64,000 nucleotides of DNA, taken from positions 80,189 to 144,188 of IMG/VR virus record IMGVR_UViG_3300033463_000023; one strand, written 5' to 3'. Both the position numbers and the translations under genes were made by a program. Shown here in pieces: positions 1 to 64,000 of the stretch (position 1 is the first letter of the stretch; each line of letters starts with the position of its first letter). Source of the DNA: a virus (taxonomy: Duplodnaviria > Caudoviricetes). The notes beneath the pieces are model-generated. The model made no database searches, was not told the DNA's origin, and saw only the letters and a list, made by a program, of their open reading frames with translations.

Positions 1-161
1 GACAGGTACTCCTCGTACATCGGGACGTGCCTGGCGTCGCCGACGGACAGGCCAAACTTTGACATGGTTTCCACTTGACATAGATTAAGTTTTAGCAGCA
101 TGTAGCCACTAATGGTGCCTATGTCGTCAGGGTTTTCGGAATGATTGTTGTAATTTTGCAT
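1..161 (-). CDS. hypothetical phage protein, 5' part only (runs off window edge)
   Basis: Open frame from ATG at 161 (alternative in-frame ATGs at 101 and 65) reading ...MSKFGLSVGDARHVPMYEEYL to the edge; co-oriented with the late operon. Confidence 0.45.
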   Translation of the reverse strand, partial: MQNYNNHSENPDDIGTISGYMLLKLNLCQVETMSKFGLSVGDARHVPMYEEYL

Positions 162-290
162 CCGATTTCGCATACTTTAATGATGATACATACTACAGGA
201 GGGCTTAAGGGAGTCCCCTGCCGGCCGCGTAGTATGTATCGACCTGCGAAATCGGATGCAAGACGGCTGGCGGGGACTTCTGTTTCTTTC
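156..290 (+). ncRNA. candidate structured antisense/leader RNA
   Basis: TAATTTTG at 151-158; perfect 17-bp IR 156-172/245-261; perfect 12-bp IR 185-196/229-240; near-perfect 211-227/264-280 followed by T-rich tail. Confidence 0.5.
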
Positions 291-292
291 CC

Positions 293-940
293 TTAGACGG
301 CGGCGTCCTCTGCCGCTGGTTCCGCGGCGGATTCCCTGGCCCTGCGGCCGCCCTTCCGCTTGGGCTCCGGCCTCTCCGTCTCTGTGGCCTCTGTCTCCTC
401 CGCGGCCTCAGTCTCCTCCGTGGTCTCTGTGACTTTGGCGTACTTCTCCCAGAGGGCCTTCACCTTCTCCGGGTCCGTCGTGGCCTCGGCGGTGAACGGG
501 TTGCCGTAGCGCATGTTCACGGGGCCGGTGACGGCGAAGTCGGGCAGCAGGATCGCGGTGTCGGCCTGCTCGCGGTCCATGACCGTCAGGCGGCCGCCGA
601 AGGCGCCGGTGCCCAGCCACTCCTCGACGGCGGGCGACAGCGCCACGCTGGTGACGAGGGTCAGGCGGCTGACGGCGTCGAGCCGTCCCTGCCCGTCCAT
701 GCGGGCCCACGTCTTCCGCATCCACCGCCCGATGACGTCGCATGCGAGGTCCGGCAGCGACGGGGCGGCGATGAGCAGCTCCGTCTCCGAGTAGCGCGTG
801 AGGATGGCGGGCAGCAGCTCCGCCAGCGACAGGTCGCCGTAGCCCGCGAAGGCCATGGTGCCGCCGCCGGCGATGGCCCTGCGCAGCCCCATCAGCTGGC
901 GGGGAGCGCAGCAAGGTTCGATTATCTTCATGACTGTCAT
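293..940 (-). CDS. hypothetical virion-module protein with acidic low-complexity tail
   Basis: ORF track 293..988; ATG at 940 preferred (A-rich upstream); lies directly downstream of the tail tube candidate. Confidence 0.7.
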   Translation of the reverse strand: MTVMKIIEPCCAPRQLMGLRRAIAGGGTMAFAGYGDLSLAELLPAILTRYSETELLIAAPSLPDLACDVIGRWMRKTWARMDGQGRLDAVSRLTLVTSVALSPAVEEWLGTGAFGGRLTVMDREQADTAILLPDFAVTGPVNMRYGNPFTAEATTDPEKVKALWEKYAKVTETTEETEAAEETEATETERPEPKRKGGRRARESAAEPAAEDAAV

Positions 941-1028
941 TTTTTTCGGTTGTCGTTTGTCAATCAGGAATCGGGGCCCGGGCTGCATGGCCCGAGCCCC
1001 GACGGTATGAGAGAGTGCGCGCGGGCGC

Positions 1029-1583
1029 CTATGCGGCGTCCTCCTGCTCGATGGTGCCCACCCACTTCGTGACGGGATAGAGCATGTACGGGCAGTTCAC
1101 GGTGAAGGTGCTGCCGTGGTCGTCGGTGCGGGCGGCGCCCGAGTCGAACGTCACCTGGATCTCGGCCTCGCCGTTCTCGTTGCCGATGACGATGTACTCG
1201 GACTTGCCCTCGACCTTCTTGCCCGTGGGCACGAAGTAGAGGTTCTTGTCGGAGTTGTGCAGGATGCGGCTGGTGAAGGCCATGATGTCCTCGCCCATCT
1301 CCACGCGGCCGGTGACGGAGCCCGACCAGCCCTTGCCGGTGCCGTTGTCCTCCGAGGTGACCTGGCCGGTCTGCGCCTTGAAGTCGATGCGGTAGCCCTT
1401 CAGGGCCGTGGCCTGGCTTCCTGCCGGGGTGATGGTGTACTGGTTCTGTGTGTCGTCGGCGGCCATGGAGGCGATGTGGTCCTCGTCGAAGGGGACTACG
1501 AACAGGAAGTTCGATACGCCGGCGGGGTTCTCGACGCAGCTGGCGCTGGAGAGAACGCTCTTGGGGATACATGAAAGTGGCAT
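1029..1583 (-). CDS. putative major tail tube protein
   Basis: 184 aa, beta-strand-rich composition, immediately after the major capsid gene; call is from size and position. Confidence 0.5.
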   Translation of the reverse strand: MPLSCIPKSVLSSASCVENPAGVSNFLFVVPFDEDHIASMAADDTQNQYTITPAGSQATALKGYRIDFKAQTGQVTSEDNGTGKGWSGSVTGRVEMGEDIMAFTSRILHNSDKNLYFVPTGKKVEGKSEYIVIGNENGEAEIQVTFDSGAARTDDHGSTFTVNCPYMLYPVTKWVGTIEQEDAA

Positions 1584-1698
1584 AATGATACTAATTTTGT
1601 GTTTGTGTTGTGGATTGACTGATGACTGTTGCCGGAGGCCAGAGGGCGGGGCTTTCGCCTTTGGAGCTACTCGCCCCGGCTCACCTCCGGTAGGGAGA

Positions 1699-2985
1699 CT
1701 ACTCGGCCTCGAACTGGGCCACGAGGTTCTTCACGCCGCCGCCGAACTCGTAGTTGAGCGGGTTGTCGGTGAAGGTCTTCACGCCGTCGCTCCAGCCTGC
1801 GAGCTTGAAGCCGCTTTTAGGCGTGGCGGTCACGGTGATGGTGTCGCCGTCGGCGTAGAGGTCCTTCTGGCCAGAGGTGATGGCCACGGTGCCCTCTGTC
1901 TCGTCGGCGCTGGTCACGGTGAAGATGTCGGCGATGTACTGGCCGGGCGTCCAGTCATACGTGTTGACGGCGTCGTTGCAGGCGAAGTACATCGGGTCGT
2001 AGTCGCGGATGCGGGTCGTGGCGGCCGAGTTGATCTGGTAGCCGATGATCGACAGGTCGTCGTTGGTCTGGCCGATGCGGATGTTGGCCTTTCCCTCGCG
2101 CGTGTCGCAGATGAACTCCAGGATGTCCTCGCGGCAGACGGCGATGAGCTGTCCGCCGGTACCCATGGCGGCCGAGGTCTTCAGCGTCAGGTTGGGCATC
2201 TCGGCAAACTTCCAGCTGGCCTCCAGCACGGTCGGGGAGATCTGCGGGAAGGTGAGCATGTAGCCCTTCACGGCCAGGCGGCAGAACTCGTCGGAGGCGA
2301 GGATGGTGAGCTTGTTCTCCGGCTTCTTCATGTGGGGATGGAGGGCGCCGTAGAACTTCACGAGCAGCTCGTAGACCTCGACGGGTGTCAGGGGGACGGT
2401 GTTGCCGCCCACCTGCTTGGTCAGGCCGCCGGTCATGATCAGGTTGCGGTTGGCGACCGAGATGGTGCCGTCGGTACGCTTCTGGGCGATGAGCGTGTAG
2501 AATCCGTCGAACAGCGAGAGGCCGAGCTTCACCTGGTTGGCGGGTACGTCAGGCAGGTTGCGGTTGGCCTTGTTGCCGAAGAAGATGTTGAAGCGGACGT
2601 CCTCGGCGGCACGGCCGGCGATCTCCTCCATGTTCTTGCGCGACATCACGGCCTCGTCGGCGGCGTTGACCACGTTGAAGGGGCCCTTCTCGCGGTAGCG
2701 CTCGATGCTGTCCTCGGCCTTGATGTAGTACGGCTCGACCTTCGCGGGGTTGTCCACGATCTTGGCGAGCTGGGAGTTCTTCACGTTGCCCACGCGGTAC
2801 GGGCGTGCCACGAGGCCCTTGCGGTTGAAAATCTGACAGACGTCGATGTTCTCCACGTCGGTCGTCACCATGATCCCGAGGTTGCCGAACATGGCATCGT
2901 CGAGCAGGTAGGCCTTGGCCACCAGCTCCTCATGGATCTGTTCCTTGACATGCTGGATGTCACTGATGTTAAGTGCGTAAGACAT
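1699..2985 (-). CDS. major capsid protein with C-terminal InlB B-repeat/Ig-like domain
   Basis: 428 aa directly after the S49 protease; C-terminus (YADGDTITVTATPKSGFKLAGWSDG...LVAQF) resembles the divergent InlB B-repeat pattern. Confidence 0.75.
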   Translation of the reverse strand: MSYALNISDIQHVKEQIHEELVAKAYLLDDAMFGNLGIMVTTDVENIDVCQIFNRKGLVARPYRVGNVKNSQLAKIVDNPAKVEPYYIKAEDSIERYREKGPFNVVNAADEAVMSRKNMEEIAGRAAEDVRFNIFFGNKANRNLPDVPANQVKLGLSLFDGFYTLIAQKRTDGTISVANRNLIMTGGLTKQVGGNTVPLTPVEVYELLVKFYGALHPHMKKPENKLTILASDEFCRLAVKGYMLTFPQISPTVLEASWKFAEMPNLTLKTSAAMGTGGQLIAVCREDILEFICDTREGKANIRIGQTNDDLSIIGYQINSAATTRIRDYDPMYFACNDAVNTYDWTPGQYIADIFTVTSADETEGTVAITSGQKDLYADGDTITVTATPKSGFKLAGWSDGVKTFTDNPLNYEFGGGVKNLVAQFEAE

Positions 2986-3036
2986 AATCTTTGTGTTGTG
3001 TTAATGGATGAATACTATTGTTGTTTGTGTTGGTGG

Positions 3037-5019
3037 TCACTTGCCTGCGGCCTGGCGCTCCCTGGCGACCTCGCGGACGTGCTCGTAGGTCATGTTCTCG
3101 CGGGTGATGCGCTTCTCGCGGACCTTCGGGGCGTCGCCCGTGCCGTTGCCGGCGGGGATGCCGGCGGCTGCGTCGACCATGGGCGTCTCCGTGCCGGAGA
3201 GCTCCCTGACCTCGGCCTTCAGGTCGGCGACCTGCTTCTGCAGCTTCCCGATCTCGGCGTCCTTGGCGGCGATGTCGGCGTCGCGCTGCGCGATGGTGGC
3301 GACGTGCTCGGCGATGGTCTTGTCCCTGGCCTCGACGTCGGCCTTCAGGTTGCCGACGGTTGCCTGCTCCTCGGCGAGCGAGAACTTGATCTCCTCGATC
3401 TCCCTGTCGCGGTCGGCAATCATCTGCTCTGCGCCGTGCAGCGTCTCCTGGATCCTGCCGATCTCGGCCTGGGCTTCCTCTATAGACTTGTCGGAAGGCT
3501 GTGCAGCGGCGGCTTGCTCACCGGCGCCTTCGCCGGCTCCCTCGCCCTCGCCTTCGCCAGAGCCTTCTCCTTCTCCAGAGCCCTCGCCTTCGCCCTCGCC
3601 TTCGCCAGAGCCTTCAGCGGCGCCCTCACCTTCGCCTTCCTGAGCGCCTTCCTGTGCGCCCTCTCCGGCACCTTCCTGGGAACCTTCTCCGGCGCCTTCC
3701 TGTGCGCCCTCGCCTGCTCCCTCGCCGGCAGCCTGAGCCTCGGCCTCCTGGCCTTCAGCCTGCGCCCCGGCGTCCTGTCCTTCGGCCTGGGCTGCTGCAG
3801 CCTCCTGGGCCTTCTTCTCTTCTTCTGTCATATCCTCTTTGTTTTTAGGGGTTGCTACTTCTTCCATGTAGGGGCCGAGGAATCCCTGTCTCTCGGCACT
3901 GACATGGCCGTCGTCGACGACCGTCAGGTTCCCTTTCTCGTTGTTGACGGCTGCCTTCTGCTGTGCGTTCAGCCTGGCAAGTTCCTCGGGCTCCTTGCCC
4001 TCGGGCTCGTCATCGGGCTTCTCCTCGGGCTCCGGGGCCGTCATGAAGCGGGCGGCGGTCATCGTCTCGTCGGCCAGCTGGAACACGCACTCGATGGCGC
4101 GGTTGAAGTCGCCGATCTCGTCGACCAGGGCGGGTATCACCTCCTCGGCATCGAACATCTTGCCCGAGAGCATGTCGTCGGTCACCAGCGGGCGGTTCTC
4201 GCGCACCGTCTGATGGAACTCCTCGGTGTCCTTGTCCAGGTCAGCCTGCAGCTTCTCGTACTCGCCCTTGGCGGCCTCGCGCCACCAGGCGTTCTTCTCG
4301 GGGCAGTCCTTGCCGACGAGCTCCACGTAGCGGAAGCCGTCGCTGTCCACGGTGTCGTGGGCCACGGACCAGAACGCGACCATCGTGCCGATGCAGCCGT
4401 AGCCGTCCTTGGGGTTCATCACGATCACGCGGTCCGTGCGGCAGGTGAGCCCGACGCCGGACGAGGCGCACATCCCGTCGACGAACGACACCGTCGGCTT
4501 GCCCTTCTCGCGGCAGTCGGCGATCATCATGTCGTAGTCGTTGCGGCAGGAGGACTCGCCTCCCGGGGTGTTGACCACGAAGACGTGGCCTATGACCTGC
4601 GGTATGGTGTTGGCGTACATCACCTGGTCGCGCCAGTCCTTCGACCCGTAGGAGCAGCCGCCGCCGTCACGCGTGATGGGGCCGTCCACGACGACCACGT
4701 TGATGATCTGGTCGTCGTCCTGGAGCTCCTCGTCGTTCCAGTACAGGTGGCGCTCGATGCTCTCGATGTTCCCGACGTACGTCTTGTCGAAGCCTACGTG
4801 TATGTCGCTGTAGAGCAGTCTTTCGCTGAAGTCGGCGCCGACGGTCTGTCCGTCCTTCTGGCAGCCCTTCTTCGACAGGAAGAAGCCGTGCTTCTTCTCG
4901 ATGTCGTTGTCCAGATGCAGCTCGATGGCATTCTTCAAGGCAGTGGCATACGTCTGAGCCATGCCTGGATGGAAGTCCCATTTCTTGTTATGCAAGATTG
5001 AAAGTAATCCTATGTTCAT
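3037..5019 (-). CDS. S49-family prohead protease fused to acidic/coiled-coil scaffold
   Basis: VNTPGGE, KPTVSFVDGMCASSG, GCIGT, EKN and ALVDEIG motifs of S49/SppA; Gly-Glu repeats and coiled coil at the C-terminus. Confidence 0.85.
   Translation of the reverse strand: MNIGLLSILHNKKWDFHPGMAQTYATALKNAIELHLDNDIEKKHGFFLSKKGCQKDGQTVGADFSERLLYSDIHVGFDKTYVGNIESIERHLYWNDEELQDDDQIINVVVVDGPITRDGGGCSYGSKDWRDQVMYANTIPQVIGHVFVVNTPGGESSCRNDYDMMIADCREKGKPTVSFVDGMCASSGVGLTCRTDRVIVMNPKDGYGCIGTMVAFWSVAHDTVDSDGFRYVELVGKDCPEKNAWWREAAKGEYEKLQADLDKDTEEFHQTVRENRPLVTDDMLSGKMFDAEEVIPALVDEIGDFNRAIECVFQLADETMTAARFMTAPEPEEKPDDEPEGKEPEELARLNAQQKAAVNNEKGNLTVVDDGHVSAERQGFLGPYMEEVATPKNKEDMTEEEKKAQEAAAAQAEGQDAGAQAEGQEAEAQAAGEGAGEGAQEGAGEGSQEGAGEGAQEGAQEGEGEGAAEGSGEGEGEGEGSGEGEGSGEGEGEGAGEGAGEQAAAAQPSDKSIEEAQAEIGRIQETLHGAEQMIADRDREIEEIKFSLAEEQATVGNLKADVEARDKTIAEHVATIAQRDADIAAKDAEIGKLQKQVADLKAEVRELSGTETPMVDAAAGIPAGNGTGDAPKVREKRITRENMTYEHVREVARERQAAGK
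3500..3800 (-). repeat. coding low-complexity Gly-Glu/Ala-Gln repeats
   Basis: GEGAGEGAQEGAGEGSQEG...GEGEGEGSGEG in the protease/scaffold protein. Confidence 0.9.
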
Positions 5020-5060
5020 ATCCTTGTATCTTTTAGGGCTTTACGCCCGTTCTTCTTTCC

Positions 5061-5097
5061 GCAATTTACGGCATACGGGCGCCGGAGTCAAGGGCAG
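5061..5097 (-). promoter_or_regulatory. late promoter motif, copy 1 (protease-capsid operon)
   Basis: CTGCCCTTG-N20-TAAATTGC on the minus strand, upstream of the ATG at 5019. Confidence 0.7.
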
Positions 5098-5153
5098 GGC
5101 ATGTATTCTCTGTTCGTTGTCCACTGTCCGTTGTTCGTTGGGGCGCAGCCCGC

Positions 5154-6575
5154 TTACTTGTGCTCAGGCGTGCGGTGCGTGTGCGGGAAACCAGTAAATA
5201 GCTTCTTCGAGTTCTGCTCGCACATCTCCCTCCTGCGCCTGCACTCCGCCTGCTCGCGGTGCTCCGCGTCGCTCTTTGCCTGTGCCTCGCGCTCGCGCAC
5301 GCTATTGTATATAGGTGTGCCAACGGCCGCCTCGCCCAGCCTGTTGAGGTTATCCTCGATGAACTGGCAGGCCATGGCCATCGCCTGCTGCGCGTCGGTC
5401 ATGGAGTCGCGCCTTGCCAGCTTCTCCTGCTTCGGTCCTATCTCCACGCGCCGGCTCTCCACGTAGAAGGCCAGCGCCGTGCGTAGCATGTCGAGCAGCT
5501 CGTCGCCCGTGCCGTCGGTCCAGCTCGATGGTACCAGATGCTCCTCGCCCTGGTCGGCCTTGATGTGCATGCCGTCATCATCCACCTCGTAGCGCCGCAG
5601 TTTCCCGCTGTCACCGCTCTTCTCCTCCACCGTCACGTTCATGCCGCCCGTGCCGTCGGGAGCCCATTGGCGCGTCTGCCCGCCGGAGCGGTAGGTCACG
5701 CCCTCGTCGGTCCTGATCGTCGCCTCGCCGTCCTTGTCGATGGTGATGCGCTCCTGTATCTTCCTCGGGTCGGTGTTGGCGAAGGCCACGACGGCCTTCA
5801 GCAGCTTTGCGCCGATGCGGGTCTTCAGGTACGTGTTCTGGCAGAAGCGGATGTCACGCACCAGCTGCACGTAGGCCATCCTCTCCCCCTTGATATCCAA
5901 GTACTCGTTCAGTACCCTCGCCGTCTGGAACAGCAGGTCCTTGTGCAGATAGAAGGCGTCGGCATCGCTCCACTTGTCGGTGAAGAGCCGTGCGTCCTTT
6001 GCGTCGGCCTCGAGGAACAGCAGAATGTCGTCGATGGCGCGTCCGGCAGCCATATACGCATCCTTTCTCATTTCCTCCTTGTCCTTTTCTGTTGCGGGCT
6101 CATATCCGTCGGCACTGACTTTATTCATGCCGCCGCCTTCGTTGAACGAGACGGACAACAATCCCGCCTTGTGGGAGAGCATCTTGTACCACTCAATGCG
6201 CTGACAGATCCTGATGAGCCTGATGGTCTTCAGGTCGTCGGCCGGCACGTCCTTCTCGCCGGGCTCCGGGGTCACATACGTCTCGCGGTACTTGCCCTGC
6301 TGTATCTGCTCCAGTCTTTCGGTGACATCTGCATGTGCAAGCTCCGCGTCCTTCTTGGCCTTGCCCGTCGGGCGTACGGTCGTCGCCGTGATGTCGGTAT
6401 AGGTCTCGCGCAGGCGGTCGTACTCGCCCAGCAGCCACTGGTACAGGCTCGTGCCCAGCAGCGGCTCCAGTGCCACGGCTTCCTCCTCCTCGATATACCC
6501 GAAGAGCTGCTGCGGCCGGTCCCACCGCGCCGTCGGCATCAGCGACTGTATCTCGTTCTGTGTGGTGATGAACAT
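5154..6575 (-). CDS. putative head-tail connector/head completion protein (DUF6712-like)
   Basis: N-terminal EEEEAVALEPLLGTSLY and internal QNTYLKTRIG resemble proteins next to Bacteroidales phage head genes; has its own late promoter. Confidence 0.5.
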   Translation of the reverse strand: MFITTQNEIQSLMPTARWDRPQQLFGYIEEEEAVALEPLLGTSLYQWLLGEYDRLRETYTDITATTVRPTGKAKKDAELAHADVTERLEQIQQGKYRETYVTPEPGEKDVPADDLKTIRLIRICQRIEWYKMLSHKAGLLSVSFNEGGGMNKVSADGYEPATEKDKEEMRKDAYMAAGRAIDDILLFLEADAKDARLFTDKWSDADAFYLHKDLLFQTARVLNEYLDIKGERMAYVQLVRDIRFCQNTYLKTRIGAKLLKAVVAFANTDPRKIQERITIDKDGEATIRTDEGVTYRSGGQTRQWAPDGTGGMNVTVEEKSGDSGKLRRYEVDDDGMHIKADQGEEHLVPSSWTDGTGDELLDMLRTALAFYVESRRVEIGPKQEKLARRDSMTDAQQAMAMACQFIEDNLNRLGEAAVGTPIYNSVREREAQAKSDAEHREQAECRRRREMCEQNSKKLFTGFPHTHRTPEHK

Positions 6576-6594
6576 TGCCTTCCTGTTTTTATCC

Positions 6595-6631
6595 GAAAGA
6601 TACGGCGCGCGGGCGCCGGAATCAAGGGCAG
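6595..6631 (-). promoter_or_regulatory. late promoter motif, copy 2
   Basis: CTGCCCTTG-N20-TATCTTTC upstream of 6575. Confidence 0.7.
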
Positions 6632-6696
6632 ACGAGCCGAGCGCAGAGACGCGAACCTCGTTCGTAGTCTATGCCGAGGCGAGGACGGCACTCGGC
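6631..6696. repeat. REP-like palindromic element, copy A
   Basis: GACGAGCCGAGCGCA...TGCCGAGGCGAGGACGGCACTCGGC; reverse-complement copy at 59818-59883. Confidence 0.7.
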
Positions 6697-6717
6697 GAAG
6701 CCAAGGGCGGCGGCTGC

Positions 6718-9700
6718 CTACAGGTACTTCTCCCCGTGCCTTGCTGCTTCTTTCTGCAGCTTGGCGATGACGTTCGGCAGGCCGTCGGGCCCGTAGAGGA
6801 TGTTCTGCGCGACGATCGGCTCGCTGAGCCGGGCCAGCAGCGCCTCCTGCACGGCGGTGTTGCGGTCGAGCGACCCCTGGATGGCCGTGAGGTCCGTGCC
6901 GCCGCCGATGCCGCCCGTCGTGCCCCAGGCATCCCCGAAGTCGTCGAGGTTGCCGTCGGCGAAGGCGCGCACTCCCCCGCCCCGTCGGCGCATGGCGGAG
7001 AGCCGCCCGCCGTTGTAGAGCGTCTGGATGCTCTGCCAGATCTCCGGCTCGTTCAGGCGGATGTCGCGGGTGGTGTGGGCGTCGATGATCGCCTCCTGCC
7101 CGGCCTCGCCGACGAGGTGGAACTCCGGCCCGCTGGTGACGTGGGTCTTCGCTCCCTTGCCCATGTACCTTGCGCGGTAGGTCCTGCCGTCGGCGGCGTC
7201 GACGTTGTACTGCCTGCCAGGCGTGAGCGTAGAGGGGTCGGTGAACTCGTTGACGTTACCGCTGGCGTACGTCATCATGCCCGTTGACAGGCGGCCGGCC
7301 GAGACGGACGCGCCGGTGACCTGGGCGATCTGCGACTTCGACTTGGCGATCTTCGATACGGCAAAACCGAGCAGGCCTCCGAGCAGGGCCGTGATGGCGG
7401 CGAAGGCAGCGGGTCCTGCGATCGGGCCAAGCTGTGCAAACGTCTTCGACGCGACGGCGGGAGTGTCTGCTGCAACCTGTGCCGTGTTCTGGGCCATGGA
7501 AGTCGTCAGTGCCGATATGGCCGCCTGGCCCGCCGCCTGCACGGCGATCATCTCGAACTTCTGGGCTGTCGAGAGATTGTCGTTCGACATGGCCTGGTAG
7601 GCGATTCCGTAGAGGTTGGCGGCGGCGGTCATCTTGGCGAAGGCCGACTGCGCGCCGCCCGCGATCTTGTTGTCTGTCTGCTGCTCGCCCTGCTGCACCT
7701 TCTTCTGGTTGTTGAGGACCTGCGCCGTGGCGGCGTCCGACGCCTGCACCTGGGCGTTGTAGGCGTTCTGCATGCTCTCGATGCCGGCGGCCGTCATCTG
7801 CCACGGAGCCTTGTATGGCAGGCCTTCCGGTTGCTCCGCCACGGCGGGCTGTATCGGCGAAACGACTTGTCCGCTGCCGTCGAGCGCCATGCCGTTCTCG
7901 TCGCGCTTCAGCTTGCTGGCGTCGGAGAAGTCCGACTGGCCGCCAGCGATCCCGCCGAGCAGGTCGTACAGCGCCTGGGTGTTCAGCCCCAGCGCCGCCG
8001 TGTTGGCGTCTATCGCCTCGTTCTGCAGCGCGGCGTTCATCCAGTCGGTGATCTGCTCGTCCATCTTGGCGTTGATGTCGTCCATCACCTTCTTCCACGC
8101 GTCGGCCTGGGCGTTCTGCTGCTCTATCTCCCGCTGGCGCTCCAGGGCCTGGCGGTCGTTGAGGTACTCGTAGTGGGCGGCTGCGTCCTCCGTGCCCTCG
8201 TTCTCGATGACGATGTACGTCCCGGCGCCGGGGCCTCCCTTGCCGGTGAGCTCCATCTTCGCCAGCTCGTTGTAGTACTCCGCGTTGCCGGCGTTGCTGG
8301 CTTCCATCACGTCCTGCAGCGAGCCCGTCAGCAGGTCTGCCCATTCCCTCAGGCTCTGATAGAGGCGGTTCTGGGACTCCTCGGTGCGGGCGATGATCTC
8401 CTCGCGCTGCTTGGCCAGCTCGGTCAGCTCCTTAGCCTGCGAGATATTCAGTGATGTCGTCAGGTGCTGAGCGTCGAGCGATGCCTCCACAGATTTCGTC
8501 ACGGCTTCCTCTGCCTGCCGCGCCTTCAGTCGTGCCTCTTCGGCCTTGCCTGCGTCCTTGGCGGCCTCGGCTTCCTTCTTCAGGCGCTCTGCCTTCCGTT
8601 TCTCCAACTCTGCCTCGCGCTCCAGGAAAGCAATACGCTTCCTGCCCTCCTGCTCCATCAGGTTGTAGTAGTGTTCCTGCATCGTGATCTTCAGCTTCAT
8701 CTGCTGGATGGCGAGCTTGTCGGCCACGCGTTCCGATGCTGCACCGGCACCTATCAGGCTGTTGGCACGGCTCACCCTGCCCTCTTCCAGTCCCAGTGCG
8801 CTTATGGCCAGTTCGTAGCTGTCCTTCAGGCTGGCGCTCTGGCCGGGCATCACGTCCTGCCACATGATGTCAACCTGCTTCTTGATCTGCGACGCCTCCT
8901 TCTTGATGGCGTTCTGCACGTCGTCGTACACTTTGTGCAGCGCCTCCAGTATCGACTGCCGCTTCTGGTCGTCCACCATCAGCTCGTCGGCCCATTCTCC
9001 CAGGCCATTCTCGCGCATCCGCTTTGCCAGCTCATCGACGGTCAGCGCATAGGCGTTCTCCGCCTCTCCCAGCAGGAAGCGCATGCGCTTGGCCTCGGCC
9101 TTCACCAGCACACCTGCGTCGGTCACGCCCTTCTTCTCCATGTCGGCAAAGAGGATGTCCATGTCCGTCAGGTTCTTGCGCAGGTTGTCCACGATGCCGT
9201 CATAGGGCCGTTCCTTGGCCACGATGTCGGCTATCTTGTTCAGATGCTTCACGGTGATCTCCTGCATCTTCGTCATGTCCTGCTGCATGCGGTAGTTGTT
9301 GCGCCCTATCTGTCCGGCGTTGGCCTTGGCCCACTCGGTGGTGAGCTTCTCGCGCTGCAGCTCGTCCAGCTCGAAGTTCTTGTGCAGTGTCTCCCACCAC
9401 TCGTCGAACGCCTTGGTCTCCTCCTTCGATATCTCGCCGGTGAACGACCCGCGCAGCTTCGCCCGCCGCTCCAGGTGCTTCTGCTCCAGCAGCTCCGCCT
9501 GGCGGTTGTACAGCTCCTCGCTCATGTTCTCGTCGATGCGCGCCTTCTCCAGCGTCTCCTTGCGGCGCGAGTAGTAGCGGTCGAGCTCCGCCAGCGCATA
9601 GTCCGTCTCCGGCATCAGGTTCTTGCGCTTGCCCGTCTTGGCTTCCGCAGCCCAGTGCCCCTCGTTGGTGGAGAAGCGCTCGCTCTTCAGCTCCTGCTCG

Positions 9701-12700
9701 ATCTTCTTGCGCTCCGCGTTGTACCAGTCGATGACGTCATTCATGTTCGGCTGCACCTTGCCGTCGTTGATGGCCTTCATCAGGGCGATGTCCTCGGCCA
9801 GCACCTTCCTGATGTCGGTATCAGGGCGGATCGCGTTCTTGAAACGGTCCATCTGGTTGCGGCGGGCCACCAGCTCGTCAACGTTCCAGGAAGCGTAGTC
9901 GGTGCTGGCGGCCTCCGGCTCGGTGCCCCAGATGTTCGCGGACGATCCTGCGCTGCCGCCTTCGCCTATGCCGCCTGCCTCGCCCTTCTGCGCCTGCTTG
10001 GCGGCTTTGATGATCTGCCTGCGCTGTTCCTCCGTGAATGCCCTGAAAAGGGTCTCAACGACATTCTCGACAGTGGCTTCGTTCCCGTTGGCTACATACT
10101 TGTCGGCTTTGTCAAGCTCTCCATTGAACTTGTTCAGGTTGGCGGTGATGATGTTCACCTGCTGTGCCAGGTCGCCGACATTCTCCATCGCCCTCTCCGC
10201 ACCGCCGGCGATTTGGTTAAGGACACGGTTGTAGGCATCGTCATTCATCTTGTTGGCGCTCGCTATGCTGGCACTACGGGCCCCTTTTGTGAACGATTCC
10301 GAATCCTGGCGTTTCTCCTCTATCTCTGCTTCGCGCTTCAGGGTCCTCTCCGTCCACTGGTCGAACGACCTGAACGACTGGCTGATGAAGTCTTCGAGCG
10401 TGTTGCTGACTTCGCTGTAGATGGTAGTCCCATATATGGTGCTTCCGGTAGCCACGGAACGGGTTCCAAAGTTCAGCGGCACCTCCTTGCCGTTACGGTC
10501 TCTCACGTTTCTGGCGCCGGCGACCTCTTCCCTTACGATCTTTCCGAACACCTTCTCCAGCTCCTTCCGCAGTTCGGCATAGCTGCCTCTTGTCACCTCG
10601 CCGCCTGTAAGTCCCTCGATGGCAGGCAGCGTGTACGACGCCTTGCCGTTCTCGTCGACGCTGTAGCGGATGCTGCCACGCACAGTGTTCCAGCGGCTGC
10701 GTATCTGGCGCTGCATGTCGGCCGGCAGCGACTTCAGCGAGGCCGTGCTTCTTGCGCCGGCCTCGTCGATGCCCTCGTTGTGCTTTTCGTCGATGCCCTC
10801 TATCTCCTTGTTCAGCCGCTTCTGCTCCAGCTCCTCCTTCAGCGCGTCCACGATCTGCAGGTGTGCCAGCGCGACCTGCTCGGCGGCAGTCTTCTCGTTG
10901 AGCATGTAGCCCAGGTAGGTGCTGTACTTCGAGTTGATCTCGCTGATAAGCCCGCTGCGGGTCTTGTTGGCCTTGTTCATCTCGTCGGAGGCAGACTTCA
11001 GTTCCTTCTCCTTCTGCTTCAGCTCCTCTTCCTTCTTGCCCAGCCTGTCGTGGGCCTCTGTGCTCTTGTCGGTAGAGCTCCTTAGGACGTCAACCTCCTT
11101 GCGCAGTTCGTCTGTCTCCTTTTTCAGCTTACGGTGCTTCTCGGCCGCCTCGTTGGCCTTGGGTATGGCTTTCTCGAGCGAGGATGTCAGCCTGCCCACC
11201 TCCCGCTCTGCTGCGGCTTCCTCGTTGTCGAGCCTGGCCAGCGAGAGCGCCATGGCGTCGATATTGGTGGCGGCGTCCCAGATGGCCTTGCCCAGCAGAT
11301 ACACAGCTGAAGCAATGGCAAACATCAGGTTCGCCTTCGACGCTGCATCCATCGCTCTCCATGCGGCGCGCCATTTCGCGGCCACGCCCGTTATCTGCAC
11401 GCCGAGGGATTTCACGCCCGTAATGGCCAGGTTCAGAGGTTTGATGAGGTATGTCCAGATGGCTCCGCCGATGCCGAGTTTCCACGCGCCGAACGCGAAC
11501 ATGACGGAAAACGCGCCGTCCTTCAGCCTGACAAACAGGTCCAGCACAACGCGCATGCCGTCGATAACGCCGCCGAGCCAGCGCTGCATGCTGTCATTCA
11601 CAAACACCTCCTCCAGCTGGTTCTTGAAACGCTCCCATCTTGCGGCGGTGGTCTCGTTCATCTTGTCGTACTCCTGCTGGATGGCGATATTCCCCTCATA
11701 CGCCCTGGAGGCGGTGCCGAGGTGTTCCTTCAGCGTCTCCACGTTCTGAGACAGGCCGGCAAAGACGATGCCGGCCCTGGCACCCTGCTGGTTCAGCTGC
11801 TTCATCACGTCCTTCATGCCGCCCATGTTCAGCATCTCCTCGATGCCCTCCTCGTCGAGGCCCGCATCCTTGATATGCTGGAACACCATGAGGATGGCCT
11901 CCATGCCACGGCCGGTGGCAAAGAGGTCGCGCAGGTCGTTCGGGGCCACCTTGATGGCCTTGGCAACCTCGAACGCATTGTTCTTTATCGCTGGGATCAT
12001 TCGTGACAGGGCGGTAGCCGACATCTCGACTCTCATGCCCAACGCGTCGACCGTAGAACCCAGAGCGGCCACCTGGTCGATGGTGATGCCGCTCTGTGCT
12101 CCGACGGCTCCAACACGCTTCACAAAATCAGTAATAGCGGGGGCGGTGGCGGCGCTGGTGGCACGCAGACGGTCGATGGTCGAGCCGACCTTCTCCATTG
12201 CCACGGCCGTGGCAGAGGATCCGTCGATGATTCCCTCGCGCATCTGCTTGTCAATCTTGGCGATCTCGCCGGTGGCAAGCGCCACCTTCAGCATCTCGGT
12301 GGCACCTTCCTTACCCATTTCCGGCAGGGCCACCATCAGCTTGTTGGCGGCCTCCGTGAATCCCTCCACGTCCTCCTGCGTCTTCAATCCCAGCTGGCCT
12401 GCAGCCACGGACAGGTCGAGAAGGCCGGTCAGCGCGGTACGGGTATCCATCTTCCTCAGGTTCTCGCTCAGCCGCCCCACCTCGTCAGCCGTGAAGCCGG
12501 TGGTCTTGCGCACCTCGCCCATCTTGTCCGAGAGCTCCAGCAAGTCGGCGAAGGATGCCGTGACCTTCTGCAAGGCGGTGGCGGCGCTGACGTAAAGGGT
12601 GATGTATGTCTTCAGTCGGCCCATGGCTTTCTCAAACGAGCTGGCGGTTCCCTTGCTGGTGGCGCCGAGCCGCTTCATCTCAAAGTCGGCCTTCTTGACT

Positions 12701-15165
12701 TTTGCTGCCAGTTCGTCGAAGGCCTCCCTGTCCTTGCCTGTCTCTATGCGCATCGAGGCGAGTGCCGCCCTACCCTGCTCCACGGCCAGCTTCAACTCGT
12801 TGAACGACTTGCCCTTAGGCGTGTCGAGTATGGCCTTGATCTCGCCTGACAGGTGGCCTGTGCGCTGCAGCTCGAGATTGATGCTGTCGATTCCCTCCTG
12901 CATACGGCGCCATGCCAGACCGCCCTTCACGGCCTGCTTCTGCAGGTCTTCGAGTGTCTTCTTGGCGAGGTTCAGCTGTTCAACCGTCCCCTTGAAGTTG
13001 CCGCTGCGGGCACTGAGTGCCGTCTGCAGGGCCTGCTTCATGGTCATGGTCGGTGCCGTGGCTTTCTCTGCGGCAACGCCTGCCTGAACCAGGTATTCGT
13101 TAATCTTCTTGATGGTGTCGGCTTCGGTCTCCTGCGGCAGCGAGTCGCGGTATTTCTTCAGCGCATCTGCATTCCTCTTGATGTCGTTGGCACTGGCATT
13201 GCCTATACCACCCCCAAAGAATGTAAGTGCCTTCTGTCCTTCGGCCTGCACCATCTGGTCTTGCAGTTGCCTCACTTTCTGCAGATTGGCCTCGTACTGG
13301 TGCAGACTCTTGCCTGCGTTCTTCGGGTCGTCAATCATGCGCTGCCAGTACTGCTCCTGTGTCTTCAGTGCGGAAGATGAAAGCGACGAGCCGTATCTGT
13401 TCAGCTGATCGTCCATCAGCTTAATGGCCTTCTTGCGCTCATCTTCTGCCTTCTTCAACGATTCGGCCTCCTTCCTCGCGCTTCGTTCGGCCTCCAGTCC
13501 GTATTTCTTAATATGGTCTTCGGCGTCGGCGATGGCCACTGACAGATCTTTGTACTTCTGGTCGCTGGCCGAAAGCGTCTGCTGGTATTTCTTGGCGTCT
13601 TCGATGGCCTTGCGGATATCACGCTCACTCATGGTCATCAGGTTGCCGCCCGTCAACTTCTGTGCCCCGGTCTTTGCCTGCTCGTTGGCGAGTCGCTGCT
13701 GCTCGGCAATGACGGCCTCGAGGTTGGCCTTGGCATCGTTGTATGCCCGGCTGCCGCGCTCGGCACCGTCCATCTGTGCCTGCCAGAAACGCTTGGTCTC
13801 TTCCAGCGCGCCGTCAGACAGCTTGCCAAGGTCGCTCATGCGGCCGTTCATCATCTGCAGCTGGGCGGCGGCCTTCTGTGCGCTGCGCTCCGCCTCCAGC
13901 CCGAACTTCTGCATGTGCTCCTCGGCACGGATGATGCTGTCCTGAAGCTGCTGGAACGACTTGTCGGTAGGCTTCATGGCTGCCAGCAGTTCCTTGGCAG
14001 CGGCGACGGACTGTTTCAGCTCTGACTCCGACAGCGTGCGAAGGTTCTTGCGGTTCAGACGGTTGGCACTGTCCTGCAACTGTTTGGTGTTGAGACGCTC
14101 CTGCTCGTCGGCGATCTTCTTCAGGTTGGCGACAGCCTCCTTGTATGCTCGGCTTCCACGGGTGGCGCCGTCGCGCTGTTCCTCCCAGAACTTCTTGGTC
14201 TCAGTGAGCGCATCCTGCGACAGCCTATTGAGTTTGTCAATGCGGCCTTGCATCATCTTGTACTTGTCGTCGAGCAGCTTAGCGGCCTCGGCCTGACGCT
14301 GCGCGGCTCGTGCCGCTTCCAAACCATGCGTCTTCAGGTATGCCTCTGCCTCGGCTATCTTCTTGGTTAGATCCTGTGCCTCCTTGCTGCCAGAGCGGTA
14401 GGTGGCCAGCAGCTCCTTTCCGGCACTGATGGCCTTGCGGATATCATCTTCCGAGTAACGGCCGAGCGCTTTCGAGCCTAACAGTTTAGATGACCGTTCA
14501 AGCTCCTTTGTCTGGATGCTGTCAACGTAGCCCCTGATCTCCTTCAGCTGGGCGGCATACTGCTTGTACTCAGCGGTGCCTTTGGGGATCATGGCAAGGA
14601 TTTTCTCAAGGCCTTCCTGCTCCTTTTTGAGCACGGCCTCCGAGACCTTGCCGCCCCTGCTGATGGTCTCAATGACCTTCTCCGTGTCACGGTCGAGGCG
14701 GTTGAGCTGCTTCTGTGATTCGGTTATAACCTTGTTCAGGTCGCGCTGTCTCTGCAGATCCTCCTCGTTCAGCTTGCCGTTCTCCCCCTTCTCGCGGATG
14801 GGACGCAGGCGGCTCTGCGCGGCGTTGATGGCACCCTTCAGCTCGGCACGGCTGCTCTTTTCGATCTCACCCATGCGGATGTTCTTCACAACGGATTCGA
14901 GTGCGGTGGCTCCCTTCATCAGCTCGTGGATGGCAGACTCGAAATTACGGGCTTCCTTGGCGGCGGACTTCAGGCGGTCTGCCACGTTGAACTCCACACC
15001 GTTGCCGTCCTTCAGCTTCTTGATGCCGTGGTCGAGCGCGTCCTGCATTTCATCGACAGTCTTCCTTGCCTCCCTCGCGCTTGCTCTCAGAGAGTCCAAG
15101 GCCACGTTCGCGCCTTTCGCGTCGGCACGGAACTGGATGGTTGCCAAAGCTATCTTGTTGCTCAT
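6718..15165 (-). CDS. tape measure protein
   Basis: 2815 aa, helical and Ala/Glu/Lys-rich; core LSDKMGEVRKTTG...DTRTA...AAGQLG; C-terminal LVGEAGQEAII. Confidence 0.92.
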   Translation of the reverse strand: MSNKIALATIQFRADAKGANVALDSLRASAREARKTVDEMQDALDHGIKKLKDGNGVEFNVADRLKSAAKEARNFESAIHELMKGATALESVVKNIRMGEIEKSSRAELKGAINAAQSRLRPIREKGENGKLNEEDLQRQRDLNKVITESQKQLNRLDRDTEKVIETISRGGKVSEAVLKKEQEGLEKILAMIPKGTAEYKQYAAQLKEIRGYVDSIQTKELERSSKLLGSKALGRYSEDDIRKAISAGKELLATYRSGSKEAQDLTKKIAEAEAYLKTHGLEAARAAQRQAEAAKLLDDKYKMMQGRIDKLNRLSQDALTETKKFWEEQRDGATRGSRAYKEAVANLKKIADEQERLNTKQLQDSANRLNRKNLRTLSESELKQSVAAAKELLAAMKPTDKSFQQLQDSIIRAEEHMQKFGLEAERSAQKAAAQLQMMNGRMSDLGKLSDGALEETKRFWQAQMDGAERGSRAYNDAKANLEAVIAEQQRLANEQAKTGAQKLTGGNLMTMSERDIRKAIEDAKKYQQTLSASDQKYKDLSVAIADAEDHIKKYGLEAERSARKEAESLKKAEDERKKAIKLMDDQLNRYGSSLSSSALKTQEQYWQRMIDDPKNAGKSLHQYEANLQKVRQLQDQMVQAEGQKALTFFGGGIGNASANDIKRNADALKKYRDSLPQETEADTIKKINEYLVQAGVAAEKATAPTMTMKQALQTALSARSGNFKGTVEQLNLAKKTLEDLQKQAVKGGLAWRRMQEGIDSINLELQRTGHLSGEIKAILDTPKGKSFNELKLAVEQGRAALASMRIETGKDREAFDELAAKVKKADFEMKRLGATSKGTASSFEKAMGRLKTYITLYVSAATALQKVTASFADLLELSDKMGEVRKTTGFTADEVGRLSENLRKMDTRTALTGLLDLSVAAGQLGLKTQEDVEGFTEAANKLMVALPEMGKEGATEMLKVALATGEIAKIDKQMREGIIDGSSATAVAMEKVGSTIDRLRATSAATAPAITDFVKRVGAVGAQSGITIDQVAALGSTVDALGMRVEMSATALSRMIPAIKNNAFEVAKAIKVAPNDLRDLFATGRGMEAILMVFQHIKDAGLDEEGIEEMLNMGGMKDVMKQLNQQGARAGIVFAGLSQNVETLKEHLGTASRAYEGNIAIQQEYDKMNETTAARWERFKNQLEEVFVNDSMQRWLGGVIDGMRVVLDLFVRLKDGAFSVMFAFGAWKLGIGGAIWTYLIKPLNLAITGVKSLGVQITGVAAKWRAAWRAMDAASKANLMFAIASAVYLLGKAIWDAATNIDAMALSLARLDNEEAAAEREVGRLTSSLEKAIPKANEAAEKHRKLKKETDELRKEVDVLRSSTDKSTEAHDRLGKKEEELKQKEKELKSASDEMNKANKTRSGLISEINSKYSTYLGYMLNEKTAAEQVALAHLQIVDALKEELEQKRLNKEIEGIDEKHNEGIDEAGARSTASLKSLPADMQRQIRSRWNTVRGSIRYSVDENGKASYTLPAIEGLTGGEVTRGSYAELRKELEKVFGKIVREEVAGARNVRDRNGKEVPLNFGTRSVATGSTIYGTTIYSEVSNTLEDFISQSFRSFDQWTERTLKREAEIEEKRQDSESFTKGARSASIASANKMNDDAYNRVLNQIAGGAERAMENVGDLAQQVNIITANLNKFNGELDKADKYVANGNEATVENVVETLFRAFTEEQRRQIIKAAKQAQKGEAGGIGEGGSAGSSANIWGTEPEAASTDYASWNVDELVARRNQMDRFKNAIRPDTDIRKVLAEDIALMKAINDGKVQPNMNDVIDWYNAERKKIEQELKSERFSTNEGHWAAEAKTGKRKNLMPETDYALAELDRYYSRRKETLEKARIDENMSEELYNRQAELLEQKHLERRAKLRGSFTGEISKEETKAFDEWWETLHKNFELDELQREKLTTEWAKANAGQIGRNNYRMQQDMTKMQEITVKHLNKIADIVAKERPYDGIVDNLRKNLTDMDILFADMEKKGVTDAGVLVKAEAKRMRFLLGEAENAYALTVDELAKRMRENGLGEWADELMVDDQKRQSILEALHKVYDDVQNAIKKEASQIKKQVDIMWQDVMPGQSASLKDSYELAISALGLEEGRVSRANSLIGAGAASERVADKLAIQQMKLKITMQEHYYNLMEQEGRKRIAFLEREAELEKRKAERLKKEAEAAKDAGKAEEARLKARQAEEAVTKSVEASLDAQHLTTSLNISQAKELTELAKQREEIIARTEESQNRLYQSLREWADLLTGSLQDVMEASNAGNAEYYNELAKMELTGKGGPGAGTYIVIENEGTEDAAAHYEYLNDRQALERQREIEQQNAQADAWKKVMDDINAKMDEQITDWMNAALQNEAIDANTAALGLNTQALYDLLGGIAGGQSDFSDASKLKRDENGMALDGSGQVVSPIQPAVAEQPEGLPYKAPWQMTAAGIESMQNAYNAQVQASDAATAQVLNNQKKVQQGEQQTDNKIAGGAQSAFAKMTAAANLYGIAYQAMSNDNLSTAQKFEMIAVQAAGQAAISALTTSMAQNTAQVAADTPAVASKTFAQLGPIAGPAAFAAITALLGGLLGFAVSKIAKSKSQIAQVTGASVSAGRLSTGMMTYASGNVNEFTDPSTLTPGRQYNVDAADGRTYRARYMGKGAKTHVTSGPEFHLVGEAGQEAIIDAHTTRDIRLNEPEIWQSIQTLYNGGRLSAMRRRGGGVRAFADGNLDDFGDAWGTTGGIGGGTDLTAIQGSLDRNTAVQEALLARLSEPIVAQNILYGPDGLPNVIAKLQKEAARHGEKYL

Positions 15166-15189
15166 AGTCGTATGTTGTTTGTGTTGTTT

Positions 15190-15714
15190 CTACCTGCGTG
15201 ACATCATCAGGCGGTTGATCTCCTCGTAGTTCTCGCGGTTGGCGCCGGCGGCATAGACGAGGAATCCGAGGCCCATAAACGAGAAGTGGTCTACCAGCAG
15301 GCGCTCGAACCTCCGGGCCTGCTTTCGCATCTCGGCGGTACTGTGCGGCTTGGCCTTGCGCTTGCGACCACGGACAGGTATTGGCTTCCACGCCCGCTGC
15401 GTGATGGGGTCGATAGGTGTATATGGATTATTCTTGCCGACAGCGAGTTCCACGAACTGGCCGTACTTCATGTAGGTCTCCTGGAACACCTCTGCGTCGC
15501 CACCGCTGTCGGCCCACGCCTTCCAGCCGATACTGCGCATGAGCTTGCCGGACCGTATGGCCGTGAGCCGGCGGATGTTCTTCTTTGCATCCTCCTTGCC
15601 GAACTTGATGAAGTTGCGGATGTACTGCATCACCCGCTCGTCGCGCCAGTCGAACTTGGTCGCGATTATCTCGTCCGCGAACGGGTCCCTCTCCCGCCAT
15701 TTCTCGTTAGCCAT
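15190..15714 (-). CDS. putative tail completion/neck protein
   Basis: 174 aa, basic; IRSGKLMRSI and YGQFVELAVG motifs; first gene after a late promoter and upstream of the tape measure. Confidence 0.5.
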   Translation of the reverse strand: MANEKWRERDPFADEIIATKFDWRDERVMQYIRNFIKFGKEDAKKNIRRLTAIRSGKLMRSIGWKAWADSGGDAEVFQETYMKYGQFVELAVGKNNPYTPIDPITQRAWKPIPVRGRKRKAKPHSTAEMRKQARRFERLLVDHFSFMGLGFLVYAAGANRENYEEINRLMMSRR

Positions 15715-15730
15715 GATGCTCTTTTTACCC

Positions 15731-15767
15731 GCAATATAGCGTGCGCGGGTGCCGGAATCAAGGGCAA
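15731..15767 (-). promoter_or_regulatory. late promoter motif, copy 3
   Basis: TTGCCCTTG-N20-TATATTGC upstream of 15714. Confidence 0.7.
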
Positions 15768-15873
15768 CAAGCGGCCGTTCTTACTACCAACGGGCAGTAA
15801 GAAGACAATGGAGTACACAAAAGAAGCCATGTCTTCTGTGTACTGCTAACGAAGTGGAGTAAAAGTTATGCGC

Positions 15874-16335
15874 TTACATGTTTTTCAGGGCGTCCCGGAT
15901 GTCGGTCTCGGTAGGTGTGTAGTTAGAGCCGAAGCGGGCCTGTCCGCGCTGGAGGGCGAGCCGTTCGGCAGCGGCGCGGCGCGCATCCTCCTGCCGTTGC
16001 AGCCGGCCAAGGTATTCTGCTTCCCGCAGTTTGACCCGAAAGTCCCTTTCGTCATAGCGCCGGAGCCAGTCGGTGGTGAGCGGTGGAAGCTCCCTGGTGG
16101 CGGGGCCGATGACTATCTTCTCGTACGACTTGGGATTGGTGATGACGACGGAGCAGCCGGTGGCACGAACGAAGGGTATAAGCCACTTCATGTCGGTCTG
16201 CCAGGAGGAAACGGAAAGAGGGGGTTCTTTTTCTTCCTGTGCAGGCGTAGGGACGTGTGGGGAACGTCTGGCGCGGCTCTCCATGACGGAGGCTGCGAAG
16301 ATGTGGGCAAGACCGCGGATGAGGAATGAAGGCAT
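15874..16335 (-). CDS. hypothetical protein
   Basis: 153-aa ORF with AT-rich upstream region. Confidence 0.65.
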   Translation of the reverse strand: MPSFLIRGLAHIFAASVMESRARRSPHVPTPAQEEKEPPLSVSSWQTDMKWLIPFVRATGCSVVITNPKSYEKIVIGPATRELPPLTTDWLRRYDERDFRVKLREAEYLGRLQRQEDARRAAAERLALQRGQARFGSNYTPTETDIRDALKNM

Positions 16336-16362
16336 AGGATTTTCAATTTAAAGATTTACGAT

Positions 16363-16836
16363 TCAGGCAAAGCGGTAGATAGTGCGCCCTGCAGCGTCCT
16401 TGATATCGAGGTGACAGCCGGTGAGGCGAAGGGCGCGGTACAACTCGTCGAACGACTTGCCGTCATTCATCTTCCTGACCACTCGCTCGCAGTGCTGGAG
16501 GTCGGCTTTTTTTCTGGGATCAGCGGATTGCTCTTCAGCATCTTTAATAATATGCAGAAGATTGAGACCGGCCATCTCGCTGTCCTCGTATCTCCTGAGA
16601 TGTTTGGGGTAGTGATATATGTTGCGAAGGTCGGCTTGATGTTTCTTTTCGGCCTCGCGCTTTGGGCGGAATACAAATTCATAGTAGATAACGCCGGCTA
16701 TCAGGCAGACCAGCGGGAGCAGGAATAACAATCCCATCCATACTTCACCTTGGAAAAAATAGACCATGCCTATGAATGGCATAAAAATGAAGATCATTAT
16801 ACAGATAACACAGAAGACAATAAACCCAAATCCCAT
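16363..16836 (-). CDS. two-TM membrane protein, moron-like
   Basis: Hydrophobic N-terminus; visibly AT-richer than neighbours; own TACCTTTG promoter at 16870-16877. Confidence 0.75.
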   Translation of the reverse strand: MGFGFIVFCVICIMIFIFMPFIGMVYFFQGEVWMGLLFLLPLVCLIAGVIYYEFVFRPKREAEKKHQADLRNIYHYPKHLRRYEDSEMAGLNLLHIIKDAEEQSADPRKKADLQHCERVVRKMNDGKSFDELYRALRLTGCHLDIKDAAGRTIYRFA

Positions 16837-16869
16837 CTGCTTAATAAATTATGTTGTAGCTTTATGGCG

Positions 16870-16877
16870 CAAAGGTA
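16870..16877 (-). promoter_or_regulatory. Bacteroidetes -7 promoter element
   Basis: TACCTTTG on the minus strand, about 35 bp upstream of ATG 16836. Confidence 0.65.
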
Positions 16878-16931
16878 CAAAAAATATTTTGATTATGCAA
16901 ATTTTATGCTGCTTTTTTATGCGAGCGGGAC

Positions 16932-16965
16932 AAAAAAGGCGCGGGAGCCTCACGGCCCCCGTGCC
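16932..16965 (-). terminator. intrinsic terminator
   Basis: GGCACGGG/CCCGCGCC stem followed by T6 on the minus strand. Confidence 0.7.
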
Positions 16966-17014
16966 CCGGAATCAAACATACCAATTTAAAAATATGACGT
17001 TTTCAACAAATCGC

Positions 17015-17446
17015 TCACTTCTCCTTCTCCGCGAGCCTGAACGTGTAGGGCTCGCCGAAGCCCATGCGGGCGACGTGCTTTTCGACGATGCGCCGGAGGT
17101 TCTCGTCGCTCCAGTCGTCCCATTTGTCCCTGGTGTCGGCGGGCATGAGCACGGGTACCGCCATGTGGAAGTTGCGGACGGCGGGGTCGCCGGACGGCTC
17201 CTCCACTACGGTGAACGGCACGGCGTCGAGCAGCCGGTCCCTCAGCACCTCCTCGAACATCTGGTGCGCCTGCATCTGCAGCTCGACGCCCAGGCCGTCC
17301 CTGCCGTTGCGCTCGTAGGCAGCGATGCGGTCGGCCGACGCGCAGAACACTTTCCTGAAGGGCACCACGACATAGTCGCGCCCCGCGATGTTGATCACCG
17401 GCTCTGTCTGAGCCTCCCTGATGGGGTAGTTGATTAGCTGTTCCAT
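17015..17446 (-). CDS. hypothetical protein
   Basis: 143-aa ORF in the leftward early operon. Confidence 0.7.
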   Translation of the reverse strand: MEQLINYPIREAQTEPVINIAGRDYVVVPFRKVFCASADRIAAYERNGRDGLGVELQMQAHQMFEEVLRDRLLDAVPFTVVEEPSGDPAVRNFHMAVPVLMPADTRDKWDDWSDENLRRIVEKHVARMGFGEPYTFRLAEKEK

Positions 17447-17519
17447 AATTCGTTTAATTAGTGTAATTCGTTCTTTTAGTCGGCTGTCGCCTTTGTAAAA
17501 GCGACAGAGCCGAGCGGTC

Positions 17520-17951
17520 TTAAATATCCACGTCGTCGTCGCGGCGGTCGATGATCTTCTGCATGCGCTGCTTCAGTTCGTTGTAGCGCTTCTCCCAGTA
17601 TCCCCCGCCGTGCTGCCAGTCCACGCGCAGCGGTATCAGCTCCAGCTGCCACTCCATGGTGAGCGTCACGCCCTGCTCGTCCGTCCTCATGCCGTCGAGG
17701 GCGCTGCCAACGGGCGTCCACTGCGGCATCACCTGGTAGCACAGGCTCCAGAGACTCTGACCGGACTGCTCGGCCATCTCGTAGAGCGCCTTGTTCGCCC
17801 GCCGCGTCAGTTCCCGCTCCGACTCGCCCGTCATCCTCGACACGTAGTCCGTCAGGTCCTTGATGCGCTCCTCCGTCTCCATCATCTTCATTCCGTTCAC
17901 CGGCGGCACCATGCCGATCTTCATTCCGTCGTTGTCCATAGTCTTATTCAT
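17520..17951 (-). CDS. hypothetical protein
   Basis: 143-aa ORF overlapping the upstream stop. Confidence 0.7.
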   Translation of the reverse strand: MNKTMDNDGMKIGMVPPVNGMKMMETEERIKDLTDYVSRMTGESERELTRRANKALYEMAEQSGQSLWSLCYQVMPQWTPVGSALDGMRTDEQGVTLTMEWQLELIPLRVDWQHGGGYWEKRYNELKQRMQKIIDRRDDDVDI

Positions 17952-18150
17952 GCTCCCTGAGTTTCCTAATCTTGTCCTCGGTGCGCTTCAGGTCGTCCTC
18001 GATCTCCTCGAAGGGACGGAACCACGCGTCGCGCCCGTTCCTGTAGGGCTTGCCCTGCGCCGCCTCGATGCTGGCACGGGCCACCAGCGTCTTGGCGCGC
18101 CTGACGGCGTCAAGCAGTGTCGGCACCATGTCGTAGAGTTCCTTGTTCAT
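17944..18150 (-). CDS. hypothetical protein
   Basis: MNKELYD... start at 18150 gives an ATGA overlap with the upstream gene. Confidence 0.65.
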   Translation of the reverse strand: MNKELYDMVPTLLDAVRRAKTLVARASIEAAQGKPYRNGRDAWFRPFEEIEDDLKRTEDKIRKLREHE

Positions 18151-18578
18151 ACTACTACCTCCTTTTCTATGCCGCAGAGCCTCAGTGCATGCTGGAGCCA
18201 ATGGACATATCCTCTCCATGCAGATGGATGATGAGCAGTAAACGATCCCATTACAACCTCTATTCTCATTTCTTCCTCAGGGAGATACTTATAATAAAAG
18301 ACCTCTACCGTCGCGTTCTGATTAGGATCTTTCCATTCATACGCCACAACACTGTCAACACCATAATCAACTTTATAGAACCCGTTCTTCGTCAGAATCT
18401 CAGGAGTAAGTGGTATTGGTTCAAACTTGTTGTTGTACTCCCAGTGATGAGGTGTTCCACAGGCAAAGTGACCTTTATTTTCCGTACAATAGTCAATCCT
18501 TGTGACTTGCATTGGCGTACCGTTCGCATGACGTACCCAATCGCCGATCATCAGTTCGTTCGCTTTCATTTCTCCCAT
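18147..18578 (-). CDS. hypothetical phage protein (MKANELMIGD family), paralog of 24572..25036
   Basis: Shared motifs MKAxELMIGD, EP(I/L)PLTxEILxxNGF, VHxLQHxLxxCxIxKE. Confidence 0.75.
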   Translation of the reverse strand: MGEMKANELMIGDWVRHANGTPMQVTRIDYCTENKGHFACGTPHHWEYNNKFEPIPLTPEILTKNGFYKVDYGVDSVVAYEWKDPNQNATVEVFYYKYLPEEEMRIEVVMGSFTAHHPSAWRGYVHWLQHALRLCGIEKEVVV

Positions 18579-18581
18579 AGT

Positions 18582-18920
18582 TCAGTCCTCCTTCTTTTCT
18601 TCCTTGAAGTCGAGCGACTGCTGTGCCTCTTCGGCCTTGATCTTCTCCTTCAGCTCCGCCTCCAGCTCGCTGAGCATGTCGCGGAAGTTGTCGAGCGTCG
18701 TGAGGTCTGGGAATATGAGCGACACCTGCACGCCCCACGTCTCGTCGGACGGCGGTTCCTCACCTGCCCTCGCTGCAGGATGTTTGAACTCAGACAGCCC
18801 GATGGCGAAGGTGTCCTTCCTGTCGCCGACCGTCCCTAAACTTACACACACGCCGCCACCAAAGACGACCTGCGCCCGGCCGGAAATGCGGCTCTTCATT
18901 TTCTCTTTCTGTTCTGCCAT
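18582..18920 (-). CDS. hypothetical protein
   Basis: ATG 18920 (MAEQKEK) preferred over 18980. Confidence 0.65.
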   Translation of the reverse strand: MAEQKEKMKSRISGRAQVVFGGGVCVSLGTVGDRKDTFAIGLSEFKHPAARAGEEPPSDETWGVQVSLIFPDLTTLDNFRDMLSELEAELKEKIKAEEAQQSLDFKEEKKED

Positions 18921-18976
18921 AACAAAGTTGAGTTTAATATTTATGATAATTAGTGGGTATTTGTGGTGATTTGCGT

Positions 18977-19567
18977 TCAAGGAGAATCCGTGTCATCCGT
19001 ATAATCCGTGTTCGTATTCTCCGTCGCTGCCGACATGTTCCTGACAATGCACTCGGCCAGGCAGTGCTGCCAGCGTCTCAGCAGCTCGCCGCCCTCGCGC
19101 TCGGCGACGGACTGGCGCTTGTATAGCTCCGCCTCCATCTCCCCCACCTGCCCGACGTACAGCTCCTTCGGCAGCGCCAGCTGCTCCTCGCAGTAGGCCA
19201 GGTAGCGCAGCGCCGCCCGCGCCTCGGCCTCGCGGGTCTCGCGGATCCTCTCGGAGAGCCGGCGGTAGTACTCCGCGCCGCGGACCTGCTCCTGTCCCGC
19301 AGGGTTGTTCTTGCGTCCCGCGGAAATTGCAGAAACCGCAGAAACGTTGCCGCCGTCGCCGGAGTCGGCCTTTCCCTTGTTTCCTTTCTTGCTGCGGGGC
19401 TTGTTGTCTCCGGCGAGCGATTCCAGCAGCGCCTGCGCCGCCAGCTCCGCGTCGTCGGGCTCAGGGGTCATCGCCGTCCTGACGCCCGCGACCCTCAGCG
19501 GCTCCGGCCCGCGCCGGCCGCGGTCCCGGAACACCCTCCCGATGATCGTCTGCCTGATGAGATCCAT
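18977..19567 (-). CDS. hypothetical protein, first gene of leftward early operon
   Basis: 196 aa; TATCTTTG promoter about 20 bp upstream. Confidence 0.7.
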   Translation of the reverse strand: MDLIRQTIIGRVFRDRGRRGPEPLRVAGVRTAMTPEPDDAELAAQALLESLAGDNKPRSKKGNKGKADSGDGGNVSAVSAISAGRKNNPAGQEQVRGAEYYRRLSERIRETREAEARAALRYLAYCEEQLALPKELYVGQVGEMEAELYKRQSVAEREGGELLRRWQHCLAECIVRNMSAATENTNTDYTDDTDSP

Positions 19568-19587
19568 ACCGTCGTCGCTTTCGGCGA

Positions 19588-19679
19588 CAAAGATAATACT
19601 TTTCTCGGAACTATTTGCACTTCTTTTCGGATTTTTAACATAAAAAACTTGTTGGATTCCGAAAAACGCCGTACCTTTG
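19588..19679. promoter_or_regulatory. divergent early promoters
   Basis: TATCTTTG (-) at 19588-19595 and TACCTTTG (+) at 19672-19679. Confidence 0.7.
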
Positions 19680-19683
19680 CACC

Positions 19684-19911
19684 GTCAGAACCGCAAGAGG
19701 GGCATAACAGGAAATCTTCATTTCGCAGCGGCGGCCCCACGGCAGCACCGTAGGAAGCCCGCCCGCAGCGACAAGCCCAAACAGCCGGCGGCAACCGGGT
19801 CGGACTACAGGAAACTCCCCGGAGGCGTTCACTCTCTTGCGAGGCCTTGACAGCCCGAAGTGCCGCCGCCTTTTTATTATAATAATGTATTAACGTCAAA
19901 AAGCAAGAGAG
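19684..19911 (+). ncRNA. structured leader/attenuator RNA, C4/CI-like architecture
   Basis: 19832-19851 is complementary to both 19684-19701 and 19895-19911; 19784-19800 pairs with 19853-19869, then a T-run. Confidence 0.5.
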
Positions 19912-19913
19912 AC

Positions 19914-20177
19914 ATGGATCAGGAACAGGAAAGAGAACAGGCCGTCCGCAGCATCGCGGACATGCTGAGACGCAGCCCATTCACCTTCGAGTTCAAGGTG
20001 AGTAAGAGGCCGCAGGGCATCAGGGTCATCTACGAGGTGACGCAGGAGGAGATGGACGGCCTTCGCGGCCCGGGCCGCGAAGGAGAAAGGACAGGGTTAG
20101 TTCACGTTATTAACATTCAGAAGCAACAAGGATTATGGCAACAGACAACGGAGGGGGCCGGATGGCTCGGCAGGTAA
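19914..20177 (+). CDS. hypothetical protein
   Basis: ATG 19914 (MDQEQER) follows the structured leader. Confidence 0.6.
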   Translation: MDQEQEREQAVRSIADMLRRSPFTFEFKVSKRPQGIRVIYEVTQEEMDGLRGPGREGERTGLVHVINIQKQQGLWQQTTEGAGWLGR

Positions 20178-20788
20178 GGCAGGAGTCGGAGTTCATAAAG
20201 CGCATCGAGGACTTCGCCAGGTACATGGCGCCGGAGTACATCACGGACGGCGACAACCCGCGCTCGCTGATGATCATCGCCGGGGACTGCCTCGACGCGA
20301 AGGAGGGCCGCCACGCCATGGCCCACATCATGGTGGGCAGCGACCGCGTGGTCCGCTGCGCCCTGCGGTCGATGATGGAGGACTGCGGCGCGTTCGCCGC
20401 GCTGGTGCATGAGCTGTGCGACGACGACGGCGGCGGCCGCTCGGTGGCCGACCTGGACGAGGAGATAGGCCGCAGGCAGAAGCGGATGACACGCTCGCTG
20501 TGGGCGGCCGTTGGGATCGCCACGTGGTCGGGAGTGCTCATAGTCCTGTCGGTGGCGGGCCTGGCCCACTGGCTGACCACAGTGTCGAGCCTGCTGCTGA
20601 TGGCGTTCACGGGAATGCTCATCGGCCGTGATGTCAGGTCGCTGCGCGCCGACATAGAGAAGCTGCGCCAGCAGCGCAAGCGCGCCGCCGGACGGCAGAG
20701 GATCGTGAACGGCATATCCAAGTTCGCCGAGTTCCTGCGCCAGATGCGGGCATCGCTGGAGGAAGACGCCGGAGACGACGAGGATTAA
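20135..20788 (+). CDS. two-TM membrane protein with coiled coil
   Basis: Hydrophobic SLWAAVGIATWSGVLIVLSVAG and TTVSSLLLMAFTGMLIG segments. Confidence 0.75.
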   Translation: MATDNGGGRMARQVRQESEFIKRIEDFARYMAPEYITDGDNPRSLMIIAGDCLDAKEGRHAMAHIMVGSDRVVRCALRSMMEDCGAFAALVHELCDDDGGGRSVADLDEEIGRRQKRMTRSLWAAVGIATWSGVLIVLSVAGLAHWLTTVSSLLLMAFTGMLIGRDVRSLRADIEKLRQQRKRAAGRQRIVNGISKFAEFLRQMRASLEEDAGDDED

Positions 20789-20841
20789 TGAAAGATTTAT
20801 GGTCATTCATGGTAATTCATGTTTAAGATAAAATAAGGACT

Positions 20842-21627
20842 ATGCTGATAATGATAACGGACCGCTGCCACATGGGCTGCAAGCACTGCATGCAGGACTC
20901 CACGCCCCACGGCAGGCACATGACGGAGGACACGTTCGAGGAGGTGCTGGAGTTCTGCCGGGAGGCGAAGCCCCTGGTGGTGAGCGTGACGGGCGGGGAG
21001 CCGACGGAGAACCCGCTGTGGGCCGCGATGGCGCGCGCCCTGCTCGGGATAAGGACGGTGGCGCTGGTGAACATACTGACCAACGGCGCGTGGATCGAGG
21101 ACGGCGCCGAGCGGCGGAAGATGGCCCGCCTCATTCGCGAGGCAAAGGGGCGTCTGAAGGTGCAGGTGTACTCGAACCCGAAGTACTACCAGGACCATGC
21201 CTGGACGGTGGAGCACGGGGCGCAGTTCCGCAGCATCGGCTGCATCACCGACTTCGACGACCCGATCTTCATGCAGGACCTGGGACGCGCCCGGGAGAAC
21301 TGCAGGGAGGAGACGGAGGCGAGCGACCACGTGCCGAGCTGCATCAACTCCCACCTGATAGCCGTGCAGGCCCGCTCGCTGCCGCACTTCCTCTCGATGG
21401 CGGCGCAGGCGGCGAAGTTCTGCCGCCCGCTGATAGACCCCGAGGGCGGCATCCACATGTCAGAGTCCAGGCTGTGCCCGACGGTGGCGCACGTCAGCGA
21501 CGGTGTGGACGAGGCGTTCCGCAAGATGCGGGCCTCCCGCCCCTGCAAGGGCTGCAGGCTGTACAGGAACTTCGAGCAGCTGCACGCCGAGGAGATGAAG
21601 GTGCTGGACAGGCCGGTGGCGAACTAA
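20842..21627 (+). CDS. radical SAM protein
   Basis: CHMGCKHC (CX3CX2C), TGGEP and LTNG motifs; extra C-terminal cysteines (CKGC). Confidence 0.9.
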   Translation: MLIMITDRCHMGCKHCMQDSTPHGRHMTEDTFEEVLEFCREAKPLVVSVTGGEPTENPLWAAMARALLGIRTVALVNILTNGAWIEDGAERRKMARLIREAKGRLKVQVYSNPKYYQDHAWTVEHGAQFRSIGCITDFDDPIFMQDLGRARENCREETEASDHVPSCINSHLIAVQARSLPHFLSMAAQAAKFCRPLIDPEGGIHMSESRLCPTVAHVSDGVDEAFRKMRASRPCKGCRLYRNFEQLHAEEMKVLDRPVAN

Positions 21628-21640
21628 AGGAGTTTGACGA

Positions 21641-22146
21641 ATGGTAAGCAAGCCTATTCTCGATGCCTGCTGCGGCGGGAAGATGTTCTACTTCGACAAG
21701 GACGACCCGCGCGTGCTGTTCATGGACTGCCGTAGGACGGAGGCCCAGCTGAAGGACCGTGGAAAACTGCGTCGGTTCGAGGTAAAGCCGGACGTAGTGG
21801 GCGACTTCACGCGGATGGAGTTTGCTGACGGATCGTTCAGGATGGTTGTGTTCGACCCCCCCCCCATTTGAAGTACACCGGCTCGAAGAAGGAGGCCGAG
21901 AACTGGCAGATGGTGAAGTACGGCTGGCTGCCCGCCCACGGCTGGCAGGAGATACTGCGGAAGGGGTTCGCCGAGTGCTTCCGCGTGCTGGAACCAGGAG
22001 GTATCCTGATCTTCAAGTGGAACGAGACGGACATCAAGGTTTCGGAAATCCTCAGCCTCACGCCGCACAAGCCCGTCTTCGGACACATCAGCGGCAAGCG
22101 GGCGAACACGCACTGGATATGTTTTATGAAGGAACTAAAGGATTAA
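21641..22146 (+). pseudogene. class I SAM-dependent (amino-DNA) methyltransferase, frameshifted at a C10 tract
   Basis: ILDACCG and VVFDPP in one frame; HLKY..KYG..ECFRVLEPGGILIFKW continues in another; C run at 21856-21865. Confidence 0.85.
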
Positions 22147-22150
22147 GGAT

Positions 22151-22516
22151 ATGACAAAGAATGAAGTAAAGAAGCTGGTGCCGGACGTATGCGTGCAGCA
22201 GCTAACACTAACCGACGACAACTGGTCGGCAAAGGCTCTTAATGAGAAAGCAAAAAATCTGGCAGACGGCCTGAGCACAGGGCTTATTTGCTGGGACTGG
22301 GACGGTTGCAAGAACCGTCTGAACGTGTTTACGTCCCTTGCCTTCAAGGATTTTCTTGACGCAGCGAAACCTGGGGCGAAACTCACCAACCGCCGCGGCA
22401 AGGAGTTTGTGATCACGGGTGAGCCTTATCTCGACAACTGCCGCATGTGTGTACCGACGGAATGCGGCATCTGGTTCTGCGAGAACATCTATGACCCTGA
22501 TCAGAGTTACAAGTAA
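22151..22516 (+). CDS. hypothetical protein
   Basis: 121-aa ORF, tightly packed in the operon. Confidence 0.7.
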   Translation: MTKNEVKKLVPDVCVQQLTLTDDNWSAKALNEKAKNLADGLSTGLICWDWDGCKNRLNVFTSLAFKDFLDAAKPGAKLTNRRGKEFVITGEPYLDNCRMCVPTECGIWFCENIYDPDQSYK

Positions 22517-22530
22517 GAGACGGATGACGT

Positions 22531-22704
22531 ATGGTGACGATGCTGGTCATACTTATCTTCCTGCAGGCCTGTCAGCTGATACTGACGCTTGTAATAGCCG
22601 TAGATTTCGGGGCGAAGATCGACAAGATAATGTTTGTACTCAGGATCCCCGGGAATGCTATACAAAGAACTATCGACGAACGGACCAAGAAAGGAAAGGA
22701 CTGA
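22531..22704 (+). CDS. small membrane protein
   Basis: 57-aa ORF read by eye (MVTMLVILIFLQACQLILTLVIAV...); fills the gap between neighbours. Confidence 0.5.
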   Translation: MVTMLVILIFLQACQLILTLVIAVDFGAKIDKIMFVLRIPGNAIQRTIDERTKKGKD

Positions 22705-22707
22705 ACG

Positions 22708-22893
22708 ATGGCTACGATACGGGATTCGGCATTCGACTACTCCATGCAGAGGGGCCACGGCAAGAAGGCCTACGAGAACTTCTACGCCGGCGCAAAGGCC
22801 GTCATTGAAGAAATCGCTGCGGCATACAATGTCGGCGGCATCGATGCAATGGTCGACCGCATCAACAGTTATGTCGAGGAACTTAAACACTAA
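22708..22893 (+). CDS. hypothetical protein
   Basis: 61-aa ORF in the operon. Confidence 0.6.
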   Translation: MATIRDSAFDYSMQRGHGKKAYENFYAGAKAVIEEIAAAYNVGGIDAMVDRINSYVEELKH

Positions 22894-22941
22894 GTGATAT
22901 ATGGACGCAGGAAAAGGACGAAACAATAAACTCAAAAGAAT

Positions 22942-23265
22942 ATGGCAAACGTACAACCGACAACTGAGGACATAATGAAGTCTATCCCACTGACACCGGC
23001 GGTCATTGCGAAATTCACGGACTTTCTCGTGAACCCCGAGAAGTATAACTGTACATACAAGCCACTGAAGGAGTGCTTCGTGGAGGGCGACCACTACGAA
23101 CCGCAGCACCTGCTCTACCAGCAGTACGTGGACTACATCAAGAAGCCGCTTCCGAAGGTGGTGTTCTACATCATCATGCAGGAGCAGTTCCCTGAACATT
23201 TCGGCAAGGACGACCGTGAAGGCACGCGTCACGACTTCGGGTATAAACTGAAATTAAACGTATAG
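22942..23265 (+). CDS. hypothetical protein
   Basis: 107-aa ORF. Confidence 0.65.
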   Translation: MANVQPTTEDIMKSIPLTPAVIAKFTDFLVNPEKYNCTYKPLKECFVEGDHYEPQHLLYQQYVDYIKKPLPKVVFYIIMQEQFPEHFGKDDREGTRHDFGYKLKLNV

Positions 23266-23269
23266 CGAC

Positions 23270-23986
23270 ATGAAACTGAAACGAATTACATTCACCGGCG
23301 TAGACGCCAGGACGGACATCCAGGACCTGGTGGACATCCAGCGCGAGTACCCGATAGCGGAGTTCGGCGTGCTGACCAGCTACCACTGGTACGAGAACGG
23401 CAACCGCTACCTCGCCCCCATGCTGGTGAAGAGCCTGCCGGGAAGGGACTTGAGCCTCGCGCTGCACGTCTGCGGGTCGGCGGCCCACGACGCCGCCGTC
23501 GGTGACTGGGAGAAGATAGACAGACACCTGCTCGGGACGCTCGACATGTTCCGCCGCATACAGCTGAACGTTTCCAACCGGCTGGACAACCCGGCGGTCC
23601 TCAGTGCCCCGCCCTACCTGCAGCAGCTGATAGTGCAGCAGCGCAGCCGCCACAACCTCGAGCTGTACAGCAGGACCTTCGACGCCCTGCACGGTTCCCC
23701 GAACTGCTATGTGTCTGTACTGCTTGACGCATCCGGCGGACAGGGTATCGACACACCCCTGGAGGTGTTGCCGACACCCAGGATGGTGGGATATGCCGGC
23801 GGCTTCAATCCCGACAACGTGGCTGACAAGCTGGTGTTCCTCCTGCAGAACGTCCCCCGTGGCGGCAGGTTCTGGATCGACATGGAGAGCGGCGTCAGGA
23901 CGGACGACTGGTTCGACACCGCCAAGGTGCGCCGCGTGCTCGCCACCTGCAGGGAGGTGGTCAGGGGACTTGGAATCGAGGAGTGA
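23270..23986 (+). CDS. phosphoribosylanthranilate isomerase (TrpF)-like TIM-barrel protein
   Basis: LLDASGGQG, GYAGGFNPDNV and WIDMESGVR match the C-terminal phosphate-binding motifs of TrpF. Confidence 0.7.
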   Translation: MKLKRITFTGVDARTDIQDLVDIQREYPIAEFGVLTSYHWYENGNRYLAPMLVKSLPGRDLSLALHVCGSAAHDAAVGDWEKIDRHLLGTLDMFRRIQLNVSNRLDNPAVLSAPPYLQQLIVQQRSRHNLELYSRTFDALHGSPNCYVSVLLDASGGQGIDTPLEVLPTPRMVGYAGGFNPDNVADKLVFLLQNVPRGGRFWIDMESGVRTDDWFDTAKVRRVLATCREVVRGLGIEE

Positions 23987-23988
23987 TC

Positions 23989-24186
23989 ATGGCAGAGTTC
24001 AGTTATTTAAACAAACTCCAAGAGGCTTTATGGGCACTCGAAAACGCTGACTACAGCGAAAGAGGGAACCGTGAAGACCTCCGCCGCGCTACCATCCAGG
24101 ATTTTCGGAGGCAGGTGGATGTAATATATCGGTTGTGTGACGACGCAAAATCGGCACAAATGTTAATGTCTAAAAGAAATAGGTAA
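23989..24186 (+). CDS. hypothetical protein
   Basis: 65-aa ORF. Confidence 0.6.
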   Translation: MAEFSYLNKLQEALWALENADYSERGNREDLRRATIQDFRRQVDVIYRLCDDAKSAQMLMSKRNR

Positions 24187-24187
24187 T

Positions 24188-24394
24188 ATGGCTACGAAGT
24201 TTGCAGGAAACGGACTGAGCCGCACGGCGATGATATTCAGGATCGCGGCAATGGGGGGGGTAGAACTGACCATTCCGATGCTGAACAAAATCAAGGACGT
24301 CAATCCCCGATCGCTGGAGCGAGTCTACGACGAGGTGCTGCGCGTCGGCGATGCCGGCAACGCCCGCTTCGCACTGAGGCTGATATTGAAATGA
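24188..24394 (+). CDS. hypothetical protein
   Basis: 68-aa ORF. Confidence 0.6.
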   Translation: MATKFAGNGLSRTAMIFRIAAMGGVELTIPMLNKIKDVNPRSLERVYDEVLRVGDAGNARFALRLILK

Positions 24395-24419
24395 ACAAGG
24401 ATTAAAAGGATTAAAGGAT

Positions 24420-24563
24420 ATGGCAAAGACAATGGAGCAGATTAAGGCGTCAGGCCTTGCGATGGACATACAGGAGTTCACTTCCGAACGACCGGAATGC
24501 AACGACATGACGGTGGAGGACTTCGTGTACTATCTGCTTGACTTCAGCCGTGGGATCAAATAA
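24420..24563 (+). CDS. small hypothetical protein
   Basis: 47-aa ORF (MAKTMEQIK...) read by eye; fills the gap. Confidence 0.5.
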   Translation: MAKTMEQIKASGLAMDIQEFTSERPECNDMTVEDFVYYLLDFSRGIK

Positions 24564-24571
24564 TACTGAGT

Positions 24572-25036
24572 ATGAAGGCAAAGGAACTGATGATAGGAGA
24601 CATCGTCCGCGTCGGCAAAGACGTGTCCATCAAGAAAGGCACTATCGTCGAGATACGCGGCATCGACGACGACATGGTGTTCCCAGAAATGGGACTGAAG
24701 GGCTGCGCGGCGTGCGTGCCCATAGGCGACCCGGACGGCGTGTCCGGCGGCGTGTGGCTGGACTACCTGGAGCCGTTGCCGCTGACGAAGGAGATACTGG
24801 AGCGGAACGGATTCGTGGCCGGAGACAGCGGCAGAGAGTACCTGGGATATCTGAAGTACTATCTTTTTAACGACAGAAACCGCTGCAGATTAGCATTGAA
24901 GTGGTATATAAAGGAGAACTTGTGTGAGATGTCGCTTGAAGAAGCCCCTTTCTGGATAATCATCAAGTTCGTCCATCAGCTGCAGCACGTCCTGCTTTCG
25001 TGCGAAATAGATAAGGAAATAAAGTTGGAGGACTGA
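24572..25036 (+). CDS. hypothetical phage protein (MKAKELMIGD family)
   Basis: Paralog of 18147..18578. Confidence 0.75.
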   Translation: MKAKELMIGDIVRVGKDVSIKKGTIVEIRGIDDDMVFPEMGLKGCAACVPIGDPDGVSGGVWLDYLEPLPLTKEILERNGFVAGDSGREYLGYLKYYLFNDRNRCRLALKWYIKENLCEMSLEEAPFWIIIKFVHQLQHVLLSCEIDKEIKLED

Positions 25037-25038
25037 CT

Positions 25039-25248
25039 ATGTCAAAAGTATTGTATATGAAAATCGTGGCGGGGCACAGTTACACCGCACTGAAAGACTT
25101 GAACAATCCCCGGAAGGGGCGCGCCTTTACAAAGGGCAAGACTTACACGGCGGTGAAGAACGACGCCTTGAGCGGCGACGACGGAGAGAGCTACGGATTT
25201 CCGCCGCATTCCAGACTGCTGGATTTCTTCAAGGAGGACAGCGTATGA
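25039..25248 (+). CDS. hypothetical protein
   Basis: 69-aa ORF, ATGA-coupled to the next gene. Confidence 0.6.
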   Translation: MSKVLYMKIVAGHSYTALKDLNNPRKGRAFTKGKTYTAVKNDALSGDDGESYGFPPHSRLLDFFKEDSV

Positions 25249-25520
25249 ACAAAAGACAAATTGAACTGTGGGCTAAAGGCCGTTTGTTTGAAGTCATGAA
25301 CGGGATAGGAGCGCAGGATGCTAAAAGCGTTCTTACAGACCTCCTTGACTTTTTGGGATCCAATTCGGAATATGACTACCTGATGGTAGAGGCAGAAGTT
25401 GTCGATGACAGCTTTGGTCAGCAAGTAGGAGAAGTACCTGCTATCCGATACGATGTGCAGCCAGAGGACAATTTAGAAATTGGCGACAAGGTAAAACTGA
25501 TAATAATCAAGGAGGACTGA
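25245..25520 (+). CDS. hypothetical protein
   Basis: 91-aa ORF. Confidence 0.6.
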   Translation: MNKRQIELWAKGRLFEVMNGIGAQDAKSVLTDLLDFLGSNSEYDYLMVEAEVVDDSFGQQVGEVPAIRYDVQPEDNLEIGDKVKLIIIKED

Positions 25521-25523
25521 GCG

Positions 25524-26096
25524 ATGAGAGGAAAGATCTGGAACTTCATCAGGCCATGTGACCCGGAGAAGGTGATACGGTTCGAGAACACGACGGGCGA
25601 GACGTTCGGCGCCATGTACAAGGCAAAGGCATGGCTCAACGCCCACGGCTACGTCTACGGCTCTACGGACCTGAGCCCGTACCTGCCGGCGATGAAGGGC
25701 AGCCGATACACGCTGCCGCAGAAGCTCCACAACTTCGAGCTCGACGACTACCTGCGGGTGACGGCCGTGCTCTACTCGCACGACTACCGCGACGGCTGGG
25801 TGGAGGTGTGGCTCGTGGAGCCGATGTACGTCCTCGACCTCGTGGTGACGTACCGCTGGTACGACATGATCCTGAGCGGCGAGAAGCGCGAGGAGTACCG
25901 CGATATCCAGAAGTGGCGCCGTCGCATCGTCGGCAAGCCGTACACCCACGTCCGTTTCCGCCGCGGCTACACCTCGACATGCCAGATCCTGAGCGTCGAC
26001 GAGATAACGACCGGAATCGGCCGCGAGGACTGGGGAGCACCGCAGGACAGGAAGGTACTCATCATCAAGCTCGGCGAAAGGTATGGAAAAAGGTAA
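25524..26096 (+). CDS. ASCH-domain protein with extra N-terminal domain
   Basis: WYDMILSGEKREEYR is the ASCH GxKxxExR motif. Confidence 0.75.
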   Translation: MRGKIWNFIRPCDPEKVIRFENTTGETFGAMYKAKAWLNAHGYVYGSTDLSPYLPAMKGSRYTLPQKLHNFELDDYLRVTAVLYSHDYRDGWVEVWLVEPMYVLDLVVTYRWYDMILSGEKREEYRDIQKWRRRIVGKPYTHVRFRRGYTSTCQILSVDEITTGIGREDWGAPQDRKVLIIKLGERYGKR

Positions 26097-26109
26097 CTTA
26101 ATAAAATAA

Positions 26110-26271
26110 ATGATTATGATTTACGCAAGGATTATCGGCTCGATAGTGAGCGTCATGGTGCTGTTCTACTACGTTTTCGTAGTGCTGCAGTGCTGGGGGC
26201 TGATACGCTTCTCGCACGAGAAGATCACGTTCCCGAAGGTGTTGATACCATTCTATTACTTTTTCAAATAA
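26110..26271 (+). CDS. small membrane protein upstream of SPFH gene
   Basis: 53-aa hydrophobic ORF (MIMIYARIIGSIVSVMVLFYYVFVVLQ...LIPFYYFFK). Confidence 0.65.
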   Translation: MIMIYARIIGSIVSVMVLFYYVFVVLQCWGLIRFSHEKITFPKVLIPFYYFFK

Positions 26272-26285
26272 CAATTTAAAAAATT

Positions 26286-27506
26286 ATGATTATGCAAGAA
26301 TTAAAAGTACCTAAGAGTGCCATTATCGGCATCTTCTCGTTAGTGATCATCGTCGCCGTGCTGTTCTTCTTCTCGGGAATGTTCGAGGACTGCGACAAGT
26401 CGAAGATTTACGTCAACCAGTACCCGTTCACTGGAGAGTATGCAGTCTGGACGGACGGCGGACTGCAGAAGCAGCTCTGGGGCAACACCTATGAGTACTC
26501 GAAGACCACGCAGGTGGAGTTCACCGGCGTGGTGAAGAACGAGGACGGCTACGTGGCAGACGGTGAGAACCCTGGCGCCGCCGTGACGTTCAACGACAAG
26601 GGGCGCGGGTTCATCATCGGCTCGCTGCGCGTGGTGCTGCCCATCGACTTCGAGCATATGTCGAAGATTCAGCAGGACTTCGGAAGCGAGCAGGCGCTCA
26701 TCTCGACGCTCGTCCGCCCGACTCTTTACAAGGTAGTGACCTCCTGCGGTCCGCTGATGTCGTCATTGGAGTCCGTGTCCGAGACCCGTACCGACCTTAT
26801 CCAGTACATCACCGACCAGCTGAACAACGGCGTGTACAAGACGAAGATCAAGAAGGTGGAGGTGGTCAACGAGCTGACCGGCGATAGCGACGTGGTGGCC
26901 AAGGCAGAGCTGATCACCGACGCCAATGCACCCGGCGGCTTCAAGCGCCAGGAGGTGTCCCCGTTCTCGCAGTACGGCATCACCTGTAACCTCGTAAGCA
27001 TCACCGACATCAAGTACGACAAGGCCACACAGGACCAGATCGACGCTCAGAAGGGTGCGAACCTCGCCGTCATCACCTCGAAGACCAAATCACTCGAGGC
27101 CATCCAGAAGACCATCCTCGTGACCGAGCAGGGCAAGCAGGCCGCCGAGACCGCCAAGTGGGAGCAGGAGAAGGAGAAGGCACGCGCCGTGACCAAGGCG
27201 CAGCAGGAGTATGAGGTGGCGAAGCTCGAGGCCGAGAAGGCCGAGCAGGTGGCCCGCAAGGTGAAGGCCGAGGGCGAGGCAAAGGCCGCTGCAAACCGTG
27301 CGCTTGTTGCCGCTGGTCTTACGCCGTTGGAGAAGGCTACCATCGAGAAGGAGACCGCCATCGGCGTGGCACAGGCCCTGGCCAACTCCAACGTGCAGTG
27401 GGTGCCGTCCATCATGATCGGCGGATCCGGCTCCAGCAACAGCAACGCCATGGACGCCGTCGGCCTGAACATGATGATGGACATCGTGAAGAAAATGAAC
27501 AAGTAG
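26286..27506 (+). CDS. SPFH/band-7 domain membrane protein
   Basis: N-terminal TM helix, band-7-like core, long Ala/Glu/Lys coiled coil. Confidence 0.75.
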   Translation: MIMQELKVPKSAIIGIFSLVIIVAVLFFFSGMFEDCDKSKIYVNQYPFTGEYAVWTDGGLQKQLWGNTYEYSKTTQVEFTGVVKNEDGYVADGENPGAAVTFNDKGRGFIIGSLRVVLPIDFEHMSKIQQDFGSEQALISTLVRPTLYKVVTSCGPLMSSLESVSETRTDLIQYITDQLNNGVYKTKIKKVEVVNELTGDSDVVAKAELITDANAPGGFKRQEVSPFSQYGITCNLVSITDIKYDKATQDQIDAQKGANLAVITSKTKSLEAIQKTILVTEQGKQAAETAKWEQEKEKARAVTKAQQEYEVAKLEAEKAEQVARKVKAEGEAKAAANRALVAAGLTPLEKATIEKETAIGVAQALANSNVQWVPSIMIGGSGSSNSNAMDAVGLNMMMDIVKKMNK

Positions 27507-27527
27507 CTTGGTGTAAAATGGGTGAAT

Positions 27528-29660
27528 ATGAATAACGTAGATGTTTACAGACTGTTCCAGGCGCAGTTCAACCGCCTGCAGGAGACAGGGAAGCTGTTCC
27601 GCTCCACGGTGACGGGACGGCAGGTGTGGGAGGCGTACATGCGGGGCTTCGACAACGACCCGATATGGCGCAGCCCGGAATCGAGCGAGCACAACTGCAA
27701 CACGTGCCGAAACTTCTTTGAGCGCTACGGCAACGTCGTGGCGATTGACGGCGACCTGAACGTGATGACGATGTTCGACGGCGAGACGACGGACGAGTAC
27801 CGCGAGTCGTTCCGCCTGATGTCGGAGCTGCTGAAGAGTGCGCCCGTCGGCGGCGTGTTCGTCGAGACGTTCAGCTATCTCAACAGCGTGCCTTACGAGA
27901 AGGCAAACCGCAACGCCGAGGACTTCGCGCTGGGCGTGGCACGTAACCAGAAGATCTACACCGAGGCCGAAGCCCGTCAGTTCGGCGTGGTCGAGGCGGG
28001 CCGCGTCTATACCTTTGATCACTTCATGGTGCGGCTCAACAAGAAGTTCGTGTCGTTCACCAATGACTCCCGCGAGGCGCTGGAAGCCCGCTACCGTGAG
28101 GACAAGGTGCAGCTGGAGAAGGCCTACAATACCATCGGCGAGGACACGCTGCAGCTGGTGATAGACCTGATCAGGCAGGGCTCGCTGCTCAACGGCGACG
28201 CCTACCTGAAGAAGGTGGAGGACTTCCGGGACATGATTCACAGCCTACATGCCTACGCCGACATGAACGACCAGCAGCGTGACAACCTATTCTGGAAGGA
28301 GAGCTACAAGTACCAGTACGCCCGCTTCCGCACCGAGCTCATCGGCACGCTCTGCACGGAGCTGGCCGAGGGCAAGGAGTTGGCGAAGGCTTGCACCGAC
28401 TGGAACAAGCGCGTGGATCCTGCCAACTACATGAAGGCGAAGGCCCCCATCACGCAGCAGATGATTGACGCGGCCAGGGCGTTCGTCACGGAGAACGGCT
28501 ACGAGCAGAGTTTCAACCGCCGCTGTGCCACGATGGAGGATATCAAGGTTTGCGACATCCTTCATGCCAACGCTGGCGACGGAACGATAAAACCCGTGAG
28601 CATCTTCGACGGACTGAAGCCCACGGCCACACGCCACAAGAGCAGCGAGTTTGATGGTGTTCCGGTGGTAGGCATCGACGAGTTCATGCGCGACATACTG
28701 CCGACGTGCAAGGCTGTGGAGGTGTATCTACAGAACCGCATGGAGAAGAACTTCGTGACGCTGACGGCTCCCGCAGTGGAGGACTCCAAACCCATCTTCA
28801 AGTGGCCTAACAACTTCGGCTGGACGTACAACGGCAACCTTGCCGGAAAGTCAGAGATACGCGAGGCGGTGAAGCAGGCAGGCGGCTTCGTTGACGCTTA
28901 CTTCCGTTTCTCAATCCTTTGGAACGAGAACGGGCAGGACATCTGCGACCTCGACGCTCATGCTTTTGAGCCAAACGGCACGGAGATATACTACTCGACC
29001 TACAAAGGACGCAAGACCCCCATTTGCGGCGGTATGCTCGACATCGACATGATACGACCTGAAGGCCGTGGCGTGGAGAACATCTTCTGGACTGACCCCG
29101 AAAGGCTCCAGGACGGCGACTACAAGTTTGGCATCGTGAACTACGACGACGGTCCCAACACCGTAACCAAGGCTGAAATCGCTATCGGTGACGAGGTGTT
29201 CCAGTACGAAGTACCTCACCGCATCCCTCACCGTCAGCCCGCATGGATTGCCACCGTCACCATCAAGGACGGACGCATGACCGCCATCAAGCACAGCGAC
29301 TACCTGAAGGACGGCAGCGGCATAGTGCGCGAAATCTACGGACTGCGTACCTGTGAGTTCCATCGCGTCAGCCTTGTGTGCCTCTCGCCTAACTACTGGC
29401 AGTCTGAGGTAGGCCACAAGCACTACTTCTTCATGCTCGACGGAGCAAAGGCACCGAAAGCCATCCGAGGATTCCACAACGAGTTCCTGACCGCCGACCT
29501 CTTAGACCACCGAAAGGTGATGGAAGTGCTCGGACAGACGCAGCAGGTAGAGAGCACCGACGGCCAGCTGTCGGGCTTAGGCTTCAATGCCACCGTGCGC
29601 GACGAGATGGTTGTCCGCGTCACGGGGAAGGACAACAGGGTTATCAGAATAAAATTCTAA
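27528..29660 (+). CDS. large hypothetical protein with CxxC and YfaP/DUF2135-like C-terminal region
   Basis: HNCNTC; DLDAHAFEPNGTEIYY...GGMLDIDM...VENIFW. Confidence 0.75.
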   Translation: MNNVDVYRLFQAQFNRLQETGKLFRSTVTGRQVWEAYMRGFDNDPIWRSPESSEHNCNTCRNFFERYGNVVAIDGDLNVMTMFDGETTDEYRESFRLMSELLKSAPVGGVFVETFSYLNSVPYEKANRNAEDFALGVARNQKIYTEAEARQFGVVEAGRVYTFDHFMVRLNKKFVSFTNDSREALEARYREDKVQLEKAYNTIGEDTLQLVIDLIRQGSLLNGDAYLKKVEDFRDMIHSLHAYADMNDQQRDNLFWKESYKYQYARFRTELIGTLCTELAEGKELAKACTDWNKRVDPANYMKAKAPITQQMIDAARAFVTENGYEQSFNRRCATMEDIKVCDILHANAGDGTIKPVSIFDGLKPTATRHKSSEFDGVPVVGIDEFMRDILPTCKAVEVYLQNRMEKNFVTLTAPAVEDSKPIFKWPNNFGWTYNGNLAGKSEIREAVKQAGGFVDAYFRFSILWNENGQDICDLDAHAFEPNGTEIYYSTYKGRKTPICGGMLDIDMIRPEGRGVENIFWTDPERLQDGDYKFGIVNYDDGPNTVTKAEIAIGDEVFQYEVPHRIPHRQPAWIATVTIKDGRMTAIKHSDYLKDGSGIVREIYGLRTCEFHRVSLVCLSPNYWQSEVGHKHYFFMLDGAKAPKAIRGFHNEFLTADLLDHRKVMEVLGQTQQVESTDGQLSGLGFNATVRDEMVVRVTGKDNRVIRIKF

Positions 29661-29679
29661 TCATTTAATCATTACAACT

Positions 29680-30066
29680 ATGTACAAGAAAGCAAGCCAA
29701 ATGAAACTGCGCATCGCCACCAGCCGTGGCATGCTGAGTGTAGAACATCTGTGGGATCTGCCGAAGGACGAGATCGGACAGATAGCCACCGACGTACACC
29801 GTACCATCAAGGAGGCCGAGGCCGCCGACGAACTGGGATTCCTCCGCCTGCCGGAGCGTAAGGAGCAGACAGCGGAAGAACTTACCTTCAACATCCTGAA
29901 GGACATCTATCTGACCAAGCAGGAAGAGGAGGATAAGGCTCACCGCCGCGCCAAGGCTCGCGAGAACAACCGCCGCATACTGGAACACATCGCCCGCAAG
30001 CAGGACGAGGAACTGGCCGGCAAGAGCATCGACGAGCTGCAGGCCATGCTCGAAGCAGAGGACTAA
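29680..30066 (+). CDS. hypothetical helical protein
   Basis: 128 aa, KLRIATSRGMLSVEHLWDLP. Confidence 0.75.
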   Translation: MYKKASQMKLRIATSRGMLSVEHLWDLPKDEIGQIATDVHRTIKEAEAADELGFLRLPERKEQTAEELTFNILKDIYLTKQEEEDKAHRRAKARENNRRILEHIARKQDEELAGKSIDELQAMLEAED

Positions 30067-30269
30067 GCGATATGAATGCTCGGCATGCAGGTTCTGGATG
30101 AAGTCGCAGACGCACGGTAACCATTGTGTCTGCTTGGGCAGGAAGCCGTGCGACCGCGACCGGCGCGACAAGGTGGCGGAACACCGCAAGAAGCACAACA
30201 GGCGCCGCCAGAAATGGGAGTAAAGACAAATTGAACGGATTAATATTTTCAATTCAAAACGAGAGAACT

Positions 30270-30893
30270 ATGTTTGAGAACATGCAGCAGACCTTCAATG
30301 GTCTATTTGGTAAGATTGCACCGGGTATGTGCCGTCTTACGATGAACGGCAACATTGCCGTTAAGTGCAGTAACGGTTACAAGTGCTACAACGTGAAGAA
30401 GGGCACTTTGACCAACGTGACTAACTTCTGCTTCAACGTGGGCGACGAGATGTTCTTCGTCATCCCGACGAACAAGGTGGAGGTTGGCGACATCATTCTC
30501 GTGCAGGGCAAGCCCAAGTGCGTGACGGCTGCCGACAAGAAGGTGATTACAGTGATCGACTACGAGAACTCTGAGGTGCGTCAGGTAGTGCCAGAGCGTC
30601 ATGTGTTCATGGGCAGCACGTATTTCTATGGTAAGGTCATTTCGATGTTCGGCAACTCGTTTAAGCAGGGCAAGGGTCTTGGCAACGTGATGAAGATGAT
30701 GATGTTCTCGCAGATGATGGGCGGCGGCAACGCTGGCGGTGGCACAATGGGCAACCTCGGTCAGATGATGGCGATGTCGATGTTCATGGGCGGTGGCAGC
30801 AATCCTTTCGAGGGTATGTTTGACTTCTCACTCGATGCACCTGCCGATGAGGACGACGATGAAACTGAAAGTGAAACAAAAAATGAAGATTAA
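30270..30893 (+). CDS. hypothetical protein with Met/Gly-rich tail
   Basis: ATG 30270 (MFENMQQ); beta-rich core; MMMFSQMMGGG...MMAMSMFMGGG tail. Confidence 0.75.
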   Translation: MFENMQQTFNGLFGKIAPGMCRLTMNGNIAVKCSNGYKCYNVKKGTLTNVTNFCFNVGDEMFFVIPTNKVEVGDIILVQGKPKCVTAADKKVITVIDYENSEVRQVVPERHVFMGSTYFYGKVISMFGNSFKQGKGLGNVMKMMMFSQMMGGGNAGGGTMGNLGQMMAMSMFMGGGSNPFEGMFDFSLDAPADEDDDETESETKNED

Positions 30894-30895
30894 TT

Positions 30896-30991
30896 ATGGG
30901 AGCAATTAACAAAACCGATTTTCGCGAGTATGGTAAGACTGAGGAGCAGACTCAGCATGTAGAGAACACTGAAAAGAAGCAGGAGGAATAG
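30896..30991 (+). CDS. 31-aa peptide
   Basis: MGAINKTDFREYGKTEEQTQHVENTEKKQEE; 2-nt gaps to both neighbours. Confidence 0.5.
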   Translation: MGAINKTDFREYGKTEEQTQHVENTEKKQEE

Positions 30992-30993
30992 TC

Positions 30994-31872
30994 ATGGGTA
31001 GCGGAACAGTATCACACAGCAGTCTGAAGAGCTATGCTTCTTCTTTGGGCCGCTCTTACGACAGCAGTACAGGACGTGTGAAGGGTCAGACCTTCGAGGC
31101 ACGTAATATTGATCCGACGCTCAACCCTCGCGGTTTCAAAGTCCGTGAGTGTTGCAACAGCGACGAGCACCCTAACACGGTGCCCGTCATCCTGGCACTC
31201 GACGTGACCGGATCTATGGGCGAAGCCTGCGCTGAGACCGCTGCAGCCCTCGGCAAGATTGTCACCAGCCTTTACGACAAGTTTGCCGACATCGAGTTCT
31301 GCATCATGGGCATTGGCGACCTCGACTACGACCACGCCCCAATCCAGATGAGCCAGTTCGAGAGTGACGTGCGCATCGCCGTGTCGCTCGACAAGGTGTT
31401 CATGGAGCATGGCGGTGGCGGCAACGGCTTTGAGAGTTATACCGCCGCATGGTATATGGGCTTGCATCGCACGAAGCTCGACTGCTACGACAAGCAGGGT
31501 CGCAAGGGTATCATCATCACAATGGGCGACGAGCCCCTGAATCCCTATCTGCCAGCCCGTGAACTGAACCCCTGCATCGACGCTACGGAAGAGCGCGACA
31601 TCGAGACGCCGCTGCTCTACAACCAGGCATCGCAGAAGTTCGACATCTTCCACATAGCCGTTGACAGTCCCCGCTGCTGCTACCGTCGCTATCAGCACGA
31701 CGTTGACAATTCTTTCGGTCAGCAGCTTGGCTCACGCTACAAGGTTTCGACCATCGACAGTCTGGCGCAGACCATCGAGGACTGCATCGCAGAGAGTATT
31801 CAAGGCGTGGCCGCTGCCCCTGCTCAGGAGGCACAGCCCGCACAGCAGAATAGTAACGGCATCAGTTGGTAA
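30994..31872 (+). CDS. vWA (von Willebrand A) domain protein
   Basis: VILALDVTGSMG MIDAS-like motif, GGGGNGFESY, IITMGDE. Confidence 0.85.
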   Translation: MGSGTVSHSSLKSYASSLGRSYDSSTGRVKGQTFEARNIDPTLNPRGFKVRECCNSDEHPNTVPVILALDVTGSMGEACAETAAALGKIVTSLYDKFADIEFCIMGIGDLDYDHAPIQMSQFESDVRIAVSLDKVFMEHGGGGNGFESYTAAWYMGLHRTKLDCYDKQGRKGIIITMGDEPLNPYLPARELNPCIDATEERDIETPLLYNQASQKFDIFHIAVDSPRCCYRRYQHDVDNSFGQQLGSRYKVSTIDSLAQTIEDCIAESIQGVAAAPAQEAQPAQQNSNGISW

Positions 31873-31876
31873 GCGT

Positions 31877-32947
31877 ATGAAGGCAAGTATCGTAATCGGT
31901 GCAAACTACGGCGACGAGGGCAAGGGAACCGTCGTTGCACGGCTCGCCAAGGAGAGCACCAACGTACTGAACATCCTCACGAATGGAGGCTCACAGCGTG
32001 GGCACTCCATTCTCACCAAGGACGGCTCGATGACGTTCCAGCACTTCGGCAGCGGCACCTACCACGGAGCCGACTCGTACTACGGTCCTGAATATGTGCT
32101 GAACCCCATGCAGTTCGTCAAAGAGTACACGGAACTGATTCGCAAGCCGGAGCATATTTATCGCGACCGCCGCTGCCGTTGGTCAACGCCCTACGACGTG
32201 ATGGCCAACCTCATTGACGAGGAACAGCGCCGTCGCAAGGCCAGCTGCGGCATGGGTATCTGGTTCACCATCCGACGCTGCAATCAGACCCCCATCATGC
32301 TGTTCGAAGACTTCATGCACCTTACGCCATCCATCCAGGAAGCCTATCTCGATGGTGTGATGCGATACTACGAGCGGCAGATGGACATCTCGAAAAAGTG
32401 GCGTGACATCTGGTTTTCCGACGGTGTGCGATCTCACTTCTATAAAGACTGTGAAACCATGCAATCGCTGACCACTGTGGCTGACCTAAAGAATATCACC
32501 GGCTACGACCACCTCATATTCGAGAACGGTCAGGGCCTGCTACTCAGCGACACAGGCCGCGACACCGCCGACACCACCCCGTCGGACACCGGCATCCAGT
32601 ACGGCCTTCGTATGGCCCGCGAGTGCGGCATTACCGACATCACCGCCCACTACGTCACCCGTCCCTACCTCACCCGTCACGGCGACGGAGCGATGGAGTC
32701 AGAAGTGATGCACCGTCACACCATCAGCCGCGACGTGCAACCCGACCGTACCAATGAGTACAACGAGCATCAAGGCCAGTTCCGTTACGGCGGTCTCGAC
32801 ATCAACCGACTGTGGCAGCGCATCCATGCCGACGCAAAAGATGTGCCCTACGTCGTAGAACTTACACACTGCGACGAAATGAACCGCGAACCCGACTTCC
32901 GTTGCACATTCGAGAAGGTCATCTGCACCGACAAGGCAATGGTATAA
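31877..32947 (+). CDS. divergent adenylosuccinate synthetase-like (PurA-fold) GTP-dependent ligase
   Basis: GANYGDEGKG, GGSQRGH, FENGQGLLL and YLTRHG motifs; ATG 31877. Confidence 0.85.
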   Translation: MKASIVIGANYGDEGKGTVVARLAKESTNVLNILTNGGSQRGHSILTKDGSMTFQHFGSGTYHGADSYYGPEYVLNPMQFVKEYTELIRKPEHIYRDRRCRWSTPYDVMANLIDEEQRRRKASCGMGIWFTIRRCNQTPIMLFEDFMHLTPSIQEAYLDGVMRYYERQMDISKKWRDIWFSDGVRSHFYKDCETMQSLTTVADLKNITGYDHLIFENGQGLLLSDTGRDTADTTPSDTGIQYGLRMARECGITDITAHYVTRPYLTRHGDGAMESEVMHRHTISRDVQPDRTNEYNEHQGQFRYGGLDINRLWQRIHADAKDVPYVVELTHCDEMNREPDFRCTFEKVICTDKAMV

Positions 32948-32964
32948 TATAAAGGATTAGCGAT

Positions 32965-33315
32965 ATGGACAATACGAAATTTACGCCCGTCTGTATGGCG
33001 GAAGAGTTCTGGGCCTGCTCGCAGTTCTCGGTGGCGAGGCATACCGGACACATCAGACTCAACGGTCACGAGTACGTGATCGTGAACAAGGAGGGCAAGG
33101 ATATCTTCCAGTGCAGCATCGAGGCGGAGAAGGCTGGACGAGACAAGGCCATCGAGCCCGGCGAGCCCGCAGACCTCTGCCGCCGGGACTTCGTGATGTA
33201 CTACCGCAGGCTGGGCCGCGACGCGTTCCTCCAGGTGCTGAAGGACAACCCAGCCGCCACCGACAGGGAGCTGATGAAGATCTACAAGGAGAGAATCAAG
33301 GAGGAAAAGATATGA
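32965..33315 (+). CDS. hypothetical protein
   Basis: 116-aa ORF. Confidence 0.7.
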   Translation: MDNTKFTPVCMAEEFWACSQFSVARHTGHIRLNGHEYVIVNKEGKDIFQCSIEAEKAGRDKAIEPGEPADLCRRDFVMYYRRLGRDAFLQVLKDNPAATDRELMKIYKERIKEEKI

Positions 33316-33638
33316 ACGAGCAGTTTGACATAGTGAACCTCCTGAACAACAAGGAGGCGCTGATAAGGTACATCCTCGGCATGATCACGTCGGGCGAGAA
33401 GTTCGCCCAGAACCTGCCGCAGATGCGCGAGCGGGGATGGAGCGAGCAGGGCATGCTTGACAAGGTGATCGAGATAACCGCCATACAGTCGCAGCAGATC
33501 AAGCACCTGGCGCTGGTGGCCCTGATCGCCGTGCAGTCGAGCGACTTCGACGGCAGCGTGGGCGAGATGATGGTCAAGATGGGCCGCGGCGAGGAGGCGC
33601 TGAAGGCGATGTTCGACGCGAAGCTGAAAGGGAAATAG
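33312..33638 (+). CDS. hypothetical protein
   Basis: ATG 33312, ATGA-coupled. Confidence 0.7.
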   Translation: MNEQFDIVNLLNNKEALIRYILGMITSGEKFAQNLPQMRERGWSEQGMLDKVIEITAIQSQQIKHLALVALIAVQSSDFDGSVGEMMVKMGRGEEALKAMFDAKLKGK

Positions 33639-33641
33639 GAC

Positions 33642-34088
33642 ATGAGGAAGATACCTGTTTACTACCAGAAGTTCATAGTCGACCTGAAGGACTGCAGGCA
33701 CGGCGACTGGGTCTACGACGACGAGGGACGGCTGTGCTTCGTCGAGGTCAGGCCGGGAGACGGCGAACACGGACCGTGCTACTCGCTTCACAGCTACGGC
33801 ATCGAGACGTGGTGCCCCGGCAATACGGCCGTCTTTCCGCTGTCCCTCGCGACGATGGCGATCGCGAGGGACATGGAGGCGCACCGCGACAAGTACCACA
33901 GGGCGGGCATCATGAACCCCGCCTTCTCGCGGGAGCTGAGGGAGGAGTTCATCAACCTCATGCTCGTCGACGACGAGGCCGACGACTGCAGGGAGCAGTA
34001 CAGGGCGATATGGGGGCGGATGAACGCCCGCCTCGAGGAGCGGCTGAGAAGCGCGGAGGTATTACACATCAACAGAAAGGGGAACTGA
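33642..34088 (+). CDS. hypothetical protein
   Basis: 148-aa ORF. Confidence 0.7.
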   Translation: MRKIPVYYQKFIVDLKDCRHGDWVYDDEGRLCFVEVRPGDGEHGPCYSLHSYGIETWCPGNTAVFPLSLATMAIARDMEAHRDKYHRAGIMNPAFSRELREEFINLMLVDDEADDCREQYRAIWGRMNARLEERLRSAEVLHINRKGN

Positions 34089-34090
34089 GC

Positions 34091-34255
34091 ATGCGGTACA
34101 TGGTGATAATGAGGGACAGCTCGGCGTTCATGACCGACTGGTACAGGTACGGGAACTGCTGGACGGAGGACATCTTCTGCGTGGTGGACACATGCGCGGA
34201 CAGCGTGACCTTCGACGGCAGGGAGTGGCAGGACGCGGGGAGGGACCATCTATGA
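34091..34255 (+). CDS. small hypothetical protein
   Basis: 54 aa (MRYMVIMRD...), coupled to the next gene. Confidence 0.55.
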   Translation: MRYMVIMRDSSAFMTDWYRYGNCWTEDIFCVVDTCADSVTFDGREWQDAGRDHL

Positions 34256-34491
34256 ACTGGATCAGGACATCGGAACGGCTGCCGGCGACTGACATGTCCG
34301 GCGAGAGCGAGTACGTGCTGGCGTACAGGGGGCGGCGCTGCATCCCGCAGATCGTGAAGTACTCCGACGGCACGGACGCCAAGCGCGGGTGGTGGACGCA
34401 GAGCTTCGGGCACATCCCCTTCCATACCGGCCGCGGAAGCAGGCGCCGCCTGACGTTCACGCACTGGTGCGAGATAGAATATCCGGAATAA
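34252..34491 (+). CDS. DUF551-like small phage protein
   Basis: MNWIRTSERLP...VL...FTHWCEI pattern. Confidence 0.65.
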   Translation: MNWIRTSERLPATDMSGESEYVLAYRGRRCIPQIVKYSDGTDAKRGWWTQSFGHIPFHTGRGSRRRLTFTHWCEIEYPE

Positions 34492-34513
34492 ACAAACATA
34501 AAGGAAACAGGTT

Positions 34514-34735
34514 ATGAAACAGACAGACATCAAGAGGCTCGAGAAGGCGGTCGAGCTCTACAAGAAGATCGAGGCGGTGTTAGACAAGGCGTGCGACAGC
34601 ATCGAGAGCCAGCCGACGGAGTACTTCTTCCGCGGCGAGCAGACGACGTCCCGGCTGGTGAAGGAGATGTACGAGGCCGCCATCAGGGAGCGCAAGTACA
34701 TCGAAGGGAAGATAAACGCATTCAAGGAGCTGTGA
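34514..34735 (+). CDS. hypothetical protein
   Basis: 73-aa ORF. Confidence 0.65.
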   Translation: MKQTDIKRLEKAVELYKKIEAVLDKACDSIESQPTEYFFRGEQTTSRLVKEMYEAAIRERKYIEGKINAFKEL

Positions 34736-34737
34736 TT

Positions 34738-34998
34738 ATGGGAAGACCTGTAGGAAACGGACTGATAGAACTCGTCGACGAGAAATCGAGCGACCATGGG
34801 TTCTTCTGCATGAAGCTGGTGGGCTACATCGGCGAGGAGAGCAAGGAGCAGCTGACGCTCGACTACCAAGACCTGTGGGAACTGCGCTTCTCCGAGGCCA
34901 AGGCGGGCCGTTGTGCCTACCGCGACGCCTGCCCCATCCATGCCAGGGCGGTGGCGAAGCGCGGGAAACAGCCGGTACAACTGACACTCAATTTCTAA
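34738..34998 (+). CDS. hypothetical Cys-containing protein
   Basis: ATG 34738 (MGRPVGNG...CAYRDACPIH). Confidence 0.65.
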   Translation: MGRPVGNGLIELVDEKSSDHGFFCMKLVGYIGEESKEQLTLDYQDLWELRFSEAKAGRCAYRDACPIHARAVAKRGKQPVQLTLNF

Positions 34999-35002
34999 AG
35001 AT

Positions 35003-35266
35003 ATGACACGGGCAACACATTTCATCGAAACTATCAGTGGTGAATGGATAAAGGGAGCGTCGCAACTGATACCAAACCTGCAGGAAGGTCAGTTCGTGAT
35101 AACGATGGACGGCAAGGAAAAGGACTACAGGAAATGGCGTTGGCGAATAGACAAGATAGAAACGATCATTGGAAGCGGTGTCGATTCAGTCCTGCAAAAC
35201 GTGTTTATGACCTGCTGTGGTCCCGAAGATCAATGGCAAAAATTCGTAGAAGGGAAAAAGGAATAA
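35003..35266 (+). CDS. hypothetical protein
   Basis: 87-aa ORF. Confidence 0.6.
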   Translation: MTRATHFIETISGEWIKGASQLIPNLQEGQFVITMDGKEKDYRKWRWRIDKIETIIGSGVDSVLQNVFMTCCGPEDQWQKFVEGKKE

Positions 35267-35270
35267 CAAT

Positions 35271-35822
35271 ATGAACGAGAAGAAGACAGTAGAGCACGCC
35301 GCGAGTGTTATCAAGGCGATGCAAGAAGAGTATGCCAAAGGTGTCATCAAGGATTGGGAAATGCCACCGATGGTGAACATGAAGACGGGAGACACCACAG
35401 GTTTTGCCGTAGTGATTCAGGTCGGCACAAAGTACGACTACGACGAAGAGCTGCTCAGACAATGGAAGGAGCGATTCGATGCCGACGAGTACAAAATCAG
35501 CGCACGGCGCAATCAGTTGTGGCTGACGTTCACGATTCGGACATTCGTGCCGACGGATGCGCACATCGCTAAGATGGCACACGCAATCGGACTCGACAAT
35601 GAGCGACCAGAAGAGGGAGGGTGTTATAAGGCATACCGCAACGGCTCATGGTACGACGAACCTGACCAGCTGTGGGATGAACTGGTTGTGTCCGGCTATG
35701 CCACCGACCAACGCAGGGAGAAGGATTACAGTTACTATGTCACGCCGAAGGGTATGCAATTCCTCGCACGGCATCATAAGATAATGATTAAGTACACCGA
35801 AGAGTACGAAGGGAGGGTCTGA
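35271..35822 (+). CDS. hypothetical protein
   Basis: 183-aa ORF. Confidence 0.7.
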   Translation: MNEKKTVEHAASVIKAMQEEYAKGVIKDWEMPPMVNMKTGDTTGFAVVIQVGTKYDYDEELLRQWKERFDADEYKISARRNQLWLTFTIRTFVPTDAHIAKMAHAIGLDNERPEEGGCYKAYRNGSWYDEPDQLWDELVVSGYATDQRREKDYSYYVTPKGMQFLARHHKIMIKYTEEYEGRV

Positions 35823-35825
35823 CCG

Positions 35826-36287
35826 ATGGTACTACACAGATTCATGTCGAAGCGGGAGTACGACGCACTGATGACGGGCGAGGTGCTGCGCAACGATACC
35901 GACCACGGGGCGATGGGGCAGAAGACGGACAGCGTGGGCTTCTGTTTCTTCCCCGAGCCGCCCGACGAGGCGATACACTGGCTGTCGTTCATCGTCGATG
36001 CCGACGTCTGCGTGACGATGGAGATACCCGACGCGCTGCTGCGCAAGTCGAAAGGCCGTTACCGCGACGTGGAGAAAGACAAAGGCAACGGGCTATTCGA
36101 CGAGCCGCCGATGCTGTGGCGCACGGAATACTGCCTGACGGAGTACAGCCTGCAGACCGTCCGCGTGCTGCACGTTACCGACCAGTACAAGTGGTATGGC
36201 CGCATTCCCGAGAACGCTTCCTTCTTCGAGCGCATCGAACGGCTCCGTATGGTGGGCGAAATGGAGAACAAGCGATTAAAAAATTAA
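35826..36287 (+). CDS. hypothetical protein
   Basis: 153-aa ORF. Confidence 0.7.
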   Translation: MVLHRFMSKREYDALMTGEVLRNDTDHGAMGQKTDSVGFCFFPEPPDEAIHWLSFIVDADVCVTMEIPDALLRKSKGRYRDVEKDKGNGLFDEPPMLWRTEYCLTEYSLQTVRVLHVTDQYKWYGRIPENASFFERIERLRMVGEMENKRLKN

Positions 36288-36299
36288 AGATTTAGCGAT

Positions 36300-36590
36300 A
36301 TGATTAACAATTTCAAACTGACGGGGGAGATTCACGCCGACATCCCAACGGTATGCGAGGCCATTGAATATGCAAAGGCTTTGGTCGATGGGCTTATGGA
36401 GGAAGCCACGGGTAAGATGAACATCAAGGAGCATCCGAGGAACACGGCTGTGTTCGTGGATATGCTCGAACTGCAAAAGACGGTGGCTCAGGCGAAATCC
36501 TGCACTGACCGTCTGGCTTGGGACGAGAAGCGGCGGTTCTATGGCCCGCTGGCTGACAGAGACGACATTTTCATTGGTAAACACGATTGA
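36300..36590 (+). CDS. hypothetical protein
   Basis: 96-aa ORF. Confidence 0.65.
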   Translation: MINNFKLTGEIHADIPTVCEAIEYAKALVDGLMEEATGKMNIKEHPRNTAVFVDMLELQKTVAQAKSCTDRLAWDEKRRFYGPLADRDDIFIGKHD

Positions 36591-36593
36591 CGT

Positions 36594-37151
36594 ATGAAGA
36601 CAGAGAACTATTTAGACCCTGAGCGGCTGGCGAAGTTACAGCAGCGGATATGGGACGTGGCGACGGCGCACGGCTGGCACGAACAGCCAATATCGACGGC
36701 GCAGTATTGCGGACTGATAATGACCGAAATGGCCGAAGCAATCGAGGCCGATCGCAACGGCAGACGCTTCAAGATGACATCGGCACCGCCCGAACACCCG
36801 CAATGGTTCCAAGGCTGGTATCAGGAGTGGGTAAAAGGAACCATCGAAGAAGAGTTTGCCGACGTAGTGATCCGCGTGCTCGACATGGCGCAGGAGGTTC
36901 ACGGCGACAAGATGCGCTGGCTGGGCTACTACCCCTGGGGGCAGACGTACCACGAAAAGGATAGTTTCATCGAGAATGCCTGGTACTTCATCCGCGAGGT
37001 GCTGAACTGGGGCACGATGAACATCAGCGATTGCGTGTCGTTCATGTTCGACTGGGCGCAAGACCTCGGCATCGACCTGTGGCAGCACATCGAATGGAAG
37101 ATGAAGTACAACGAACTCCGTCCGTATAAGCATGGCGGGAAGAAATATTAA
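36594..37151 (+). CDS. MazG-like nucleotide pyrophosphohydrolase
   Basis: TEMAEAIEADR...EEEFADVVIR...IDL..HIEWKMKYNELRPYKHG. Confidence 0.8.
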   Translation: MKTENYLDPERLAKLQQRIWDVATAHGWHEQPISTAQYCGLIMTEMAEAIEADRNGRRFKMTSAPPEHPQWFQGWYQEWVKGTIEEEFADVVIRVLDMAQEVHGDKMRWLGYYPWGQTYHEKDSFIENAWYFIREVLNWGTMNISDCVSFMFDWAQDLGIDLWQHIEWKMKYNELRPYKHGGKKY

Positions 37152-37164
37152 GGAGGACTGACGG

Positions 37165-37875
37165 ATGAACGAACCGATTTGTGCCGAGTGCAAGAAATGG
37201 GATATGGGCGAGACGTGGGGTACGGGGCGCGGCAAGACTATCGTGGAGTGCCGTGGATGGTGCCACAAGACACCGTGGCGCAAGCCGCGATGGAACTACG
37301 AACCCGTCTGCGGCAGCTTCGACCCACGCGAAAAGACCAGCCTGATACTGCACGGTCAGGGCTATCCGACCGAAGAGCAGTTGCAGGAGATTGACGAAGA
37401 GATAAGAAAATTCTTAAACAAGGACGATATGGAACAACAGGAACAACCCAAGCGTGACAAGGCGGCTGAGTATGCCGAGGTGGTAGGCCGACGCTTCCGA
37501 CCGACGTTCGACTCGCCGATTGACTATTTCGAGATTCGCGGCTACGATGCCGAGCGCGACATGGTGCTGACCACGGCACATCCAAAGCAGGGCGACCCCT
37601 TCGACGATGAGATTGAAGAGGTATATCTGATGGGCGCTTTCGAGAATGGTGACTACAAGGCCATCAACGACAAACCCGTTGATGAGCGGACGTTTGAAAT
37701 CATGGCACGGCCATACCTCGACATGATGCCGCCAACGGTGACGCGCAAGCAGAAGTTCTGCGGCCCGTGCTGCGACCGCTGCCAGCACCGCTTCGGCACG
37801 ACGAGCAACCGCGAATGGTGCAGCAGCCACTACGAGAATGATAAGTGTTACAGATTCAAATTGGCCAAGCAATGA
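37165..37875 (+). CDS. Cys-rich hypothetical protein, possibly two fused genes
   Basis: CxxC clusters at both ends; internal AT-rich start-like context at MEQQEQ. Confidence 0.65.
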   Translation: MNEPICAECKKWDMGETWGTGRGKTIVECRGWCHKTPWRKPRWNYEPVCGSFDPREKTSLILHGQGYPTEEQLQEIDEEIRKFLNKDDMEQQEQPKRDKAAEYAEVVGRRFRPTFDSPIDYFEIRGYDAERDMVLTTAHPKQGDPFDDEIEEVYLMGAFENGDYKAINDKPVDERTFEIMARPYLDMMPPTVTRKQKFCGPCCDRCQHRFGTTSNREWCSSHYENDKCYRFKLAKQ

Positions 37876-38498
37876 AACTCTTCAAACGACTATTGGACTT
37901 TCTGAACATCCACCCCGACAAGAACCAGCGGTGGACGCTATCGACGCTGTTCATCGTCGGGCTGTTGGATGCCTACGTCGGCCCCGCCATATCGAAAGCA
38001 TGGGTGACGGAGCTGCCTGCCGAATGGCTCGCCTTCCAGTCGCTCGTCTATTCGGTGGTCGGTCTGCTGATCGGCATGATATGGAAAGGCTGGGTGCGCC
38101 GACGGGCTATCCAGTGGTTCACGGTGCTCTGCATCGTCGAGTCGGCGGCGGGCTTCTGCGTCGGCATGTGGCTCTGCTTCGTGGAGTACAACGTGTGGGT
38201 GTTGGCCATCGCCTGCCTGCTCTACGGCACGCTCGTGTCGGAGTTCATCGGCAAGTGCCTGATGACGTTCCGTCCGAAGCTTTGGAACGAGCATGAGCGC
38301 GAGGTCTATGACAACAACAACGACGTGGTGTGCGGCATCTACTGCATTGTCGGCTACGTCTGCGCCCTGCTGTTCATGCCGTCGCTGCGGGTGGCCATGT
38401 TCATCTGGGGTCTGTGCTGCGGCATCGACAACATCGGCTGGCTCGTGGTGTATCACAAGAACAGGGAGAAGTTTTTGGAAATAGAAAAGGAGGGTTGA
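37872..38498 (+). CDS. multi-pass membrane protein (about 6 TM, half-MFS-like)
   Basis: About six hydrophobic segments; ATG 37872. Confidence 0.7.
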   Translation: MKLFKRLLDFLNIHPDKNQRWTLSTLFIVGLLDAYVGPAISKAWVTELPAEWLAFQSLVYSVVGLLIGMIWKGWVRRRAIQWFTVLCIVESAAGFCVGMWLCFVEYNVWVLAIACLLYGTLVSEFIGKCLMTFRPKLWNEHEREVYDNNNDVVCGIYCIVGYVCALLFMPSLRVAMFIWGLCCGIDNIGWLVVYHKNREKFLEIEKEG

Positions 38499-38500
38499 CT

Positions 38501-38983
38501 ATGGGACTGATAGACCAAATGAAGTATGCCAAGATACTGTATCTGGCGGACGTGCTGGAGGACATCCAGAACGAGATGAGCAGGGACTACCGATGCCACA
38601 GCTATGCCGAGAGTATCAATGGCATCGTGAAAGACCTGCGCGAGACGATAGCCGGCACTTCGGCGCCAAACGAAATGGAGTGCGAGAAGTTCGAAATCAA
38701 GCTACTGGAGCATTGTCGCAAAGCCAACATGATGGACTTCCCGCGTAATGAACTTGAGCAAATCAAGTTTCTTCATACTCGCGCTGTCGAAGACGAACTG
38801 TTGCAATTCATCAGGAAGAACAAGCTGATTCGTGTCTGCAAGCACGAGGATGACAATGGAAACATGACGTTCGCCGCCTCGCTGATAGTCGGAATTGAAA
38901 AGCAGCCTTACGTTCCGCAAGAGCAGCCGCTGACTCCCGTGGACGGCCTGGCGAAATGGATGGACGAAATGGATGAGGACTGA
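38501..38983 (+). CDS. hypothetical protein
   Basis: ATG 38501 (MGLIDQMK). Confidence 0.65.
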   Translation: MGLIDQMKYAKILYLADVLEDIQNEMSRDYRCHSYAESINGIVKDLRETIAGTSAPNEMECEKFEIKLLEHCRKANMMDFPRNELEQIKFLHTRAVEDELLQFIRKNKLIRVCKHEDDNGNMTFAASLIVGIEKQPYVPQEQPLTPVDGLAKWMDEMDED

Positions 38984-39010
38984 CAACGAATTAAACAGAT
39001 TATACGAATT

Positions 39011-39238
39011 ATGGAAAAGGTGAAGTACAAAGTACGTTCCGACAGTTCAAAGACACCGTGCCCTCACGGCATGATGGCAACCTGCATCAACTGCCGTATC
39101 ACGAAGCCACACATCGTCCATGTCGGCTCGTGGATGGAAAGGGACTGTCCTTTCTTTGCGGGCGAAGTTATAGGAAAGAACGAGGTGCTTTGCAACTACA
39201 TGCCAACAGACATATTCAAAATATACAATTCAAGATGA
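39011..39238 (+). CDS. small Cys-rich protein
   Basis: 75 aa, coupled to the methyltransferase start. Confidence 0.55.
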   Translation: MEKVKYKVRSDSSKTPCPHGMMATCINCRITKPHIVHVGSWMERDCPFFAGEVIGKNEVLCNYMPTDIFKIYNSR

Positions 39239-40893
39239 ACAACATCGAACTACTTTACATCGACCTCTTCTGTGGGGCGGGCGGCACGTCGAGCGGCGTG
39301 GAGTACGCCACGGTGGACGGCAGGAAGTGCGCCGAGGTGATAGCGTGCGTGAACCACGACGCAAACGCCATCAAGAGCCATGCGGCGAACCATCCGAAGA
39401 CGATGCACTTCACCGAGGACATCCGCACGCTGGACCTGGCACCGTTAGTGAAGCACCTACAGAGGATGAAAAAGAAGCACCCACGGGCGAAGGTTGTATT
39501 GTGGGCCTCGCTGGAATGCACGAACTTCTCGAAGGCGAAGGGCGGTCAGCCCCGCGACGCAGACAGCCGCACGCTGGCCGAGCACCTGTTCCGCTACATC
39601 GAGGCCATCGACCCCGACTACATCCAGATCGAGAACGTCGAGGAGTTCATGTGCTGGGGCGACCTCGACGAGAACGGACACCCCATCTCGCGCTTCGAGG
39701 GACGCAGCTACATGCGGTGGGTGAAGCACGTGACGGACTACGGCTACGACTACGACTGGCGCCTGCTGAACGCTGCCGACTTCGGGGCCTACACCTCGCG
39801 CAAGCGGTTCTTCGGGCAGTTTGCCAGAAAGGGACTGCCGATAGCGTTTCCCGTGCAGACTCATGCGAAGATGCCGAGCGACCTGTACCCCAACAAGGAT
39901 AATCCAAAGGGCTTTTATCCTACGCCTGACTGGCACGAGCTGTTCCCCGGCTTCTATCTGCCTTGGAAGCCCGTCCGCGAGGTGCTCGACCTGGAGGACG
40001 AGGGAGAGAGCATCTTCACGAAGAAGAAACCGCTGTGCGAGAAGACGCTGGAGCGCATCTATGCCGGACTCATCAAGTTCGTGGCGGGAGGCAAGGAGCG
40101 TCACGAGGCATGGATATTGAAATACAACTCCACTAATCAGGACGGCCATCACAACCCGCCAAGCATTGACGAACCGTGTCCTACGGTGGCCGTTCAGAAC
40201 CGCCTCGGACTGGTTAAGGCTCAGTTCCTCTCGAAGCAATTCAGCGGCGACCCGATGTCGAAGAACCAGGGCATCGACCGCCCGGCGGGAACCGTCACCT
40301 GCAGGGATCACCACGCCTTCGTCACCGCATATTATGGTAACGGCTTCAGCCAGTCGGTGGACGAGCCCGCGCCGACGGTCACGACGAAGGACCGCATAGC
40401 ACTGGTGACGAGCCGGTTCATCGCCAACGAGTACAGCGGTGGCGGTCAGCTATCCGACATCAACCAGCCGTGCCCCGCCGTGCTGACTACACCGAAGCAG
40501 AAGGTGGTGTCGGCCCAGTACCTGATGAACCCCCAGTTTGCCAGTGCAGGCGGCAGCATCGACAAGCCCTGCTTCACGCTGATAGCCCGCATGGACAAGA
40601 TGCCGCCCTACCTGGTGAGCACCGAGCAGGGCGTGGGCATCGCCATCTACGAGGACGACAGCCCCATGACGCGCAAGGTGAAGGAGTTCATGGCCATGTA
40701 CGGCATCGTCGACATCAAGATGCGGATGCTGAAGATCGTCGAGCTGAAGCGCATCATGGGCTTCCCGGAGGACTACACCCTCATCGGCACGCAGGCCGAG
40801 CAGAAGAAGTTCATCGGCAACGCCGTCGAGGTAAACATGAGCCGCGTGCTCTGCGAGGCCCTGGCAAGGAAACTAATGGATAAAGCAGCATAA
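39235..40893 (+). CDS. DNA (cytosine-5)-methyltransferase
   Basis: YIDLFCGAGG (motif I), SLECTNFS (IV variant), IENV (VI), TSRKRFF (VIII), IGNAV (X). Confidence 0.92.
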   Translation: MNNIELLYIDLFCGAGGTSSGVEYATVDGRKCAEVIACVNHDANAIKSHAANHPKTMHFTEDIRTLDLAPLVKHLQRMKKKHPRAKVVLWASLECTNFSKAKGGQPRDADSRTLAEHLFRYIEAIDPDYIQIENVEEFMCWGDLDENGHPISRFEGRSYMRWVKHVTDYGYDYDWRLLNAADFGAYTSRKRFFGQFARKGLPIAFPVQTHAKMPSDLYPNKDNPKGFYPTPDWHELFPGFYLPWKPVREVLDLEDEGESIFTKKKPLCEKTLERIYAGLIKFVAGGKERHEAWILKYNSTNQDGHHNPPSIDEPCPTVAVQNRLGLVKAQFLSKQFSGDPMSKNQGIDRPAGTVTCRDHHAFVTAYYGNGFSQSVDEPAPTVTTKDRIALVTSRFIANEYSGGGQLSDINQPCPAVLTTPKQKVVSAQYLMNPQFASAGGSIDKPCFTLIARMDKMPPYLVSTEQGVGIAIYEDDSPMTRKVKEFMAMYGIVDIKMRMLKIVELKRIMGFPEDYTLIGTQAEQKKFIGNAVEVNMSRVLCEALARKLMDKAA

Positions 40894-40918
40894 TAACATC
40901 AACTAATAATTTACGGCT

Positions 40919-41185
40919 ATGCTATATTTGAGTGAACTTTACGGACGCATCGGGCAGATACTGCGCGAGCACGGAGACATGGAGGTGGCGAGAATGCAAA
41001 ATGTGCATATTGACGGACTGACGAACGCCTACTCCGGCTTCATGGAGTATGACAACACGGACTTCTACATCCATCAGTCGGACGTCACAGAGGGCAACGG
41101 CGAGAGCGGCAAGGTCATCGCCAGCCGCAAGCGCTTCGTGATAAACCCCTACGGCAATGGGAAGAGGAACAAGGAGATGTATTAG
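40919..41185 (+). CDS. hypothetical protein
   Basis: 88-aa ORF. Confidence 0.6.
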   Translation: MLYLSELYGRIGQILREHGDMEVARMQNVHIDGLTNAYSGFMEYDNTDFYIHQSDVTEGNGESGKVIASRKRFVINPYGNGKRNKEMY

Positions 41186-41213
41186 ACAACGGATTAAACG
41201 AATATCATGAATT

Positions 41214-41879
41214 ATGAAACTGAAATACAAATGGCATTCGTATAGAGACGTGTACGAACGGGAGGTAGAGGTTCCTGACGATACAGTTTTCATCCATGTG
41301 GACGGTGATATAGGGCCTGGCCTGCATCACGGGTTCGGGCATTATCTTGGCGGCTCCATGCAGGAGACGGAGGATGAATTGAGGTGCGACGGACTGCGCC
41401 GCTACAAGGAGTTCCCAGACATAACGCTGTTCGCATTCAACAACGTCGTGTTCGAGACGGAGATCAACGTCATCCAGTCAGATGAGTTCTACAGCCGCTT
41501 CGACATCGGCAGCTACTATATCTTTTACTATACCAGGGAAAAGATGATACCTAAAATCATCGAGGATGGCAACAATATAACGATTTCTCCGATAAAGACA
41601 ATCCCCGCCCGTCTGGTGTCAGCCTCCAAGATTGTAAGTATCAGGTCCCAGTATCTGGTGGATGCGATGACATGTACGGTCAGCAGCTGGCTTGACTTTG
41701 ACAACAGGGAGGTGAAAGGGATATCTCTCAACAAAGACCTGTTCCTGTTCAATATCCTTGACGAGAACTACGGCGACGTGGTGGTCAAAAAGGATTGTGA
41801 CAAGGAATATACCGAGGCGATGAACCAGGTGCTGAGCGTGGTGGGGAAGAAGTTGAACGTGGAAGAAACAACGGATTAA
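41214..41879 (+). CDS. hypothetical protein
   Basis: 221-aa ORF, visibly AT-richer. Confidence 0.7.
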   Translation: MKLKYKWHSYRDVYEREVEVPDDTVFIHVDGDIGPGLHHGFGHYLGGSMQETEDELRCDGLRRYKEFPDITLFAFNNVVFETEINVIQSDEFYSRFDIGSYYIFYYTREKMIPKIIEDGNNITISPIKTIPARLVSASKIVSIRSQYLVDAMTCTVSSWLDFDNREVKGISLNKDLFLFNILDENYGDVVVKKDCDKEYTEAMNQVLSVVGKKLNVEETTD

Positions 41880-41895
41880 ACGGATTAAACGGATT
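41871..41895 (+). repeat. 9-bp tandem repeat (ACGGATTAA)x3
   Basis: acggattaaacggattaaacggatt; degenerate relatives near 17445, 18986, 24395, 38985 and 41188. Confidence 0.8.
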
Positions 41896-42318
41896 ATGGG
41901 AGAACAACCACAATTACTACAGATCTTCGATCGGGACGGAAAGCCGGTGGCCGTGCTGCCGGACTGCCAGGTTGAACTGACAGAGAAACCGTTGCCGGAG
42001 GGAACCCCCGGCGAATGGAGCCACGGGTTCAGCATGGAATGGACGGGGAACTGCACCGTGCTGGCAGAGACTGAGAATATCCATCAGCTGATGAACAGGC
42101 TGTCGCGCTCCATGCGCTTCGACCGCAAGACGCTGCGCAGGCTGTTCCACGCCGTCACGCACCGCAAGCAGGTATGGTTCGACGTGGTGATAGAGTTCGG
42201 GGACGGCACCATCGACGAGGGTGGTCTTATCGTCAGGACCCCGCGCGAGCTACGGTTTCTGCTCAACAAGATACGCCACATCAGGACACAGTACAAGATT
42301 AGCGACAGGGAGGACTGA
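41896..42318 (+). CDS. hypothetical protein
   Basis: 140-aa ORF. Confidence 0.65.
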   Translation: MGEQPQLLQIFDRDGKPVAVLPDCQVELTEKPLPEGTPGEWSHGFSMEWTGNCTVLAETENIHQLMNRLSRSMRFDRKTLRRLFHAVTHRKQVWFDVVIEFGDGTIDEGGLIVRTPRELRFLLNKIRHIRTQYKISDRED

Positions 42319-42321
42319 CTT

Positions 42322-42807
42322 ATGGACACGCGACAGCAGCATAACGCAAATGTCTCGTCGGACGAGTGGTACACGCCGAGGTGGATCATCGAGGAGCTGG
42401 GACCGTTCGACCTCGACCCGTGCTCGCCCGTGGTGAAGCCCTACGAGATAGCGCCCGTGTCGTACACGAAGGAGGACGACGGGCTGGCGCACGACTGGCA
42501 CGGTACGGTGTGGATGAACCCGCCGTACAGCCGTAAGCCGCTTCGGGCTTTCTGCGAGAAGATGGCGGCGCACGGCGACGGCATCGCCCTGCTGGCCAAC
42601 CGCCAGGACAACCTGCTCTGGCAGGAGGTGATCTTCCCTTCCGCACGCTCGATGATCTTCATGCGCCACCGCGTGAAGTTCATCCATCCGGAAGGCAGGA
42701 AGTCGTCGCCGTTCACAGGGTCATGCCTCGTGGCCTGGGGCGACGAGTGCGACAGACGGCTGCGCGAGAGCAAGATAGAAGGGAAATATGTGGTATTAAA
42801 CTTATAG
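42322..42807 (+). CDS. phage DNA N6-adenine methyltransferase (Dam_phage-like)
   Basis: DEWYTP, FDLDPC, DGLAHDW and WMNPPY motifs. Confidence 0.9.
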   Translation: MDTRQQHNANVSSDEWYTPRWIIEELGPFDLDPCSPVVKPYEIAPVSYTKEDDGLAHDWHGTVWMNPPYSRKPLRAFCEKMAAHGDGIALLANRQDNLLWQEVIFPSARSMIFMRHRVKFIHPEGRKSSPFTGSCLVAWGDECDRRLRESKIEGKYVVLNL

Positions 42808-42831
42808 AACAGCTTTTAAACATTTACGACT

Positions 42832-43479
42832 ATGGCAAAGAAAGAAGAATTTACGCCGAACGGCTCCGTTACGGTGGACGGAGCGGAGATCAAGACCTAC
42901 GGGCAGGAGATCACCAGCTGCAACGTCATCGGGGTGGAAGTCGGCACCACCGGGCTTATGGGCGGCGACACGGGACACGGCGGACGGACGTACTTCAGGA
43001 TCTCCGACGTGTCCTGTACCGACATCCGGTGCAGGGTGAGCGGCCACCGCCTGGACCCGTACCAGTACGAGGAGGTGAACTTCGACGACGTCAGGAGCGT
43101 CGAGATCATCCTCGGAGGCGACACGGAGCTCAGCACGTTCTGCGAGGCCCTGCGCATCGGCTACGAGGTGCTGAGCCGCGATGCGGGCAGCGTAGACGTC
43201 TACGAGCCGCAGATGTCCCACAAGGAGACGCAGCAGGCGAACTTCGCGATGTACGTCAACGAGCTCTGCGAATACTACCGCAAGAACCGCACGCTGAAGG
43301 GGAAGGGCAGGATCCGCGAGAAGTACAGGGTGTCCGACATCAGCGTGCAGCAGTTCTTCGAGTGCGACCTGCACAAGGCGGAGGGCTACGTGCCGCAGGA
43401 CTTCTGCAACCGCGTCTACGCCTTCGTGCTCGACACGACGAAGGCCGTCCCGGCGCCTAAATATGACGAAGCGATATGA
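42832..43479 (+). CDS. hypothetical protein
   Basis: 215 aa, TTGLMGGDTGHGGRT motif. Confidence 0.7.
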   Translation: MAKKEEFTPNGSVTVDGAEIKTYGQEITSCNVIGVEVGTTGLMGGDTGHGGRTYFRISDVSCTDIRCRVSGHRLDPYQYEEVNFDDVRSVEIILGGDTELSTFCEALRIGYEVLSRDAGSVDVYEPQMSHKETQQANFAMYVNELCEYYRKNRTLKGKGRIREKYRVSDISVQQFFECDLHKAEGYVPQDFCNRVYAFVLDTTKAVPAPKYDEAI

Positions 43480-43946
43480 AGACAATATACATCAGCGGGC
43501 CTATAACGGACCAGGCGACAGGCCAGCCGCGCGAGGGCTGGCAGCAGGACTTCCTCGACGCGGAGCAGAAGCTGCGGCGGATGGGGTTCCATGTGATCAA
43601 CCCCGTGGACATCGCACGGGAGGTGGACGAAGCCAACAGGTGGCAATATGAATGCACGTCTCATCCTTGCACCTGTAATGGCGAGCCGACACCGCCCGGC
43701 CGCGCCGACTACATCATGGCGTGCCTGCAGCGCATGAAGCTGAGCCACTCGCTCGACCGCCTGCACGGCGTATATGTCATCGGCAAAGCCATTGCGTGCC
43801 AGGCATCCCACGGCGTGCAGTTGGAGCTATTGATGGCCGACCTGCTGGGCTTGCCCATCTATGCGGACTGCTTCGACGGCGGGCGTGTGAACTGCTTCGT
43901 CGCCTTGCAGCCCGGCAACGGGATACTTGAACTCATAAACGACTGA
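43476..43946 (+). CDS. DUF4406-like (nucleoside 2-deoxyribosyltransferase-fold) protein
   Basis: KTIYISGPIT...F..AEQKL...GFHVINP...SHGVQLELLMA..LGLPI. Confidence 0.75.
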   Translation: MKTIYISGPITDQATGQPREGWQQDFLDAEQKLRRMGFHVINPVDIAREVDEANRWQYECTSHPCTCNGEPTPPGRADYIMACLQRMKLSHSLDRLHGVYVIGKAIACQASHGVQLELLMADLLGLPIYADCFDGGRVNCFVALQPGNGILELIND

Positions 43947-43983
43947 ATGATATGGAAATGGAACAGTATGTAACCAAATAATT

Positions 43984-44832
43984 ATGGAAGAATTGAAGAT
44001 CAACGGCAAGGCCATCTACACCACCAAGGGGGCGGCCAGGGAGTACGGGCGTGTGGGCTGCAACTTCTACACAGGTTGCCCGCATGAGTGCAGCTACTGC
44101 TGTCTGAAACGCGGCGCACCGAGCAGGCAGCTCGGCGGCAACGTCGTGCAGCTGAAGAAGTGCTTCAAGGACGAGGACGATGCGCTGGAGAAGTTCAGGA
44201 AGGAAATTGTGAGAAATATGGACGTGGTTTGTAAGACGGGCGTGTTCTTTTCGTTCACCACTGACCCGATGATACCTGAGACACAGTGGATGACCATGGC
44301 CGCAATTAAGGAAGCAGTCAAACTTTACGTCCCCGTCTATGTATTAACAAAGGGTGCCTCGTTTGTCTACGAAGAGTGCCTGATGGACGAACTGGATGCA
44401 ATGATTACGAGATGTCATCTCATCCATTTCGGCTTCACGCTGACAGGACGCGACGACATGGAGCCAAAAGCGAGCTGTAACCTCGATCGCATCAAAGCTA
44501 TGCGAATCCTTCACAAGTATCACTTTCCGACATGGGCCTCGATAGAGCCCATCATCGACTGGCAGCACGCCAACATGGCCGTGGAGATGTCGCTCGACTG
44601 CTGCGACCACTACAAGATCGGCCTGCGCTCCGGCGTCGGGAAGGACTACTACAACCTCCCCCAGAGCGCCTTGTGGCTCGACGACCTGACGAAGAAGATC
44701 ACCGAAGCTGGAAAGACGGTCTATCTGAAGGAATCTGCCCGCAAGCTGCTGCTGCAGTGCTGCCAGGAACACTACTACAACGAGATTCTCTCCCGCACCG
44801 TCGACATGGACGGCAACCCGGTAGCCGTATAA
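43984..44832 (+). CDS. radical SAM protein (SplB-related type)
   Basis: NFYTGCPHECSYC, FSFTTDP, VLTK and WASIEPI motifs. Confidence 0.85.
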   Translation: MEELKINGKAIYTTKGAAREYGRVGCNFYTGCPHECSYCCLKRGAPSRQLGGNVVQLKKCFKDEDDALEKFRKEIVRNMDVVCKTGVFFSFTTDPMIPETQWMTMAAIKEAVKLYVPVYVLTKGASFVYEECLMDELDAMITRCHLIHFGFTLTGRDDMEPKASCNLDRIKAMRILHKYHFPTWASIEPIIDWQHANMAVEMSLDCCDHYKIGLRSGVGKDYYNLPQSALWLDDLTKKITEAGKTVYLKESARKLLLQCCQEHYYNEILSRTVDMDGNPVAV

Positions 44833-44864
44833 TCCGCGGTTCAATACACAGAGTGAGATGATAT

Positions 44865-44899
44865 AAAAAGACACGGGGCGCATCGCTGCGGCCCGTGTC
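44865..44899 (-). terminator. intrinsic terminator between convergent operons
   Basis: GACACGGG/CCCGTGTC stem with T5 on the minus strand. Confidence 0.65.
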
Positions 44900-44991
44900 A
44901 CGTTGTCTAACATTTAAAAAGTACTATTCAACTTTGAACGAATCAACTTTGTTATGTGGTAATTCGAATATGTGGTTGTTTGAGTGTTGGT

Positions 44992-46920
44992 CTATGCCTG
45001 TTCGCCTGCGACGGTCTCGACGATGCCGGTCTTGCTGTTGTCGAGCGTCGTGAGCGTCATCTGCTTGATGTGCCACTCGGCGCAGCCGTCGTTGTCCCAT
45101 CCGTTGAACCTGAGCACGCTGTCGAGGAATCCCTCGTACAGCCGCTGCTTCGGGTTCAGCTGCTGCTGCTTCAGCAGGGCCATCTCGCGCAGGGCCGTAC
45201 CGCCGTTGGAGGCCTGCACCATCGGCACGCCGACCAGGCGCGGGTCGACCTTCAGGGCGAGGAAGATGGGCGACGTGGAGAGCTCCAGCTCCTCCTTGCC
45301 CGCCTTCGCCTCGTCGTTCACGATGTCCTTGATGTCGACGATCTCGACGTTGTGGTGCTCCTTGCCGTCCGGGCCGAGCCACATCCACTGGCGCATGTAC
45401 TTGCCCTGGTTCTCTCGGTGCTGCAGGAAGTCCTCCATCGACTGCTCCAGCTCGTCGACGAACTCCCGCTGCTTCTCCAGGTTGTCGTTGTACCCCTCGT
45501 CGGCGAACACCTGGTCGAGGTAGTCAAGGCTTATGTAGAGGATACGGCCCCAGCTGGTGCGGTTCTCGCGCTGCTTGTACTTGTCGTAGAGAATGGTGGC
45601 GGAGAAGTCGAAGGCCTTGCTGGTAAACACGCTCCACCATGCGGGCTGGGGATAGTATGGCTTGTTGAGCGACGGGTAGAACGTCGGGCAGACCACCCAC
45701 ATGGGCCGTTTGCCTGCCGCCGTCTTCTGGTTCGACTCGACGATGTTGCGCATGTCGCGCAGCAGGTGCTGCGGCATGCAGGCCGGGAACATCTTTATTT
45801 TCATCGACTCGGGCGACACGACACGGGCGGTTGTGGCTCCGAGCGTGCGCCACTGGTCGCTGAAATAGCAGTTGTTGATATGGCGCGTGTCGTTCATCTT
45901 CTCGAGGCGTGTCGAATGTGCCGGAAGGAACGAGACCGAGTTGATGACCGGATCCCAGACGCCCCTCGTCCCCTTGTTGTCGAAGCCGACGGTGGGGAAG
46001 TAGATGTCGAGCATCACGTCGTCCTGCATGCACTGCGAGATGTGCAGGTTCAGGTTGTTCTCTTCCAGGAACTCCCTGATGCCAATGATATGGCGGTCGT
46101 TGCCGAGGGCATCCTTCACGTCCCTGCCGTACCACGTGCGCTGCCACTCGGTGAGCCGCCCGCGCCAGTAGTCGCTGTTGTGGCGCGTCGAGAGCGGGCG
46201 GATGTCGTCCACCTTCAGCGACTCCTCGCCGGGCTCCAGACCTCCTCTCTCCTGCCGTTCCAGGATCTTCTCGGCCGTCTGTATCATCATCAGGCCGTAG
46301 TTGGTTGTCACGTAGTCGCCGATCAGGTTCCTAAGGCTGGCGCGCTGGCTGGCCTTGCTATCGTTAAAGCTGACGCGCACAGTGCCCTCTTCCTCCTGCT
46401 GGCGCTCCTTCTCCTCCTCCTGCTCGATCAGCTCCACCAGCTTCCACTCCGCCGTGCGGAAGTCGGCCAGCGAGCCGTCCGGGAAGCGGTACATCAGCGC
46501 CGGCCCGAGACCGGAGGCGAGGTCTGCCAGATAGCTCAGCGGCGCGGCGGTGTAGGGTGACGACTGCGCCAGCGGCGGGATGACGCTCGGCGTGGCGTTG
46601 TTCGGGCCCCACTTCACGTAGCCGAGTCCCATCGGCTTGCCGTCCCTGCCGGTGACGGGCACCACGGTGTCCGTGCGCTCGTCGAAGCCCCAGGCTACCT
46701 TCGACAGCGGCCCGTTAGACCACGCGCCGCAGCCCATCGCGCCGGCCATGGCGTCGGCCGCCTTGTCGCCAGGATCCTTGTCGCCGAGGGTGACGGAGCC
46801 CGCCTTGCCCTTCTTCAGCACGTCGATGCTCACGAAGCCCTTCTTCGTCAGTGAGTTGTGGATGCGCTCCAGTCCCTTGACGGAGCTCGCCTTATGGGTC
46901 TTGATGCCTTTGTCTGCCAT
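44992..46920 (-). CDS. portal protein
   Basis: 642 aa after terL; YVKWGPNN, YYPQPAW and VDPRLVG...GGTALRE motifs typical of Bacteroidales phage portals. Confidence 0.8.
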   Translation of the reverse strand: MADKGIKTHKASSVKGLERIHNSLTKKGFVSIDVLKKGKAGSVTLGDKDPGDKAADAMAGAMGCGAWSNGPLSKVAWGFDERTDTVVPVTGRDGKPMGLGYVKWGPNNATPSVIPPLAQSSPYTAAPLSYLADLASGLGPALMYRFPDGSLADFRTAEWKLVELIEQEEEKERQQEEEGTVRVSFNDSKASQRASLRNLIGDYVTTNYGLMMIQTAEKILERQERGGLEPGEESLKVDDIRPLSTRHNSDYWRGRLTEWQRTWYGRDVKDALGNDRHIIGIREFLEENNLNLHISQCMQDDVMLDIYFPTVGFDNKGTRGVWDPVINSVSFLPAHSTRLEKMNDTRHINNCYFSDQWRTLGATTARVVSPESMKIKMFPACMPQHLLRDMRNIVESNQKTAAGKRPMWVVCPTFYPSLNKPYYPQPAWWSVFTSKAFDFSATILYDKYKQRENRTSWGRILYISLDYLDQVFADEGYNDNLEKQREFVDELEQSMEDFLQHRENQGKYMRQWMWLGPDGKEHHNVEIVDIKDIVNDEAKAGKEELELSTSPIFLALKVDPRLVGVPMVQASNGGTALREMALLKQQQLNPKQRLYEGFLDSVLRFNGWDNDGCAEWHIKQMTLTTLDNSKTGIVETVAGEQA

Positions 46921-46943
46921 AATCGTTCGTCTTTATTCTGCCT

Positions 46944-46980
46944 GCAAGATAGCGTGCGCAGGCGCGGAAAGCAAGGGCAG
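46944..46980 (-). promoter_or_regulatory. late promoter motif, copy 4
   Basis: CTGCCCTTG-N20-TATCTTGC upstream of the portal. Confidence 0.7.
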
Positions 46981-46990
46981 CCGGGGTTTG

Positions 46991-48925
46991 TCAGCGCGGC
47001 ATGCCGGCGAGGTTCCTGAAGCGCCCCCTGAGCGCGCCGCCGATCTTCGGTCGGCCCTCGCCGTGGAAGCGCACGCCGATAAGCAGGTCGTCCAGGGCGT
47101 CCGTCACGTCGGTGCGCTCACGGGGATCGCCGCCCAATGAGTCCGGGTCGGTGCTCTTCAGCTTCTCACGGCTCTTGTCCTTCTTGAAGGTGCCTGGCAG
47201 GATGCCGGCATTCTCGATGGCGGTAATGAGGTAGTCGTTACGCCCCGCCTCGCGGTTGATGCGCAGGGCCGGCGTCTGCTGGAAGGCGAGCACGTCGTTG
47301 ATGAACTGGTACTTGTCCTCGCGGAACATCGCGCCGCCCATGTCCACGTCTGTCACGTTCCACCCCATCTGCGTCAGCTCCTGGACGATCACGCGGTCGA
47401 AGCGGGTGTCCTCGGCCCCCTCCACGGCGTATGCCGTCGAGCCGCCCTGCTTGATGGTGCTGGTGAAGTAGAAGACGACGTCGCCGTTCTTGCGAAGATG
47501 CGGCTTGTAGTAGTCCGTGAAGTCACGGCACAGGGCACGCAGCTTCCGCTCGTTCATCACGTACATGCTCTTCAGGATCATCAGCGACTGGCGTCCCTCG
47601 AAGCTGCGGGTCTGCCCGATGACCATGCAGTTCAGGTTGGCGTTGCAGTCCACGGCGATCCGCAGGGGCTCCGTGTAGTCAACGTCCACGTCAAGGCTAC
47701 AGTTGTCGGCGGCGGCCTGGCACTGGCTGAAGTCGATGCTCTCCGTCTCGTAGGCCGTGGGCCACTTCTGCACGTCGAGCGCCTTGCCCTTCTGCTTGAC
47801 GGTGAACTTGTCGGCCATCAGGCTGTAGGTCTCGAAGTCGTCGCAGGTGTAGCCGTGGATGTCGATATCGAAGTTGCTGTAGAAGCCGTCCTTGGCGGCA
47901 CCCTTCTTCTGACCGAGGATTTGGATGCGGAACATGAGGTCCGGCAGTGACCGCTTCATCTCACGTACCCACGCCTCGCCGCCGAGCATACTCATGTTCT
48001 CCAGGCTGCTGAAGTTCCAGAACGTCTCTGACTGCGAGCGCAGCAGGTGCAGTTGTTTCAGGAACGCCTCGTTCTGTGCCAGTTCAACGGCCATCCTCGG
48101 GTTCACCTTCTCCAGATACCTCAGTTCGGCCAGCATCTCCGCAATCTGGGCGTTGACGTCCTTGGTCTCGTACATTTCCTCCTTCTCCCACTCGCACTGC
48201 TTCTGGGTCAGTCCCGCGTCGCTGACGAACATCTTCGAGCAGTACCGGTTGTTGACCGCCGGATCCGTTCCGTAGCCCCACTGCTTCTGCTGCACCTTGC
48301 GCGCAGACTTCGGTATGAAGTCGCCGCGCACCGTCGGGAAGGCTTCCTCCTTCACCTGGCTCCACTTCATATACTTCACCTCGTCGCCTCTGAGCCACCC
48401 GGCGTTGACACCGTTACAGGAACCCTTGACGGCCATCGAGGCGCCCATCATCACCGCGCCGTTCTGGAAATGCACGCAGTTCTCCCAGTTGCGTATCTTG
48501 GCTATCGGCTGGTCCCAGCGCAGCTTCGCCGGAGCATGGCCACGGAAGTAAAACACCCCCTCCGGGAAGCCGAGGATGTCGAACATCTTCAGCAGGTTCG
48601 GCATCGTGCGGCACATCATCTGCTTGGCACTGGCTGCCAGAAACAGGCCTATCAGAAGCGGCAGACCGAGTACACATTTCAGGGTGTCGATGCCGAGAAA
48701 GGCTGTCTTTCCAAATCCGCGCGCCGCCCTTATGAATGTGGTTTTTGAACCGAAGTTATAAATATCCAGCTGGCCACGGTGCATGTACATCATGTGCTGA
48801 CCGTCACCCAGCAGGTCCACCGTCCCACCCTCTTCAAATTCGGGACGCTCCTCGTCGACATCCGGCAACATCCTGGCCTCCAGGCTGTCAGAGCTGACGC
48901 TCATGTTTGTACCAATGCGGCTCAT
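46991..48925 (-). CDS. terL: terminase large subunit
   Basis: Walker A ARGFGKT, Walker B LRGDE, nuclease IAVDCNA and TDVTDALD. Confidence 0.88.
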   Translation of the reverse strand: MSRIGTNMSVSSDSLEARMLPDVDEERPEFEEGGTVDLLGDGQHMMYMHRGQLDIYNFGSKTTFIRAARGFGKTAFLGIDTLKCVLGLPLLIGLFLAASAKQMMCRTMPNLLKMFDILGFPEGVFYFRGHAPAKLRWDQPIAKIRNWENCVHFQNGAVMMGASMAVKGSCNGVNAGWLRGDEVKYMKWSQVKEEAFPTVRGDFIPKSARKVQQKQWGYGTDPAVNNRYCSKMFVSDAGLTQKQCEWEKEEMYETKDVNAQIAEMLAELRYLEKVNPRMAVELAQNEAFLKQLHLLRSQSETFWNFSSLENMSMLGGEAWVREMKRSLPDLMFRIQILGQKKGAAKDGFYSNFDIDIHGYTCDDFETYSLMADKFTVKQKGKALDVQKWPTAYETESIDFSQCQAAADNCSLDVDVDYTEPLRIAVDCNANLNCMVIGQTRSFEGRQSLMILKSMYVMNERKLRALCRDFTDYYKPHLRKNGDVVFYFTSTIKQGGSTAYAVEGAEDTRFDRVIVQELTQMGWNVTDVDMGGAMFREDKYQFINDVLAFQQTPALRINREAGRNDYLITAIENAGILPGTFKKDKSREKLKSTDPDSLGGDPRERTDVTDALDDLLIGVRFHGEGRPKIGGALRGRFRNLAGMPR

Positions 48926-49566
48926 TATTCGTTATCGTTTTCGTTGACTTGACCCGCTGCTTCCATCACAGCCACTTTGTCCTCGATCATCTTACGCTTC
49001 TCGTCGATGTAGGCGCCGTACTTGTTCATAATAGCCAGCGACTGCTTGTCGTCGTAGTCGATCTTCGTCTCGTCCACATCGTGTGCGTTGGTCGTAACGA
49101 CTGGAGGCAGGAACGCCGCCTTGTACATGTCGGCCTGCTCCGATTCCGGCTGGTCGAGGCGGTCGAGCTTCATAGCTATCTTAGCCCCGTCGGCGATGGC
49201 GAAGGCGTTGTCGGTCTCCATGCCCATGCGCATGAGGTGGTTGGCGGAGGCGCGCACGCGCTCCTCCTGTATCCTGCGGCTCGGCGGCATCATCTGCTCG
49301 ACGACGAACTCGAAGAGCCGCTGGTCCGCCTTGGCGACTCGTATATCATTGGACTGCGTGGAGTACTGACCCCTGACCAGCTGTTTAAACATCGGCAGCG
49401 TTTCCAAAAAAGGGTTCCGCTTCCATATCCAGTAGACATGGTCCACGCGCGCCAGACGGTTCCTGTGCGCCGGCTCGCAGTCGCAGTCGTCGATCGGCAC
49501 GCCCTGCGTGAAGTGCAGCAGCGCAGCCGTCATCAGCTTCTGGGGTATTACGCTTGGCAGTGACAT
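48925..49566 (-). CDS. putative terminase small subunit
   Basis: 213 aa, helical; stop overlaps the terL start. Confidence 0.55.
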   Translation of the reverse strand: MSLPSVIPQKLMTAALLHFTQGVPIDDCDCEPAHRNRLARVDHVYWIWKRNPFLETLPMFKQLVRGQYSTQSNDIRVAKADQRLFEFVVEQMMPPSRRIQEERVRASANHLMRMGMETDNAFAIADGAKIAMKLDRLDQPESEQADMYKAAFLPPVVTTNAHDVDETKIDYDDKQSLAIMNKYGAYIDEKRKMIEDKVAVMEAAGQVNENDNE

Positions 49567-49589
49567 ATCATTTCATTGAATGTTGGATA

Positions 49590-50288
49590 TCAGATACTCT
49601 TGTACTCGCGCTTCGCGTCGAACGAAGGGCAGGCCTTTCGGACGCCCGCGAAGTCGCGGTGGCCGAGGATCGTGGCGTAGGGGTAGAGCTTGCGCAGGTC
49701 AATGAGCAGCGACATCAGCGCGGCCTTCTGCGCGTCGGTGCGCGTGTCCTTCGGCTTCAGCTGCTGGTAGGTCTTCTTCGGGTCGCACTCCAGGCCGCCG
49801 ACGTACACCACGCCGATAGAGTTAGAGTTGTGCCCGGCCACGTGCGCTCCGGCGACGTCCACGTCCCGTCCGAGATGCACCTCGCCGCCGAGCGTCACGA
49901 CATAGTGGTAGCCGATGTCGCTCCACCCCTGCCTCCTGTGCTCTGCGCGGATCTGCTCGACGGTCTTCGCCTGCCCCTCAGGCGTGGCGGTGCAGTGTAC
50001 GACGATGTAGTCGACGTGCCGCCTGGACTTCCTCAGCTCGATGTCGCCGTGCTGTATGGTGTACGGTGTCTTCGACGGCGTGACGGCGTTCGCCGCCGCC
50101 GTGATGCCCATCAGCGCCAGCGTCTTCGGGCCCGCGAGGCCGTCGGCGGAGAGGCCGTGCATCAGCTGCCACCGCTTCACGCACTCCGTGGTCACCGTCC
50201 CCCATACGCCGTCGGGGTACGCCCCGACGACCTTCTGTATCTGCTTCACGACCGTCCCCCGGTCGCCCTGCTTGTAGACTGTTGCCAT
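49590..50288 (-). CDS. endolysin: peptidoglycan-binding domain plus Amidase_2
   Basis: GDRG..VKQIQ..DGVWG..T..VKRWQ..GL.ADG (PG_binding_1); IVVHCTAT, IGYHY, GAHV, GHRD, KACP. Confidence 0.92.
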   Translation of the reverse strand: MATVYKQGDRGTVVKQIQKVVGAYPDGVWGTVTTECVKRWQLMHGLSADGLAGPKTLALMGITAAANAVTPSKTPYTIQHGDIELRKSRRHVDYIVVHCTATPEGQAKTVEQIRAEHRRQGWSDIGYHYVVTLGGEVHLGRDVDVAGAHVAGHNSNSIGVVYVGGLECDPKKTYQQLKPKDTRTDAQKAALMSLLIDLRKLYPYATILGHRDFAGVRKACPSFDAKREYKSI

Positions 50289-50308
50289 ATCGACTGTAGA
50301 TTATAGAT

Positions 50309-50653
50309 TCATTCCTCCTCGATCTCCTCCCCGTCTTCCCATCCGTCGTCGGGCTTGCGGTCCTCGCGCTCCCTGAGGTACATCACCCGGGTTCCCCCGA
50401 GCAGGTGCCAGCGGAAGCCGTGCTCCAGGAGCTTCTGCTCCGCCGCCGGCCACGGGTCTCCGGCCTCGATGGTGGCGCGCAGCCCCATCGCGTCGCGGAG
50501 CTGCCGCTGGTCCATCACCTCGCAGTCCGTCATGAGCCTCGGCATGGAGAGGTACCGCGCGGCGAACGCCTCGACGGCCCTCTCGGTGTTGTCCTCCAGC
50601 GCCGCGATGTCCGTGCAGTGGATCTCGTTACCTTCGTCCTTGCCTCTTCCCAT
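50309..50653 (-). CDS. hypothetical protein
   Basis: 114-aa ORF. Confidence 0.65.
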   Translation of the reverse strand: MGRGKDEGNEIHCTDIAALEDNTERAVEAFAARYLSMPRLMTDCEVMDQRQLRDAMGLRATIEAGDPWPAAEQKLLEHGFRWHLLGGTRVMYLREREDRKPDDGWEDGEEIEEE

Positions 50654-50704
50654 TGATGCTGTACTTCTCGGTTGTGATACTGCTGACGCTCACGGCCATG
50701 GGCC

Positions 50705-50863
50705 TCACATCAGGATTATCGTGCTCTTGCTGCTGGGCACCTCCACCACCCTCGTGATGGCGAGGTCCTCGTCCTCCAGCAGCATGTCGGCCTCCGCCTT
50801 GCGGCTCACCGACAGGTACGGTACCTTGTTTCCCCATGGGTCGTCCTTGAATAAGTGATACAT
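50705..50863 (-). CDS. small hypothetical protein
   Basis: 52 aa (MYHLFKDDPWGNKVP...) read by eye; A-rich upstream. Confidence 0.5.
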   Translation of the reverse strand: MYHLFKDDPWGNKVPYLSVSRKAEADMLLEDEDLAITRVVEVPSSKSTIILM

Positions 50864-50883
50864 AGCCTTAATTCTTTAGTTCT

Positions 50884-51396
50884 TTATTCCTCCGCGACGT
50901 ACAGGTTCTCGTCGACGCAGAGGTTCAGCGGCTCGGTGCGCTCGAACTGTATCATCACGGCGTACCAGCCGTCCTGCAGCGGACCGATGGACTGGATGTC
51001 CAGGATCGCGTTGTCGAGGTCGATGCGCGCGAAGTCGCCGTCGATGTTCTCGTATGCCTCCTTGTCGTGCTTGTCCTTCAGCCACGCCAGGAACTGCTGC
51101 GCGTGGTACCACGCCTCCGCCTTCGCCTCGGCGGCGCAGTCGCCGTCGGCCATGTCGCGCGCCCTGACGAAGAAGTAGATGGGGTAGTTGAGGACAGGCC
51201 GCGTGATGCTGCCGCCGCCCTCTACGCTCGACTCCATCACCACGCAGGGCGAGAACTTGGGCTCTATGCCCTTCGCCAGCTCCACCACGCCGCCCTGCGA
51301 GTCGGTCAGGTAGAACCGCCTGTTGCCGTTCGTCACCGAGTCGAGCATCGGCTTGTACGTCCGGCACCACTGTCTTACTATCGAATGGAATGTCAT
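50884..51396 (-). CDS. putative tail terminator-like structural protein
   Basis: 170 aa alpha/beta in a late operon; function inferred from size and pattern only. Confidence 0.4.
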   Translation of the reverse strand: MTFHSIVRQWCRTYKPMLDSVTNGNRRFYLTDSQGGVVELAKGIEPKFSPCVVMESSVEGGGSITRPVLNYPIYFFVRARDMADGDCAAEAKAEAWYHAQQFLAWLKDKHDKEAYENIDGDFARIDLDNAILDIQSIGPLQDGWYAVMIQFERTEPLNLCVDENLYVAEE

Positions 51397-51411
51397 AGTC
51401 CGTAAATGGGT

Positions 51412-52656
51412 TTAGTTCTCCGTTCCTTCACCCTCGGAGTCCGTTGGACGGTTTTGGTCCAATTCGTTGGATTGGTTGGATTGGTCGGATGACCCTGCCT
51501 CGTCCTCTGCCGACTCCTTCTCTCCTTTACTCCTTCTCTCCTTCTCTCCTTCGAGGTCAATCCCGTAGTGCTCCGCGGCGGCCCTGACCTTCTCGTCGTC
51601 AAACGCGGCGTCGCCCTCCAGTGCCAGGAACTCCCTGAAGCTCTCCTTCCACTTCCCGACATGCTCCGCGCGCTTGTCGCCGTTGCCGCGCCTGGTGTCC
51701 ACGAGCCACTTCCTGAGCTCGCGCCTGCGGGCCTTCTGCTCGCTGGTGAGCTCCGCCGGCTCCTCCGCGGCGGGAGCGTCCGCGGCGGCAGATTCTTCAC
51801 TATTCGCTTTTTCGTTTTCACTTACGATTCGGGCGTTCCCGAGGTCGTCGACCACTACCCTGCCCTCCTTCACGAGCCTGTCCCATCCGGCATCCAGCTC
51901 GTCGAGGATCTTCCGGATCGCGTTGTCGATGGCCGTGGCCCTCTTCGCCCACGCCTCGCGGTCGCTGTCCTTCGCCGTCCCGTCGTCCACCAGCAGGTCC
52001 ATCTTCCGGCGTGCCTCGTCGAGCTCGCGGTACAGGCCCTGCAGCTGCGCGGCGCTCTCCTGCGTCTTCTCCGGCAGCAGGTGGACGTACTGGTCCACGT
52101 GCTTCGGCCGCACCGGCGCCGGCCTCGCGTCCGGAGACACGCCTGCCGCGCCGCCGTCCCCTCCGCCGTAGCCGGCCTCCTTCGCCTCGCCGGCCTGCAT
52201 CCTGGCGCCGCCCGCGGACGGGCCCTTGTCTGCGGTCTTCCTGCCGACGGCCCGCGTTGCCTTTCCGGTTCCGTCCGCGGGCTCCTCTTTCGACGGATCC
52301 GCAGTGTCGTTATGCTTCTGCGCGACCACGGCACCGAACGCCGTGTACATATTGGCTATCGCCCGCTTCGCGGACTTCACGTACAGCATGTCCGGCAGCC
52401 AGGTGTCGGTCAGGTTCGTCAGTGCGGAGAGCAGCACCGCCCCGTCCTCGAAGGCCTGGCAGTAACGGTCGTTCCACCCGGCGCTCACCTGCAGCACGTT
52501 CTGCAGCCGCGCCTCGAGCGTCCCGCACAGCCTTACCAGCGACTGCCCGTCGACAGACAGCCAGTCCCCCACCCTACTCTCGTATGCCGCACGCTCCGCG
52601 GCGGTCATGTTGTCGTACCTCTTCAGGTACTCCGAACTCTGGATCTTACGTATCAT
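51412..52656 (-). CDS. hypothetical late protein (coiled coil)
   Basis: 414 aa, first gene after late promoter copy 5. Confidence 0.75.
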   Translation of the reverse strand: MIRKIQSSEYLKRYDNMTAAERAAYESRVGDWLSVDGQSLVRLCGTLEARLQNVLQVSAGWNDRYCQAFEDGAVLLSALTNLTDTWLPDMLYVKSAKRAIANMYTAFGAVVAQKHNDTADPSKEEPADGTGKATRAVGRKTADKGPSAGGARMQAGEAKEAGYGGGDGGAAGVSPDARPAPVRPKHVDQYVHLLPEKTQESAAQLQGLYRELDEARRKMDLLVDDGTAKDSDREAWAKRATAIDNAIRKILDELDAGWDRLVKEGRVVVDDLGNARIVSENEKANSEESAAADAPAAEEPAELTSEQKARRRELRKWLVDTRRGNGDKRAEHVGKWKESFREFLALEGDAAFDDEKVRAAAEHYGIDLEGEKERRSKGEKESAEDEAGSSDQSNQSNELDQNRPTDSEGEGTEN

Positions 52657-52681
52657 AATCGTCTCGTTTAATCATCTGCCC

Positions 52682-52718
52682 GCAAGATACGATATGTTGG
52701 AAATAAAATCAAGGGCAG
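52682..52718 (-). promoter_or_regulatory. late promoter motif, copy 5
   Basis: CTGCCCTTG-N20-TATCTTGC upstream of 52656. Confidence 0.7.
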
Positions 52719-52731
52719 CCGCTGCCTATCT

Positions 52732-52811
52732 TTGCAATATTGCAATAATGTTATAGTGTTTAACTGCCAAATTGCAATAGTTTAATAATTTTTAACTGCA
52801 ATATTGCAATA
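52732..52811 (+). repeat. centromere-like array 1: 10 x 8 bp (consensus TTGCAATA)
   Basis: ttgcaata|ttgcaata|atgttata|gtgtttaa|ctgccaaa|ttgcaata|gtttaata|atttttaa|ctgcaata|ttgcaata; next to the parA promoter TACCTTTG at 52830-52837. Confidence 0.8.
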
Positions 52812-52868
52812 ATATTCAGGAATTATCCCTACCTTTGCAGCAGTTACAACATTTTATATCACTACATT

Positions 52869-53705
52869 ATGGCAAAACTACGTAAGACGCAGTTGCGTGC
52901 CGTCATCGGCATAGGCAACTACAAGGGAGGCGTCGGGAAGACCACGACCGCCCTGAACCTCGCTATGGCCCTGCACCTGCAGGGCTACCATGTGATGGTC
53001 ATCGACATGGACCGTCAGTCAAATCTCTCCTCCTGCACCGACTGGGACCCGGACCTCGAGCTGCAGCACTACCCTACCATTTACAACGTACTCTGCGAGG
53101 AAGCACCCATCCCCGTCTACAAAAGCAGCAGCGGACTCTACTACTGCCCGTCCACGTCCATCATGAACAAGGTGGACCAGCAGCTGCCGACGATGCGCAA
53201 CCCGGCGATGAAGCTCACCCGCGCCCTGCAGAAGGCGCCGGACGACCATACCGGCGAGGGACTGACGGACTGGACGACGGACTTCGACTACATTCTGATC
53301 GACTCACCCGTCGGCCCGCAGGTGCTCGTCGACAACATCCTGATCGCCGTAAACGCCGTGCTCATCCCCATCAACCTCGAGGGCTTCGCGCTCAACGGCC
53401 TGCAGAACTATCTCGCCTACATACAGGAGATACGCGAGACGGAGAACGACGAGCTCGTGAATCTGGGCTTCCTGATCACCCGCCGCAAGGCGTATATCAA
53501 AGGACAGCGCGAGGCGGAGGAGCAGCTGAAGGCACGCTACGGCAGGGAGATCCTGCCCGTCAGCATCTCCGAGCGCGAGGCCGTCAGCAAGTCGCAGCGC
53601 GAGTTCACCAGCGTCTACAACGTACGCAACGCCGACGTGCCGCGCGAGGAGTTCACGATGCTCGCCAACGAGATCGTCAAACGAACTAAAGCATTATTGC
53701 AATAA
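52869..53705 (+). CDS. parA: ParA/Soj partition ATPase
   Basis: Deviant Walker A KGGVGKTT, IDMDRQSN, DYILIDSP; no N-terminal HTH. Confidence 0.92.
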   Translation: MAKLRKTQLRAVIGIGNYKGGVGKTTTALNLAMALHLQGYHVMVIDMDRQSNLSSCTDWDPDLELQHYPTIYNVLCEEAPIPVYKSSSGLYYCPSTSIMNKVDQQLPTMRNPAMKLTRALQKAPDDHTGEGLTDWTTDFDYILIDSPVGPQVLVDNILIAVNAVLIPINLEGFALNGLQNYLAYIQEIRETENDELVNLGFLITRRKAYIKGQREAEEQLKARYGREILPVSISEREAVSKSQREFTSVYNVRNADVPREEFTMLANEIVKRTKALLQ

Positions 53706-53808
53706 TGTTATAATACAATATTGCAATACATCTATAGTTTTATAACTTAATTCTGCAATATAGCAATAGTGCAATAATTCAATATAACAATAACATTATA
53801 AAGCAATA
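53689..53808 (+). repeat. centromere-like array 2: 15 x 8 bp
   Basis: In-phase NNNCAATA/NNNTTATA-type octamers between parA and the next gene. Confidence 0.8.
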
Positions 53809-53813
53809 CGACT

Positions 53814-54176
53814 ATGAGTGCAATCAGTAAAAAGAAACAAGAGAAGCCGACGCAGATCCTGGGCGAGTCGCCGGAGGAGATACTGCGCCGCAAGCGTGCC
53901 ATCGAGAGCAGGGTAGGGGATAATCCGTCACCCCCCTCTGATGAGGAGCCAACGGGCATGGCGGCAGAGAAGGCGGTAGGCGCGCTGTGCTACCTGCCTA
54001 AGTCCGTCCACCGCCTCGCCACCCGCTACGCCGAGGACAGGGATCTCACCGCCAAGCGTTTCTTTCTGGAGACGATGCTCCTTGGTCTGGAGCAGCAAGG
54101 CGTTATCACACCTGAGCAGCGCACCGAGGCGCTCACGCTTCCCAATGAGTACGGCTGGAAGGGTCGCAAACAATAA
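53814..54176 (+). CDS. putative ribbon-helix-helix centromere-binding protein 1
   Basis: Disordered N-terminus, then ALCYLPKSVHRLATRYAEDRDLTAKRFFLETM (beta-helix-helix). Confidence 0.55.
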   Translation: MSAISKKKQEKPTQILGESPEEILRRKRAIESRVGDNPSPPSDEEPTGMAAEKAVGALCYLPKSVHRLATRYAEDRDLTAKRFFLETMLLGLEQQGVITPEQRTEALTLPNEYGWKGRKQ

Positions 54177-54231
54177 CGCAATATTGCAGTATTACAATAC
54201 GGCAATAAAACAATAATTCAATAAAGCAATA
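54168..54231 (+). repeat. centromere-like array 3: 8 x 8 bp
   Basis: aaacaata|acgcaata|ttgcagta|ttacaata|cggcaata|aaacaata|attcaata|aagcaata. Confidence 0.8.
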
Positions 54232-54236
54232 AAATT

Positions 54237-54545
54237 ATGAAGACTACCTACAAAGTAACCGTTGAGACGGATCAGAACACGGAATCGTCCGTCCCTGCAG
54301 CAGAACAGAAACCACAGCGTTTCGTTCGCCTTCCAAACCCGCAGATCCCCATCGCGGAGTACAATCTCGTGACGCGCTACTGCGAGAAGTTCGACAATAT
54401 GACGCGCCAGGACTTTGTGGAACTCGCTATCATCGAGAAACTCCACAATGACGGCGGCATGTCACAGGCGGACTTCAACGCCCGCTGCGAAGAGATCCGT
54501 AACCGCCCGCCGCGTGGCCACCGCAAGAATACTAAAAACAAATAA
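54237..54545 (+). CDS. putative ribbon-helix-helix protein 2
   Basis: NPQIPIAEYNLVTRYCEKFDNMTRQDFVELAIIEKL. Confidence 0.55.
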   Translation: MKTTYKVTVETDQNTESSVPAAEQKPQRFVRLPNPQIPIAEYNLVTRYCEKFDNMTRQDFVELAIIEKLHNDGGMSQADFNARCEEIRNRPPRGHRKNTKNK

Positions 54546-54552
54546 GCAACTT

Positions 54553-55065
54553 ATGATTAAAGTAAAAGACCTGCACATGCAGCAGACCGTGAAGGCGGCG
54601 GTGAAGTATATTGAGAGCGGGGTGGGGTTCCCTGACCTGCGCAAGCATTTCAACCAGCTCTGCATGGACTGGCATGCCGACGAGTACGACCCGGACGGGC
54701 TATCGCTGGACATAGATGATATCGCCAGACATGTCGACGACGAGCCGTGGATCAGGGATGTCGCCGCCATGCCGGCCCATGAACGCACGTGGCAGATGAA
54801 CGTCCGCGTCGTGGAAGAGTTCATCGCCAAGTACTGGTTCATGCCGAAGGAAGAGATCTCCACCCAGAACGTGGCCGATGTGCTCCGCGTGGCAGACCCG
54901 CTCAGCCGCCGCCACATCCTGGCACAGCGCGTCGTCATCAAGTGTATCCACGACCTGAAGTCAGAGAGTCAATTACATCGTCTGGATCTTCTGATGGATG
55001 CGCTGGCCACCAATCCGGGATTAGAGAAAGAACATTTTTGGCATTTTAAAGCTACGACACTATGA
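54553..55065 (+). CDS. hypothetical protein
   Basis: ATG 54553 (MIKVKDL), coupled to the next gene. Confidence 0.7.
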   Translation: MIKVKDLHMQQTVKAAVKYIESGVGFPDLRKHFNQLCMDWHADEYDPDGLSLDIDDIARHVDDEPWIRDVAAMPAHERTWQMNVRVVEEFIAKYWFMPKEEISTQNVADVLRVADPLSRRHILAQRVVIKCIHDLKSESQLHRLDLLMDALATNPGLEKEHFWHFKATTL

Positions 55066-55763
55066 AACAGTACAGTCACGACTACAGTAAGGCGTCAGAG
55101 GCGGAGAGCCATCTGTTCGCCGCACAGCAGCTGAACGCCCTCGACGATCCCGCCGGGGCGTGGAAACACGTAGAGGACGCCCGCAGGCTACTACAGGAAT
55201 ACCTCTCCCGGGACAACATGGTAGAGGACGGCGAAGCGGAGGACGGCTGGGTACGCTACGGCGACGCGGCCCGCGAACTCGAGGACGCCCGCAGGCTCAA
55301 CGCCCACTACCGCGAGACGATGCTCGCCGTCTCCAGAACCGGCGCGGCGGTTGCCGCTATTTCAGAAAGGGACCTCGCGGAGCTGGAAGAACCGAGGTCG
55401 AGGCAGAAGCCGTCAGGCCCGAAGGTCGTCCGCCACGGGAAGATCGACCGCCAGTACAGGCAGCAGCTCGACGGGGTAGGGGACGCCTCCTGCCCGCTCT
55501 ACGGCAAGCACATCCGCATCAGCGGCACCTTCGAGCAGATCCAGATGTCGCGCGACGACGTGGCGGCCGCCTGCCAGCGCCTCGGCGCGAGTCTGGTCAG
55601 CGACGGCATCGCCAAGAGCATGGATATCGTCATCCTGGGCAACAACGCCGGGCCGTCGAAGATGGAGAAGATCAGGCTGTGGCAGAGCGAGGGCTGCCAG
55701 ATACAGGCGCTCTCGCAGTTCGATATCAAGAAGATCTTCGACGAGTACCTGCCGAAGCTGTGA
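55062..55763 (+). CDS. BRCT-domain protein
   Basis: PLYGKHIRISGTF...SRDDV...LGA...DIVILGNNAGPSKMEKI is a BRCT signature. Confidence 0.8.
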   Translation: MKQYSHDYSKASEAESHLFAAQQLNALDDPAGAWKHVEDARRLLQEYLSRDNMVEDGEAEDGWVRYGDAARELEDARRLNAHYRETMLAVSRTGAAVAAISERDLAELEEPRSRQKPSGPKVVRHGKIDRQYRQQLDGVGDASCPLYGKHIRISGTFEQIQMSRDDVAAACQRLGASLVSDGIAKSMDIVILGNNAGPSKMEKIRLWQSEGCQIQALSQFDIKKIFDEYLPKL

Positions 55764-56391
55764 ATCTGTCCGAGTCTCGCGCCCGCGCGAAAGCGCGCGC
55801 AAAACTATAAATGTGTCCGAGTTCCTGCGGACGGAAAAAGCTATAAATCCGTCCGGATTATTAAAAAAACACCTGATTAAATAATAAAAAAATCGGGTGT
55901 TTCTTTTTTTATCTACGTGTAATAGGGATATAGAGTAAGCCGTGGCGTAACTGCCTGATACACAATGCTATGACACCGCAAACACGGACGTTTATACAGG
56001 GTAACTCGGACGGATACACAGCTTTCCGCGGACGGATATACGGGGAAACGCGGACGGATATACGGGGAAATCAGGACGGATATACAGCCGTTTCCGGACG
56101 GATTCACAGCCCAGTGCACGGATCTCGGACAGATTCACAGCCGTATTTCGGACAGATTCACAGGTACAATCCGGACAGATATATAGCTTTTTACGGACAT
56201 TTTTATAGCTTTCTTTCCAGTCTGGAGAGAACTGGAAAGGATTGGAAACGCGGACGTTTATATAGTTTTTTACGGACAGATTTATAGTTTTTCAAAATCC
56301 GGACAGATTTATAGCTTTTGGGAAATTTTCATAACTGCCTGAAAATAAATGCAAAAAAGTTTGGTAGTTTGCGGACAATTTTATAACTTTG
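55758..56391. repeat. replication origin iteron array (CGGAC-core, about 22-bp period)
   Basis: Direct cores at 55985, 56007, 56029, 56051, 56073, 56095, 56126, 56149, 56172, 56194, 56251, 56273, 56300 and 56372; inverted copies at 55758-55772, 55805-55819 and 55841-55855; AT-rich hairpin 55863-55910. Confidence 0.85.
56360..56391 (+). promoter_or_regulatory. rep promoter overlapped by an iteron
   Basis: TTTG at 56360 and TAACTTTG at 56384-56391, with an iteron core at 56372. Confidence 0.65.
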
Positions 56392-56426
56392 CACCCGAAA
56401 GTTACAACGAATAAAATTTTTCTATC

Positions 56427-57455
56427 ATGGCAAGAAGATCAAAGAAGGCCGAGCTGCGCAAGCAGGAGCTTGCACGCATCGTGCCCCTCGACCAGCGCAG
56501 GATGATCACGCAGCCCATCACCTTCGCCTTCCTCAACGGCGACATGTCGGTGATGCACGCCCGTATCCAGACGACCATCATGGACAAGCTGCAGGGGCGC
56601 ATCGCCAAGGCCGTGAAGAGGCAGCACGAGAGCGGGTTCGCCGGCAGCCTGTTCTCCGACGAGGACTTCGCGCCCGTCAAGGGTGTGTCCGGCAGCTACC
56701 TCACCTTCTCGGTCAAGTACTCCGAGCTGGGCGTCGACCCCGCCAACTACCGCTACGTCAGCGAGGCGGCGCGCGCCATGCAGGGCTCCCTGTTCTACGA
56801 GAAGGAGCAGGACGGCTACACGCGCTCCATCGTCGTGTTCCCCGTCATCGACGTGCCCGACGAGACGAAGAAGGAGCGCCGCACCGACATCAAGCTCTAC
56901 ATGACCGAGTCGACGGCCAGGGACCTGTTCACCTTCGAGCGGTACCAGAAGTACCTGAAGGACGCCGTGTTCCTCTTCTCCTCCGGCTACGCGGGACGCA
57001 TCTACCTGCTCATCAACGCCTACAAGTACGCGGGCGTCTGGGTGGTCGAGTACGAGAAACTCCGCAAGATCCTGCTCACCGTGAAGGACGAGAAGACGGG
57101 CAAGTACGAGTGCAGCAAGTACCGCGACATCAACGACTTCAAGAAGCGCGTGCTGGAGCCCGCCCGCAAGGAGATCGCCGAGGCCGCCGCCCACATCGAC
57201 TGCACCTTCGACTACGAGTTCCGCTACCCCGCGGGGAAGAGGCGCGGCACGCCCGAGGCCATCGTCTTCCACATCCACCTGACGGACACCGGGCGGAACA
57301 TCCGCCAGGAGCAGCTGGAGGCGAGGGAGCAGATAGGCCAGCGCAGGGGCAGGGGAGAGGCCGCCGGGCCCGCCGCCGTCCAGGCAGCCCCCGCCGCGAC
57401 CGCCGACGCGCCGCGGCTGCCGCAGTCCGTCTACGACGACCAGGCGGAATGGTAA
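56427..57455 (+). CDS. plasmid replication initiator (Rep_3/RepB family)
   Basis: ITQP..F, SGYAGRIYLLI, KYRDINDFKKRVLEPARKEI; adjacent to the iterons. Confidence 0.85.
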   Translation: MARRSKKAELRKQELARIVPLDQRRMITQPITFAFLNGDMSVMHARIQTTIMDKLQGRIAKAVKRQHESGFAGSLFSDEDFAPVKGVSGSYLTFSVKYSELGVDPANYRYVSEAARAMQGSLFYEKEQDGYTRSIVVFPVIDVPDETKKERRTDIKLYMTESTARDLFTFERYQKYLKDAVFLFSSGYAGRIYLLINAYKYAGVWVVEYEKLRKILLTVKDEKTGKYECSKYRDINDFKKRVLEPARKEIAEAAAHIDCTFDYEFRYPAGKRRGTPEAIVFHIHLTDTGRNIRQEQLEAREQIGQRRGRGEAAGPAAVQAAPAATADAPRLPQSVYDDQAEW

Positions 57456-57476
57456 CCTTTAAAAAGACATGACGAC

Positions 57477-58193
57477 ATGGACAGTAATAACGGCAACGAC
57501 AGGAACAATCCCGTGAACAACCCCCTCGTGGCGGCGTTCGCCAGCGAGGTGGAGAAGATGGGCAACCCCGCGGCGTCTGCGGCCAGGCGCCTGCGCTTCG
57601 GCATCTACGGCAACGTCGACCCCCGCAAGGAGCTGTGGGCGGGCATCGTGTACTTCATGACACAGGAGAGGCGCCAGCCGCAGTGGAACGGGGCCTACGA
57701 CAGGGTGGCGGAGTGGCTGGCCGACAACGAGGGCCGCGGGCTGATCTGCGTCGGCACCAGCGGCCTCGGCAAGACTGTCGTCTGCCAGAAGGTGCTCCCG
57801 GTGCTCTTCTCCCGCCACTTCGGGCTCGAGGTGCTGTCGGTGACGGCCAACGAGATGAACGCCCGCATCGACGAGCTGCTCAGGTACTGCCAGCCGAACC
57901 GCATCGTCATCGTCGACGACGTCGGGACGGAGCCGGCCAGCGTCTACGGCCGCCACCCGTTCTGCGAGCTCGTCGACACCGCCGAGCGCCGCGGCACGCT
58001 GCTCATCGTCACCACGAACCTGCGGACCACGGCGCGCCGCCTGACGCAGGACTGCGGGCAGCAGGGCAGGGTGGGGGACTACGACCCGCTCAGCCCGCCG
58101 TCCATCGAGAAGCGCTACGGCATCCCGACGCTCGACCGCCTCAGGGCCACGACGAAGGTCGTCCGCTTCACCGGCGAGAGCATGAGGGGATAG
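57477..58193 (+). CDS. DnaC/IstB-like AAA+ ATPase
   Basis: GTSGLGKT, VIVDDVGTE, TTNL, RYG...DRL, GESMR. Confidence 0.85.
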   Translation: MDSNNGNDRNNPVNNPLVAAFASEVEKMGNPAASAARRLRFGIYGNVDPRKELWAGIVYFMTQERRQPQWNGAYDRVAEWLADNEGRGLICVGTSGLGKTVVCQKVLPVLFSRHFGLEVLSVTANEMNARIDELLRYCQPNRIVIVDDVGTEPASVYGRHPFCELVDTAERRGTLLIVTTNLRTTARRLTQDCGQQGRVGDYDPLSPPSIEKRYGIPTLDRLRATTKVVRFTGESMRG

Positions 58194-58200
58194 GAAAGAC

Positions 58201-58232
58201 GCCGGCGGCGATCCTCACGGACTGCCGCCGGC
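58201..58232. terminator. hairpin between convergent genes
   Basis: GCCGGCGGC...GCCGCCGGC. Confidence 0.55.
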
Positions 58233-58339
58233 CAGACAAAATACGAATTGTCTCCAATGGAAAAATTAAAAGTTGTTACAAAAAGTCATGCTCTAACAAA
58301 AACTTAAAACCTGTAAATTATAAATCATAAACTTATAAG

Positions 58340-58945
58340 CTATTTCCTGTTGTCGCCCCTCGCGACGCGGCGGTTCCACTCCCGCTTGATGGCCTCCGAG
58401 TGCACCTCGTTCGTGCCCGTCTCCCGGCACCACGCCTCGACCATCTCGATCGCCGGGTAGTCCCTGCCGCCGACGCGCCGCGCATACTCCGCGTTGAACG
58501 CCTCGACGGCCCGCCAGAACCCGGCGCGGATCACCTGCTGCAGCGCGCCCGCCTGCCTCTGGCCGAAGCCCACGTCGTTGGTCCACTCCCGCAGCACGCC
58601 GTGTTCCGTCATGCAGCGCGGCGGGCACTCCACGGGCACGAACGACCCCAGCAGCTCCGCCGTCACGCCGTAGAGACCCGCCGTCACCTCCGGATCCGAC
58701 TCCAGCCCGACGGCGATGACGTTCCGCCGTGTGGCGCTCATCGCCTTGTCGACGGGCCCCGCCTCCGCCGTGTCGTCCGCCGTCTCCATCATGAGCGCGT
58801 CCATCGCCCCAGGCAGATGCTGCAGGCACACAACCCGCTGCTCTCCGATCCTCGCCCCACCGCCAAGCTCGTGCTGAAGCCACCCGTGCATGTAGTCCGT
58901 CACCCTCAGCCATGCCACGGGAGGCACCTTATACTGTCTTTCCAT
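58340..58945 (-). CDS. hypothetical protein, candidate late transcription activator
   Basis: ATG 58945 lies downstream of TAACTTTG (-) at 58964-58971; C-terminal helix-turn-helix-like segment. Confidence 0.6.
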   Translation of the reverse strand: MERQYKVPPVAWLRVTDYMHGWLQHELGGGARIGEQRVVCLQHLPGAMDALMMETADDTAEAGPVDKAMSATRRNVIAVGLESDPEVTAGLYGVTAELLGSFVPVECPPRCMTEHGVLREWTNDVGFGQRQAGALQQVIRAGFWRAVEAFNAEYARRVGGRDYPAIEMVEAWCRETGTNEVHSEAIKREWNRRVARGDNRK

Positions 58946-59592
58946 CCTTAGCCATTCACGCCGCAAAGTTACGACAATCCACCGACACCGCCAAACAGTC
59001 CGCGATTTATCTTTTCAGGGCCGCTTTTTCCATTGGCGCGACTTGTAAAAATAATCGTTCGGATAACAATATAACACGCTGTGTTTCAGTACGTTGCAGA
59101 AACACCGTCCACCCAGGCCCGCAAAAGAGTTATCTTATACACAAATAATGCGTAAACGTCTGGCATACAACATGTTTCAGCACACACAGGTGCTTATTTA
59201 TCCGAAAACACCGCCTTTCACGCAAAACCCTTTTCAAAGAAGAAAGAAATACAGAGCCTTCCCTAAAGCCAATTATTCATCATGCGACGCGCAAGACTCC
59301 CCGCTCTCCACCATAAGTAATAAAAAAATGAAAAATAAAAATAAATGACTGATAATCAATAAGTTATATATATACTATATATTACTCACAAATATTTTTC
59401 ATATACTTTAAAATAAAGAAAACCGCAAAATAACCGCTTTTTTATAACATAAATAACTGATTTTCAGCACGTTACAAATTATATGCGGCATTGATAACCC
59501 CGGGATAAGCTGACAAACGGCGGGTGCTTTTCCCGTTCCGGCGAAAGATAACTCGCTGGATCCTTGCACGTTACGCGGAAAATGCCTACCTT

Positions 59593-59797
59593 TGCACCGC
59601 GAAACGTAATCGGATAAATCCACTTCGCGGCGCAGTTTCCCGTCACACCAAAACGCGGGATCCCACACCACCACCACCGTACCGCGTCTGCGCCGCGATT
59701 TTCTTACGGATGCCATAAAATGAAGATTATACGGATGATAGCCATCCCGCGCCGCCGACCGCAGTTGTAACTTTTTGGCCGGCGGCGCATTTTTTTA
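59593..59797 (+). ncRNA. candidate sRNA with own promoter and terminator
   Basis: TACCTTTG at 59587-59594; alternative stems; terminator 59749-59796. Confidence 0.45.
59749..59796 (+). terminator. intrinsic terminator
   Basis: GCGCCGCCGACC/GGCCGGCGGCGC stem followed by T7. Confidence 0.75.
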
Positions 59798-59817
59798 TTG
59801 CCTGTCCCTGGCCTGCG

Positions 59818-59883
59818 GCCGAGTGCCATCCTCGCCTCGGCAAAGGCATCAAGCGAGCCTATGCCTTTTGCGCTCGGCTCGTC
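59818..59883. repeat. REP-like palindromic element, copy B
   Basis: Reverse complement of the 6631-6696 arms. Confidence 0.7.
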
Positions 59884-59920
59884 TGCCCTTGCATTTTTCC
59901 TTGTTGGAAACGTATATTAC
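59883..59920 (+). promoter_or_regulatory. late promoter motif, copy 6
   Basis: CTGCCCTTG-N21-TATATTAC upstream of ATG 59940. Confidence 0.6.
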
Positions 59921-59939
59921 GGGAAAAACAGGATATGTT

Positions 59940-60632
59940 ATGAGATACAGCAACCCTAACGACCCGTGGCGCTACGACCCCTTCCGTGACATGGACGACG
60001 ACGGCCGCGCGCAGGCGTCCCTCATCAAGGGCCTGGTGTTCTTCGTCGGCATGCTGGCGATACTGGTCCTCGACGGCCTGCTCTCCGGCTGCACCGTGCC
60101 GAAGGCCGTCGAGGAGCACCACCACCACCACTACGAGGCCGACACCGCCGCCGTCAGCCGGCAGGTCGACGCGCGCCTCGCCGAGTGGCACTCCCGGACA
60201 GAGGCGTTCGTCAGCGAGCGGCTGGAGCAGTTCTCGAAGCAGCACCAGCAGTCCGAGCACCAGCAGGAGACGGTCACCGAGACGATCACCGTGTCGCTCG
60301 ACTCCCTGGGCCGCGAGATCCGCCGGGAGCAGCGCACTATCAGCCGCGACATCACACGCGAGCTTCAGACTGTCGAGCAGGCTATTACCCGCGAGTACGA
60401 GAGCCGCCTGAGCACCGTCGTCGACAGTATCGACTCCGCCTGGAGGCAGCGCTACGACTCCATCTCCGCACGCATGGCGCAGACGGACTCCGCGCTCGTC
60501 ATGAAGACACCAGTGGGCGACGCCCGCCCGTGGTACCGCCGCGCGTGGGACGCCATCGCGTATATATTAATAGGTGCGTGCGTCGCGGCAGCGGTGTGGT
60601 TTACGCGAAAGTGGTGGATAAGACTGCTGTAG
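59940..60632 (+). CDS. putative unimolecular spanin-like lipoprotein
   Basis: Hydrophobic segment and lipobox LLSGC, long helical linker, C-terminal TM with basic tail. Confidence 0.6.
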   Translation: MRYSNPNDPWRYDPFRDMDDDGRAQASLIKGLVFFVGMLAILVLDGLLSGCTVPKAVEEHHHHHYEADTAAVSRQVDARLAEWHSRTEAFVSERLEQFSKQHQQSEHQQETVTETITVSLDSLGREIRREQRTISRDITRELQTVEQAITREYESRLSTVVDSIDSAWRQRYDSISARMAQTDSALVMKTPVGDARPWYRRAWDAIAYILIGACVAAAVWFTRKWWIRLL

Positions 60633-60657
60633 AAAAGCAGCATATTCAACAGGAATC

Positions 60658-60966
60658 ATGAGAGAACAATTAAAGGAACTGGCATTGTCGGAGCTGCGGC
60701 GCGTGGCCGAGCGGTCACGCCTGGTGAAGGTGCGGACGAAGGACGGGCGTGTCGAGGAGGCGCAGGAGCGCGTCCCCTGGCGCGTGTGGTACGTGGCCGC
60801 GTCGAACGGCGACGTGATCCGCGGCGAGGAGTGCGTGACGCTTGCCGTCTATCCAGACCAGGGCGCCTGCGGCGCCCGCCTGGTGATGTTCACCGCCAGC
60901 GGCCAGACGCGCCGCCTGCGCGACTGCTGCATCCTCCGCGCGAACGACTTCATGCTCGTCATATAG
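60658..60966 (+). CDS. hypothetical late protein
   Basis: 102 aa (...SGQTRRLRDCCI...). Confidence 0.65.
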   Translation: MREQLKELALSELRRVAERSRLVKVRTKDGRVEEAQERVPWRVWYVAASNGDVIRGEECVTLAVYPDQGACGARLVMFTASGQTRRLRDCCILRANDFMLVI

Positions 60967-61050
60967 AATACTCACCACCGGCCCACCTCCGGCAGGAGAG
61001 GGGAGCGGGGACGAAAAGGACATATTTGAAACAAACGTTTAACAATAATT

Positions 61051-61479
61051 ATGCAACCCAAACAGTATCTACAGAGGCTCGCCGCCGACGTCGTGAAGCG
61101 CAGCGGCATCGCGCGCCCCACCGTCGAGGCGCTGCTGCCGCACGTCTTCGACGAGATCCGCTACCAGCTCACCGAGGGGAACCGGTGCGTGCCCATCGAG
61201 GGCTTCGGCACCTTCGCCGTCATAGACATGCCCGAGCGCAGGCGGCGCTACACCTACAAGGGAAAGAACGAGATCCGCGTCATCCCCCCGATGAAGAAGC
61301 TGAAGTTCGCCCCGACGAAGAACATGAAGCGCGAGATCGATGCCGGCCGCTACGACCCGACCAGGAAATCCTTCAGCCACCACCCGCAGGACCCGAAGAT
61401 CCGCAAGCGCTGCGACATGCAGTACAACCGGCGCTCCGAGGTGTTCCTCGAGCACGTGCCGGAGGCATGCGGGGATTAA
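61051..61479 (+). CDS. HU/IHF-family DNA-binding protein
   Basis: VPIEGFGTF...RR...VIPPMKKLKFAP. Confidence 0.85.
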   Translation: MQPKQYLQRLAADVVKRSGIARPTVEALLPHVFDEIRYQLTEGNRCVPIEGFGTFAVIDMPERRRRYTYKGKNEIRVIPPMKKLKFAPTKNMKREIDAGRYDPTRKSFSHHPQDPKIRKRCDMQYNRRSEVFLEHVPEACGD

Positions 61480-61514
61480 GACGGCTATTTTGTAACAAAC
61501 GTTTAACACAAGTT

Positions 61515-62579
61515 ATGACACTACAGGAAGCATACCAGGGGTGGCAGCAGGACGGGCAGAACCGCCAGCTGTACGCGAACACCCGCAACGCATTCCGCAA
61601 GGCGTGGTTCCGCCTGCCGACGAACCAGCCCTGCCGGTACTACACGAAGGAGGTCCTCGGCGAGGCGCTGGCCGCCACCGACGAGGTGCGAGAGATGAAG
61701 GCGAAGGCTGCCAGCGTGATGATCCACGTGCTGGCGTTCGCCCACCGCCAGGAGCCCGCCGACAACCCCGAGCCGGACTTTACCATCGACCAGCTGATGA
61801 TGACCAGAGAGCCCAGGCCGCAGGCCGAGGACGCCATCTGCCAGCTCGACGCGAAGACGCTGGAGGTGATCAGGACCTGGCCGAACCCGTTCCGTATCAA
61901 GGAGGAGATCGGCGTCGGCAACGTGAAGCGCGCCATCGAGCGCTGCGGCCTCGCCGGCGGCTTCTACTGGAGCTACGAGAGGGACCTCCCCGAGCGCCTC
62001 GCCGAGCGGAAGCGCCGTACCGAGGCAGCCCACCGCTTCAACAGAAGCCTCACCCCCGACCCCTCTCCGACCGGAGAGGGGAGCGACGCGGCAGAGAGCG
62101 ACGCGGAGGGTGACACAGCTGGGGACACGGCTGAGACCGTCTCCCCAGCGATACAGATGCGTGAGGCCGCGTCTGCGGTTGGGGATCTGGTAAAGGTCTT
62201 CGGGGAGACCCGGGATCCGTCGGACTCCGCCGCCCCCGTGCAGCCCGCTCCCAAGAGCAGAAAGAGGTCCAAAACGAAAAGTGGGGACAAGAATAAAACG
62301 AAGAAAAGCGGGAACACGAAAAAAGTAGGGATAAATTCTGCCGTCAAGACGAAGCTGCCTGAATTGCGGCCAGTCTTCCAAGAAACCACAAAGCCCGCGA
62401 CAGAGAACCAATCCGCAGGATCACGCCTCCCTATGGTGGATAGGCCGGTGGAGAAGCCCTCCGTCGCCTCTCAGGCCCTCGCCGTGTTCACCGACGACGA
62501 GCTGTTCGCCGAGCTCGACCGCCGCGGATGGCACGGCAGCTTCAGCCGTACCGAGATCGTAACCATCGGACAGCCATGA
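61515..62579 (+). CDS. protein with central NUMOD1-like DNA-binding domain
   Basis: ATG 61515; AICQLD..TLEVIRTWPN....I...NVKRAI....AGGFYWSY. Confidence 0.65.
   Translation: MTLQEAYQGWQQDGQNRQLYANTRNAFRKAWFRLPTNQPCRYYTKEVLGEALAATDEVREMKAKAASVMIHVLAFAHRQEPADNPEPDFTIDQLMMTREPRPQAEDAICQLDAKTLEVIRTWPNPFRIKEEIGVGNVKRAIERCGLAGGFYWSYERDLPERLAERKRRTEAAHRFNRSLTPDPSPTGEGSDAAESDAEGDTAGDTAETVSPAIQMREAASAVGDLVKVFGETRDPSDSAAPVQPAPKSRKRSKTKSGDKNKTKKSGNTKKVGINSAVKTKLPELRPVFQETTKPATENQSAGSRLPMVDRPVEKPSVASQALAVFTDDELFAELDRRGWHGSFSRTEIVTIGQP
62048..62084. repeat. REP-like hairpin inside a CDS
   Basis: CCCCTCTCC-GACC-GGAGAGGGG; related intergenic copy at 60971-61006. Confidence 0.6.
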
Positions 62580-62725
62580 TCGACGACGACCTGCAGCCCG
62601 CGCCAAGGGAACATACACCCGGCGACCAGGCGCCGCCTGGCTACGACCCTGCCGACGACGGGCTGCCAACCCTCGACTGGCTCGAGAAGTACGTGCCGTA
62701 CCGCCCGTTCGACGTAGAACTGTAA
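62576..62725 (+). CDS. small hypothetical protein
   Basis: 49 aa, ATGA-coupled. Confidence 0.5.
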   Translation: MIDDDLQPAPREHTPGDQAPPGYDPADDGLPTLDWLEKYVPYRPFDVEL

Positions 62726-62782
62726 ACGCTTTTTTTATAATACTCTTTTATTGGCCCATGTTATTTTCACATAAATCCTTTT

Positions 62783-62820
62783 CGCCGCCCGCCGTCTGAG
62801 AAGATAGCGGGCGGTGTTTA
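62783..62820 (+). terminator. intrinsic terminator
   Basis: CGCCGCCCGC/GCGGGCGGTG stem followed by TTT. Confidence 0.6.
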
Positions 62821-62906
62821 TCAAAAAAACTCCCCGAAAAATTTGGCGGTGTCGGAAAATATCCGTACCTTTGCCGGCGTGTTTATAACTTTAAAGCTAC
62901 GACATT

Positions 62907-63161
62907 ATGAAAAATCAGTTCATGAAGGCCCTGCCGGTGGCCTTGATACTGGCAGCAGCAACTACCGTGTTCAACTCATGCGCCCGCGACGACGATCCGG
63001 CGGACGGCGATATCAGGATCGGAGTGGAGCCTGCCGACACGATGCAGCGGCAGACGGTTAATTTCAGTATCGGTGGAGATACCGAGATGGTACCTTTTTC
63101 GGAATCAATATCCGAGATACCGAAATCTGAACAAACAAAAAAATTAAAAATTCTTAAATAA
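62907..63161 (+). pseudogene. short or truncated surface lipoprotein (fimbrillin-like N-terminus)
   Basis: Own promoter TACCTTTG at 62866-62873; signal peptide, FNSC lipobox and acidic DDD; frame runs into the next AT-rich promoter. Confidence 0.5.
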
Positions 63162-63221
63162 TTTGCATAGACGGAAAATGTATTATAATTTTGCAGCCAA
63201 AAAGAGCAACAATGTTATAAG

Positions 63222-63734
63222 ATGGAAAGAGAAATCAGGATACCAGTTACCAAGCTGAAGGACTACCTGAACGAGGTGGGCCTGACGGTAAAGACCTTGG
63301 CTGACCTGTCGGGTATCCATGTCAGACATCTGGAGAAATGCCTGGCGGGCGAGGTGGATAAGCGCAACGGCGCACTACGCACGATGAGTGACAACAATCT
63401 GTCACTTCTTCAAGACGCGCTACACGAGCTGTCGCTCCGCCTGAAGTACATCTTTATCTTTTACAACACCGACCTGGAGGAGGTGAAGCGCAACGGTAAC
63501 CGCTACTGCAAGGACTGCGTTCGTCAGATCAAGGAGCAGCTGTCGCCCTACTTCGTGGTGCTGCCGTTTATGATGTATACGCTGGGGTGGAACCGCAGCA
63601 AGGTACGCAACGTGATGGATATCGAGAAGGGTTTCGCCTTTGGCAACATCAGCCAGGACGATGTGAACCGCATCAACGTGAAGCTGGCGGGGATTGCCGC
63701 ACAGCTCGAAAGGTTGACGCTCGTACAGGGCTGA
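63222..63734 (+). CDS. XRE-like HTH DNA-binding protein
   Basis: LKDYLNEVGLTVKTLADLSGIHVRHLEKCLAG; own promoter TAATTTTG at 63186-63193. Confidence 0.7.
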   Translation: MEREIRIPVTKLKDYLNEVGLTVKTLADLSGIHVRHLEKCLAGEVDKRNGALRTMSDNNLSLLQDALHELSLRLKYIFIFYNTDLEEVKRNGNRYCKDCVRQIKEQLSPYFVVLPFMMYTLGWNRSKVRNVMDIEKGFAFGNISQDDVNRINVKLAGIAAQLERLTLVQG

Positions 63735-64000
63735 CACCTTATATATATATAATAAGGTTTAATAATACTATCTTATAATACTTTCTTAACATAGAACACA
63801 ATCGACTAATACTATTTTGACATAAAGGCCAAAGGGTAGCAAGAAACTGAAACCCGCATATTTACCGCGAATATAAAAGGAATGGCGGCGATGATGTAAA
63901 GAATCACCGCAATTATAATCTTATTAGTGCTTCGATGGCATAATACTATATTACCAACAATCCGGATTTTCGATTTTTTTTTCTCATGACGAGAGAACAC

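Follow-up and report, generated by a model that had tools for sequence, protein, structure and literature searches.

The genes for a Met/Gly-rich (MG) protein, a vWA-fold protein and a PurA-like ligase form a so far undescribed three-gene system, widespread among large phages and bacteria, which, judging from the sequences of its components, probably makes a new purine-nucleotide product. This triad lies in a window of 64,000 nt (positions 80,189 to 144,188 of the IMG/VR virus record IMGVR_UViG_3300033463_000023), where positions 26110-32947 hold eight ORFs, all on the + strand and tightly packed, as the original prediction had described. It had regarded these genes as one candidate system that might be split into two modules near 30070-30270. 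The cluster does divide there, at a 203-nt gap (30067-30269) between the gene of a 128-aa protein and the MG gene. Beyond this gap, the four remaining genes are as close as the predicted 2-4 nt, with spacers of 2 nt between the MG gene and a 31-aa ORF (30893 to 30896), 2 nt between this ORF and the vWA gene (30991 to 30994) and 4 nt between the vWA and the PurA-like genes (31872 to 31877). Gene starts were corrected to ATG 27528 for the 710-aa protein, to ATG 30270 for the MG protein (207 aa), because its relatives show the same start, and to ATG 31877 instead of TTG 31661 for the PurA-like protein (356 aa). Scanning of 25900-33400 for promoters and terminators revealed nothing above chance and therefore speaks neither for nor against a split at the 203-nt gap, and at the nucleotide level the region had no match among annotated phages. 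The distributions of the genes showed that the region consists of three unrelated, independently distributed gene units and not of one system.

The original prediction that the vWA and PurA-like genes belong together was confirmed by a neighbourhood analysis across phages and bacteria. The PurA-like gene followed the vWA-like gene on the same strand in 165 of 167 vWA-like loci, and three of four distant representatives also carried the pair. The two genes are paired in phages of Mycobacterium, Rhizobium and Vibrio, in gut/rumen phages and on bacterial chromosomes; the triad is present in four annotated phage lineages, and the vWA-like family comprises ~1300 clusters at 50% identity. As its third partner, the pair has either a Met/Gly-rich protein with an acidic tail, the MG gene preceding that of the vWA-like protein in 142 loci, or a J-domain pseudokinase in which the HPD motif is invariant and the kinase-like domain mostly lacks the catalytic Asp residues. 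An NrtR-type Nudix regulator adjoined 52 of 80 cellular loci compared to 0 of 80 viral loci. Cultured carriers include the cluster C mycobacteriophages (M. smegmatis), Lachnospiraceae NE2001, Eubacterium ruminantium FB3002 and Teichococcus deserti, which makes the triad directly testable. As anticipated, no characterised pathway of this composition came to light: literature searches yielded only genome announcements that call the gene 'PurA-like', with no description of a system.

The PurA-superfamily ligase paralogue (31877..32947, + strand, 356 aa) was identified by its Pfam match, its motifs and its position in a tree. The protein matched Pfam PF00709 (Adenylsucc_synt) with E = 1e-21, in line with the PurA homology initially proposed, and a profile of the triad enzymes matched the PurA structures of E. 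coli (1ADE) and Yersinia (3HID) with E = 2.5e-33. The proposal that it is not an ordinary adenylosuccinate synthetase also held, given its scores of 55.1 and 44 bits against the NCBIfam PurA models TIGR00184 and NF002223, whose cut-offs are 402 and 395.6, and a replaced aspartate loop. Against the PurZ model NF038379 it reached 21 bits, the curated cut-off being 300. A separate canonical purA was present in all five bacterial genomes tested, scoring 503-592 bits compared to 95-150 bits for the triad copy. The triad enzymes keep the phosphotransfer residues, with the GDEGKG, GH, ENGQG and TRHG motifs; the P-loop reads GD(E/A)GKG in the window protein and all its relatives, and no sequence of alignment A2 departs from the Asp, His and Gln that correspond to Asp13, His41 and Gln224, the first two of which are also covered by the motif table. 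In place of the aspartate loop TTGRxRR, 15 of 16 tabulated members, phage and bacterial, have xQGx(F/L/I/M)(R/K), the exception being MT835469 with QD for QG, and GTT has become GSC in 15 of the 16 as well. A tree from a quick search, with SH-aLRT support only and a long outgroup branch, placed the triad proteins in one clan apart from PurA, both supported at 99. On these sequence features, the enzyme is neither PurA nor PurZ; it belongs to a single, distinct clan of PurA paralogues whose genes always come immediately 3′ of one for a MIDAS-type vWA protein. With T300, T301 and R303 lost, aspartate is a less likely substrate, though this is no proof.

The vWA-fold protein (30994..31872, + strand, 292 aa) was assigned by its predicted structure and by MIDAS-like residues. 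Its AlphaFold model was confident (pLDDT 93.6), and Foldseek matched it to the vWA domains of integrin beta-I, C2a, TFIIH p44 and CMG2 with a probability of 1.00 and E ~ 1e-7. Within 62 aligned sequences (alignment A1), the residues of a putative MIDAS of the DxTxS variant type were invariant (D70, S74, T176 and D179) or nearly so (T72), as was an EGGGGGN..ESY loop, which is invariant in the family. Since Pfam gave no match for the window protein and a PDB sequence profile gave none either, the vWA identity first proposed is settled by structure prediction only; one of the 62 relatives matched Pfam VWA_4 with E = 0.0067. In the MG protein (30270..30893, + strand, 207 aa), AlphaFold predicted a beta-rich N-terminal domain that includes an SH3/KOW-like barrel, with a pLDDT of ~90 for residues 13-125 and low values beyond. 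Alignment A3 revealed a low-complexity region rich in Met and Gly, the motif FEGMFDF, which is conserved, and a poly-acidic tail that is likewise conserved among relatives. A narrow MG profile missed the divergent Met/Gly-rich partners of Vibrio and Rhizobium phages, which were found via a 428-aa protein (L174). By analogy with EF-P/eIF5A, the domain was considered as a lysine acceptor, and this idea was rejected on the weak fold match (Z ≤ 4.7) and the lack of an invariant Lys. The acidic 31-aa peptide (30896..30991, + strand) is an insert into the triad that is confined to one lineage: of the relatives sampled, only the three closest (L012, L013 and L015) conserve it, as MGxINxTDFxxYxK with an acidic tail; at its place, most loci have a gap of under 30 nt.

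The genes upstream of the 203-nt gap form the two other units, which are ordinary members of uncharacterised phage families and unrelated to the triad. Unit 1 is directly homologous to the crAss001 genes gp92 and gp91. It comprises a hydrophobic membrane peptide of 53 aa (26110..26271, + strand), which matched the ORF that immediately precedes the SPFH gene of crAss001 (phmmer, E = 1.1e-6), and an SPFH/band-7-like protein of 406 aa (26286..27506, + strand), found in 31 phage records. The SPFH label stands by 70% identity over 98% of the length to SPFH proteins of the crAss001 group and not by Pfam, whose Band_7 model (PF01145) scored 19.6 bits, below the gathering threshold of 23.6; the protein matched phrog_11908 at 7e-39 and a PDB sequence search with it gave no match. 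Unit 2 begins with a protein of 710 aa (27528..29660, + strand) that contains a single CxxC (residues 57-60) and matched phrog_1735 at 2e-190. Its former label of 'YfaP-like' found no support, as the protein had no Pfam, NCBIfam or PDB sequence match and the nearest Atlas clusters carry PF26675 (DUF8224), a family present in 510 phage records. The helical 128-aa protein that follows (phrog_2018; 29680..30066, + strand) belongs to a family of 324 phage records with the same host groups as DUF8224. This family is encoded directly 3′ of DUF8224 in Kuttervirus, Clostridioides and Bacillus phages and in two of our loci (L067 and L075), and in Cellulophaga phi17:2 a gene of similar size follows DUF8224. 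The pair occurs in Kuttervirus, Bacillus, Caulobacter and Cellulophaga phages, and those of the Kuttervirus, Bastille-like and phiCbK-like phages are homologous to Unit 2.

As for what the triad does, we favour, with a probability of about 0.4, a self-contained system of MG protein, vWA protein and ligase that makes an N6-substituted adenine-type nucleotide and in which the vWA protein is an obligatory subunit. Like PurA, the ligase would spend an NTP on phosphorylating a purine nucleotide at its 6-oxo group, and an amine other than aspartate would then displace the phosphate to yield the N6-substituted product. As a conjecture, the metal site of the vWA protein may clamp the acidic tail of the MG protein, whereby the enzyme would be assembled or gated. 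The cellular operon would be turned on by the Nudix regulator in response to a nucleotide ligand, while in phages the triad would be expressed unregulated during infection and alter the host nucleotide pool or a signal. The link with NrtR could also reflect co-regulation with NAD metabolism and not product sensing, and a J-domain partner together with a vWA adaptor would be equally compatible with an action on proteins and with one on small molecules. More tentatively, a broader formulation can be advanced, whereby a PurA-fold ligase, to which a MIDAS vWA subunit would present the substrate, joins the purine C6 to an unusual amine, either a non-aspartate amino acid or a protein amine; such an enzyme would be Nudix-controlled and linked to Hsp70 via the J-domain pseudokinase in cells, and would have been captured repeatedly by phages for conflict.

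Other explanations have to be weighed against this one. One integrated eight-gene membrane system running from the SPFH to the PurA-like gene, as first proposed, would account for the co-orientation and close packing of the genes in the window, NfeD and Band_7 genes do adjoin one distant vWA-like relative, and in two related viral loci DUF8224 and the 128-aa gene lie ~2.3 kb upstream of the triad. We consider it highly improbable. The window-type SPFH gene, which is of the crAss001 type, was found in the flanks of 0 of the ~165 loci bearing the vWA/PurA-like pair and DUF8224 with the 128-aa gene in those of only 2. The numbers of phage records also differ (31 for SPFH, 510 for DUF8224 and ~220 for the triad), and in the sole record with both SPFH and DUF8224 the two genes are ~195 kb apart. 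With respect to co-occurrence elsewhere, whose absence the original prediction had named as refuting it, the eight-gene version failed and the three-gene version held. The former is largely refuted by these distributions. For the same reason, the idea of a membrane-anchored complex is baseless as regards the triad. The chances are very slim, too, that the PurA-like gene is an ordinary auxiliary purine gene, encoding a PurA that makes adenylosuccinate or a PurZ for 2-aminoadenine DNA. This would explain the Pfam match and the PHROG label of '2-aminooxy adenylosuccinate synthetase', but the scores lie far under the curated cut-offs of both enzymes, another sequence stands in place of the aspartate loop and host bacteria have a purA of their own besides. 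Moreover, the PurZ structures match at E ~ 1e-3 over the P-loop only, which reads GSTGKG in phiVC8 PurZ against the GDEGKG kept in the triad family, and a phiVC8 DatZ query gave no match in the 144-kb genome (weak evidence, the search having no positive control). The Z-genome reading was rejected on the grounds of motif, score and context.

A protein could also be the target, in which case the PurA-like protein would join a nucleotide to a protein amine or drive remodelling at the expense of NTP in the manner of MoxR-vWA pairs, with the J-domain or MG partner recruiting host Hsp70. MIDAS-bearing vWA proteins are typical adaptors of P-loop NTPases, and both the alternative partner, with its J-domain and a kinase-like domain mostly devoid of the catalytic Asp residues, and the Gly/Met/Phe-rich, acidic tail of the MG protein would suit such a role. 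We nevertheless find this unlikely: the ligase keeps the residues for purine 6-oxo activation (D13, H41 and Q224 equivalents), which would be needless in a mere NTPase, the MG domain has no invariant lysine and the Nudix-type regulator suggests a small nucleotide ligand. Somewhat harder still to credit is that the cellular triad is a triggered anti-phage or stress module making a toxic or signalling nucleotide, whose phage copies counter-defend or exclude rivals. The cellular loci are accessory and patchily distributed, with variable flanks, one of them adjoins SIR2-STAND and TerB/BrxD-like/DEAD-helicase genes, large phages of at least four host groups have acquired the triad, and the vWA plus kinase-like layout resembles that of TerY-P defence. 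Yet these flanks are mostly ordinary metabolic genes, with an island-like context in one of six examined, and PADLOC-DB 2.0, which includes TerY-P, gave no match among six window proteins and four cellular homologues.

PurA has long been credited with one job, and PurZ is a re-tooled copy able to rewrite DNA chemistry. The triad enzymes constitute a third lineage of the PurA family, with thousands of sequences and gene numbers far above those of PurZ, an altered substrate loop, a constant protein partner and a regulator of their own that would sense nucleotides. In hundreds of phage genomes, the gene is labelled 'adenylosuccinate synthase' or, mistakenly, given the name of the PurZ enzyme. The product of the triad could reveal a new nucleotide metabolite or modification: if the amine were that of a non-aspartate amino acid, the result would be a new signalling or antimetabolite nucleotide, and if it belonged to a protein, an N6-linked protein-nucleotide conjugate.

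Among known systems, PurA is of the same fold family as the triad enzyme, which keeps the equivalents of Asp13, Lys16, His41, Gln224, Thr239 and Arg305. The two differ in the aspartate loop, T300-T301-G-R303 in PurA compared to x-Q-G-x, in T128-T129, which is S-C in the triad enzyme, in TRVG, which is TRHG, and in N38, which is mostly Gln. The guanine-specificity motif TKLD of PurA is not conserved and its C-terminal ~75 residues are absent from the phage triad enzymes. Unlike that of PurA, the gene of the triad enzyme is invariably linked with one for a vWA protein, and the score of its product lies below the equivalog cut-off. PurZ (phiVC8; PDB 6FM1 and 6FKO) is likewise a relative of PurA carried by phages, shortened and with a changed use of substrates. 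It carries, however, a Ser at the position of the catalytic Asp kept by the triad enzyme, has DatZ and a PolA polymerase as neighbours and branches elsewhere in the tree, and its PDB chains match the triad enzymes only over residues 1-53 (E = 5e-4 to 1e-3).

The pairing of a MoxR-type AAA+ ATPase with a MIDAS vWA adaptor is well established (CbbQ/CbbO, NorQ/NorD, ChlI/ChlD), and the likeness of the triad to these pairs is one of layout only, a P-loop NTPase gene beside a MIDAS vWA gene. In the triad, which has no MoxR gene, the NTPase is no AAA+ ring but a ligase of the PurA fold whose ligase active site is intact. The TerY-P triad consists of the vWA protein TerY, a Ser/Thr kinase and a PP2C phosphatase, and shares vWA and kinase-like neighbours with the cellular J-kinase form of our triad. 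Unlike TerY-P, the latter lacks a phosphatase and includes a PurA-like ligase, and its kinase-like protein carries a J-domain and is mostly without the catalytic residues.

All eight ORFs named in the original prediction (26110-32947) were found on the + strand of the window, which makes up the final 64 kb of the viral record (144,188 bp), but three start positions had to be revised. The 710-aa protein starts at ATG 27528 and, according to three relatives, the Met/Gly-rich (MG) protein starts at ATG 30270 (207 aa). The PurA-like gene starts at ATG 31877 (MKASIVIGANYGDEGKG..., 356 aa), 4 bases past the preceding stop, an upstream TTG being rejected. After these revisions, spacers of 2, 2 and 4 nt lie between the last four genes and a 203-nt gap lies before them, in agreement with the close packing described for them. 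Elsewhere in the window, the - strand carries a 2815-aa ORF (6718-15165) that may encode a tape-measure protein or another giant structural component.

The proposal that the eight genes form a single membrane-anchored system did not survive a survey of their distribution. When the proteins were searched against 50,697 annotated phage records, three differing distributions emerged. The records with the vWA-like gene (219) and those with the PurA-like gene (221) were the same, both sets comprising about 200 Mycobacterium cluster C, 10 Rhizobium and 6 Vibrio phages and one gut phage. The 710-aa and 128-aa proteins were found in 510 and 324 records, both from Kuttervirus, Klebsiella, Bacillus, Caulobacter, Cellulophaga and Clostridioides phages, and the 128-aa gene lay directly 3′ of the 710-aa gene wherever the coordinates of both were known. 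The SPFH protein was present in just 31 records. Only LR756500 contained both SPFH and DUF8224 homologues, with ~195 kb between them. Among ~165 loci carrying the vWA-like and PurA-like pair, none carried a window-type SPFH gene within 6 kb and only 2 had the 710-aa and 128-aa genes nearby. Therefore, the eight-gene arrangement is an accident of adjacency in the window phage.

Regarding the separate units, Pfam gives the SPFH candidate only a sub-threshold Band_7 match, and the protein is 70% identical to crAss001 gp91. The match of the 53-aa peptide is gp92, whose ORF immediately precedes that of gp91. The SPFH gene and its leader peptide (26110-27506) thus resemble gp91/gp92 although the window phage and crAss001 are otherwise unrelated, which suggests that genes were exchanged recently between phages of Bacteroidales and hints at the host. 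Nothing supported the label 'YfaP-like' for the 710-aa protein, which has a single CxxC motif and clusters with DUF8224 (PF26675). Together with the helical ~120-aa protein, DUF8224 (~700 aa) makes up a conserved pair (27528-30066; also loci L010, L011, L067 and L075) in Ackermannviridae, Bastille-like Bacillus phages, phiCbK-like phages and Cellulophaga phages, often surrounded by nucleotide- or NAD-metabolism genes. Of the eight genes, Pfam matched none other than the PurA-like gene and the SPFH candidate.

The MG, vWA-like and PurA-like genes behave as a unit. In all four annotated phage lineages the vWA-like and PurA-like genes adjoin. We then examined 80 viral and 80 cellular loci obtained with a vWA-like profile and subsequently profile-scanned. 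Overall, the PurA-like gene lay downstream of the vWA-like gene on the same strand in 165 of 167 loci, mostly within 130 nt, in line with the proposal that the two belong together; of the two exceptions, L021 stops 2 nt past the vWA gene and L155 is a 2.7-kb fragment. Some of the inserts in gaps of 750-1100 nt resembled HNH-AP2 homing endonucleases. Those in viral contigs L057 (6882-7637), L073 (7111-7662) and L066 (6849-7922), with HNH plus AP2 or treble-clef zinc-finger domains, are probably such enzymes. An MG protein was encoded immediately upstream of the vWA-like gene in 142 loci, and Vibrio and Rhizobium phages carried more divergent Met/Gly-rich ORFs at this position; conservation of the 31-aa ORF was limited to the closest relatives of the window. 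In 17 loci, among them those of mycobacteriophage I3 and of chromosomes from Teichococcus, Competibacteraceae and Clostridia, the upstream gene instead encodes a 300-376 aa protein that combines a kinase-like domain with a J-domain whose HPD motif is invariant; the HRD and DFG aspartates are gone in most of seven aligned members. These results show that the MG, vWA and PurA-like genes form a conserved triad. Three of four distant vWA-like representatives (31-32% identity) also had a PurA-like neighbour, and the fourth adjoined NfeD and Band_7 genes instead. This sister branch (P0325, 32% identity; metagenome contig L174, 1160-6068) has a 428-aa Met/Gly-rich protein upstream, lacks a PurA-like gene, and has as its downstream neighbours a 147-aa protein, then NfeD, then a Band_7/SPFH protein of 495 aa, indicating that an SPFH scaffold can be another partner of the MG/vWA pair.

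No sequence library detected a vWA domain in the window protein. However, its AlphaFold model was confident (pLDDT 93.6, pTM 0.90) and Foldseek matched it with probability 1.00 to integrin beta-I, complement C2a, TFIIH p44 and CMG2 vWA domains. In an alignment of 62 diverse relatives, from a family of ~1300 clusters at 50% identity, D70, S74, T176 and D179 were invariant and T72 nearly so, these residues constituting a predicted MIDAS-like site. Thus, the vWA call was right, and the partner of the PurA-like enzyme is a MIDAS-type vWA protein. As for the MG protein, residues 13-125 form a confident beta-rich domain (pLDDT ~90) holding a small SH3/KOW/Tudor-like barrel, whose structural matches are weak (Z <= 4.7) and therefore indicate a common fold only. 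Beyond it lies a low-confidence Met/Gly-rich stretch, which leads to an aromatic motif that is conserved (reading FEGMFDF in the window) and then to a poly-acidic tail. No lysine of the MG protein is invariant.

In cells, the triads form compact operons whose chromosomal surroundings vary but are mostly ordinary; one of them adjoins SIR2-STAND and TerB/BrxD-like/helicase genes. PADLOC matched no triad component. An NrtR-type Nudix plus winged-helix regulator was encoded within 6 kb in 52 of the 80 cellular loci and in none of the 80 viral loci, which shows that the cellular copies are linked to this regulator. The cultured rumen isolate Lachnospiraceae NE2001 has the order MG, vWA, PurA-like, NrtR-like regulator and large methyltransferase. 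Six of the 80 cellular loci (L192, 13255-15222; L177, 12247-14358; L128, L131, L140 and L145) encode a class I methyltransferase-domain protein of 655-703 aa beside the triad, downstream of it in L192 and L177, the two with gene calls; this protein may be a further tailoring enzyme. One triad adjoins a 757-aa fusion of radical-SAM/HemN-like, Nudix and NrtR winged-helix regulator domains (L163, 7207-9477). Among phages, NAD-salvage genes (phosphoribosyltransferase-like and NMN adenylyltransferase/Nudix; L003, 540-2215) precede the vWA/PurA-like pair of a Rhizobium phage by 3-5 kb, and that of a Vibrio phage lies just 3′ of a NADAR-domain gene (L002, 3233-3883), consistent with the bacterial NrtR link. 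The ~10 'cellular' loci closest to the window, from Bacteroidales, Prevotella and Paludibacteraceae MAGs, lack the regulator and probably represent phage contigs that were binned along with host genomes; these loci and the crAss001-like SPFH gene point to a Bacteroidales host for the window phage. In a related phage (L008, 4405-5961, and a 77-kb contig), a T4-type portal gene was called in two pieces (119 and 375 aa) near a release-factor (PCRF/RF-1) gene, which may reflect stop-codon reassignment in that lineage.

The ligase has the expected PurA-like domain (Pfam, E = 1e-21), and its family profile matched bacterial PurA structures at 2.5e-33. As had been suspected, it is not an ordinary adenylosuccinate synthetase: it scored 55 bits against an NCBIfam PurA cut-off of 402, and its aspartate loop is replaced. 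Triad enzymes keep the equivalents of PurA Asp13, Lys16, His41, Gln224, Thr239 and Arg305, which serve phosphoryl transfer to a purine 6-oxo group. In contrast, in 15 of the 16 phage and bacterial members tabulated the aspartate loop TTGRxRR of PurA becomes xQGx(F/L/I/M)(R/K), GTT becomes GSC, TRVG becomes TRHG and Asn38 is mostly Gln. Moreover, all five bacterial genomes tested carry a normal purA (503-592 bits) besides the triad gene (95-150 bits). These comparisons show a distinct PurA paralogue, with its predicted activation site intact and its amine site replaced.

Taken together, we favour, with a probability of about 0.4, a scheme in which the ligase would phosphorylate a purine nucleotide at its 6-oxo group and transfer the activated purine to an amine that is not aspartate. 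The vWA subunit would assemble or gate the enzyme, possibly clamping the acidic MG tail at its metal site, and the Nudix-type regulator would sense a nucleotide ligand; phages, running the module free of this control, would thereby change a nucleotide pool or a signal of the host. The main rival, a protein-directed role through Hsp70 recruitment, seems doubtful to us. A defence or counter-defence purpose, which concerns biological role rather than chemistry and so overlaps both readings, we consider unlikely.

Literature searches yielded nothing on the triad beyond genome announcements naming a 'PurA-like adenylosuccinate synthetase'. Identity with PurZ, the relative from 2-aminoadenine phages, was also considered and rejected. 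The window enzyme scored 21 bits against a PurZ cut-off of 300, and the family profile matched solved PurZ structures at only ~1e-3 and over no more than the P-loop. The phiVC8 PurZ gene adjoins DatZ, with a PolA polymerase nearby; a DatZ search of the window's genome gave no match, a blank that is weak evidence. A quick maximum-likelihood tree grouped all triad enzymes in a single clan (SH-aLRT support 99), apart from canonical PurA (99) and from PurZ. Rooting on PurA placed the cellular J-kinase-linked forms deepest with the phage MG-linked forms nested within, an order of events that is provisional because the search was short and the outgroup branch long. The P-loop itself separates the two enzymes, reading GSTGKG in phiVC8 PurZ and GD(E/A)GKG in every triad enzyme.
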